Source: Methanothermobacter marburgensis str. Marburg (lineage in GTDB: Archaea > Methanobacteriota > Methanobacteria > Methanobacteriales > Methanothermobacteraceae). From it: DNA of 32,000 nucleotides. How positions within the stretch are numbered: position 1 is the stretch's first letter; each line of letters begins with the position of its first letter. The translations under genes and the position numbers were made by a program. Below, in pieces: positions 1 through 32,000 of the stretch. The notes under the pieces are model-generated. The model saw nothing but the letters and a program-made list of their open reading frames with translations. It was not told where the DNA came from and ran no database searches. The DNA lies in contig NC_014408.1 of NCBI RefSeq assembly GCF_000145295.1, forward strand, positions 660,001 through 692,000. Direction: 5' to 3'.

Positions 1-51
1 GGATAAATTATAAATCATATCCCTGACAACAATTATTAAGGGAGGTTGAAT

Positions 52-550
52 ATGAAGAAAATTTTATTTCTGTTTCTTGTGGCCGCAACGGTCCTTGTAT
101 CTGGTTGTGTGAGTGAGGAGCCCCAGTATAAGAGCTTCTCTGACGGAAAAACTGAACTTCACATATCCCGCATCATGGGAGACCCTTGACCCTGCAGGGG
201 CGCAGGGGGCCTTCAAGAAGGAGGTGGGAATCTCCAAGGATGTCATAGTTTACCTTGGTAACAGTACCTCAGAGCTTGCAGTTGCAGAGGTGAGTGCAGG
301 CGCAGGTTACTACCTGAAGGATCCTGAAACCGTCAGGAAGGAGATGGCCAGCAATGAGGGTGTTGTATCATCCAGCATAATAAAGGTCGCCGGGCGTAAC
401 GCAGCAATGGTGAAGGCCACCGATTCAACGACTCAGACGGTCTTCGTGTACCTGAAACTCAACAGGACAAGCGGCTATGCATTCATGTACAGCGGACCAA
501 AGAATGACGCAACATTTGACTCCATACTTGAGACTGTGAAGTTAGAGTGA
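52..550 (+). pseudogene. Frameshifted lipoprotein gene, with signal peptide and lipobox in one frame and the mature domain in the +1 frame
   Basis: ATG 52 follows GGAGGT (41-46), encodes MKKILFLFLVAATVLVSGCVSEEPQYKSFSDGK... and stops at TGA 187-189. The tracked ORF 113-550 is in the +1 frame and continues ..KLNFTYPASWETL... Removing one A from the A5 run at 147-151 joins the frames and recreates the Cys-..Y[KQ]xF..FxYPxxWE N-terminus of the intact paralogue 8024-8464. Confidence 0.7.
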
Positions 551-576
551 TCCCTTGTGGGATCCCTCCTTTTTTA
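549..576. terminator. Hairpin plus T-run between convergent genes
   Basis: GATCCC-TTGT-GGGATC stem-loop (549-564) is followed by a T6 run (570-575). It lies between the stop of the lipoprotein gene and the stop of fsr. Confidence 0.45.
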
Positions 577-590
577 TTCCTTCTCACTGG

Positions 591-2663
591 TTAATGTGAT
601 CTCTCCTTTATGAGCTTCCTCACCTCGCCCATGAACTTTTCTTCACCGACACGTTTCATGGTTGATGCGAGCCTCTCCCTCTGCGGCTTACTTGCATACT
701 TGGTGTAGACACTGATAACAGCGTCTATGTATTCCAGTATCTCATCAACAGTGTCAACACGGGTCTTTATACCCTCAACCAGTTCTCTACCAGCCTTACC
801 GCCTATGTAAAGTATGTAACCCTCTTCTCTGGCCCTCCTTGCAGTGTGCGGGCACTCCCTTATGCATTTACCGCAGCCAACGCAGAGGTCATGGTTGGTG
901 TAGGATGTCTCGCCACGCACGCTTATGGCCTCCACCTTGCAGACCTCGAAGCACCTGCCGCAGCCGTTACAGATTTCCTCAACCGTCTCAGGGAATTCAA
1001 CACCCGCGACACCCACATCGTGGATCTGGGGCCTCATGCACCTGTTTGGACAGCCACTCACCGCTATCTTGAACTTGTAGGGTGCTGGCATCTCCCTGAA
1101 CCTCTCCTCTATGGCACTGCAGATTGCTGTGGTGTCTATGATCCCGCTTCCACAGTTCTCCCTACCTGGACAGGCAAGTGTGGCCCTTACAAGGGGGCCC
1201 TCTGAGCCTGTGAGGAGCCCTGCGGAGTTGAGTTCATCAGCGGCGTCCTCAACGTCAAAGCCACTCACATCATGGAGCTCATAGGATCCCCTGTTGGTGA
1301 CCTTGATCCTTGCACCGTATTTTTCGGCAATCCTCACAAGTTCTTTCACCTCTTGGGGGCTGTACCAGCCTGATGGCCGGGCCCTGACCCTTATGAAGTA
1401 GGTGCCATCGGCCCTCCTGGATACCCCAGGGTAATCTGAGGTCCAGTAGAAGGAGATGTATTCACCATTCTTTCTCCTTCTCTCAAGTTCCCTCTGGAAT
1501 CTTTTGAGTTTCAGGTCCCTCATCTTCTCTATTTTTGCGGTGTCTGCACCCTCCATGAGTTCAACTGCACCGGCTATTTCAGCGCCCCTCCTGGTTCTCA
1601 CTATGATGGTTGAGTAGCCTTCGGGACTTCCAGCGGAGCCCACAGAGACGTCTGCAAGGTGAGCGTCAAAGTCCCTGCAGGATCTGCAGCCCTCTGAGAT
1701 TCTGATGTCCATGAGGTTCAGGGTTTCCCTCCTATCACCAAGGTCAACCTCAAGCTTACCCCTCCTGATGTTGAATTTTTCAACGTCCTCCATTCTGATA
1801 CCATTTTCCCTCAGCACCTTTCTGAGGTCGCCATATTCGAATTTCTCGGTGCAGAAGAGGCCTATGAGGTAACGTATCTCGGGGAGTTTCACGGGTTTGC
1901 CCTTTCTTCCAAGTTCCAGGTCATGCTTTGCAAGGTAGGGGAAGTACTGGAGTTTCCTGAGGCCGTTTATCTGGCAGGGAAGCCCAACAACTGCCACCCT
2001 TTCAATTCCGAGTTCTCCAGCTGTTCTCAGTGCTTCAAGGGTGGATATGCTGTACTTTGACCCGCTTGTTTCCTCAAGGTCCTCTGCCGTCTGCACAAGG
2101 AGTGATACAGGTTTCCAGTGTTCGTCACCCACGACTATGGCGCCGTCGATTTCACCCTTCTCAAGGAGGTGCTTTAGGAAAGAGGTCACCACGCCACCGT
2201 CCTGGCCCCTGATGGGTCCCCTTCCATGGTAGACCTTTTCCTGGAACTTCTCCCTTATGCTGATCTGATAACCGTCTGAGGAGACCCTGGGGCATACCTC
2301 GAAGCACATACCATGGCCGTTTCTGAGGCACTCCTCTCTGAGCTCCGGGCGTCCGTCGAAGGATATGATGTTGTTGGGGCATATAACGGCGCAGGTACCG
2401 CACCTTGCGCAGATTCCTGACTCCACGATCTTTCCAGGTTTCCATTTCCTCTCTGATGGGTACATCTCTGCTATTTTCTCTGGTGGGCCCATCCTCTCCA
2501 GGGCCTCGGCTATCACCTCCTCGGTGACATCGGTTTTTCTTGATGCGGCTATTGCCTCTGCACTGTCAAGTATGTGGGTTTTGAGTTCACGGGCAACCTC
2601 CTCCCTTTCCTCTGGGGCTAGTCTAAGGGTCGCCCTTTCTATGAATTCATCAAGTTTATTCAT
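591..2663 (-). CDS. fsr: F420-dependent sulfite reductase (FrhB/FpoF-like half fused to a siroheme sulfite-reductase half) with an extra ~75-aa N-terminal helical module
   Basis: 690 aa. It has an N-terminal 2x[4Fe-4S] motif (CARCGTCAVICP.. CFEVCP) and an FrhB-like core (GGVVTSFLKHLL.. VGLPCQI.. GLFCTEKF). The C-terminal NiR/SiR-type domain has a Cys cluster (CPGRENCGSG.. SGCPNRC) and an inserted ferredoxin (CNGCGRCFEVC.. CVGCGKCIRECP). GGAGGA RBS precedes the start, and the ATG overlaps the padR stop (ATGA at 2660-2663). Confidence 0.8.
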   Translation of the reverse strand: MNKLDEFIERATLRLAPEEREEVARELKTHILDSAEAIAASRKTDVTEEVIAEALERMGPPEKIAEMYPSERKWKPGKIVESGICARCGTCAVICPNNIISFDGRPELREECLRNGHGMCFEVCPRVSSDGYQISIREKFQEKVYHGRGPIRGQDGGVVTSFLKHLLEKGEIDGAIVVGDEHWKPVSLLVQTAEDLEETSGSKYSISTLEALRTAGELGIERVAVVGLPCQINGLRKLQYFPYLAKHDLELGRKGKPVKLPEIRYLIGLFCTEKFEYGDLRKVLRENGIRMEDVEKFNIRRGKLEVDLGDRRETLNLMDIRISEGCRSCRDFDAHLADVSVGSAGSPEGYSTIIVRTRRGAEIAGAVELMEGADTAKIEKMRDLKLKRFQRELERRRKNGEYISFYWTSDYPGVSRRADGTYFIRVRARPSGWYSPQEVKELVRIAEKYGARIKVTNRGSYELHDVSGFDVEDAADELNSAGLLTGSEGPLVRATLACPGRENCGSGIIDTTAICSAIEERFREMPAPYKFKIAVSGCPNRCMRPQIHDVGVAGVEFPETVEEICNGCGRCFEVCKVEAISVRGETSYTNHDLCVGCGKCIRECPHTARRAREEGYILYIGGKAGRELVEGIKTRVDTVDEILEYIDAVISVYTKYASKPQRERLASTMKRVGEEKFMGEVRKLIKERSH

Positions 2664-3001
2664 TGATATTCCTCCATTATGGTTTCAATTTCATTGAGGG
2701 CCTGATTCACTGCCCTGAAAAATTCAAGCCATTTTTTTCTGACCTTCTTACCGTAATCTGTGATTCTGTAATATTTTCTGGGTCTTGCCTCACCTGTCAT
2801 CCAGCTGCTTTTGAGGATTCCCTCCCCCTCGAGTCTCCTCAGAAGGGGGTAGATGGTTCCCTCTTCGACTCTGAATCCTGATTCTTCAAGTTTTCTGACG
2901 ATTTCGTATCCGTAAAGTTCCCTTTCAAGGAGACAGACCACTGCGAGCTGTATGGCCCCGCGTCTTATTTCCTTTTCGAATCTTTCACATATGCCACCCA
3001 T
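2660..3001 (-). CDS. PadR-family winged-helix transcriptional regulator
   Basis: 113 aa. It shows the typical PadR signature LYGYEIVRKLEE..G...EGTIYPLLRRLEGEGIL....E.RPRKYYRITDYG. It is translationally coupled to fsr. Confidence 0.9.
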   Translation of the reverse strand: MGGICERFEKEIRRGAIQLAVVCLLERELYGYEIVRKLEESGFRVEEGTIYPLLRRLEGEGILKSSWMTGEARPRKYYRITDYGKKVRKKWLEFFRAVNQALNEIETIMEEYQ

Positions 3002-3019
3002 CTCATGACCCTCATATTA

Positions 3020-3048
3020 CACAGATATGTGTTGTGCACATTACTGTG
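3020..3048. promoter_or_regulatory. Candidate PadR operator (imperfect 11-bp inverted repeat)
   Basis: CACAGATATGT-N7-ACATTACTGTG matches at 9 of 11 positions per arm and contains an ATGT..ACAT core like known PadR boxes. It lies 19-47 bp upstream of the padR ATG. A further TACACAGAT copy sits at 3083-3091. Confidence 0.5.
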
Positions 3049-3258
3049 TAGTAAACAGTATATGAGCTTTGTGTCCTCACCCTACACAGATGAATCGGAT
3101 CGGGGTTCAGGGATAACTGGACACCTGTAACCGGTAAAATGACTCTTTTTGTTCATTGCCATGATGAATGCAGTCTCAGTGATTCAATAACCACAGTTTT
3201 ATTGTTTTTTCAAAAAATTTTTATGTTTAACCTCCTCAGATAGGTATGAGGTGTTCAG

Positions 3259-4914
3259 ATGGAGTTTGTCCCCTTTAAAAAGGATCTCAACATGAAAAAT
3301 ACTGTGTCCCATCTGATGGGGTTCTTTCTGATTCTCTTCTCATCCGTGGCACTCCTCATGATGGCTGGAGGTGGATGGTCCCCCTGGGACCTCCCCATTC
3401 TCCACATGTCTCTTGTGCTGCTTGGTGCATCGATAATTCTCGCCTGCTTCTCCCACAGAAGAACAGCACTTTCCCTATCCATAATGATAATCCCACTCCA
3501 GTTCATTCAATTTGCGGGATTTCAGGGTCTGCATACAGTTTTACCTCCACCCCTGCTGGCGGCCTATTCGGTCAGCCTGATTCTCCTTATCCGCAGACAC
3601 TACCATGCCGGGCAGACACTGGCATACATCACAGGGATCATGGCCTATGCCCTGGTGATGACCCACCTCACAGGTGTGGTGGAGGTTGTTGAGGCACTCA
3701 GGGTGGACCCCACCATTTCAGCCGAACTCCTCATGGCCGCTCTGGGGTTACTGGGCCTCTATCCCCAGAGGGGAGTCACTGAGCCACTCTTCTCAGGAAT
3801 GATGGGGGGATACACGGCACGGGTGCTCCTTGCAACCATGCTCACAGCCATAACGGTCACAGGAATCCTGATCCTGAGGGGCCGGGACCAGCTACCATTC
3901 CCGGCAGAGATATTCCTCCTTTCACTGACAGTGGCGCTCATCATAGTTACCATAACCTTCACAGCCTACAGGCTCAACACAGTTGACCATCAACGCCTCA
4001 TGAATGAAAGGGGGCTCAGGAGGACACGCAGATTCTTCAGGGATGTGGTTGAGAACCTTGAGGAGGCCGTTGCAGTCATCGATGAAGACGGCAATCCACT
4101 GCACCTCAACAGGGCAATGAAGAAACTTGGAATTGACTGCAGGCCCATTCATGATAGGTTCATGAATGCCAGGGTACCCTCATACATCAGGAGCCTTAAA
4201 GCAGGGGACAGAAACTTCACCGGATGGTACATTCCCCTGGATGAGGGGGCAATAATCTCCCTCACCGACATAACAGACCTAATGAGGACACAGGAGGAAC
4301 TCGAGCGGAACATCATGGAGAAGGATGCGCTGCTCCGGGAACTCCATCACCGGGTGAAGAATAACCTCCAGATAATCCTGAGCCTCATAAACATGCAGAT
4401 AAGATCCGCCGGTGAGGATGCAAGGGAGGCTCTCATCCGGACATCAACCAGAGTCCAGACACTGGCCGCCATCCACGAATCCGTCTATGGGCTGGGGAGC
4501 CTGGCAGAGGTTAAGATGCATGAGTGCATAATGAGGATATCAGAAAACCTCAGATCAGTATTTGATGCACTGGATGTTGAATTCCACATAGACGCCCCGC
4601 ATACCTTCAACGTTGAGACAGCCATGCCACTGGCCCTCATAGTAAATGAACTGATATCCAACTCCCTTCAGCATGCGTTTCCTCAGGGCAGAGGCACCGT
4701 GAAGGTTGAAATCAGCAGAATGAACTCAGAGTACTGTCTGAGGGTAATGGATGATGGTGTGGGGTTTTCAGGTGAAAAGAGGATGGGCCTCCAACTTGCA
4801 CTGAACCTCGCCAGGCAGATAGAGGGGGACCTCAGGATACTCCTCAGGGAGGATGGAGGGGGTACAGAGGTCACGTTACCCTTCAGGGAGCTTCACTACA
4901 GGAGGAGACTTTAA
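3259..4914 (+). CDS. Membrane-bound sensor histidine kinase (HisKA_2 type)
   Basis: 551 aa. It has multiple N-terminal hydrophobic helices and a PAS-like segment (FFRDVVENLEEAVAVIDEDG). The H-box is ELHHRVKNNLQIILSLI, and ATPase boxes are NELISNSLQHAF, MDDGVGF and GLQLALNLA. GAGGTG RBS at 3248-3253. No response regulator is adjacent. Confidence 0.85.
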   Translation: MEFVPFKKDLNMKNTVSHLMGFFLILFSSVALLMMAGGGWSPWDLPILHMSLVLLGASIILACFSHRRTALSLSIMIIPLQFIQFAGFQGLHTVLPPPLLAAYSVSLILLIRRHYHAGQTLAYITGIMAYALVMTHLTGVVEVVEALRVDPTISAELLMAALGLLGLYPQRGVTEPLFSGMMGGYTARVLLATMLTAITVTGILILRGRDQLPFPAEIFLLSLTVALIIVTITFTAYRLNTVDHQRLMNERGLRRTRRFFRDVVENLEEAVAVIDEDGNPLHLNRAMKKLGIDCRPIHDRFMNARVPSYIRSLKAGDRNFTGWYIPLDEGAIISLTDITDLMRTQEELERNIMEKDALLRELHHRVKNNLQIILSLINMQIRSAGEDAREALIRTSTRVQTLAAIHESVYGLGSLAEVKMHECIMRISENLRSVFDALDVEFHIDAPHTFNVETAMPLALIVNELISNSLQHAFPQGRGTVKVEISRMNSEYCLRVMDDGVGFSGEKRMGLQLALNLARQIEGDLRILLREDGGGTEVTLPFRELHYRRRL

Positions 4915-4996
4915 TAGGTGTGCTCTGTAACATTGATTTCTGCACGTCCTGAGGATTATAAATGTGTCCTGCAACATAACATGGCAGGGGATTCAT

Positions 4997-5587
4997 ATGC
5001 ACGTCTATATTCTCTTTGCACATCCATCCAGGAAGTCCTTTTCAAGGGAGGTCCTTGAGGCATTTACAGAGGGCCTCAGTGAAGCCGGGCACACATATGA
5101 GGTGGGGGACCTCTACAGGATGAACTTCAGGTCGGAGCTGAGTCAGGAGGAGTACCTCAGGGAGATCAGCCAGGAGGCGGGGTCACCATTACCAGAGGAT
5201 GTTATGGAGGAGCATGAGAGGATCGGGAGGGCCGATGCCCTTGCGTTCATCTATCCCCTCTGGTGGAGTGACTGCCCTGCGAAACTCAAGGGATGGTTTG
5301 ACAGGGTCTGGACCTACGGGTACGCCTACTTCTATGAGGATGGAGAGCGGGGTACGAGGATTGATATTGAAAAGGCTGTGGTGCTCTGCTCTGCAGGCCA
5401 CACAGAGGAAGACCTTGAGGGTACAGGCATTGCAGAGAGCATGCGCAGTGTCATGTTAGGTGACAGGCTGCTGGGGGTTGGTGTTAAGAATGTCACCATG
5501 GAGATCCTTGGGGGTATGGTGCCTGGGGATGACTCCTGCAGGGAGATAAACCTCATGAGGGCCCGCAGGGCAGGGAGAAACCTCTGA
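4997..5587 (+). CDS. Flavodoxin-fold NAD(P)H dehydrogenase (quinone)/FMN reductase family protein
   Basis: MHVYILFAHPSRKSFS.. and ADALAFIYPLWWSDCPAKLKGWFDRVWTYGYAY are typical of the Flavodoxin_2/NQO-like family. I prefer ATG 4997 over the upstream GTG 4964 in the track. Confidence 0.75.
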   Translation: MHVYILFAHPSRKSFSREVLEAFTEGLSEAGHTYEVGDLYRMNFRSELSQEEYLREISQEAGSPLPEDVMEEHERIGRADALAFIYPLWWSDCPAKLKGWFDRVWTYGYAYFYEDGERGTRIDIEKAVVLCSAGHTEEDLEGTGIAESMRSVMLGDRLLGVGVKNVTMEILGGMVPGDDSCREINLMRARRAGRNL

Positions 5588-5805
5588 GGAGAATAATTCA
5601 TTTTAAGGGGGTAATTTGACTGTGATTATCCTATCTTTCAAACCAGGAGGATGTTGCAGAACCTCCAGACACCTCTATAAATGCTGTTATAAGACAAGAT
5701 GTAAATATAGTAATACATACATTGCATTATTATGCCATTTAATAATATTTAATTATTTATAGTTCATACACAGATTTTAGGGTGTCACAGATCAGGGGTG
5801 ATACC

Positions 5806-6234
5806 ATGACCACAATGACCAGGATAAGCATGTCTCTTCCAAGTAAACTTCTTGAGGAATTTGATGAGGTACTGAGGAACCGGGGATACCAGTCAAGGTC
5901 CAAGGGTATAAGGGACGCCATAAAGGACTACATTGTCAGGTACAGGTGGATGAATGAGATGGAGGGTGAGAGGACAGGGATAGTCTCGGTGATCTACAAC
6001 CACCACACAGGGGCAATGGAGGAAATAGCCGACATACAGCACCACTACAGGGAGTACATAGACGCTGTCATGAGGGTTCACCTCACAGAAAAACATCGCC
6101 TTGAGGTCCTCGTGGTGAGGGGTGATGTTGCAGAGATACGTGAACTCACAGAGAGGATGATGGGTCTACGGGGAGTTGAACACGTGAGACTCACCAGTGT
6201 CTCAGCTGAAGAGGAGGTGGAATATGAGAGGTGA
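5806..6234 (+). CDS. nikR: Nickel-responsive regulator NikR (ribbon-helix-helix plus metal-binding domain)
   Basis: RISMSLPSKLLEEFDEVLRNRGYQSRSKGIRDAIKDYI is a CopG/RHH domain. It is followed by GIVSVIYNHH....IQHHY..... with His-rich metal ligands. The start is ambiguous between GTG 5782, ATG 5806 and ATG 5815. An AT-rich TATA region lies at 5700-5770. Confidence 0.85.
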   Translation: MTTMTRISMSLPSKLLEEFDEVLRNRGYQSRSKGIRDAIKDYIVRYRWMNEMEGERTGIVSVIYNHHTGAMEEIADIQHHYREYIDAVMRVHLTEKHRLEVLVVRGDVAEIRELTERMMGLRGVEHVRLTSVSAEEEVEYER

Positions 6235-6757
6235 ATGGTTAAGAGGTGGATAACTGCAGTTCTGAATTTGATTCTGACCCCAACCACTTATCACTTTCAG
6301 AGGACTGCAGGGATGTTCTGTTAGGGGTTCAGAGCAGTTTTTTAACTGCTTATATCTGTATCTCCCCTCTTATCGACTGTTCTATCTTCAATCCTCCGGA
6401 CCTGGACTTTACAATAACTTCACCCATTCAACAGATGTTATATATATGTTCATGAAAATATTATAATCAAATAAATAATAAATGACATGAAAACGGAAAG
6501 CTACTGGAGTGTCATTTTAGGGAATTTCAATCTTTCAGAAATTTGACAGCCTCAGTACAATGAAATCAGAAGGTTTCATGAATCTCCAGTTCCCTAAAAA
6601 ATTAGAAGATGGGGGTGTGTATGAATGCCTGTTCCTGAGGAGGTAAGGGATATCTCTGCATGCTGCTGTACAGTTGGAATTTTGTTCCTCATGTGCCTGG
6701 CGATATCCCTCTTTCTCACCCTGCTCCTCACATGATGGAAAGGAGCACATCAGACCA

Positions 6758-7285
6758 TCACTCTATCTCCACCCCACATAAAGTCCCTGAGGGTGTTAAT
6801 AGGTTACCCCTGGCTGTTAAACCAAAGGAGACTATATCCTCAGGGTAGTATCCATCCTCAAATGCCCAATCTGTTGTTTTAAAGTAGGCGGTTTCTCCAG
6901 GTCTCAGAGTCTTCACTGTGGATGAATTGGTGAAGACCGGAGCCATTCCAAGGGCAATGACCTCCCCATATGAGTTATAGCCCTTGACCCATACATAGTC
7001 CAGTAGGAGTGTGGCCCTGTACCTGTTCTGGACCACCCCCTCCACCACGTAGCCTCCGCTGGGATCAACCAGCACTGTATAGTTGAGCACCTCTGCCTGA
7101 ACATCCCCCATGTGGAGGTTGTAGAAATAGGATGACCCATCGCTGTAACCGATGATGAACATCAGGAGCCCCCATATTATGATGAAGGATACCACTATGC
7201 TTGCCTTTGTGAAGGTCCCCCTCCTTCTCCACCAGCGCATGAAAAAGTTTCCATTATTTTCTTCTTCACGGAAATCCTCAGCCAT
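6758..7285 (-). CDS. Single-pass membrane protein with beta-rich ectodomain (paralogue 1 of a tandem pair)
   Basis: 175 aa. It has an N-terminal cytoplasmic tail with the WWRRRG motif, one TM helix (ASIVVSFIIIWGLLMFIIG), then GGYVVEGVVQNRY...VWVKGYNSYGEVI. This resembles FxLYD/DUF3426-style beta-sandwich ectodomains by pattern only. Confidence 0.6.
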   Translation of the reverse strand: MAEDFREEENNGNFFMRWWRRRGTFTKASIVVSFIIIWGLLMFIIGYSDGSSYFYNLHMGDVQAEVLNYTVLVDPSGGYVVEGVVQNRYRATLLLDYVWVKGYNSYGEVIALGMAPVFTNSSTVKTLRPGETAYFKTTDWAFEDGYYPEDIVSFGLTARGNLLTPSGTLCGVEIE

Positions 7286-7298
7286 TCAGATCACCTTT

Positions 7299-7784
7299 CT
7301 ATGCCCATCCGTAACCGGAACATTCTGTTTTAATCCCAATGATGATATCATCGGGGTCGTGACCATCCAGTATGGGTCCCTCCCCCCTGAACTTCACCTT
7401 CTCACCTGGCCTGATTTCCCCTGAAACGGTTATGAATGCGGGGACATACAGAACCATTTCTCCACTGGAATCAAAGCCCTTCACTTCCAGGCTCGGGTTG
7501 AGCAATATGGGTTTATCATAGTTGTTCTGGATTACCCCCTGGATCTCATATAATCCATCCTGGCCCTTCTGGATTGTGTAGTTCACAACGTTCACCTGGA
7601 AGGAGTCCTTTTCGTATTCTATTGCTCCATCAAGACCCTTATCGTAACCATAGGAATAGGCGGCGGCTGACCAGATGATTACCCCAAGGACAATGATGGC
7701 TGCCCTTGTTAGTGGTCCCCTGCGGTTCCACCAGCCGGCAAACTTTCCAGTTTTCCTATCACTACCATTGGAATCCATCGACAT
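7299..7784 (-). CDS. Single-pass membrane protein with beta-rich ectodomain (paralogue 2)
   Basis: 161 aa with the same layout: WWNRRG, a TM helix (AAIIVLGVIIWSAAAY), then LYEIQGVIQNNY...LEVKGFDSSGEMV. It is 13 nt upstream of paralogue 1 on the same strand. Confidence 0.6.
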   Translation of the reverse strand: MSMDSNGSDRKTGKFAGWWNRRGPLTRAAIIVLGVIIWSAAAYSYGYDKGLDGAIEYEKDSFQVNVVNYTIQKGQDGLYEIQGVIQNNYDKPILLNPSLEVKGFDSSGEMVLYVPAFITVSGEIRPGEKVKFRGEGPILDGHDPDDIIIGIKTECSGYGWA

Positions 7785-8023
7785 TTAACCACCTTATAAC
7801 TGAACAGTAATAGTATTGAATCATACAATTTAAATTTTTATATTTTTATTTCATCATTAAAACTTAACATGGCAAATAAAAATCTGTGATTGGAGGACGG
7901 TTATGGTCCTGGAAAGCTGACTTCCCTAAATTGAGGATAATGACTGGTGTGTCAGGAGCATTCTCATTTTTGTTTATAATTCTTAGCTGAAAAAGAGGGA
8001 TCACGTTACTTGGTTTTTCTTTT

Positions 8024-8464
8024 TTATATTTGAGGGGCTTCTGTGGGTTCAATAATGTATGTTGCATTTAATGTTTCTATGATGTGCTTTGCAACGTCTT
8101 CAGATCCTTCACCGTATACTACAAGGAAGACAGTATTTATTTTTTGGAAAATATAGGCTCCTCCATGATCAACTTTATATTTATAGCAGGTTACTCCTCC
8201 AATTTTTTCTTCACCAACATACTCTGCGCTCTGCCCATACCATGATTTGAAACTTTCTAGATCCTCAAGGGTGGGATTGATGAAGATTCTACCATCACCC
8301 TCCCTTTCTGTTAGGCTTACGTCATCCAGTATTGGCATGGCCTCCCAGTTTTCAGGGTATTCGAATGACATATTCTCATTAGTAAATTTTTGGTATTTGG
8401 TGGCGCAACCTGCAGTGGTGATAACGAGGGATATGAGGATTATTATGAGGAGATTTCTATTCAT
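8024..8464 (-). CDS. Lipoprotein, intact paralogue of the frameshifted gene at 52-550
   Basis: 146 aa. Signal peptide plus lipobox MNRNLLIIILISLVITTAGC, then KYQKFTNENMSFEYPENWE. The FxYPxxW motif is reminiscent of PsbP/DcrB-like folds, but this is a weak assignment. Confidence 0.65.
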   Translation of the reverse strand: MNRNLLIIILISLVITTAGCATKYQKFTNENMSFEYPENWEAMPILDDVSLTEREGDGRIFINPTLEDLESFKSWYGQSAEYVGEEKIGGVTCYKYKVDHGGAYIFQKINTVFLVVYGEGSEDVAKHIIETLNATYIIEPTEAPQI

Positions 8465-8549
8465 CTGTCATCATCTCTAGGTTATATTTATAATATATAC
8501 CTCTAAATATATTATATGCATATATATAATTCAAAGTTAGGAAGGGGTG

Positions 8550-9017
8550 ATGCATATTAATGGAAAAATCGTGATTGTTGGAGTGTCTCTTATATTGTTA
8601 TATTTTGCCATTGGAATTATTTTTCCAACAAAAACCTATCATGATTCAAAGGTCGGTGTTTCATTTGATATACCTCGAGATTGGGAGGTAAAAGATGACT
8701 GGGTCCGTACGCCTGATGGTAGGATGGCCTTTTCATATGAATCTGGACTCGTTTCCTCTGAACCTGGTACGTTATTCCCTGCGACTTTGGATCAGGAACT
8801 GCAAGAGACACAACAGGTTAAGGCTGAGCTTGGAGAACCTGTATTGAGTCATGGTTATACGAGTATAGATGGTAATCCTGCTGTATACACTGTAACAAGC
8901 ACGAATTATCGCTATTATACGATAAAGAACGGTAAAGGTTATTATTTTGACTTTAATAGGAATATTGTGGATGATGAGGTGATAAAAAAGGTGGTTGAAT
9001 CGATAAGGTTAGATTAG
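8550..9017 (+). CDS. Membrane-anchored member of the same FxxPxxWE family
   Basis: N-terminal anchor IVIVGVSLILLYFAIGIIF, then VGVSFDIPRDWEV. AGGAAGGGG RBS lies upstream. ATG 8550 is one codon inside the tracked GTG 8547. It is divergent from 8024-8464 across a TATA-rich spacer. Confidence 0.6.
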   Translation: MHINGKIVIVGVSLILLYFAIGIIFPTKTYHDSKVGVSFDIPRDWEVKDDWVRTPDGRMAFSYESGLVSSEPGTLFPATLDQELQETQQVKAELGEPVLSHGYTSIDGNPAVYTVTSTNYRYYTIKNGKGYYFDFNRNIVDDEVIKKVVESIRLD

Positions 9018-9084
9018 AGAATTGAGGATACTTACTTATCTACTCTATTTTGTTTTTAAGGGTTATCTAGTCTAAGTAGTTCAA

Positions 9085-10959
9085 TTATTCCATTTTTAAC
9101 TGTTCTAAAATTCTTTTGGCATTGTTGGCAAGTTCTTTCTGGGAGGAAAGTTTTTCTAATCTCCTTATAAGGTCTTCTCTTTCATTTTTATCTAATTTAT
9201 CTACTCTAACGAAATCCTGCAGGTTGAAACGGGGCGTAGTTCTTTTGATGAATTCCACTAATAAGTGGTCGTCTTTCATCAATTCTCTTATGTAGGGGTC
9301 AACTCCATAGGGCTCTATAACGTTCCATAATTCTATGATATTCCCAAATGTATCAGGATAGAATAAACCGTGCAGGTCTGTCTGAGCTAGCCGGTGCAAT
9401 TTCTCAATTAAAAGATTGATAAGTGATTCCAGTTCTTTTTCCCCCAGAACCTGTAATTTTTCCTCTCCTTGAGTTGCAAAAGTATATAGAGCTAGGTAGA
9501 TACTCTGTCCATTTCTTATAGATTTCTTGATGACTTGGAGTCTCCTATCTGTTTCCATTTTTCTTAATAGTTTGAAGATTATCTCACATGAAAGAGAACA
9601 ACATCCATAGAAATCAGGATGGTTAAACTCTATATCTAAAAGGGTGGCTAGTACGTTTACTATATTTTCAGGGGGGATCTCATCAACATGAATATTTAAA
9701 AATTTCAGGTAGAGGAAATTATCCTTAGAAATGATCTTTTTAAGGGCCTTAGAATCCTCTGTGGCTTTAATTAATTGTCTGATTTGATCTGACGATAAAT
9801 TTAGACTTTCATTTATGGAAAGTTTGAAGTATGTATCAAAATTTTCTACGGTACAAATACGCTTTTCTTTTCTAAGTTCATCGTAAGGCCAAGTAATGTT
9901 ATTTAGAAGAGGAAATAATGATTTCAGTATATTTTTTGCGTTGTTATCCGCCTTTTTATAGATTTCCTTCATCTTTTTAGTAGCTTTTTCATAGAGAGGG
10001 TTAAGAGTACCTAGTGATGGATAACTTGTAAAGGACTCTCTATTTTCATATATTTCCTTGTATAGTTTAGGTTCGAATAATTCGAGGATCGTTATATTGG
10101 CCAGGTCCTCTTTGTTTGTTTCTTCTCCAATGGCGTTGAATTTGAATTTTAGAAGATTCATGTACTTTTTAACATTCCTCATATTTTTAAGGTAGGGTAA
10201 TGTATCCTCAATATTGATGTCCTCTTTAAATAGCTCCTTTAATTCTGATTCTAATATCTCCCTTATCTCTTTGGAACCTAATGGTGGTATTTCAAAGGGA
10301 ACGTGAATTATTTTTTCAAGATATTCCTCGCCGTCACCTTCTTGAACCTTTTCAAGGGCTTTTACAACTGTTTTTTTATCAAATGAACTTATGTATACTG
10401 TGTTTGGTAGATCAACAATTTTAATCATCTGGAAAATTTGACGTATTTCTTCTGCTGTTAATCTATCAATATCATCTATGACTATAACTAGTTTTATGTT
10501 GGCATTTTCTACCGATTTGTCAAGGTCATCTTTGATTTTTTCTAGATTTTCTGGAGAAGATTTAGAAGATTTTATGTTATATTTAATATTAAGGCCTAAT
10601 TGAACGCCTATTTGATCTGGAACTAATTTACTAAGATATTTATCTAATTTTTCTTTGATTTCATTGCCAAGATTATTTCTTAATTCTTCAAAAAAATTTA
10701 AAAGAAGAGCTTCTTGTCCTGAGAACAACCAGGGGTTAAATTTGATTATTTTCAGGTTGGTTTTATTGCTTTCTTCTAAGTGTTCTGTAATCATGTTGAT
10801 GATGGATGTCTTGCCAGATCCCCATTCTCCAATAATGCCTAAAACAAGACATGAACTATCTTCATAGGCCAGTATTGAATCTGAAACATATTTTGCAAAT
10901 TCCCGACGTCCTAGTTTATCTTCGGCACTTGTTTTTATGGGTTCATCTGCATGAAACAT
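9085..10959 (-). CDS. KAP-family P-loop NTPase
   Basis: 624 aa. N-terminal DKLGRREFAKYVSDSI is followed by Walker A GIIGEWGSGKTS and Walker B KLVIVIDDIDRL, then a long helical C-terminal region. This order and spacing are characteristic of KAP NTPases. The gene is very AT-rich. Confidence 0.8.
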   Translation of the reverse strand: MFHADEPIKTSAEDKLGRREFAKYVSDSILAYEDSSCLVLGIIGEWGSGKTSIINMITEHLEESNKTNLKIIKFNPWLFSGQEALLLNFFEELRNNLGNEIKEKLDKYLSKLVPDQIGVQLGLNIKYNIKSSKSSPENLEKIKDDLDKSVENANIKLVIVIDDIDRLTAEEIRQIFQMIKIVDLPNTVYISSFDKKTVVKALEKVQEGDGEEYLEKIIHVPFEIPPLGSKEIREILESELKELFKEDINIEDTLPYLKNMRNVKKYMNLLKFKFNAIGEETNKEDLANITILELFEPKLYKEIYENRESFTSYPSLGTLNPLYEKATKKMKEIYKKADNNAKNILKSLFPLLNNITWPYDELRKEKRICTVENFDTYFKLSINESLNLSSDQIRQLIKATEDSKALKKIISKDNFLYLKFLNIHVDEIPPENIVNVLATLLDIEFNHPDFYGCCSLSCEIIFKLLRKMETDRRLQVIKKSIRNGQSIYLALYTFATQGEEKLQVLGEKELESLINLLIEKLHRLAQTDLHGLFYPDTFGNIIELWNVIEPYGVDPYIRELMKDDHLLVEFIKRTTPRFNLQDFVRVDKLDKNEREDLIRRLEKLSSQKELANNAKRILEQLKME

Positions 10960-11098
10960 GATTACACCATTTAAGTGAATATATAATTATTCATTCAAAC
11001 ACTCAAAATCTTTTACCGCGCGTGGGGTTCTATCATTTAGAGTCAAAAAGAAAATTTTAAATAAAATTTCCTCAAATCCAAGTGTTTATTCTGACCTG

Positions 11099-11118
11099 CG
11101 TAATAGTTCTCTATTACG
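11099..11118. repeat. Perfect 8-bp stem / 4-nt loop palindrome upstream of mntA
   Basis: CGTAATAG-TTCT-CTATTACG lies 59 bp upstream of the mntA ATG, at the right edge of the AT-rich islet. Confidence 0.4.
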
Positions 11119-11176
11119 AAGTTAATCCCTGGCCGGCACCTTATATATGATGTGATTCAGAATTATCAGTGGAACC

Positions 11177-11605
11177 ATGATGGGCATTGACGACCAGAAA
11201 ATTGAAAAACTTGTGGAACTTCTGGAAAAAAGGGATGAGGTCAGCATTGCATACCTCTTTGGCTCCACTGCAAGGGGGGATAAGGGACCCCTCGGGGACT
11301 TTGACATCGGTGTTCTCCTGAAGGAACCCCTGAAGGGATACGATGACCTCAATTTTCAGCTGGAACTCATAGATGAACTTGTATCCGCACTCCGAACAGA
11401 CAGGGTGGACCTTGTCATAATGAACCGGGCGCCGCTTTCCCTGAGTTACAGCATAATCAGGGATGGAATAGTCCTGAAGGACAGTGAGGAAGAGAGGGTG
11501 AGGTTCGAGGGACGTATCATGTCAGAGTACCTTGATAGAAGGTACCATAACGACAGGCACATCAGACTGGCGCTCAGGATGATGGCACGTGAGGGTTTGA
11601 AGTGA
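11177..11605 (+). CDS. mntA: Minimal nucleotidyltransferase (MNT), type VII TA antitoxin-like
   Basis: 142 aa with the GSTARGDKGPLGDFDIGV motif (GSxxRG..DxD) of the NTP_transf_2 family. Its stop overlaps the start of the next gene (GTGA). Confidence 0.85.
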   Translation: MMGIDDQKIEKLVELLEKRDEVSIAYLFGSTARGDKGPLGDFDIGVLLKEPLKGYDDLNFQLELIDELVSALRTDRVDLVIMNRAPLSLSYSIIRDGIVLKDSEEERVRFEGRIMSEYLDRRYHNDRHIRLALRMMAREGLK

Positions 11606-12024
11606 AGGATGAGGTACTATCAAAACTCGAGAAACTCCAGGAGTACCTGAGGATACTCAGGAATTACAGATCACATTCACTTGAGGACCTTAAAAAGGAC
11701 GTCACCCTCAGGGGGGCAGTTGAAAGGTACCTTGAGGTTTCCATAGAGTGCTGTCTGGATATTGGTGAGATGATCATATCATGGGAGAGGGCGAGAAAAC
11801 CTGAGACATACAGGGAAGTCATAGAGATACTTGGAGAAATAGGGGTTCTTCCAGGGGATTTTGCAGATAAATTTGCACCAGCAGCTGGTTTCAGGAACAT
11901 ACTGGTTCATATGTATGCGGAAATAGATGTTGAGAGGGTTTATCTCTACCTTCAACGGGACCTGGAGGATATAGAGAAGTTTGCTGTATTTGTTGCCAGG
12001 TATCTGGAGGAACTGGCTGATTAA
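11602..12024 (+). CDS. hepT: HEPN/DUF86 toxin-like protein (HepT)
   Basis: 140 aa with the R-x4-H-x-Y motif FRNILVHMY near the C-terminus. It overlaps mntA by 4 nt. Confidence 0.85.
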   Translation: MKDEVLSKLEKLQEYLRILRNYRSHSLEDLKKDVTLRGAVERYLEVSIECCLDIGEMIISWERARKPETYREVIEILGEIGVLPGDFADKFAPAAGFRNILVHMYAEIDVERVYLYLQRDLEDIEKFAVFVARYLEELAD

Positions 12025-12169
12025 GATACCCTTATTCGTTATTCCGAGGATCAGTTAACCTTCTCTTCAAAATTATTTGGCCACATTATATTATCTATTT
12101 CCATCATTTAAAACTTTCAGCTTGTTTTTTTGAAAAAACCTTTAACCAGATCAAACCATATTATATATA

Positions 12170-12186
12170 TGCACATTTAATGTGCA
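12170..12186. promoter_or_regulatory. 17-bp perfect palindrome between the TATA box and RBS of adhesin-like gene A
   Basis: TGCACAT-TTA-ATGTGCA lies immediately downstream of ATTATATATA (about 12160-12169) and 20 bp upstream of ATG 12206. It is absent upstream of paralogue B. Confidence 0.45.
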
Positions 12187-12205
12187 GATAGCAGGAGACA
12201 GGTAA

Positions 12206-14041
12206 ATGATAAAACATCTGTATGTAATAGCTGCCATTGCAGCGCTCCTCATTTTATCAGGAACCGCCTCTGCAGCTGACATCTATGTCAACCCCACAGG
12301 GGGGTCCGATGATAATGATGGGCTCTCATGGGCGGCTGCCAAGGCAACCATTGGAAACGCGACCCTCTCCGCGGCCTCAGGTGACAGGATCTGGCTCGCG
12401 GATGGTGAATACAGGGGTGTGCGGAACAGGAACGTAGTGATAGACAGGAACCTCACCATCACCGGCCAGTCAACCACCGGTACAGTGATTGACTGCGAAT
12501 ACCTGGGCAGGGCCTTCAGCGTCCAGCAGGGTGTCAGTTTCACCCTCAGAAACCTCACAGTGAAGAGGGGAAACGAAAACCATGGTGGAGCCATCCTGAA
12601 CCAGGGTAACCTAACTGTCGAGGGATGCAGGTTCCTTGAGAACATGGGATACAGGGGTGGGGCAATTTACAGCCTCGGTAACATCCATATTACCTCAGCA
12701 ACATTCCATGATAACAGTGCTTCTGAGACTGGCGGTGCTCTTCATGTGGCTGGATATCAGCCCTCAGATTCTGCAGTGGTCATAGACTCATCATTCACAT
12801 CAAACGACGCAAAGTATGGTGGGGCAGTTGCAACAGATTACACCCGTCCCATAAATGTTCTACTGAGGGGAAGCACGTTCTCAGGCAACACAGCATGGTA
12901 CGGCGGCGGATTTCTTGCAGACAATGCCAATGCAACCGTTGAGGGATGCACCTTTGAGGAGAACGTGGCATCAGCACACGGCGGCGCAATCAGGAACAAC
13001 TACGGCAACCTCACAGTTAGAAGAAGCACATTCACAGATAACAGTGCTGGCTTTGCAGGTGGAGGTATAAGCAATGTCCGGGCTGCCCTGGCAAATATCA
13101 CAGAGTCCACGTTCACAGGTAACCTTGCAGAGACCTGGAGTCAGGGATCAGCGGTACTCAGCTACTTTACCATTGCGCTGGTCAACTTCTGCCGCATCCT
13201 GAACAACCCCGGCGCCGATGTATTCTGTGAGGACGGCCCACAGGTGGATGCCAGATTCAACTGGTGGGGGTCCAACACACCGGACTTCACTGAACTCACA
13301 GCAGGTGACGTTGCTGCAACGCCATGGATCGTCCTCACACTGGTTGCAAATCCATCAACCGTTACCGTGGGGGGCACCTCCCTCATAAGGGCGGACCTTC
13401 TCCATGACAGTGCAGGCACACTGCATGCAACAAGTGTACCATACACGGGGGTTGTGGGCTTCGAAACAACCTATGGTACAATCACCGATGCTCTGATGAG
13501 CGGTGGGGTTGCATCCTCAACCGTCAGGAACCTCAATGCACCGGGGGTTGCAGTGGTGTCCGCGGTTCTGGATAACCAGGTGGTTAACACCCAGGTAACT
13601 GTTAGGCCAGCTCCACCAGCGGGCATAACCATCAACCAGCTTGTCGCAGCAGCCGTGAACGTCAGGAACCACTACCTGCGCTACCGTAAACTGCCAGCCT
13701 CTGTCACAATTGCATCAAAGAGGTACTCCATGGCCCAGTTCCTGGATTTACTTGCACGTGCAACTGTGCAGCTCAACTCAGGAAACCAGAACCCGTTAAG
13801 ACCACGTGCTGTTGGTTACGCCGGTAGCACTGGCATCTGGAGGTCAGGTAAACTCTCAAGGCCAGCCTACGTGTCAGTGGCAGTCAGTATCAGGAACTTC
13901 ATAAACAGCCAGGGAAGGGCACCCAGGTATGCCTCAACGGTCTATGGCAGGGTGAGCTTTGCGGGCCTCGTGTACAGATACAGTGAGGTACTGAGGTTCT
14001 ACGGTAACAGGGGGAGGCTTCCAAACTACCTGATAATCTAA
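12206..14041 (+). CDS. Secreted parallel beta-helix (PbH1/Pmp-repeat) adhesin-like protein with a pseudomurein-binding-repeat-like C-terminus
   Basis: 611 aa. Signal peptide MIKHLYVIAAIAALLILSGTASA. Repeated GGAI/GGAL/GGGF coils are spaced by about 22-25 aa (NxGGAIxN type). The C-terminal ~130 aa (VNVRNHYLRYRKLPASVTI..YSMAQFLDLL.. and AVSIRNFINSQGRAPRYA..GLVYRYSEVLRFYGNRGRLPNYL) resemble tandem pseudomurein-binding repeats. Confidence 0.75.
   Translation: MIKHLYVIAAIAALLILSGTASAADIYVNPTGGSDDNDGLSWAAAKATIGNATLSAASGDRIWLADGEYRGVRNRNVVIDRNLTITGQSTTGTVIDCEYLGRAFSVQQGVSFTLRNLTVKRGNENHGGAILNQGNLTVEGCRFLENMGYRGGAIYSLGNIHITSATFHDNSASETGGALHVAGYQPSDSAVVIDSSFTSNDAKYGGAVATDYTRPINVLLRGSTFSGNTAWYGGGFLADNANATVEGCTFEENVASAHGGAIRNNYGNLTVRRSTFTDNSAGFAGGGISNVRAALANITESTFTGNLAETWSQGSAVLSYFTIALVNFCRILNNPGADVFCEDGPQVDARFNWWGSNTPDFTELTAGDVAATPWIVLTLVANPSTVTVGGTSLIRADLLHDSAGTLHATSVPYTGVVGFETTYGTITDALMSGGVASSTVRNLNAPGVAVVSAVLDNQVVNTQVTVRPAPPAGITINQLVAAAVNVRNHYLRYRKLPASVTIASKRYSMAQFLDLLARATVQLNSGNQNPLRPRAVGYAGSTGIWRSGKLSRPAYVSVAVSIRNFINSQGRAPRYASTVYGRVSFAGLVYRYSEVLRFYGNRGRLPNYLII
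12272..12500 (+). repeat. High-identity block 1 shared by adhesin genes A and B
   Basis: Manual alignment with 14260-14488 gives 18 mismatches in about 229 nt (about 92% identity). It covers the start of the mature protein. Confidence 0.8.
12945..13415 (+). repeat. High-identity block 2 shared by adhesin genes A and B
   Basis: It aligns colinearly with about 15170-15640 (offset 2225), from GCACnTTTGAGGAGAACGTGGCATCAGCACACGG through CATGACAGTGC. Most positions are identical by eye. Confidence 0.75.
13661..14041 (+). repeat. High-identity block 3 (cell-wall-binding C-terminus) shared by A and B
   Basis: It aligns with 16435-16815 (offset 2774), from AGGAACCACTA to the stop codon. Most positions are identical by eye. 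Confidence 0.75.
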
Positions 14042-14052
14042 AACCCAACCCC

Positions 14053-14071
14053 TTATTTTTTTACTTTTTTT
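14053..14071 (+). terminator. Oligo-T archaeal terminator after adhesin gene A
   Basis: Two T7 runs at 14056-14062 and 14065-14071 start 15 nt after the stop codon. Confidence 0.5.
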
Positions 14072-14190
14072 GAATCTCCGTAGAGTTCTAACCTTATTTT
14101 CGGTATCACTTAAACATGAACTCCTATTTCATGGGAGTTCAGTGAAAATTTTTTATCCTATAATCATTATATATACTCAAGGGGGTTTAC

Positions 14191-16815
14191 ATGATAAAGA
14201 TAATTACATGGCTCTTTCTGTTTCTTGTGGGGATAATGCTTATCCCGGGATGTGTCAGTGCAGCCGATATCTATGTCAACGCCACGGGGGGGTCCGATGA
14301 TAATGATGGATTCTCATGGGCGGCTGCCAAGGCAACCATTGGAAACGCGACCCTCTCTGCGGCTTCAGGTGACAGGATCTGGCTTGCGGATGGTGAATAC
14401 AGGGGTGTTGGTAACAGGGACGTGCTGATAGACAGGAACCTCACCATCACCGGACAGTCAACCACCGGTACGGTGATTGACTGTGAAGCAATGGGCAGGG
14501 CCTTCAATGTGTCCTCGGGGGCGGTCCTGGTCCTCAGGAACCTCACGCTGAGAAATGGCAGTGCACCTGAGGGTGGGGCGGTGATGAACCACGGTGAACT
14601 CCAGGTGGAGAACTGCATCCTCACCTGCAACACCGCAGCCGGGGGTGGCGCCATCTACAGTGACGGTACAGTGAAACTGACTGAAAGCCACCTCATGGAG
14701 AACAGCGCAGAGGATGGTGGTGCAGTATACAGTAAGGGGGTCCTTGAGGTTACAGAATCAACCTTCAACGGGAATGAGGCCTCAGGGTGCGGGGGGTCCA
14801 TATACAGCGCCCCATACTCATCCCTTAACATCAGGGACTCATCATTTGCACTTGGCCATGCAGGGACTGGTGGCGCGATTTACACTGGAGGAGATACAAC
14901 CATATGCGACTCCACCATTGCAATGAACACCGCAGACAGCCATGGTGGCGGGTTATATGTGTGGGCAGCAGACGGTACGGAAATCACGGTTACTGTGACC
15001 AACTCCATGTTTCTCTACAACAATGCAAGCTATGGTGGGGGAATCTCAGGATTCAGAAACCCTGACGATTCATCACTGAATTTACAGGTTTCAGACTCAC
15101 TCTTCAGGTCAAACCTTGCAGATTACGGTGCCGGTATCCATGCAGAAAATGTTAACACCACAGTATCAGGGTGCACATTTGAGGAGAACGTGGCATCAGC
15201 ACACGGCGGAGGAATCAGGAACAACTACGGCAACCTCACCGTTAGCAGAAGCACATTCACAGATAACAGGGCAGCATACGCTGGTGGCGGTGTAAGTTCT
15301 TTCCTCGCGGTGCTTGCAAATATCACAGAGTCCACGTTCACAGGTAACACTGCAGAGTCATGGGGGCAGGGATCAGCGGTCCTCAGCTACTTCACCATTG
15401 CACTGGTCAACTTCTGCCGCATCCTGAACAACCCTGGCGCCGATGTGTTCTGTGAGGACGGCCCGCAGGTGGATGCCAGGTTCAACTGGTGGGGCTGTAA
15501 CACACCGGACTTCACTGAACTCACAGCAGGTGATGTTGCTGCAGCACCATGGATGGTCCTCACATTAACCGCAAATCCAGCGGCTGTTGCTGCAGGGGGC
15601 ACCTCAGTCATAACAGCCGACCTGAGGCATGACAGTGCCGGGGGATACCATGACACATTCTTCGTCCCCTACACAGGTAATGTGGACTTCTCGGCCACCG
15701 CAGGGAGCATCGATGATGCTGTGATGTCCCATGGAACTGCATCCTCAACACTCACAGGTCTGGCAGCACCGGGTACAGTGACAGTGACCGGGGCCCTTGA
15801 CGCTGAAAGCGCCTCAGTGGATGTGAATGTCCTCAAGGTTCCATCATCCATCACAGTGGAAGACACTGAAACTGTTGAGGGCGACGCATTCAATTTAAGG
15901 GCACGTTTAATGGCACAGAACCCCATCCCAGGTAAGGTCATCATTTTCAGAATAAATGGAGTTCACATGGGAGGTTCAACCACCGGTTCAGATGGATGGG
16001 CAACCCTCAACCTTCCAGGTATATTCCCGCCGGGTATCTACAATGTGACTGCAGAGTTCCAGGGTGATGAACTCCTCAATAACAGTTCATGCCGGGCAGA
16101 CCTCAGGATCCTCAGGAAGGCGGCATTTGAACTCTCAAACCTCACCGTAGTTCCACTCTCAGGGGCAGCCCCCCTCAGGATCAGTGTCTCTGCCAGGGTC
16201 AGGAATACCGGTGAGGCCCCGGGCGAGTACCGTGCAGAGCTCCTTGTGAATTCGGTGCCTGTCGCATCAATGGTGATTTCACTTGCCGCTGGCGAATCAG
16301 GGGATTTGAGGTTCAACCACACCATCACCAGGGATGGTGTGTACCTGGTGACAGTGGGGGGCCTTCCTGCAAGGACGGTTACGGTTAAATCCCAGGGTTT
16401 AACTGTTAAACAGATTGCAGCTGCCGCTCTGAGTGTGAGGAACCACTATGCACGCTACCGTAAACTGCCAGCATCTGTAACAGTGGCCGGTAAGGCTTAC
16501 AGCATGGCCCAGTTCCTGGATTTACTTACACGCGCCACGGCACAGCTCAACTCAGGAAACCAGAATCCACTGAAACCACGCGCTGTTGGTTACCTTGGTA
16601 GCACAGGCACATGGAGGTCAGGTAAACTCTCAAGGTCAGCCTACGTGTCAGTGGCAGTCAGTATCAGGAACTTCATAAACAGCCAGGGAAGGGCACCCAG
16701 GTATGCCTCAACATCCTACGGACAGGTGAGCTTTGTTGGCCTTGTGTACGTATACAGCAGGGTACTGGCGTTCTACGGTGCAAATGGCAGGTTACCGGGT
16801 GATATAACAATTTAA
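14191..16815 (+). CDS. Secreted beta-helix adhesin-like protein, a longer paralogue with extra coils plus Ig-like and CARDB-like inserts and a pseudomurein-binding-like C-terminus
   Basis: 874 aa. Signal peptide MIKIITWLFLFLVGIMLIPGCVSA. It has more GGA[IV]Y coils than A. Residues about 550-740 (nt about 15838-16410) add an Ig-like module (SITVEDTETVEGDAFNLRA..GIYNVTAEFQGD) and a CARDB-like module (LRISVSARVRNTGEAPGEYRAELLVN..GESGDLRFNHTI..GVYLVTVGG). AGGGGG RBS lies upstream. Confidence 0.75.
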   Translation: MIKIITWLFLFLVGIMLIPGCVSAADIYVNATGGSDDNDGFSWAAAKATIGNATLSAASGDRIWLADGEYRGVGNRDVLIDRNLTITGQSTTGTVIDCEAMGRAFNVSSGAVLVLRNLTLRNGSAPEGGAVMNHGELQVENCILTCNTAAGGGAIYSDGTVKLTESHLMENSAEDGGAVYSKGVLEVTESTFNGNEASGCGGSIYSAPYSSLNIRDSSFALGHAGTGGAIYTGGDTTICDSTIAMNTADSHGGGLYVWAADGTEITVTVTNSMFLYNNASYGGGISGFRNPDDSSLNLQVSDSLFRSNLADYGAGIHAENVNTTVSGCTFEENVASAHGGGIRNNYGNLTVSRSTFTDNRAAYAGGGVSSFLAVLANITESTFTGNTAESWGQGSAVLSYFTIALVNFCRILNNPGADVFCEDGPQVDARFNWWGCNTPDFTELTAGDVAAAPWMVLTLTANPAAVAAGGTSVITADLRHDSAGGYHDTFFVPYTGNVDFSATAGSIDDAVMSHGTASSTLTGLAAPGTVTVTGALDAESASVDVNVLKVPSSITVEDTETVEGDAFNLRARLMAQNPIPGKVIIFRINGVHMGGSTTGSDGWATLNLPGIFPPGIYNVTAEFQGDELLNNSSCRADLRILRKAAFELSNLTVVPLSGAAPLRISVSARVRNTGEAPGEYRAELLVNSVPVASMVISLAAGESGDLRFNHTITRDGVYLVTVGGLPARTVTVKSQGLTVKQIAAAALSVRNHYARYRKLPASVTVAGKAYSMAQFLDLLTRATAQLNSGNQNPLKPRAVGYLGSTGTWRSGKLSRSAYVSVAVSIRNFINSQGRAPRYASTSYGQVSFVGLVYVYSRVLAFYGANGRLPGDITI

Positions 16816-16820
16816 AACCC

Positions 16821-16834
16821 TTTATTTATTTTTT
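16821..16834 (+). terminator. Oligo-T terminator after adhesin gene B
   Basis: TTTATTTATTTTTT, with T6 at 16829-16834, lies directly after the stop at 16815. Confidence 0.45.
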
Positions 16835-16853
16835 GTCTTCAATGATAACCTCT

Positions 16854-17294
16854 TCATTTATTCTCAAGGGTCTCAAGGGTTTTCCTGATCTTTTCGGTGA
16901 ATTCATGAAAATCCCTGAGGTGTTCCCTGAGGATCCTGAATGTTATACGGTCATCTATCTTACCATACCTGTGGACCACGATGTTTCTGAATCCCCTCAT
17001 TGCCTTTACTTTCCTGAAGGTTTCCTCGTCTATTATTCCGGCTCCCAGAAGGTTCTCAAGCACATCACCATCTGATCCAGGGACACCGAGTTTCAGGTCG
17101 GAGTTGAGGATGGAACATATGTCAAAGACATTTTCAACAGCAAACTCAAGCCTCCTGTACATCCCATCCCTTACAAGGCCAAGACCCCGGAACTCCTCAA
17201 AGGTTTCAGGAAGGTTATCATCTATAAGATTTACGCTTTCCTCAATCTCACTTATCTTCGTGAGTATGATGGACTTTCTTATCATGATATTCAC
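16854..17294 (-). CDS. hepT: HEPN/DUF86 toxin-like protein (second HepT)
   Basis: 146 aa with the R-x4-H-x-Y motif FRNIVVHRY. It overlaps the upstream MNT gene by 4 nt. It is strongly diverged from the HepT at 11602-12024. Confidence 0.85.
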   Translation of the reverse strand: MNIMIRKSIILTKISEIEESVNLIDDNLPETFEEFRGLGLVRDGMYRRLEFAVENVFDICSILNSDLKLGVPGSDGDVLENLLGAGIIDEETFRKVKAMRGFRNIVVHRYGKIDDRITFRILREHLRDFHEFTEKIRKTLETLENK

Positions 17295-17680
17295 CTCATG
17301 GGGGCCATGCCGATGTAATCATAGAAGCGGTGTTTGAAGTCATCGAATTCCTTCACTGTCTCCCATGCAATGTCATGGAGGAATCTTTCACTGTCACAGT
17401 ATATGACCTCACCCCTGAGTACCTGGACCCTCACATAGAGTGGGAGCTGCTGGAATATCTGGACATCGAATATTTCATCCACCTCACAGAGGACCCTCAG
17501 CCTGAAATCCGCTGCCTCATCAGGGGTTCCATCATAGTACACTGCAAGGTCTATATCAGACCACCCCTCCCCCCTGAGGGCTGAACCATAGAGTATTATG
17601 AACCTGACCCTCTCAGCGTCCTTGAAACTCCTTATCACACTGAGGAGCTCATCAATGCGGGTTCTGATAGATTCTTCCAT
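17291..17680 (-). CDS. mntA: Minimal nucleotidyltransferase (second MntA-like antitoxin)
   Basis: It has the GSALRGEGWSDIDLAV motif. I prefer ATG 17680 (MEESIRTRIDELL..) over the tracked start 17794. A TATA-like TTTAAGATATAT lies about 20-30 nt upstream on the minus strand, and the extra 38 aa have no family-like features. Confidence 0.8.
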   Translation of the reverse strand: MEESIRTRIDELLSVIRSFKDAERVRFIILYGSALRGEGWSDIDLAVYYDGTPDEAADFRLRVLCEVDEIFDVQIFQQLPLYVRVQVLRGEVIYCDSERFLHDIAWETVKEFDDFKHRFYDYIGMAPMR

Positions 17681-17995
17681 GTGGTTACTATGATCATCAT
17701 ATATCTTAAATTGCTGGTCATGTACTTTCACAGCCAGATAATGATGCTGCTGATTGAAATGATCAGATCCATGTTCAGAGGGCCAGTGAGGCAAAGTGGG
17801 AACTCAAATCTACAATCCCTGAATATCGGTGAGGCTGTCGTGGCTGGACTCATGGTACCGGTCCCTGCTATGGTGAAGATAGGTGAATTCAAAAGGCAGG
17901 TTGTCTGGTGGAGACCCGGACGTGGAGTCCATCTGGCGTGGGATGAAGGGTAAAGGATAAGTATCATCAGGGTCAAGAGAATTACAGTGGTTTCC

Positions 17996-18421
17996 ATGAC
18001 AGAGGCAGATTTTAAGGATTTCTATGATGTGCTGGTTGAGAACCTTGAGTCCTTCAACGGGGAATATGCATCCTTCATAGACCATGGCCCGAAACTCTTC
18101 AAGCTCCTCGCGGACTTTCTGGGCTATGAGCACCTCAAGAGCCAGCTCAAACTCAAAATAAGCGCGGCAATAGCCTACTATGTTGTACCCATGGATGTCA
18201 TCCCCGAGACGGTCTACGGTGCCTACGGGTACATTGACGACATATTCATAACAGCCTACGTCATAAGGATCCTGGCGGACGTCTATGGCTACGAGTTCCT
18301 CTCAGAGTACTGGGAGGGAGAGGAAGACCTTGAGGAGGTTGTTGAACTCTGCTATGAGAGGTCAAAGGAGGTCCTCAGGGAGAAGACAACCGATGTGCTG
18401 GAATATGTGGGTTTGATCTGA
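17996..18421 (+). CDS. DUF1232 (YkvA-like) family protein
   Basis: It has the AIAYYVVPMDVIPETVYGAYGYIDD motif (Y..P.D.IP......G..DD). ATG 17996 lies inside the tracked GTG 17987 ORF. Confidence 0.65.
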   Translation: MTEADFKDFYDVLVENLESFNGEYASFIDHGPKLFKLLADFLGYEHLKSQLKLKISAAIAYYVVPMDVIPETVYGAYGYIDDIFITAYVIRILADVYGYEFLSEYWEGEEDLEEVVELCYERSKEVLREKTTDVLEYVGLI

Positions 18422-20506
18422 TCAGCTGTTTTTCCGGACTCTGTTCTCCCAGTTCATGGCCTCAAGAACCCCAAGGATGTCATCAAGTGATTCCTTCTCC
18501 ACAGTCAGTTCAATGAGTAGTTCAAAGCACTCATCATTCCTCAGGATCATGCACTTCTTCATTGATGGTAGGAGGTCCCCCAGTTCATTCATGGTATCCA
18601 TGAGACCGTTACCACTCACAAGTCCGTTCATCATGAGGTTGAGGCTTTCACCGGTGGGGTTTATGTAGATTATCTCCTTTCTGTGGGCAGTGTCCTCTGA
18701 GGGGACAGGTTCTGCTGTTATTTCTTGTTCTATTCCTGTAACCGGGGTTTCTTCTGGCTTCACAGTCAGTGTGTCCAGGGTTTCTTCAGCATCTGATCCA
18801 TGGTACTGGAGGTAGATCTCCTCAATTTCAGGGTTGTGTTTAAGAAGGAATCCTTCGGGGCCCTCCTCAATGAGGTCATGCTCCTGGAGGGTCCAGATCC
18901 CGGCATCCAGGGTCCCGGGTTCATCAAAGTGTTCAGCCAGTTCCTCCCTTCTGAAGGGCCCTTCACCCACGACCTCCCTGATGTTCCTGAATATGTCCCA
19001 AGCCAGTATCCGGTCATAGCATTCCCGGCACTCATCCCGTTTTCCGTCGATTGTACTGTAGAAGCTGGATTTCTTGAGTTTCCTGCCGCAGATGGGGCAG
19101 GTTCTGATCATGTCTGATTCTGTAACAAGTTCCCCTTCACCATAGGCTTCATGGAAGGCTCTGAGTTCCTCGTCCGGTTTAAGGGTGTAGGTTTCGAAGG
19201 CCGGGTTGCTCTCGATGAGGTCAAAGTCCTGCAGCAGCCAGATATGGCCAGTGATGATAAACCTCTCATCCTCATTTTCTATGATGTCGTCAACAGCAAA
19301 TTCAACCCCTGGTTCAACAAGCTTTCTTATCTCAGCGAGGGCATCTGCAGCGCAGCGCCTCCTTGAGCATTCCCTGCACATGGGGGAGGTTCCATCGGAT
19401 GAATTGAATTCTGTGGCGGGTTTCACCTCCCTGCACACTGAGCACTCCAGTTCACCCTCCTCAGAGGAGGCGGTGCTTTCGGTGCGGGATGGCTCCTCAA
19501 GTTCTGATCTGAGCCCTTTAAGCTCCACATTCTCTATGATGAACTTCTGGACCTCCCCTTCGGGTTTTAACCTGCAGGTACCTGATTCCCCGTCCTGCTC
19601 AAGGAGGTTGAACTCTTCGAGTATCCAGATCATGGCTGTGAATTCTGTTCTCTCCACGTCATCCATCCCGGCTGTGTAAACGTCAACTTTAATCTCATCA
19701 CCGGCTTCAAAAATTGTGAGGATTCTTTCAAGGGATTCAAGGGCATAGAGTCTCCTTGAACATTCCCTGCAGATCCCCTGGGACATCTCAGTTTCGGTTT
19801 CAAGCTCTTTCTGGCAGCCAGAACAGAGTTCAAGGCCACTGACGGGTACTTTAGGTAATAAATCTTTTCGCTGATGGGATTCTGCCGCTGGAGCTTCTTT
19901 AGCTATTGTCTGATCCGTTTCCTCTGCTTTGGTGTGGTGCACGGGTTCATTCTCCAGTATCGCCCCTGTTTTCAGGGCGTTCGGGTCACCATCAGGTCCG
20001 GCTTCCTGGGTCCGGAGGTCATCATTCAGTTTTTCAGGGTGAGGTTCATCCCCGGGTGAATCATAAGGTTCATTCATGAATTCTTCAGGTCTTACTGCGG
20101 CCCTGAGAAGTGATTCGGCTGCAGATTTGAAGCCCAGGTTGAGTTCCATGAAGTCATCGCATTTTTCAGATAACACGTAAAGGGTTCTGAAGCTATTGAG
20201 TCCCTGATTCTTTATGAACCCGTTCCCTCCACCGCTGACATGCTTCTTTATGAAGCCCTCCCTTAGGAGAATCCAGAAGAGCAGGGAGCCGAGTTCCTCC
20301 TCATCCTTAAAGTCATCGAAGTTGAAGGGTTCCATTCCCTGAAGTGTTTCAATGGCCTTTAAAATTCGATATTTATCGTAGCATTCCCTGCAGACGCCCA
20401 GGTTCTCAGCGCCGCAGTTTTCACAGGATGAAGAAGATGATTTACTGCCGCAGGATAGGCATAAAAGTTTATCTGATTCTCTACAGCAGAGGACGCAGTT
20501 ATTCAT
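18422..20506 (-). CDS. Large protein with four zinc-ribbon + winged-helix-like repeat modules, an acidic linker and a distinct C-terminal domain
   Basis: Four modules follow the pattern CxxC-x(7-19)-CREC[YS][DR][KR]..-x(~35-45)-[IF]WxL[LEQ][ERD][FHG][NDF]L[LI]E. In 700-aa ORF numbering they start at C34, C234, C361 and C476. The real start is probably ATG 20506, since GAGGGGAG lies 9 nt upstream and the tracked start 20524 is a TTG. Confidence 0.6.
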   Translation of the reverse strand: MNNCVLCCRESDKLLCLSCGSKSSSSSCENCGAENLGVCRECYDKYRILKAIETLQGMEPFNFDDFKDEEELGSLLFWILLREGFIKKHVSGGGNGFIKNQGLNSFRTLYVLSEKCDDFMELNLGFKSAAESLLRAAVRPEEFMNEPYDSPGDEPHPEKLNDDLRTQEAGPDGDPNALKTGAILENEPVHHTKAEETDQTIAKEAPAAESHQRKDLLPKVPVSGLELCSGCQKELETETEMSQGICRECSRRLYALESLERILTIFEAGDEIKVDVYTAGMDDVERTEFTAMIWILEEFNLLEQDGESGTCRLKPEGEVQKFIIENVELKGLRSELEEPSRTESTASSEEGELECSVCREVKPATEFNSSDGTSPMCRECSRRRCAADALAEIRKLVEPGVEFAVDDIIENEDERFIITGHIWLLQDFDLIESNPAFETYTLKPDEELRAFHEAYGEGELVTESDMIRTCPICGRKLKKSSFYSTIDGKRDECRECYDRILAWDIFRNIREVVGEGPFRREELAEHFDEPGTLDAGIWTLQEHDLIEEGPEGFLLKHNPEIEEIYLQYHGSDAEETLDTLTVKPEETPVTGIEQEITAEPVPSEDTAHRKEIIYINPTGESLNLMMNGLVSGNGLMDTMNELGDLLPSMKKCMILRNDECFELLIELTVEKESLDDILGVLEAMNWENRVRKNS

Positions 20507-20746
20507 ATGGCATACTCCCCTCAATACAGTATAATTTAATGTTTTTACAGCTACTTAAATCATTAACATTTACAGGGTTATAAAAAAATTTATCTATCAA
20601 TTTTTAGAAACATTTAAATGACTTTAATGCCATAAAAAGGGGGTTTTTACATAATAAAACAGAAAAGGCTGGTCCCCAGGGGTAAGTCCAGATACTGGCT
20701 TCACAGAATAGATGATGATGTCCTTGAAGATATATCAAAGAACCTC

Positions 20747-21421
20747 GTGATTGGCTCCATGAGGAAGAGGGGTAAACTTATAAATGAAATCCGATCAGGT
20801 GACAGGATATTCCTCTTCAAGCCCATCCCCCTCAATGGCCGGAGGACACTCTCATTTGTTGCATACACCATGGTTGAAAGTGTGTACAGTGACCCTGAAA
20901 CCCTCTATGATTACTATGAATCCCCCCGGAAGCTGAAGCTCAAGGGTATAAAGTTCTTCAACCCACCCATACCATTAGTTAAATTCAAGGATAAACTTGT
21001 TTCCTTTGATTCTAAAAAATGGTCATCAGCAACGAAATCTGAGTACAGAAAGATAGATGAGGCTGACTTCAGGACCATAAGGTCCAGGGCAAAGTTCATA
21101 GAGAAATTCCCCGCCTACCTTGAGGAGGTATCCTTCAGCATGGATGAATTCATTCTGAACTCCATCATGGGCCTCCACAGCATGCTCAGAAAGGCCGATG
21201 GCCGGAAGCAGATGGAGATAAAATCCTTCATAAAACTCCTTGATGAATTCATCCAGTCCTACGGGATTAACAAATCATATGATGAACTCGAGGAATTCTA
21301 CTCAATCAACGCCTGGAGGACCGGTATAAAACACTACCCTTCACGGGATCCTGAGAGGATAGTAACACTCTACAACAGCAGAGGGGCTGGAAGAGACTTT
21401 GGATTGATATCCCTGGAATAG
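20747..21421 (+). CDS. EVE/PUA-like domain protein with a helical C-terminal half; the 5' end is uncertain (first gene of the triad)
   Basis: The pattern ..IRSGDRIFLFKP....RTLSFVAYTMVESVYSD......SPRKLKLKGIKFFNPPIPLVKFKDKL..F.SKKW.....EYRKIDEADF matches archaeal EVE/PUA-like domains. The expected first strand (RYWLHRI, 20690-20710) is encoded in frame upstream of the first canonical start codon (see findings). Confidence 0.55.
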   Translation: MIGSMRKRGKLINEIRSGDRIFLFKPIPLNGRRTLSFVAYTMVESVYSDPETLYDYYESPRKLKLKGIKFFNPPIPLVKFKDKLVSFDSKKWSSATKSEYRKIDEADFRTIRSRAKFIEKFPAYLEEVSFSMDEFILNSIMGLHSMLRKADGRKQMEIKSFIKLLDEFIQSYGINKSYDELEEFYSINAWRTGIKHYPSRDPERIVTLYNSRGAGRDFGLISLE

Positions 21422-21431
21422 GAGGCTTAAT

Positions 21432-22673
21432 ATGAATGCAGAGAGTATCATAAATGCCCTTAAAAATGGTAACGTCCCCCCGGAGGGGGTGGGAGAGATA
21501 TGCGTTGGGCGTGAGAGGGAACTGGAGGAGTTCGACAAGATATTCGGTAAGGTTAAGGATGGGGCCGCGGTAACAAGGTTCCTCAACGGTGAATTCGGGT
21601 CGGGAAAGTCCTTCTTCCTGAAACTCCTGGAGGAAAGGGCCCTTGCAGATAACTTCGTCGTCGCCAAGGTGACACTCAGCAGGGACGTCCCCTTCAACAA
21701 GTTCGAGGTCGTCTACAGGAGCATCGTTGCCTCGCTCCGCTGCAAGACAGGCACATCCCTTGAGCACATAATTGAAAAGTGGACCACACAGCTCCGCATG
21801 ATGGCCCTAAGGGAAACCACGGACCCCTACCAGCAGGAGAGGATAGTGATAGACAACATAAACAATGACCTCAAGGAGGTCCGTAAACACGCCACAACCT
21901 TCGCTGCTGCAATAGAGAACTACTACAAGCTCTCTGCACGGGGTGACCAGGAGACAGCAAAGTATGCAATGGCCTGGCTCAGCGGTGAGAAGAACATACC
22001 ATTCACCATAAAGAGGCAGTTCGGTGTCAAGGGTGACATTGACCGGGAAAACGCCTTCAAGTACCTTGAGGCCCTCTCCTCATTCCTCAGGGCACTCAAC
22101 TATTCAGGGCTCATAATACTCATAGACGAGGCAGAGCACATAATGACCCTCCACACAAAGAAGCTGAGGGACACAGCCTACGACTACATGAGGTTCATAT
22201 ACGATGAGTGCAGCCTCGGCAGATTCCACAACACCCTCTTCATATTCGCAGGGACCCCCGAGTTCTTTGAGGACCCCAAGATGGGCGTGCCCTCCTACAC
22301 AGCACTGAATGAGAGGATAGAGGACGTCCTCAACACGGAATTCAAGGACCTCAGGAAACCCATAATAAGGCTTGACGGCTTCAAGAAGGACAACCTCATG
22401 GAGCTGTCAGATCGCCTCATAGGTATGCACGAGGAGGTCTATGAATGGGAGGCAAAACCTGTCAGGGAGTCCCTTGATGGTATAATAGCAAGGCATGAGG
22501 CCAACGCGGAACTCACAGGTTACATTTCACCGAGAAACTTTGTTAAATCATTCATAAGTGTCCTTGATGTTGTCCAGCAGAACCCTGAACTCCGAAGCGA
22601 GGAGGAGATCCTTGACCTCTTCGAGGAGAAGGAGATGGAGTTTGAGGAGTTCGAGGACGAGGACTGGGTTTAG
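21432..22673 (+). CDS. BrxD-like (DUF2791-type) P-loop ATPase
   Basis: 413 aa. It has N-terminal L..G.VPPEGV..I.VGRERELEEF, Walker A NGEFGSGKSFF, Walker B GLIILIDEAEH and FIFAGTPEFFEDP, then an acidic tail. GGAGG RBS (21421-21425) overlaps the upstream stop. Confidence 0.65.
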   Translation: MNAESIINALKNGNVPPEGVGEICVGRERELEEFDKIFGKVKDGAAVTRFLNGEFGSGKSFFLKLLEERALADNFVVAKVTLSRDVPFNKFEVVYRSIVASLRCKTGTSLEHIIEKWTTQLRMMALRETTDPYQQERIVIDNINNDLKEVRKHATTFAAAIENYYKLSARGDQETAKYAMAWLSGEKNIPFTIKRQFGVKGDIDRENAFKYLEALSSFLRALNYSGLIILIDEAEHIMTLHTKKLRDTAYDYMRFIYDECSLGRFHNTLFIFAGTPEFFEDPKMGVPSYTALNERIEDVLNTEFKDLRKPIIRLDGFKKDNLMELSDRLIGMHEEVYEWEAKPVRESLDGIIARHEANAELTGYISPRNFVKSFISVLDVVQQNPELRSEEEILDLFEEKEMEFEEFEDEDWV

Positions 22674-22688
22674 TCAGGGTGTAATCTG

Positions 22689-24821
22689 ATGTCCTCCGAA
22701 TCACTCAACCCCCGCCTCAGGCACTTCCTCGCCAACAGGCTGGGATGGAGGAGCCTGAGGGAGGTGCAGAAATCCGCCATTGAAGCCATAGGGAGGGGGG
22801 AGGACACCCTCATAGTTGCACCCACAGCCTCTGGTAAGACCGAGGCAGCCATGATACCTGTCTTCAACTCCATACTCACAGAGGGCCTCCCACCTGTCAG
22901 TCTGCTCTATGTCTCACCCCTCAAGGCACTCATAAATGACATGCACAGCAGACTGGAGTACTGGGGCAACCACTTCAACCTTGAGGTCATGAAGTGGCAC
23001 GGGGATGTCCCGCCAGACACCAAGCGGAGGTTCATCAGGAACCCCGCGGACATCCTCCTAATAACACCAGAGTCCCTTGAGGTCATCATGGTGAACAGGA
23101 GCCGGGATGAGAGGGAGAGGATCTTCAGAAACCTCCGCTACATCATAGTGGATGAGATCCACTACTTCATAGAGTCAGACAGGGGTGTCCAGCTGAACTC
23201 CCTCCTTGCAAGGCTTGAGAGGTACACCGCTGTGAGGCCCCAGAGGATAGGGCTCTCTGCGACGGTTGGAAACCCCGAAGACGTCCTTGAGTGGATGAGC
23301 CCCTCGGGGGTTGTTGTAAAGGAGAGCTCTGATAGGAGACTCCAGTACAGGATATTCTCTGGTGGAGAAGCGGGGGTCATTGATGTTTTAAGGAGGTTAA
23401 CCGGCAGGAAGGTCCTCATCTTCGTCCCATCAAGGAGGGAGGCCGAGAGGTACTACAACATCATAAGAAGGTGCCTGGATGTGGACGTCTTCATACACCA
23501 CTCCTCCCTGAACAGGGAGTCACGGGAGGAGGCAGAGGAGAAATTCAAATCCATCTCAGCGGCCTTCATGGTGAGCACCAGTACACTGGAGCTTGGTATA
23601 GATGTGGGTGACATCGACGTGGTGGTACACCTGCGGAGTCCAACAACCGTGAACCAGTTCCTCCAGAGGACAGGGAGGAGCGGCAGGAGGAGCGGCAACC
23701 AGAGGACCATCATATTCCATGAGGGTGAGGTGCTCCTCGCCCTCTCGGTTGTCTCACTGGCACTTTCAGGTAAACTTGAAATGCTCAGGATACCCAGAAG
23801 GCCCCTTGACATATACTTCCACCAGATCCTGAGTTCGGTGTTTGAGATTGAAAAACCGGGGCCCGCCGAGATATACAGGGGCCTGGGGAGGGCCCATGTA
23901 TTCTCTGATATAAATCAAGGGGACTTCAGGCACCTCCTTGAATTCATGGGTGAGAGTGATTTTATAAGGAAGCACGGGACCTACCTCTACCATGGCTTCA
24001 ACTTTGAGAAGGTCTTCGGTAAGATGAACTTCCTGGAGTTCTACTCTGTTTTCTACCCCACCTATGAGTTCACTGTTAAGCACGGCACAAAGACAATAGG
24101 AACCCTTGACGCATTCTTCGCTGTAACATACCTTGAGGAGGGGAGGGGCTTCGTGCTTGGTGGTGAAAACTGGATTGTGAGGGAGATAGACCATGAAAAA
24201 TTCATAGTTAAGGTTAAGCCCTGCTCACGGAAGGCCAGTATTCCTGACTGGAGTGGTGGCGGTGCCCCTGTGAGCTTTGAGGTTGCAAGGCACGCCTATG
24301 ACATCCTCCTTGGAAAATTCAACCGGGACCTCCTCAAGTGGCTAGATGACGCATCAAGGGAGAGGGTCCTATCTGAGATGGCAAGGGCCTCTGCCGCAGG
24401 TTTAACCAGGGATGTTATCCCTGTGAGTGTCGGGTCGGATGTGGAGATCCACACCTTTGGAGGGGAGAGGGTTAACGGCCTCATCTCTGATATATTCAGG
24501 ATGGAGCATGATGCATACCGTGTCAGGGATGATGCCTTCGCGGCGCGCTTCAGCGCAAAGGTAGACTACGATGACGTGGTATCTACTCTGAATGAGATCC
24601 CATCCATCATCTCTGAGGAGGACTTCCCCCTCAGGCTCCATGACAGGCTTGACAGGATGGTTAAGAACAAGTTCATAGAGCACCTCCCGGAGGATGTGGC
24701 GGCCCATATAAAGTACAGCCTCCTCTACAGGCCGGATGAGCTCATGGGGCTGCTTGAGGCCAGCAGACCTGTTGAGGTGGAGGGTTTCAGGATTCAGGTT
24801 TTTCATGGTTCTAAGAAATAG
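22689..24821 (+). CDS. Lhr-like / BrxHI-like SF2 DEAD/DEAH-box helicase
   Basis: 710 aa. Motif I is VAPTASGKTEAA, II is IIVDEIHYF, III is GLSATVGN, V is STSTLELGIDVG and VI is QRTGRSGRR. A ~360-aa C-terminal extension with WH-like LDIYFHQILS and IPDWSGGGAPVSFEV resembles the Lhr DEAD-associated region. It starts 15 nt after the upstream stop. Confidence 0.8.
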   Translation: MSSESLNPRLRHFLANRLGWRSLREVQKSAIEAIGRGEDTLIVAPTASGKTEAAMIPVFNSILTEGLPPVSLLYVSPLKALINDMHSRLEYWGNHFNLEVMKWHGDVPPDTKRRFIRNPADILLITPESLEVIMVNRSRDERERIFRNLRYIIVDEIHYFIESDRGVQLNSLLARLERYTAVRPQRIGLSATVGNPEDVLEWMSPSGVVVKESSDRRLQYRIFSGGEAGVIDVLRRLTGRKVLIFVPSRREAERYYNIIRRCLDVDVFIHHSSLNRESREEAEEKFKSISAAFMVSTSTLELGIDVGDIDVVVHLRSPTTVNQFLQRTGRSGRRSGNQRTIIFHEGEVLLALSVVSLALSGKLEMLRIPRRPLDIYFHQILSSVFEIEKPGPAEIYRGLGRAHVFSDINQGDFRHLLEFMGESDFIRKHGTYLYHGFNFEKVFGKMNFLEFYSVFYPTYEFTVKHGTKTIGTLDAFFAVTYLEEGRGFVLGGENWIVREIDHEKFIVKVKPCSRKASIPDWSGGGAPVSFEVARHAYDILLGKFNRDLLKWLDDASRERVLSEMARASAAGLTRDVIPVSVGSDVEIHTFGGERVNGLISDIFRMEHDAYRVRDDAFAARFSAKVDYDDVVSTLNEIPSIISEEDFPLRLHDRLDRMVKNKFIEHLPEDVAAHIKYSLLYRPDELMGLLEASRPVEVEGFRIQVFHGSKK

Positions 24822-24855
24822 ACATTCATGTGAATCAGAGTCTAATGATGTGTGA

Positions 24856-25095
24856 TTAGCTTCTTATGATAAAATGTTCCTCTTTTTCAGGTACAGTGTA
24901 ACTGCTTATAAGGTCCTGATACATTTCAAGAACATCCTCGTCGCTAAGGAAGAGTTCAAGCGCCTCCCGGATGTTCTCAAGAGCAATTTCTTTGCTTATA
25001 CCCTGACTGGCTATGTTAAAGGGCTCACATATCGCCACGAACAGGTTTCCCTCTTTTTCAATCTTTACTGGAAGCTCAAGTTTAACTGAGGCCAT
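24856..25095 (-). CDS. HicB-like (UPF0150) antitoxin-fold protein, orphan
   Basis: 79 aa. The segment VKIEKEGNLFVAICEPFNIASQGISKEIALENIREALELFL fits the HicB N-terminal RNase-H-like fold pattern. No HicA-like ORF is adjacent. Confidence 0.55.
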   Translation of the reverse strand: MASVKLELPVKIEKEGNLFVAICEPFNIASQGISKEIALENIREALELFLSDEDVLEMYQDLISSYTVPEKEEHFIIRS

Positions 25096-25146
25096 CCCAT
25101 CTCACCTGCAGTTCAAAGATGGGCATATGATATGATTAATGCTTAT

Positions 25147-25183
25147 GTTGCAGCTGCAACAGTTGCCATGACAACATTTATAT
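25147..25183. promoter_or_regulatory. Twin palindromic operator candidates abutting the marR TATA box
   Basis: GTTGCAGCTGCAAC (25147-25160) is a perfect 14-bp palindrome. GTTGCCATGACAAC (25162-25175) has one mismatched pair. ATTTATAT (25176-25183) follows directly, about 47 bp upstream of the marR ATG. Confidence 0.55.
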
Positions 25184-25229
25184 GGTGCCATCCAGATAAC
25201 TTCAGCATCAGAACATTGAGGATGAAGTG

Positions 25230-25685
25230 ATGATCGACAGTGACATACCATTCAGGGGGCTCCTATCAATCATACTCAGAAGCCACCGTGTATTTGTGGC
25301 AAGGGAGTTATCCAGCCTGAAACTCACAGATGCCCAGGTGGCCTGCCTCTTCAGGATCCACAGGCAACCAGGGGTTACCCAGGATGAACTCTCCTGGTTC
25401 TTCCAGGTGGACAAGGGCACCATAGCCAGGATCACAAGGCGACTGGAGGAGCGGGGACTCATCATGAGAAAACAGGACCCCCAGAACAGGAGGAGGTACA
25501 TGCTTAGCCTCACAGCTCAGGGAGAGGAACTCATACCCCTCATAAGGAAGGTTGAGGACAGGTGGACGGACCTCCTCTTTGAGAACCTCACAGATGAGGA
25601 GAGGGATACTCTAATGGAAATGTGCAGGAGACTCGCAGAGGATGCAATGAAAATAAGGGGAGTGGAAGATGACAGAGGGCGTTAA
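25230..25685 (+). CDS. MarR-family transcriptional regulator
   Basis: LTDAQVACLFRIHRQPGVTQDELSWFFQVDKGTIARITRRLEERGLIMRKQDPQNRRRYMLSLTAQG is a canonical MarR wHTH with wing. Confidence 0.9.
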   Translation: MIDSDIPFRGLLSIILRSHRVFVARELSSLKLTDAQVACLFRIHRQPGVTQDELSWFFQVDKGTIARITRRLEERGLIMRKQDPQNRRRYMLSLTAQGEELIPLIRKVEDRWTDLLFENLTDEERDTLMEMCRRLAEDAMKIRGVEDDRGR

Positions 25686-27021
25686 GATAATGAGGGGGGA
25701 CCCGAGGAGGGCCCTCCTGAAACTCTCAGGACCAATGATAATCGCGATGCTGCTCACATCCATCTACAACCTGGTGGACGCCATATGGGTGGCTGGCCTC
25801 GGTGGCGAGGCACTGGCAGCCATAGGGTTCGTGACACCCCTCTACATGATACTGGTGGGGCTATCCAATGGCCTCGGGGCCGGGGCGGCATCATCGGTCT
25901 CAAGGTACCTTGGTGCAGGTGACCCCGAGGGCGTCAACAACAGCGCAACCCACACGGTTATAATAACAGCTGCTGTTTCAGTTATCATCACGGTGATCCT
26001 TGAACTCCTCCTCGGCGACATACTCCTCTCCCTCGGGGCGGGGGAGGCCCTCGAACCAGCGTTCCAGTACGGTAGCGTGGTATTCGCGGGTACCATATTC
26101 ACACTCTTCACAGGGGCCGCCTACGGGATACTCAGATCCGAGGGTGATGCAAAGAGGCCAATGTATGCCATGGGAATCTCAGCGGTCCTCAACATGGTCC
26201 TTGACCCCCTCCTCATATACACGGCAGGGTGGGGTATAGCAGGTGCGGCCTGGGCCACGGTGATATCCCAGCTTGTGGTCTCACTCGTTGTACTCTACTG
26301 GTTCCTGGGGGGAGGGACCTACACATCCATCGGGATGAAGCACTTCAGACCCGACCGTGGGGTTGCACTCTCAATACTCTCTGTTACTGTACCTGCAAGT
26401 GCAGAGTTCTTTGTCATGTCCCTGGTAACAGCGGTACTCAACGGGATACTCACGGCAGTGGGGGGTACCAGTGCAGTTGCAGTGTACTCTGCCGGGTGGA
26501 GGATAGTCATGCTGGCAATCGTCCCGGTGATATCGGTTGCAACTGCCCTTGTGAGTGTCTCAGGGGTTGCCTATGGTTCAAGGAACTTCAGGAACCTTGA
26601 GGTGGTCCACGGTTACTCCATAAGGCTGGGGCTTGTAATAGCCGCTGCCACGGCCCTTCTGACATTCATACTTGCCCCATGGATCTCATGGGTATTCTCC
26701 TACTCCCAGGCATCTGCGGACCTGGCACCAAGGATAACCTGGTTCCTGAGGGTCATCTGCCTCTTCTACCTCTTCCTACCACCGGGTATAATGTCAGGGT
26801 CCATCTTCCAGGGGGCCGGGAGGGGACTCACATCCCTCGCACTTTCGGTTATAAGGCAGGTCCTCCTTGTTGCTGTATTCGCCTACCTCCTTGGTGTGAT
26901 CCTGGGATTCGGTGAGGTTGGAGTCTGGTGGGGTGTGGTTGCAGGTGACATCGGGGGGAGCCTCATAGCCTACCTCTGGGCAAGGCTCTTTATAGGGAGG
27001 CTCAGGAGGTACGGGGACTGA
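25669..27021 (+). CDS. MATE-family multidrug/toxin efflux transporter
   Basis: 450 aa with about 12 TM helices. The N-terminal LLKLSGPMIIAMLLTSIYNLVDAIWVAGLG is typical of MatE. It overlaps marR by 17 nt; an alternative start is ATG 25690. Confidence 0.85.
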   Translation: MTEGVKIMRGDPRRALLKLSGPMIIAMLLTSIYNLVDAIWVAGLGGEALAAIGFVTPLYMILVGLSNGLGAGAASSVSRYLGAGDPEGVNNSATHTVIITAAVSVIITVILELLLGDILLSLGAGEALEPAFQYGSVVFAGTIFTLFTGAAYGILRSEGDAKRPMYAMGISAVLNMVLDPLLIYTAGWGIAGAAWATVISQLVVSLVVLYWFLGGGTYTSIGMKHFRPDRGVALSILSVTVPASAEFFVMSLVTAVLNGILTAVGGTSAVAVYSAGWRIVMLAIVPVISVATALVSVSGVAYGSRNFRNLEVVHGYSIRLGLVIAAATALLTFILAPWISWVFSYSQASADLAPRITWFLRVICLFYLFLPPGIMSGSIFQGAGRGLTSLALSVIRQVLLVAVFAYLLGVILGFGEVGVWWGVVAGDIGGSLIAYLWARLFIGRLRRYGD

Positions 27022-27075
27022 TTCCCCCTTTATGAACCCATCATGGTGATCATGGAGTCTGGCATCAAGCCTCTT

Positions 27076-27381
27076 CTAGGGCTGCGGCCCCTTGGAGTGG
27101 TGGGCCCTGATTTTCCCGAAGGTCCTCTCGTATTCCTCAACCTGCTCCATGAGCCACACTGCAAGTTCCTTCGCTGTTTCCGGTGACATCCTCACCTCAT
27201 TCTCCACGACCCGGCAGGCACTGATCTTCGAGATTTCTGTTTCCTCGTCCCTGGGGAATAGCTCCTCAGAGAAGAGGAGGACGCGGAATTCATTTGATGA
27301 AAACCCCCCAAGAGCACCTGTTATGTAGATGGTATTGAGTTTTGAGGATATCACAATGGGGACTTCAACCACATTTCCCAC
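27076..27381 (-). CDS. DUF3467-like small protein
   Basis: 101 aa. The pattern ..FSSNEFRVLLFSE........ACRVVENEVRMSPETAKELAVWLMEQVEEYERTFGKI resembles DUF3467 (..EF.+DF........+++SP..AK.L...L...+..YE..FG.I). The GTG start lies 1 nt after the upstream stop. Confidence 0.5.
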   Translation of the reverse strand: MGNVVEVPIVISSKLNTIYITGALGGFSSNEFRVLLFSEELFPRDEETEISKISACRVVENEVRMSPETAKELAVWLMEQVEEYERTFGKIRAHHSKGPQP

Positions 27382-27382
27382 C

Positions 27383-27781
27383 CTACCCGGTTGATGAGAT
27401 GGTCAGTGTGTGTTTTCCTGACTCATTAAGGCTGTAATGTGCAGGGGACATTCTTCCGGCAGTTGTCCCCATGGGTTCTTCATTCATTTTCCCGGTAATC
27501 TCATCGATTTTCCTGATATACTCCTCACTTTCAAGGATTGCAAGGCACACGGCCCTCCTATCATCCATCTTCAGTCTGTAGGCTGCAGCCTTTCCCTCCC
27601 TCTTTTCAAGTAATCCAATCTCCATGAGTTCATTCACATGGTTGTAGACGGTCTTTTCGGTCGCGTCAATCATCCTTGCGATCTCCGGGACCTTCAGGTA
27701 GTGGCCCCAGTTTTCCAGGAGCTCCTCAAGTATGGATACTCTGTTTGTATCCCCGAATATTTCCCTGAGCACACAGGTCAC
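27383..27781 (-). CDS. Winged-helix transcriptional regulator (ArsR/TrmB-like fold)
   Basis: RVSILEELLENWGHYLKVPEIARMIDATEKTVYNHVNELMEIGLLEKREGKAAAYRL is wHTH-like. GTG start. It is co-oriented with and abuts the DUF3467-like gene. Confidence 0.65.
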   Translation of the reverse strand: MTCVLREIFGDTNRVSILEELLENWGHYLKVPEIARMIDATEKTVYNHVNELMEIGLLEKREGKAAAYRLKMDDRRAVCLAILESEEYIRKIDEITGKMNEEPMGTTAGRMSPAHYSLNESGKHTLTISSTG

Positions 27782-27798
27782 TGAAAATCACCTTCAGT

Positions 27799-27868
27799 AA
27801 TTTATTTTCAATTTATCATTCACTACACATATATCACGGAATTTATGTATAAATTTATCTAAATTTAT
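27799..27868. promoter_or_regulatory. Five phased AATTTAT motifs in a divergent promoter region
   Basis: Copies start at 27799, 27810, 27840, 27852 and 27862, giving spacings of 11, 30, 12 and 10 bp. They lie between the divergent genes 27383-27781 (-) and 27927-28253 (+). Confidence 0.4.
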
Positions 27869-27926
27869 TTCATTTACTGAAACCAATATTCAGAACACAT
27901 ACGATAATATATATACATATTGAATT

Positions 27927-28253
27927 ATGATAACAGTCCTCATGGATGAGGTTGAGCTGATTATAGATTCAATGGATCCTGCTGAAAGGGAGGTCATGAC
28001 CGTTGTGGGCCGTATAGGTGGATCCGCCAACAGGAACTTCACAAGACAGACAATCAGGAAGAAGCTGAGGGATGATACACTTCCTGAGGCCGATAGGGCA
28101 ATTGATTCACTGAGGAGAAAGGGTCTTATAAGGTATTACAGAAAACCAGACAATTTTGCAACTACAAAGCTCGGATTTCTGGTTGCAAGGAAACTCAAAG
28201 AAGAATTTCAGAGGCGAAACTTTCCGGATATGCGTATTCTGCTGTTATTCTAA
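27927..28253 (+). CDS. Small hypothetical protein, possibly winged-helix
   Basis: 108 aa. The segment ADRAIDSLRRKGLIRYYRKPDNFATTKLG resembles a recognition helix plus wing. No family was recognised. Confidence 0.4.
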   Translation: MITVLMDEVELIIDSMDPAEREVMTVVGRIGGSANRNFTRQTIRKKLRDDTLPEADRAIDSLRRKGLIRYYRKPDNFATTKLGFLVARKLKEEFQRRNFPDMRILLLF

Positions 28254-28326
28254 TTAAAGTGTTATTTTATGGGATTTCAGTATGGGACTTGTAGCCCTCA
28301 AAAAAATGAATGTTTAGGGGAGGACC

Positions 28327-28902
28327 CTATTCACTGATGGATGGACCTTTCATCTTCTTCCTTATGTAGACCGCCAGGAGACCACCCACGAATGCTGCAA
28401 GCACCAGTGAAATGACCATGAGTATCCCTGATATGAGCTGGAGGTAGTCTGCTGGTGCGTATGTGGGTTCAGATGCCAGTCCAATGGGTGCTGCTGTACC
28501 TGTCATGTCCCCGCCGGTGTCAGGGAATATCTGTGATATGGCCATGAGGGCCATCATGCCACCGGTGGTTGTTGCCATTAGACCAAGCACACCGATGGTG
28601 AGGTAGATGAGTACCAGGAACCCTGAGTTTACCAGGGATTCACCGTAGGTTTCAGCACCCAGACCCGCAACAAAGGATTCCACAAAGAGGAAGACAAATG
28701 CCACAATGAATACGAAGAATATTGGGTCCACAGATCCACCCATGAGGGCACCGCCAAGGAGTACTGCAGTTAGTGTCCCGGCAACTGCACCCACAAGTAT
28801 CCCGAATACCGAGCTTAAAACATTCAGCTTACTGTTCAGCCACTTCAGCAGTGGTTCACCATTTGTATTTACATTTAGTCTCAAATTTACCACCATAAAC
28901 AC
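28327..28902 (-). CDS. Hypothetical polytopic membrane protein
   Basis: 191 aa with 5-6 Gly/Ala-rich hydrophobic segments (VFGILVGAVAGTLTAVLLGGAL.., IFFVFIVAFVFLFV.., ILMVISLVLAAFVGGLLAV). No family was recognised. Confidence 0.5.
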   Translation of the reverse strand: MFMVVNLRLNVNTNGEPLLKWLNSKLNVLSSVFGILVGAVAGTLTAVLLGGALMGGSVDPIFFVFIVAFVFLFVESFVAGLGAETYGESLVNSGFLVLIYLTIGVLGLMATTTGGMMALMAISQIFPDTGGDMTGTAAPIGLASEPTYAPADYLQLISGILMVISLVLAAFVGGLLAVYIRKKMKGPSISE

Positions 28903-29012
28903 TTAATAATTACATTCATGTTTTTTACTTCATAAAAACCTTTCCGGTTCATGGGAAACTACTAATAATAAATCAACATATCTGAATTTACTGATATGTA
29001 ACCGGTGATACC

Positions 29013-30047
29013 ATGGAAAGTGAAGAGATGGGAATATTCGAAAGGTACCTCACAGTCTGGGTGATACTCTGCATAATCACAGGGGTGGGAATCGGACAGT
29101 TCATACCAGCCTTCCCGGCCCTCCTCAACAGGTTACAGTACGCCCAGGTATCACTGCCTGTGGCTGTGCTGATATGGCTCATGATATACCCCATGATGCT
29201 CAGGATAGACTTCTCAAGCATAATACGGGCCACCAGGGAAATCAAAGGGCTTGCAGTTACCTGCGGGACCAACTGGCTCATAAAACCATTCACCATGTAC
29301 ATTGTAGCATCATTCTTCCTCCTCGGAGTTTTCTCAAATCTGATACCACCTGAACTCGGGAGGGAATACCTTGCAGGCGCGGTACTCCTTGGGGCAGCAC
29401 CATGCACGGCAATGGTATTCGTCTGGAGCAGCCTCACACGGGGTGACCCGGCCTACACACTGGTGCAGGTGGCTGTGAATGACATAATACTCCTCTTCGC
29501 CTACGCCCCCATAGTGGCCTTCCTCCTGGGGATAGGTAACATCCAGGTACCCTACGACACCCTCATACTCTCGGTAGTGCTCTTTGTGGTGGTACCGCTA
29601 CTTGCAGGCTACTTCACAAGGAGGAGGCTAATCACCTCAAGGGGGCCAGAGTACTTCCAGGAGTTCCTGGGGAAATTCGAGAACATAACGGTCATGGGAC
29701 TCCTACTCACCCTCATCATAATATTCTCATTCCAGGGGAGGGTCATAATTGAGAACCCCCTCCACATTTGCCTGATCGCAGTACCACTCATAATACAGAC
29801 CTTCCTGATCTTCACGGTGGCCTACCTCTGGGCCCGCATCTGGAGGCTGAGGCATGCGGTGGCTGCACCGGCAGCCCTCATAGGTGCAAGCAACTTCTTT
29901 GAACTGGCGGTTGCGGTGGCCATATCACTCTTCGGCCTCCAGTCAGGGGCGGCCCTCGCCACGGTTGTCGGGGTCCTGGTGGAGGTCCCGGTTATGCTCA
30001 CACTTGTGAGGATAGCCAATGCAACCCGTGACAGGTTCCCTGCCTGA
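29013..30047 (+). CDS. acr3: ACR3-family arsenite efflux carrier
   Basis: 344 aa with 10 predicted TM helices. IFERYLTVWVILCIITGVGIGQ.., LIWLMIYPMMLRIDF and LLGAAPCTAMVFVWS are hallmark Acr3/BART-superfamily segments. Confidence 0.85.
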   Translation: MESEEMGIFERYLTVWVILCIITGVGIGQFIPAFPALLNRLQYAQVSLPVAVLIWLMIYPMMLRIDFSSIIRATREIKGLAVTCGTNWLIKPFTMYIVASFFLLGVFSNLIPPELGREYLAGAVLLGAAPCTAMVFVWSSLTRGDPAYTLVQVAVNDIILLFAYAPIVAFLLGIGNIQVPYDTLILSVVLFVVVPLLAGYFTRRRLITSRGPEYFQEFLGKFENITVMGLLLTLIIIFSFQGRVIIENPLHICLIAVPLIIQTFLIFTVAYLWARIWRLRHAVAAPAALIGASNFFELAVAVAISLFGLQSGAALATVVGVLVEVPVMLTLVRIANATRDRFPA

Positions 30048-30088
30048 AAAAATTAATTTTTATGGGAAGGTTCTAAAGATGATCTTTT

Positions 30089-31264
30089 TCAGATCCTCTC
30101 GGGTCTGAGTCCCTTCCTTTTGAGGTAACGGTTCCACCTTAAGGCAATGCTGCGGTAGTAGCTGTCCCCTGTTGCTTTCCAGACCCTGTTTGCAAGCTGT
30201 ACGTGGAGTCTGTGGTAGCCCTCACTGGCCAGCCATGCCGGCCTGTAGTACCTGCCGCTCACAGCATAATATGTCCACCGCCCACTGTCGAACCTCCAGT
30301 TCATCCTCCTGAAGGTTGATACGCCATTTCGGAATAGGTTAAGCGCTCTTGAGTTTCCTGTGTACCTGTGGACGTTGTTGATTCCCAATGTGCAGATTAG
30401 GTGGGCGTTGAGGATGTAGTGTTCCCTCAGGAAGTTGTAGTGGAGGTAGAAGTTACCGTATTTCGTGGTTTTCACAAGGTTTGTTGGGGCATAAAAACTG
30501 TTTATGAGGGAATTTGAAATGTCAAGGTACTCCCTTTTACCTGTGAGGTTGTATGCCCTGGCGTAATGGCCTGCAAGGTTTCCCTGGGCGAAGCTGTCAA
30601 GCCAGCCGGTACCTGAGCCATGGTAGTCAAAGTACATGGGGAATACCGCGTAGCGCATACCCCTGTACGTCCTGAAACTTACTGTGAGTTTCTGCTCATC
30701 CAGCACTTCAAGGAAGTCTGTGGTGTTCCTGCAGCCACCTGCAAGGTTGGATGTTGTTACAGGGTAAATGTGCCATCCCCTGTTTTTGTAGTAGACAAAG
30801 GGCAGGCTGCTCTTGAACTCCGGGACAGGCATGTTCCTGAACTGGCAGGCCCTGCTGTTGAATACAATCACTATCGTATCTGATGGTGAAAGTTTCCTGG
30901 AGTAGTAGGCGTTATTGGCCTGTATAGTCTTGATCTCCATGATCTTCTCATCGCTCCTCAGGGCCCTCTTACTTTTGATGCCTGAGAAGATTTTAACGGC
31001 ATACCCCGCATCTATGTATGCCTGATAGTACCTTCTATCACCTGTTGAGGTGTAACGTGTATAAAGGTGGTTCCTTATCCTCGTGTTATTTTTAACGGCC
31101 CCCTTGAGGAGTTCCTGGTAATTGTCCAGGTAGTATGAGCGGTTAAGGTGGTCAGGTGTCCCGTTGCAGTCTGTGGTGTTATCCACTGCATGGGATGGGT
31201 TGCATGCGAGGATGAAAATTAAGCCAAGGATCACTGGAAAAACCCTTTTCATGAATATTGCCAT
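30089..31264 (-). CDS. Secreted D-glucuronyl C5-epimerase C-terminal-domain-like protein
   Basis: 391 aa. Signal peptide with lipobox-like MKRVFPVILGLIFILAC (the start may be ATG 31252). The C-terminal half matches the C5-epimerase pattern by eye: GWLDSFAQGNLAGHYARAYNLTGKREYL.. ILNAHLICTLGI.. LFRNGV..F.. FDSGRWTYY.. EGYHRLHVQLAN.. RWNRYL. Confidence 0.55.
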   Translation of the reverse strand: MAIFMKRVFPVILGLIFILACNPSHAVDNTTDCNGTPDHLNRSYYLDNYQELLKGAVKNNTRIRNHLYTRYTSTGDRRYYQAYIDAGYAVKIFSGIKSKRALRSDEKIMEIKTIQANNAYYSRKLSPSDTIVIVFNSRACQFRNMPVPEFKSSLPFVYYKNRGWHIYPVTTSNLAGGCRNTTDFLEVLDEQKLTVSFRTYRGMRYAVFPMYFDYHGSGTGWLDSFAQGNLAGHYARAYNLTGKREYLDISNSLINSFYAPTNLVKTTKYGNFYLHYNFLREHYILNAHLICTLGINNVHRYTGNSRALNLFRNGVSTFRRMNWRFDSGRWTYYAVSGRYYRPAWLASEGYHRLHVQLANRVWKATGDSYYRSIALRWNRYLKRKGLRPERI

Positions 31265-31446
31265 TTATGGTTTGGTGGGTTTGAATATAAAATAATGTGG
31301 ATTACACATATAACTGTCTCAAAAACTTTTTATAATAGAAAAGTCCATATTATAGAAAAATTATTCACACTTGTAATTATGGTGTTGCAATGTTGATATC
31401 AGTATTACCACCATGTGGGGTGTCCTAACTGGATGATGTAACCTTC

Positions 31447-32000
31447 ATGATACCGGCCTACAATGAGGAGGAGTCCATAGGGGCACTTCTTGACAGGATA
31501 ATGATGCTCTATCCTGACGCCGAGATCATCGTTGTTGATAATAACTCCTCTGACAGGACCGCTGAGATTGCAGCATCACGTGGTGTCAGGGTCATCTTTG
31601 AAGGGAGGCAGGGGAAGACAAATGCCATGCTCGCAGCCTTCATGAATGTGAGGACGGAGTATGCCATCATGATGGACGCCGACTGCACCTACCCACCCGA
31701 GGACTCGGCGCACCTGATAGATGTGCTCAAGGGCAGGGGGGCTGATGTGGTCCTCGGTTCAAGGCTGAAGGGGGACGTGGAGGATGGTGCAATATCCCGC
31801 CTCAACAGGATCGGGAACCGTATACTGAGCCTCACCGCCACAATCCTGTACCATCCCGTGAGTGATGTCTGCACGGGGCACTGGGCCTTCAGGAGGAGGG
31901 CGATAGATTACCTCGTGGATGTGGGGCTGAGGTATCCTGGATTCGAACTGGAGGCTGAGATGTTCTCAAAACTTGCAAGGTCAGACCTGAGGATAGTTGA
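31447..32000 (+). CDS. Family 2 glycosyltransferase (partial, runs off the window)
   Basis: This frame is not in the ORF track because no stop is reached. It reads MIPAYNEEESIGALLDRI..PDAEIIVVDNNSSDRTAEIA.. AIMMDADCTYPPED.. VLGSRL.., which is a canonical GT2 (Dpm1/GtrB-like) N-terminal domain with a DAD motif. Confidence 0.8.
   Translation, partial: MIPAYNEEESIGALLDRIMMLYPDAEIIVVDNNSSDRTAEIAASRGVRVIFEGRQGKTNAMLAAFMNVRTEYAIMMDADCTYPPEDSAHLIDVLKGRGADVVLGSRLKGDVEDGAISRLNRIGNRILSLTATILYHPVSDVCTGHWAFRRRAIDYLVDVGLRYPGFELEAEMFSKLARSDLRIV

Follow-up and report, generated by a model that had tools for sequence, protein, structure and literature searches.

Genes of the padR-fsr locus

The locus analysed here lies in a 32,000-nt stretch of DNA from Methanothermobacter marburgensis (the window, whose positions are used throughout) and contains two minus-strand genes: padR (2660-3001), whose 113-aa product is a PadR-type winged-helix regulator that stands alone and belongs to the short subfamily, and fsr (591-2663), a 690-aa open reading frame for an F420-dependent sulfite reductase. 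A preliminary description had proposed that these genes are translationally coupled, and the sequence reads as claimed: an ATGA overlap on the minus strand (2660-2663) contains both the padR stop codon (TGA, 2660-2662) and the fsr start codon (ATG, 2661-2663). Direct reading also shows that fsr has a GGAGG ribosome-binding site 7 nt ahead of its ATG (2671-2675, minus strand), within the 3' end of padR, and that padR has a GAGGG site of its own (3009-3013, minus strand). GGAGG-like padR sites occupy the equivalent position in related loci, where padR and fsr either overlap or are separated by 0-7 nt.

The predicted PadR protein matches the Pfam PadR family (PF03551; 77.1 bits, E 1.1e-21) over residues 24-89 of 113, and this domain and the length of the protein point to the short PadR subfamily, which is characterised by a winged-helix domain of ~110 aa and a single C-terminal helix. 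A PadR that is 99% identical is found in Methanothermobacter sp. DP.

The catalytic body of Fsr, defined by structural alignment, Pfam matches and conserved cysteines, comprises residues 73-690 and the stop codon (591-2447, minus strand). Residues 73-687 align end to end with the solved Methanococcales enzymes, MtFsr (7NP8, E 2.3e-296) and MjFsr (7NPA; MJ0870), and close Methanocaldococcus homologues of these characterised proteins are ~66-67% identical to the query. The domain order is likewise the same, with a ferredoxin domain followed by an F420H2 oxidase and a sirohaem sulfite reductase that contains an inserted ferredoxin (Pfam FrhB_FdhB_N/C, NIR_SIR_ferr, NIR_SIR and Fer4), and the cluster and sirohaem cysteines are conserved, those of the clusters being invariant across 71 sequences. 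The features that define group I enzymes (a 2x[4Fe-4S] ferredoxin, an FrhB-like oxidase and a sirohaem reductase with an inserted ferredoxin) are all found, which identifies the protein, on sequence, as a complete group I F420-dependent sulfite reductase. Given its identity to close homologues of the characterised enzymes, it would be expected to catalyse F420H2-dependent sulfite reduction, and both MTH280 and MTBMA_c07290 are annotated as F420-dependent sulfite reductases (PMC3087415). The Methanococcales loci differ from that of the window in two respects: they have no regulator gene whose stop codon overlaps the start of fsr, and their proteins lack ~72 residues that are present at the N-terminus of the Fsr analysed here.

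A HAAS module at the N-terminus of Fsr

Alignment with both 7NP8 and 7NPA starts at residue 73 of the query, which corresponds to residue 3 of the structures, so a segment of about 72 residues (2448-2663) is extra relative to the characterised enzymes, as had been proposed earlier. The same description had assigned this segment to the DUF1700/HAAS-type modules, and its assignment holds, as does the peptide that it quoted: the Pfam HAAS profile (PF22564) matches residues 10-66 with a score of 34.3 bits when the whole protein is scanned and of 40.6 bits (E 3.4e-10) for the segment alone, above the curated gathering cut-off of 27 bits. Similar matches (E <= 0.01) were obtained for 11 of the 12 Methanothermobacter and Methanobacterium N-termini.

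The Pfam match, AlphaFold2 models, alignment and dN/dS values all support a HAAS module of residues 1-67 (2463-2663, minus strand). The models predict helices at residues 3-12, 17-41, 48-58 and 61-67, the last two being separated by a kink at G59-P60, and these predicted consecutive α-helices, the last core helix being kinked at GxP, agree with the kink described for HAAS (PMC11237479). Confidence is high for the isolated module (mean pLDDT 91.4) and ranges from 75 to 88 over residues 1-60 of the whole-protein model in 10-residue blocks; the block of residues 61-70 has the lowest value of the N-terminal region (about 70). The module is followed by a segment with a conserved YP motif (2436-2462, minus strand) that is predicted to be non-helical in the full-length model and whose motif is common to relatives in which HAAS precedes transmembrane segments (HAAS-TM). 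Across the alignment of HAAS-Fsr proteins HILDSAxAIA is invariant and MG[PST]PEK is conserved, and a dN/dS of 0.08-0.22 over the HAAS codons indicates purifying selection. No PDB structure matched the HAAS model significantly in a Foldseek search (best E 1.8, histone-fold-like), the HAAS profile had no match among PDB sequences, and the sole 'permease prefix domain 1' match in an NCBIfam scan fell below threshold (24.7 bits against a cut-off of 30). At the level of sequence, the N-terminus of Fsr carries a bona fide HAAS module.

Met67, which begins MYP, was also considered as the true start of Fsr by analogy with MYEWKL of the Methanococcales. It was rejected because MYP is a HAAS-family feature conserved in stand-alone HAAS-TM relatives, because the codons upstream of Met67 are under purifying selection, and because GGAGG precedes the ATG at 2663 and no such site precedes Met67.

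Candidate promoter and operator sequences

A TATA-anchored comparison and alignment of related promoters identified a candidate archaeal TATA box upstream of padR (CTCATATAC, 3058-3066, minus strand), in which ATATAC is invariant among 11 related promoters. Next to it lies the best operator candidate, a 19-bp palindrome that we call O1 (TACTGTTTAcTACACAGTA, 3042-3060), with 9-nt arms that are 89% complementary; the palindrome shares the final TAC of the TATA box. Each of the 11 fsr-linked promoters has such an element in this position, with 6-9 of its 9 arm positions complementary (against a background of 3% per position), and the equivalent at one locus (L086) is a perfect palindrome. When the 32-kb window was searched with the O1 consensus allowing <=1 mismatch, a search for which 0.11 matches are expected by chance, O1 was the only exact match; a single further site with one mismatch, at 8117-8135, is not compelling.

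The preliminary description had pointed to a different palindrome (3020-3048) as a plausible operator. This element exists and has the proposed ATGT..ACAT core, as part of a longer inverted repeat, O2 (3015-3053), whose 17-nt arms (3015-3031 and 3037-3053) are 82% complementary around ATGTG-N5-CACAT at 3027-3041, but it is otherwise only loosely conserved, ATGT..ACAT-like elements occurring at variable spacing in other loci, and the candidate that persists across genera is O1. O2 shares sequence with the right arm of O1 and, judged by the usual distance from a TATA box, probably spans the transcription start. An additional half-site, CTGTGTA, which forms part of a further inverted repeat, is located upstream of the TATA box (3083-3089, minus strand) and also at locus L001, and a third copy is present at 3018-3024.

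The operators of Bacillus PadR and LmrR are palindromes of the ATGT-N8-ACAT type. The TGT/ACA-rich palindromes described here (TACTGT-N7-ACAGTA in O1, ATGT-N7-ACAT in O2) differ from these in spacing and are best regarded as candidate sites.

Linkage of padR and the HAAS module across methanogens

Comparison of fsr loci among methanogens related the state of the N-terminal extension to the presence of padR. At every one of the 15 places that encode Fsr with an intact HAAS (11 distinct sequences, from Methanothermobacter and Methanobacterium), padR adjoins fsr, and the flanking genes vary. None of the 24 loci with a degenerate extension, and none of the 15 that lack one, has padR next to fsr. 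The Methanococcales have neither feature, and Fsr proteins of Methanobrevibacter and Methanosphaera keep a homologous extension that has lost the HAAS signature, and their fsr genes have no padR beside them. Co-occurrence of padR linkage and the extension, which the earlier description suggested surveying, thus holds for the intact module, which always accompanies padR in the loci examined, but not for the extension as such, since that is also present without padR in the latter two genera. An iterated PadR HMM search near fsr genes with a degenerate or no extension recovered only one winged-helix protein, of ArsR type, 3 kb upstream at locus L014. Genes directly upstream of those fsr genes appear by eye to be unrelated to PadR (membrane-protease-like, PHP-like, HAD-like and FdhD-like); three of them were scanned against Pfam, and two of the three had no match. 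In a rough neighbour-joining tree the intact HAAS-Fsr proteins form one clade, so their co-occurrence with padR could go back to as few as one or two events in evolution.

These comparisons bear on the proposal that the extension is a structural or vestigial appendage, acquired by an accident of recombination, that aids the folding, stability, oligomerisation or docking of Fsr while PadR acts independently. In Methanobrevibacter and Methanosphaera, where padR is not adjacent, the extension persists and evolves under purifying selection (of eight pairs giving a ratio, seven have an omega of 0.15-0.37 and one of 0.85), so it may have a PadR-independent role. However, it is exactly the motifs that define HAAS (HILDSAxAIA and GxP) that have decayed in the proteins without padR, whereas with padR they are invariant or nearly so in a module whose dN/dS is low, and two short Fsr forms nested within the degenerate-extension clade (rough neighbour-joining tree) suggest that the extension can be lost. 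We consider a structural or vestigial role unlikely.

Relatives and origin of the fusion

HAAS has been described as an obligate neighbour of stand-alone PadR genes, positioned N-terminal to membrane or intracellular sensor domains, and HAAS-PadR signalling has been proposed, from computational analysis, as an alternative to two-component systems (PMC11237479). This description agrees with the earlier statement that such modules are classically encoded beside PadR. The padR-fsr locus has the corresponding arrangement, with a stand-alone gene for a PadR-like winged-helix protein overlapping its neighbour by 4 nt and a GxP-kinked HAAS at residues 1-67 that precedes the enzyme body. It also shares with these dyads a palindrome at its own promoter, which suggests autoregulation; the PadR proteins of Listeria autorepress. 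Among the Listeria dyads that have been studied experimentally (LltR-Lmo0600(DUF1700)-Lmo0601 and LstR-Lmo0421, a HAAS-FtsW/RodA protein), LltR and LstR repress their own HAAS-encoding operons about 100-150-fold (PMC6624303). A bicistronic operon of padR and an adaptor gene is also found in the Listeria LftR-LftS pair (PadR and DUF1048, of the HAAS superfamily), for which genetic evidence indicates a functional link between the two genes; this bacterial system differs in that LftS is small and stand-alone and in that the targets are drug-efflux genes (PMC4517056).

The closest sequence relatives of both the PadR and the HAAS of the window come from dyads of Methanobacterium-like archaea. The nearest HAAS relatives (HAAS-2TM, HAAS-DUF5518, HAAS-DUF1648 and HAAS-Toastrack) have an ELKTHILDSAD motif in common, and the genes for these small membrane or Toastrack proteins follow PadR genes whose products are 50-55% identical to that of the window. 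The promoter of one such relative has the same layout of a TATA box and TACTGT-N7-ACAG. These similarities suggest that recombination fused a local padR-HAAS cassette to fsr.

In the dyads known so far, the partners of HAAS are multi-TM, Toastrack or pentapeptide-repeat sensor domains, and the 620-aa soluble, cofactor-rich, tetramer-forming redox enzyme at this locus is a partner of a type absent from those listed (PMC11237479). Among 131 HAAS profile matches in 1.84 billion representative sequences, the Fsr cluster was the only enzyme fusion identified, on the basis of match lengths and 11 sampled Pfam scans. Attachment of HAAS to a redox enzyme in place of a membrane anchor, one of the original proposals, therefore appears to be both real and unusual.

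A model for control of fsr by its own product

The reading that we prefer, with a probability of about one half, is that padR-fsr constitutes a self-contained, autoregulated cassette of two genes in which PadR represses its own operon and HAAS relays the state of the enzyme (sulfite or redox) to PadR. In this model, PadR dimers would bind O1 (3042-3060) and the TGT/ACA-rich elements next to it, in the interval from the TATA box to the transcription start, and thereby block padR-fsr transcription. HAAS would be tethered by a ~9-residue linker to the ferredoxin domain, which in the homotetrameric enzyme carries relay clusters 2 and 3 (PMC10229431), and would touch PadR through its GxP-kinked third helix. 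An encounter with sulfite, or oxidation of the [4Fe-4S] relay, would alter the HAAS-PadR contact, so that PadR would be released from DNA or reconfigured on it and more Fsr would be made. Fsr would thus serve as its own sensor, taking the role that a membrane or Toastrack sensor domain plays in ordinary dyads. Signal dependence of the contact is an assumption of the model; because padR and fsr are expressed from one transcript, a signal-independent contact would cancel out.

Trigger enzymes such as PutA, and glutamine synthetase acting on TnrA/GlnR, provide a precedent for this logic, in which an enzyme reports the state of its substrate or redox centres to the control of its own gene. PutA differs in having its own DNA-binding domain; at this locus the DNA binder would be a separate PadR and the enzyme would carry only the adaptor. 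That Fsr is a trigger enzyme in this specific sense, with HAAS telling PadR of sulfite turnover or of an oxidised iron-sulfur relay, is put forward tentatively.

It is also conceivable, though improbable, that the inducer, be it a small molecule, sulfite or an oxidant, is detected directly by PadR and that HAAS binds PadR constitutively, titrating or stabilising PadR and making loop gain proportional to Fsr. Direct ligand binding is common among PadR regulators (PadR binds phenolic acids and LmrR binds drugs), a single mRNA would co-translate PadR and HAAS-Fsr through the ATGA overlap, and Cys23 is invariant in the 13 PadR proteins compared (13/13). On the other hand, PadR proteins of this clade that carry identical invariant residues are paired with HAAS-TM and HAAS-Toastrack proteins, so nothing in PadR is specific to sulfite; a constitutive 1:1 contact between co-expressed partners offers no obvious regulatory gain; and HAAS is consistently fused to sensor-type domains (PMC11237479). 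In the reverse direction of control, PadR would act on the enzyme by binding HAAS, for example by keeping Fsr inactive or confining it to the nucleoid. A contact between the two proteins would formally permit this direction too, but it has nothing direct in its favour and is highly improbable, given that characterised Fsr enzymes work without such a partner and that PadR proteins are DNA-binding regulators.

The model has to be weighed against the behaviour of Fsr in other methanogens. Growth on sulfite has been used to boost Fsr expression in Methanothermococcus (PMC10229431), and the Methanococcales raise Fsr on sulfite with neither HAAS nor PadR, so another control route exists.

Implications for sulfite responses and HAAS signalling

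A literature search for Fsr in connection with PadR or with an N-terminal extension returned nothing relevant, and the literature searched reports that Fsr rises on sulfite but names no regulator. The HAAS-PadR dyad is already known, but a HAAS on a sulfite reductase is not described in the literature found. Candidates for the repressor, the operator and the sensor of sulfite detoxification are present within ~2.5 kb of DNA in Methanothermobacter, a genus much used in the biochemistry of methanogenesis (PMC3087415).

If the model is true, no sulfite- or redox-responsive transcription switch would have been defined in a methanogen before padR-fsr, and no earlier HAAS-PadR pair would have had a soluble, structurally solved enzyme as its sensor. 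Tests of HAAS signalling in vitro would then come within reach: the known HAAS partners are membrane proteins that are hard to study, and soluble Fsr, with its crystal structures, defined redox states and substrate, would be a convenient model. In addition, Methanobrevibacter offers a natural experiment: it has lost the padR beside fsr, its HAAS motifs have degenerated, and the residues affected may be those that matter when the two proteins make contact.

A PadR partner module at the N-terminus of Fsr

In the window, padR (2660-3001, minus strand) encodes a 113-aa winged-helix regulator of the PadR family (77.1 bits against Pfam PadR) that shares 99% identity with its counterpart in Methanothermobacter sp. 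DP, and the downstream fsr (591-2663, minus strand) encodes a complete 690-aa group I F420-dependent sulfite reductase (Fsr) in which Pfam recognizes FrhB-like and sirohaem sulfite reductase domains. The padR stop and the fsr start share an ATGA in the window sequence, which bears out the gene overlap noted in the preliminary description, and a GGAGG lies 7 nt upstream of the fsr ATG. The crystal-structure sequences 7NP8 and 7NPA align to this Fsr end to end from its residue 73, which corresponds to their residue 3, so ~72 N-terminal residues are additional to the enzyme core. This extension was also correctly described as a HAAS-type module, the usual partner of PadR regulators, since it matches Pfam HAAS with 34.3 bits in context and 40.6 bits alone (curated cut-off, 27 bits); the original observation is confirmed in all details.

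AlphaFold2 predicts helices at residues 3-12, 17-41, 48-58 and 61-67, the last two being separated at G59-P60 (pLDDT 75-88 in 10-residue blocks across residues 1-60 of the whole-protein model; mean 91.4 for the isolated module). This predicted fold agrees with HAAS as published, a run of consecutive helices of which the last is kinked at GxP (PMC11237479). Neither sequence nor fold searches found a solved structure resembling the module, so it is assigned to HAAS on the basis of the Pfam profile, the gene context and a helix predicted to be kinked. HILDSAxAIA is invariant in the 12 sequences compared from Methanothermobacter and Methanobacterium, MGxPEK is nearly so, and dN/dS for codons 1-68 was 0.10, 0.13, 0.22 and 0.08 in four pairs. 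Met67 was rejected as the true Fsr start, both because the MYP motif is part of the HAAS family and because a ribosome-binding site is present only for the ATG at 2663.

Neither component of this system is of a new kind. The definition of the HAAS-PadR dyad dates from 2024 and lists multi-TM domains, Toastrack and pentapeptide repeats as partners (PMC11237479). Papers on Fsr, including structural work and an evolutionary survey, mention neither the N-terminal extension nor PadR, and no paper combining Fsr with PadR was found among the indexed literature. HAAS is already assigned to these Fsr proteins by the automatic annotation of Pfam, so databases show the architecture; it is apparently undescribed in the literature.

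Distribution of the module and its linkage to padR

Roughly 70 additional N-terminal residues are present in 63 of 120 Fsr homologues, and the named ones are all from Methanobacteriaceae; Fsr proteins of Methanococcales, Methanothermus and Methanohalobium start straight at MYEWKL. Pfam HAAS is matched (E <= 0.01) by 11 of 12 Methanothermobacter and Methanobacterium N-termini and by none of 28 from Methanobrevibacter and Methanosphaera, whose extensions have lost the GxP and HILDSA motifs. Profile-profile comparison indicates that the two groups of extensions are homologous (98% probability, E 1e-13).

In Methanothermobacter and Methanobacterium, padR lies immediately next to fsr or overlaps it at all 15 places examined (11 distinct sequences), which come from GTDB genomes and metagenome contigs. 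It was found within 4 kb of fsr in none of 24 Methanobrevibacter and Methanosphaera loci, where the sole winged-helix gene found nearby is ArsR-type, and at none of 15 fsr loci lacking the extension. Thus an intact HAAS signature and an adjacent padR occur together without exception in the loci examined, and since flanking genes vary between loci, the padR-fsr pair is the conserved unit. In a rough neighbor-joining tree the Fsr proteins with intact HAAS group together as one clade, and one or two evolutionary events, not many independent ones, may lie behind this pattern.

These comparisons bear on the possibility that the extension is structural or vestigial. It gains real support from Methanobrevibacter and Methanosphaera, whose degenerate extension is under purifying selection with no padR beside it (seven of the eight pairs giving a ratio had omega 0.15-0.37, mostly 2-4 times that of the core). 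Against it, the HAAS-defining motifs have decayed precisely where padR is missing and are invariant where it is present. We consider this explanation unlikely.

The Methanobrevibacter and Methanosphaera loci that keep an extension with decayed motifs and have no padR within 4 kb fall in the ranges L014-L052 and L082-L084. Tandem fsr copies, both with long extensions, occur in a Methanobacteriota MAG (L026, 1732-3774 and 3974-6067). In L026 (1282-1713) and L052 (3493-3918) a conserved 141-143-aa protein without a Pfam match is encoded directly 5' of fsr, the position occupied elsewhere by padR. Two MAG assemblies (L001, 4001-6103; L045, 3995-6056) have fsr broken into two ORFs behind an intact padR, which may reflect frameshifts or assembly errors. 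In Methanobrevibacter (L033, L035, L036, L043, L051) a conserved pair of genes, for proteins of ~721 and ~392-403 aa, lies directly 3' of fsr and may form a linked operon with it; in L033, L035 and L051 the smaller protein has a Cys-rich motif of ferredoxin type, and the L036 contig holds only the larger.

In the window, a multi-TM HisKA_2/HWE-type histidine kinase gene (3259-4914, plus strand) diverges from padR across 257 bp of shared intergenic DNA. In three Methanobacterium loci (L002, L053, L080) a long ORF lies just 3' of fsr instead and is convergent with it; in L080 and L081 this ORF was identified as a PAS-HisKA kinase. That a kinase recurs beside padR-fsr may be chance. Beyond the window kinase lie plus-strand genes for a flavodoxin-like FMN reductase (4964-5587) and the nickel-responsive regulator NikR (5782-6234), and minus-strand region 6758-10959, with a KAP-family P-loop NTPase (9085-10959) near three ORFs without a Pfam match (6758-8464), could be an island of mobile or defence type.

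Promoter and candidate operators

When 11 upstream regions of fsr-linked padR genes were anchored on an invariant ATATAC located 55-78 nt before the ATG, a 19-bp palindrome was found right after it (consensus TACTGTGTG-c-CACACAGTA). The window copy, O1 (3042-3060, TACTGTTTAcTACACAGTA), has 8 of 9 arm positions complementary; pairing is 6-9 of 9 in every locus (3% of background positions reach 6), is perfect in L086, and in L024 is preserved by changes in both arms. The window holds one exact consensus match. A search allowing <=1 mismatch, for which 0.11 matches are expected by chance, also returned 8117-8135 (TACTACAAGGAAGACAGTA), in or near ORF 8024-8464, probably a chance match.

The palindrome put forward as an operator in the preliminary description, O2 (arms at 3015-3031 and 3037-3053, with the core ATGTG-N5-CACAT at 3027-3041), is a real inverted repeat that extends into the right arm of O1. 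The other Methanothermobacter locus has a nearly identical copy, but Methanobacterium has only a looser ATGT..ACAT-like element of variable spacing. Three copies of the heptamer CTGTGTA, counting its complement, lie around the padR promoter: one upstream of the TATA box (3083-3089), one in the right arm of O1 (3044-3050) and one before the ribosome-binding site (3018-3024), which hints at several PadR half-sites. Given the usual archaeal distance from TATA box to transcription start, O1 would lie between the two and O2 would cover the start; archaeal repressors at such positions block polymerase recruitment.

Origin of the module

The nearest relatives of the Fsr N-terminus profile are small archaeal proteins with an ELKTHILDSAD motif, followed in the protein by DUF5518 or two transmembrane helices, and their genes sit directly behind PadR genes. 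Those PadRs are 50-55% identical to the window PadR, as near as the fsr-linked PadRs of Methanobacterium, and one such locus shares the promoter layout TATA plus TACTGT-N7-ACAG. When 1.84 billion representatives were searched exhaustively with the profile, 131 matches were obtained; the top non-Fsr matches scanned were HAAS-DUF5518, HAAS-Toastrack, HAAS-DUF1648 or HAAS followed by sequence without a Pfam match, and, judged by match lengths and a sample of 11 Pfam scans, the Fsr cluster was the sole protein recognized as an enzyme fusion. Most simply, a resident padR-HAAS-membrane cassette would have been duplicated and its exon-like HAAS module joined to fsr, with padR and its promoter carried along. 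Beyond methanogens the closest PadRs are bacterial, which suggests that the dyad entered Methanobacteriaceae by horizontal transfer. The closest source-named relatives after Methanothermobacter and Methanobacterium (~50% identity) are from Salinispira and Chloroflexi ('YwzG').

A possible trigger enzyme

Listeria LltR and LstR repress their own HAAS-encoding operons ~100-150-fold (PMC6624303), and by analogy PadR probably represses padR-fsr from O1 and O2. It is improbable that PadR itself senses the signal and HAAS only titrates it. The reverse direction, in which PadR regulates the enzyme, is very improbable. Since a single mRNA encodes PadR and Fsr, little would be gained from a HAAS-PadR contact that is independent of any signal. 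A contact that depends on the state of the enzyme would make sense of the arrangement, and HAAS is joined by ~nine residues to the Fsr ferredoxin domain that carries relay clusters 2 and 3 (PMC10229431). We therefore favor, with a probability of roughly one in two, a trigger-enzyme model in which sulfite turnover or oxidation of the relay would change the HAAS-PadR contact, and this change would relieve repression. In this way, Fsr would stand in for the sensor domain of the usual HAAS-PadR dyad, following the same logic as the general proposal for these systems (PMC11237479).

Follow-up and report, generated by a model that had tools for sequence, protein, structure and literature searches.

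The locus described here raises the question of whether three closely packed genes of Methanothermobacter marburgensis str. Marburg form a defence module of a kind not previously described and which other genes belong to it. In the window, the whole stretch of 32,000 nucleotides that was analyzed, the open reading frames at 20747..21421 (as listed, from a GTG), 21432..22673, and 22689..24821 all lie on the + strand, the intervals between them measuring 10 and 15 nt, so that the co-oriented arrangement given in the preliminary description is borne out by the ORF coordinates. Its view of these genes as a stand-alone operon holds for the triad but not for its isolation: the conserved unit is larger and also includes a divergent gene at 18422..20524, which is equally conserved, and, often, a DUF1232 gene at 17987..18421. 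Because the cluster couples a predicted reader of modified bases to an ATPase-helicase pair so far known solely from anti-virus systems of bacteria, it probably represents an archaeal defence module not yet described; in agreement with the earlier claim of novelty, no account of the triad was found in the searchable literature. The features are:

17987..18421, + strand: DUF1232 protein, 144 aa (Pfam DUF1232, 1.8e-09)
18422..20524, − strand: large Cys-rich protein with zinc-ribbon and winged-helix-like repeats, no family match
20525..20650, no strand: divergent intergenic region, 126 nt, between the Cys-rich gene and gene 1
20651..21421, + strand: gene 1, predicted EVE/PUA-like domain (~20690-21103) and orphan C-terminal domain of predicted winged-helix topology (~21116-21418)
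21432..22673, + strand: gene 2, BrxD/SngB-type DUF2791 P-loop ATPase, 413 aa
22689..24821, + strand: gene 3, BrxHI/SngC-type Lhr-like SF2 helicase, 710 aa

The identities of the ATPase and the helicase can be read directly from their motifs and profile matches. All of the motifs quoted previously are present in the translations: Walker A (GEFGSGKS, aa 53, 21588-21611) and Walker B (LIILIDEAEH, aa 227, 22110-22139) in gene 2, and motif I (APTASGKT, aa 44, 22818-22841), DEIH (aa 155, 23151-23162), SAT (aa 190), and QRTGRSGR (aa 326) in gene 3. Each gene also has, as had been noted, its own ribosome binding site-like sequence, AGGAGG 6 nt upstream of the gene 2 ATG and AGGGTG 7 nt upstream of the gene 3 ATG. 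Gene 2, which public records for M. marburgensis (ADL58345) list as a DUF2791/BREX system ATP-binding domain protein, covers the whole Pfam BrxC_BrxD model (2.7e-104) and matches the PADLOC models for BrxD (6.6e-82) and SngB (5.3e-73), which supports its assignment as DUF2791/BrxD-like. The BrxHI-like character of gene 3 (ADL58346) is likewise supported by PADLOC (BrxHI, 7.6e-163), the SngC model being matched as well (7.1e-133), and its Pfam domains are DEAD (4.8e-39), Helicase_C (1.2e-21), and WH_Lhr (9e-08). The SF2 core and Lhr-type winged helix are shared with the housekeeping enzymes aLhr1 and aLhr2, but Pfam finds no Lhr Domain 4 (PF08494) in gene 3, whose scores stay well short of every NCBIfam cutoff for Lhr and Hel308 (259 versus 849 bits for Lhr); by sequence, it fits the “Lhr-like” group that has been set apart from aLhr1 and aLhr2 (PMC8301817).

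The Shango system consists of a TerB protein (SngA), a DUF2791 ATPase (SngB), and a DEAD/DEAH helicase (SngC) (Millman 2022, Johnson 2022), and the present module is a Shango-like variant in which the first partner of a known ATPase-helicase pair has been exchanged. The order of partner, ATPase, and helicase is the same, also in the bacterial loci L020 and L021; genes 2 and 3 match the SngB and SngC models end to end, and neither system encodes an obvious nuclease. In the place of TerB there is, as had been proposed, an EVE/PUA-like protein, here with a winged-helix-like extension. The module differs further in adding the divergent zinc-ribbon/winged-helix repeat protein and the DUF1232 gene and in forming an archaeal clade with 29-30% identity to Shango proteins.

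The best PADLOC scores of genes 2 and 3 are, however, those for BrxD and BrxHI of BREX types 2 and 6 (Pgl), slightly higher than those for SngB and SngC, and the two genes directly follow one another, as described for this pair (PMC12839542) and as found in loci L023 and L024. The block might thus be an orphaned type 2 or type 6 BREX remnant, stripped of the core genes and hence without a function of its own, but such an origin is highly improbable. Gene 2 misses the NCBIfam BREX_BrxD equivalog cutoff (271 versus 350 bits), and the clade is only ~28-34% identical to BREX-linked copies. The reported lack of PglX, PglZ, PglW, or TerB genes is confirmed for all window ORFs scanned, and PglX, PglZ, BrxC/PglY, and PglW are likewise missing from the window and from all maps of called genes or clusters that were drawn for related loci. 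In each of four genera the block is accompanied by conserved partners of its own, and a survey of 1309 taxa found no type 2 BREX in archaea (PMC12839542). Small trees place the Methanobacteriales pair in a separate clade whose distances to the Shango and the BREX-linked copies are about equal. The bacterial plasmid relatives of the pair that were inspected (28-31% identity) occur with Shango (L020, L021), BREX-2/6 (L023, L024), or other unknown first genes (L022), which shows that the first gene position is swappable.

The N-terminal part of gene 1 has, in the predicted structure, the archaeal EVE/PUA-like fold. The model (AF2, pLDDT 87.4) has as its best Foldseek match in the PDB MJECL36 (2p5d, E 4.7e-9, TMt 0.77), followed by PH1033 (2hd9, likewise TMt 0.77) and then by EVE, YTH, and DUF55 structures. 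This agrees with the previous assignment, as does a match to NCBIfam PRK00809 (3.1e-09, model positions 2-145 of 146) that is obtained only when upstream residues are included. Gene 1 thus resembles the archaeal EVE proteins of the PRK00809/COG1673 type both in its fold and in aligning along the full model, but the Pfam EVE model (PF01878) does not detect it, and it carries an additional C-terminal domain. The latter had been described as helical and unrecognized; it is indeed an orphan, for which sequence searches gave no match, but the domain modeled alone (pLDDT 88.6) is α/β with the predicted topology α1-β1-α2-α3-β2-β3. Its structural matches are weak (E ≥ 0.15) and mostly to winged-helix-type domains, none of them significant.

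The start of gene 1 had been placed at 20575 or 20747, whereas the sequence favors a non-canonical ATA at 20651 (or 20654) as the most likely start, the former 7 nt downstream of a Shine-Dalgarno sequence, GGGGG, at 20639-20643. The 224-aa ORF from GTG 20747 lacks β-strand 1 and helix 1, and no in-frame ATG, GTG, or TTG is present between the upstream stop and β-strand 1. This exact ORF is also missing from the protein collection, which does contain the Cys-rich protein and the products of genes 2 and 3. Both observations could mean that gene 1 of M. marburgensis has lost its start codon and is dead, leaving the ATPase-helicase pair alone functional, but this is very unlikely because ATA, ATT, or ATC, 3–10 nt 3′ of a Shine-Dalgarno sequence, recurs at this position in the great majority of the related loci, with ATG in three, and because the N-terminal reading frame is open and conserved in all of them. 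The non-canonical start accounts for the truncation of gene 1 by gene callers and for its incorrect earlier boundaries. The divergent intergenic region also contains an A/T-rich, TATA-like TTTAAAT at 20613-20619, read from the sequence, and matched no Rfam family.

Related loci (20 fetched, including some duplicates) come from four genera of Methanobacteriales, to which the triad family is confined; no relative was found in viral contigs. Genes 1-2-3 have the same order in 13 of the 13 loci of the first set and in L014-L019, and the retention of this order in every related locus, at 36-45% identity of gene 1 between genera, is far beyond chance. The triad is therefore co-conserved, as had been proposed.

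Wherever the flank of a locus is long enough, the triad is accompanied by the Cys-rich gene, which in the window runs divergently from gene 1. This linkage survives rearrangement: in L019, the gene lies 3′ of the helicase and shares its strand. The protein (700 aa from TTG 20524 or, in the public record, 694 aa from an ATG 18 nt downstream) comprises an N-terminal Cys cluster, four units of a CxxC...CxxC zinc ribbon with a winged-helix-like “IWxLQExDLIE” segment, and a conserved C-terminal domain of ~85 aa, predicted as ββαββα. Pfam and PADLOC have no family for it, and its homologues give weak Pfam matches to zinc ribbons (Stc1, DZR) and AP2. Alignment of the repeat unit between genera shows four invariant Cys residues and a Trp that is nearly invariant, and the C-terminal domain is conserved in the window and in L001-3, L009, L011, L013, L014, L016, and L017; at the DNA level, repeats are found at 18866, 19211, and 19598. 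Repeat content is variable and divergence is fast: two Methanothermobacter species share 55% identity in this protein but 89% in gene 2. The DUF1232 gene is convergent with the Cys-rich gene, abuts its stop codon, and adjoins it in Methanothermobacter (L014-L016), Methanobacterium (L001-L003), and L017/18, but was not detected in Methanobrevibacter-type loci. Its product, in which hydrophobic segments are weak, is probably an accessory partner of the module.

The most likely reading, which we hold as a whole with roughly even confidence, is that of a Methanobacteriales-specific module of four to five genes, with a core of BrxD-type AAA+ ATPase and BrxHI-type Lhr-like helicase, that acts against viruses or plasmids in dependence on DNA modification; a defence role as such, judged solely from homology and neighborhood, is fairly probable. 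The EVE domain of gene 1 would recognize a modified base on incoming DNA, and its winged-helix-like C-terminal domain, with the multi-repeat zinc-ribbon protein, would keep the complex on DNA. An oligomer of the ORC/Cdc6-like ATPase could then load or activate the helicase on the modified DNA, and unwinding would block replication of the invader or expose its DNA to host nucleases. The almost universal ATA/ATT/ATC start of gene 1 may hold the sensor at a low level compared with the ATPase and helicase, which start at ATG. Neither an effector (nuclease, toxin, or membrane pore) nor a methyltransferase of the module was identified. Archaeal EVE proteins are known to adjoin systems of ORC/Cdc6-like ATPase and helicase (the DUF499 system; Bell, Wolf and Koonin 2020), but the partners there are DUF499, a SWI2/SNF2 helicase-nuclease, and a methyltransferase, whereas gene 1 is accompanied by an Lhr-like helicase and a DUF2791 ATPase; that survey was not found to mention DUF2791, Lhr, or BrxD.

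By a logic closer to BREX, the EVE domain might instead read a host modification as “self,” introduced by a methyltransferase encoded elsewhere, and restrain the helicase, so that unmodified incoming DNA is attacked. In BREX types 2 and 6, which are based on methylation, the ATPase-helicase pair is an accessory component, archaeal standalone EVE proteins adjoin methyltransferase-containing restriction-modification systems (PMC7641849), and an N6/N4 methyltransferase lies downstream in L017/18. However, the other loci have no linked methyltransferase, and EVE in characterized restriction contexts targets modified foreign DNA (PMC7641849), which makes this scheme unlikely.

Within Methanothermobacter, the block is syntenic across species at a fixed position (DUF1232 ... 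MarR-MatE), and gene 2 is strongly conserved (77-90% identity), which is compatible with a vertically inherited cellular function and keeps a repair role in consideration; at the level of the genus, the fixed position partly agrees with the housekeeping alternative named in the preliminary description. In such lineage-specific housekeeping, as DNA repair or replication restart, the EVE domain would read a base that is damaged or unusual, whereupon the ATPase would bring the Lhr-like helicase onto a lesion or stalled fork. Lhr-family helicases, including that of Methanothermobacter thermautotrophicus, act in repair (PMC7437997, PMC8301817), the module contains no toxin, nuclease, or methyltransferase, and HerA/NurA adjoins the block in L014. 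We consider this role rather unlikely: genes 2 and 3 match defence-system proteins best, not housekeeping Lhr; Domain 4 is absent; the syntenic position seen within the genus does not extend between genera, whose flanks are unrelated; only 12 GTDB representative species with the block were found outside Methanothermobacter; and module genes are apparently fragmented in L001 and L015.

At least five lineages, moreover, have defence genes beside the block, which agrees with the preferred reading of an anti-invader module. These include an LmuB-like ATPase and, adjoining the module, a DUF1232-Schlafen AlbA_2 fusion in L001, NERD+UvrD near the module in L004 and its homologues, grouped as cluster C4, in L003, L005, and L006, HerA/NurA in L014, and, in L017/18, type III restriction-modification genes together with PLD and an SF1 helicase; the neighbors in L010 and L013 are purely housekeeping. 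In the window itself, the 79-aa gene previously called HicB-like has no Pfam or PADLOC match, and the two MNT/HEPN pairs and the KAP NTPase reported near the locus are confirmed as MNT/HepT pairs and a PifA-like KAP NTPase, which also count among the defence-type neighbors.

The three genes singled out in the preliminary description are co-oriented and separated by 10 nt (genes 1 and 2) and 15 nt (genes 2 and 3), as the ORF coordinates confirm, and every motif quoted for them was found where it had been placed. The RBS-like sequences reported for the two downstream genes are AGGAGG for gene 2, 6 nt upstream of its ATG, and AGGGTG for gene 3, 7 nt upstream of its ATG. Together with a gene for a cysteine-rich (Cys-rich) protein and a DUF1232 gene, this triad forms a five-gene block (coordinates count from the start of the window).

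17987..18421: DUF1232 gene, which abuts the Cys-rich gene in Methanothermobacter, Methanobacterium and loci L017/18
18422..20524, minus strand: Cys-rich gene, 700 aa, divergent and upstream of gene 1, identical to ADL58343
20747..21421, plus strand: gene 1 as listed from a GTG, 224 aa
21432..22673, plus strand: gene 2, DUF2791 ATPase, identical to ADL58345
22689..24821, plus strand: gene 3, Lhr-like helicase, identical to ADL58346

Gene 2 is a DUF2791/BrxD-like ATPase, as had been proposed: it matches the Pfam BrxC_BrxD (DUF2791) model from end to end (2.7e-104) and the PADLOC models for BrxD (6.6e-82) and SngB (5.3e-73, nearly the full model); its score with the NCBIfam BREX_BrxD equivalog, 271 bits, lies under the cutoff of 350. 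The description of gene 3 as an Lhr/BrxHI-like helicase is likewise borne out by its matches to PADLOC BrxHI (7.6e-163, residues 4–674 on model positions 6–673 of 698) and SngC (7.1e-133, nearly the full model). Pfam identifies DEAD and Helicase_C domains and a short WH_Lhr match (9e-08) in gene 3 but no Lhr Domain 4 (PF08494), and its scores lie far under the NCBIfam cutoffs for Lhr and Hel308 (259 bits with Lhr-type models, against a cutoff of 849). Because of the absence of Domain 4 and these low scores, gene 3 fits the “Lhr-like” group that Hajj et al. (PMC8301817) set apart from the housekeeping enzymes aLhr1 and aLhr2.

In a 2026 survey, which found no type 2 BREX in archaea, BrxD is described as an AAA+ ATPase of ORC/Cdc6 type that stands alone, BrxHI as a Ski2/Lhr-like helicase, and the two as a tightly linked dyad that is possibly a helicase loader with its helicase (PMC12839542). 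Genes 2 and 3 share the SngB-SngC adjacency of Shango, but the TerB domain of SngA is absent: no TerB, TerB_N or TerB_C was detected in gene 1, the Cys-rich protein, DUF1232 or the other scanned ORFs of the window, in a scan for which SngA of a bacterial plasmid locus (L020) was the positive control (TerB_N, 1.3e-27). The locus is therefore not a true Shango system. Gene 3 shares the BrxHI match with type 2 BREX, but the core of that system is missing, as neither PglX methyltransferase, PglZ phosphatase, BrxC/PglY nor PglW was found in the window or among the called genes and ORF clusters of the related loci; without these defining genes the block cannot be assigned to BREX. The lack of PglX, PglZ, PglW and TerB noted earlier thus holds for the scanned ORFs of the window.

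In the bacterial plasmid relatives that were inspected, the ATPase is just 28–31% identical and occurs in Shango (TerB, ATPase, helicase; L020 and L021), in BREX-2 and BREX-6 (L023 and L024) and, in Deinococcus (L022), in an ATPase-helicase pair behind two unrelated hypothetical genes. In small neighbor-joining trees the ATPases and the helicases of Methanobacteriales each form their own clade, about equidistant from both bacterial groups, and the Methanobacteriales pair is a third, separate lineage. From the varied bacterial contexts and the separate clade, the pair looks like a portable engine whose first gene can be exchanged. The block is of the Shango/BrxD-BrxHI type, but its partners are different and form a richer set. 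The preliminary description was right in its observation and partly right in its interpretation. No account of EVE, DUF2791 and Lhr-like helicase together was found in the literature, broader searches included; a survey of EVE proteins (PMC7641849) does not mention DUF2791, Lhr or BrxD, and the BREX survey (PMC12839542) mentions neither Shango nor this combination, in agreement with the earlier suggestion that it was undescribed.

The listed 224-aa ORF of gene 1 has no family match in Pfam or PADLOC, and Pfam EVE (PF01878) gives none even at E ≤ 10 with an extended N terminus. With the in-frame upstream residues included, gene 1 aligns along the whole of PRK00809, the NCBIfam model for an archaeal EVE-type hypothetical protein, at 3.1e-09, which is below the model cutoff, and an orthologue of 95% identity is named EVE domain-containing protein by NCBI. 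An AlphaFold2 model of gene 1 (mean pLDDT 87.4) superposes in Foldseek on two archaeal standalone EVE-type structures, MJECL36 (2p5d; E 4.7e-9, TMt 0.77) and PH1033 (2hd9; E 2.9e-7), with TMt values of 0.77–0.78 for the two, and EVE, DUF55 and YTH structures come next in the list. These superpositions of a predicted structure support a PUA-like/EVE fold for the N-terminal part, the β-barrel that had been recognized earlier and that the Pfam EVE model does not detect. The C-terminal 105 residues, modeled alone (pLDDT 88.6), have the predicted order helix-strand-helix-helix-strand-strand (α1-β1-α2-α3-β2-β3), which is a winged-helix topology. Foldseek matches to this domain are weak (E ≥ 0.15), none being significant, and are mostly of winged-helix type, including ORC1/Cdc6, replication terminator protein, PadR, TubR and Cdt1; Pfam, PADLOC and PDB sequence-profile searches gave nothing significant. 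The domain is predicted to be winged-helix-like and is otherwise an orphan. Five homologues of gene 1 (P0016, P0017, P0018, P0021 and P0022; 395–634 aa) are tandem duplications of two EVE-plus-C-terminal-domain units, the first of which lacks the final “KHxPSRDP...YISLE” segment.

There is no in-frame ATG, GTG or TTG between the stop codon at 20633–20635 and the first β-strand of the EVE domain (RYWLH), and many related loci have no canonical start before that strand. The window (20636–20660) and the sequences upstream of the gene-1 homologues in L001–L019 have a common pattern: first a Shine-Dalgarno run, which is GGGGG, GGAGG or GGCGGG, then 3–10 nt of spacer, typically 5–8, and a codon that is ATA, ATT or ATC in a large majority of the loci and ATG in L008, L010 and L012, then an A-rich codon, and next CAA or CAG in most loci. 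We conclude that the putative start of gene 1 is ATA at 20651 or the adjacent ATA at 20654. The CTG at 20669, the annotated beginning of the sp. K4 orthologue, was rejected as a conserved start, the equivalent codon being CTA or TTA in many loci. A non-canonical start appears to be habitual in the gene-1 family, the pattern being seen in the sequences themselves and translation from it being what we infer; the level of the gene 1 protein would then be low. Such a start would cause gene callers to truncate gene 1 (calls of 183–237 aa) and would account for the absence of the exact ORF from the protein collection, and the conserved ATA/ATT/ATC codon may explain why EVE surveys did not report the association of gene 1. 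If verified, non-canonical initiation conserved in this way would be unusual for archaea.

The Cys-rich protein matches no family in Pfam or PADLOC. It has an N-terminal cluster of Cys residues, then four repeat units and a conserved C-terminal domain of ∼85 aa. In each unit a CxxC...CxxC zinc ribbon precedes a segment that carries a conserved “IWTLQEFDLI” motif and looks winged-helix-like; a PDB profile search with the unit returned just LIM/zinc-finger noise plus a single weak match to a winged-helix regulator. The homologues are between 600 and >1600 aa long, differ in the number of units and also carry AP2-like repeats (9e-07 with Pfam AP2 in L011) and short helical repeats, Pfam giving weak zinc-ribbon and AP2 matches only. 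Between the two Methanothermobacter species compared, the protein is 55% identical, against 89% for the ATPase. This previously unannotated family includes 18422–20524 (minus strand) in the window, L013:50–3937, L009:4301–8233 and L019:10653–15269. A fusion of DUF1232 to a Schlafen AlbA_2 domain adjoins the module in Methanobacterium ferruginis (L001:5352–6605, minus strand), which hints that DUF1232 belongs to conflict systems.

Among 1.84 billion representative proteins, a profile search with gene 1 gave 57 relatives at E ≤ 1e-10, of which most span both domains and many are fragments, with standalone EVE-like proteins of ∼140 aa in its weak tail; no relative was found on viral contigs. A scan of GTDB species representatives returned 12 loci, all in Methanobacteriales (Methanobacterium, Methanobrevibacter, Methanovirga and unclassified members), but the scan was pattern-limited and returned no Methanothermobacter locus although the window sequence fits both patterns. 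The ATPase and then the helicase come after gene 1 in every one of these 12 loci, in a metagenome contig and in six other loci, and a Cys-rich homologue is present wherever there is enough upstream sequence. In M. woesei (L019) the Cys-rich gene has the same orientation as the helicase and is located downstream of it, so that the linkage survived rearrangement. The order of the three genes first described is thus kept in all loci, but the unit is larger, with the Cys-rich gene and often DUF1232. One ATPase copy (P0259, from which L017/L018 were retrieved) is labeled “Spirochaetales bacterium” by NCBI (a MAG). The L017/L018 contigs carry a complete five-gene block of Methanobacteriales type (57–64% identity for the ATPase and DUF1232), and the label points to faulty binning or else to a recent transfer.

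Within Methanothermobacter the DUF1232 gene, the Cys-rich gene, genes 1–3 and, slightly further on, MarR-MatE are syntenic, with insertions around the block; between genera the flanks share nothing. The neighbors are frequently of defense type: an LmuB-like ATPase in L001, NERD+UvrD in L004 with its cluster-C4 homologues in L003, L005 and L006, HerA/NurA in L014, genes for PLD, an SF1 helicase and type III restriction-modification in L017/18, and, in the window, a PifA-like KAP NTPase and two MNT/HepT pairs. In L013 and L010 they are ordinary housekeeping genes. No Rfam match or tRNA was found in the window and the block has no terminal repeats at its ends, so nothing points to a discrete mobile element; a σ70 promoter/terminator scan, whose model does not apply to archaea, was at chance level. 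The Cys-rich gene and the helicase are in fragments in M. ferruginis (L001:7240–9835 and 11993–14201), and one M. wolfeii assembly (L015:8054–9522) has a split Cys-rich gene, which is intact (474 aa) in another; these split genes could be due to pseudogenization or assembly error. Overall, the block's behavior is that of an accessory module with stable inheritance inside a single genus. The main rival to a defensive role, a lineage-specific function in repair or replication restart, is kept alive by this genus-level synteny and by the conservation of the ATPase.

We propose that the block is a defense module that depends on DNA modification. The steps that we infer for it are that the EVE domain would mark DNA carrying a modified base, that the winged-helix-like domain and the multi-repeat zinc-ribbon protein would anchor on DNA, that the ORC/Cdc6-like ATPase would load or activate the 3′–5′ helicase, and that unwinding would block replication or pass the DNA to host nucleases; the non-AUG start would keep the EVE sensor scarce. 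No effector was found for the block. A second rival follows a BREX-like logic, in which the EVE domain would read a host “self” mark. The defense proposal in its most specific form, an archaea-only, nuclease-free immunity in which a scarce EVE-plus-winged-helix sensor with a non-AUG start and a DNA-binding scaffold of zinc-ribbon/winged-helix repeats would direct the ORC/Cdc6-like loader and the Lhr-like helicase onto modified viral DNA and stop infection by forced unwinding or replication interference, is possible but rather unlikely in our estimation. If true, it would offer the first mechanistic handle on the BrxD-BrxHI (SngB-SngC) pair, a widespread component of Shango and of BREX types 2 and 6. 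In the present block this pair is accompanied by a domain whose class of ligand, modified bases, can be predicted and by a large predicted DNA-binding array, which suggests that the pair may be a generic engine for loading helicases onto marked DNA, with interchangeable sensors. The block would also bring a methanogen-specific defense system to an antiviral repertoire that is poorly charted. M. marburgensis has a known virus, psiM2. Genetic tools exist for M. thermautotrophicus (PMC8609365).

Elsewhere in the window, the KAP NTPase islet noted earlier (8000–11000) encodes a 624-aa protein that matches PADLOC PifA (9.6e-66) and, more weakly, QatA; its GC content is 0.32–0.37, against ∼0.49 in the rest of the window, and the islet was probably acquired horizontally. 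Two MNT/HepT (nucleotidyltransferase/HEPN) toxin-antitoxin pairs are also present as described, at 11177–12024 and 16854–17794, and the 79-aa ORF at 24856–25095 (minus strand) that had been called HicB-like has no Pfam or PADLOC match. The MNT/HepT pairs bracket two large surface proteins (12206–14041 and 14191–16815) with pseudomurein-binding repeats and a β-helix. Two adjacent paralogous ORFs of 175 and 161 aa, without an assigned family, lie at 6758–7285 and 7299–7784 (minus strand).
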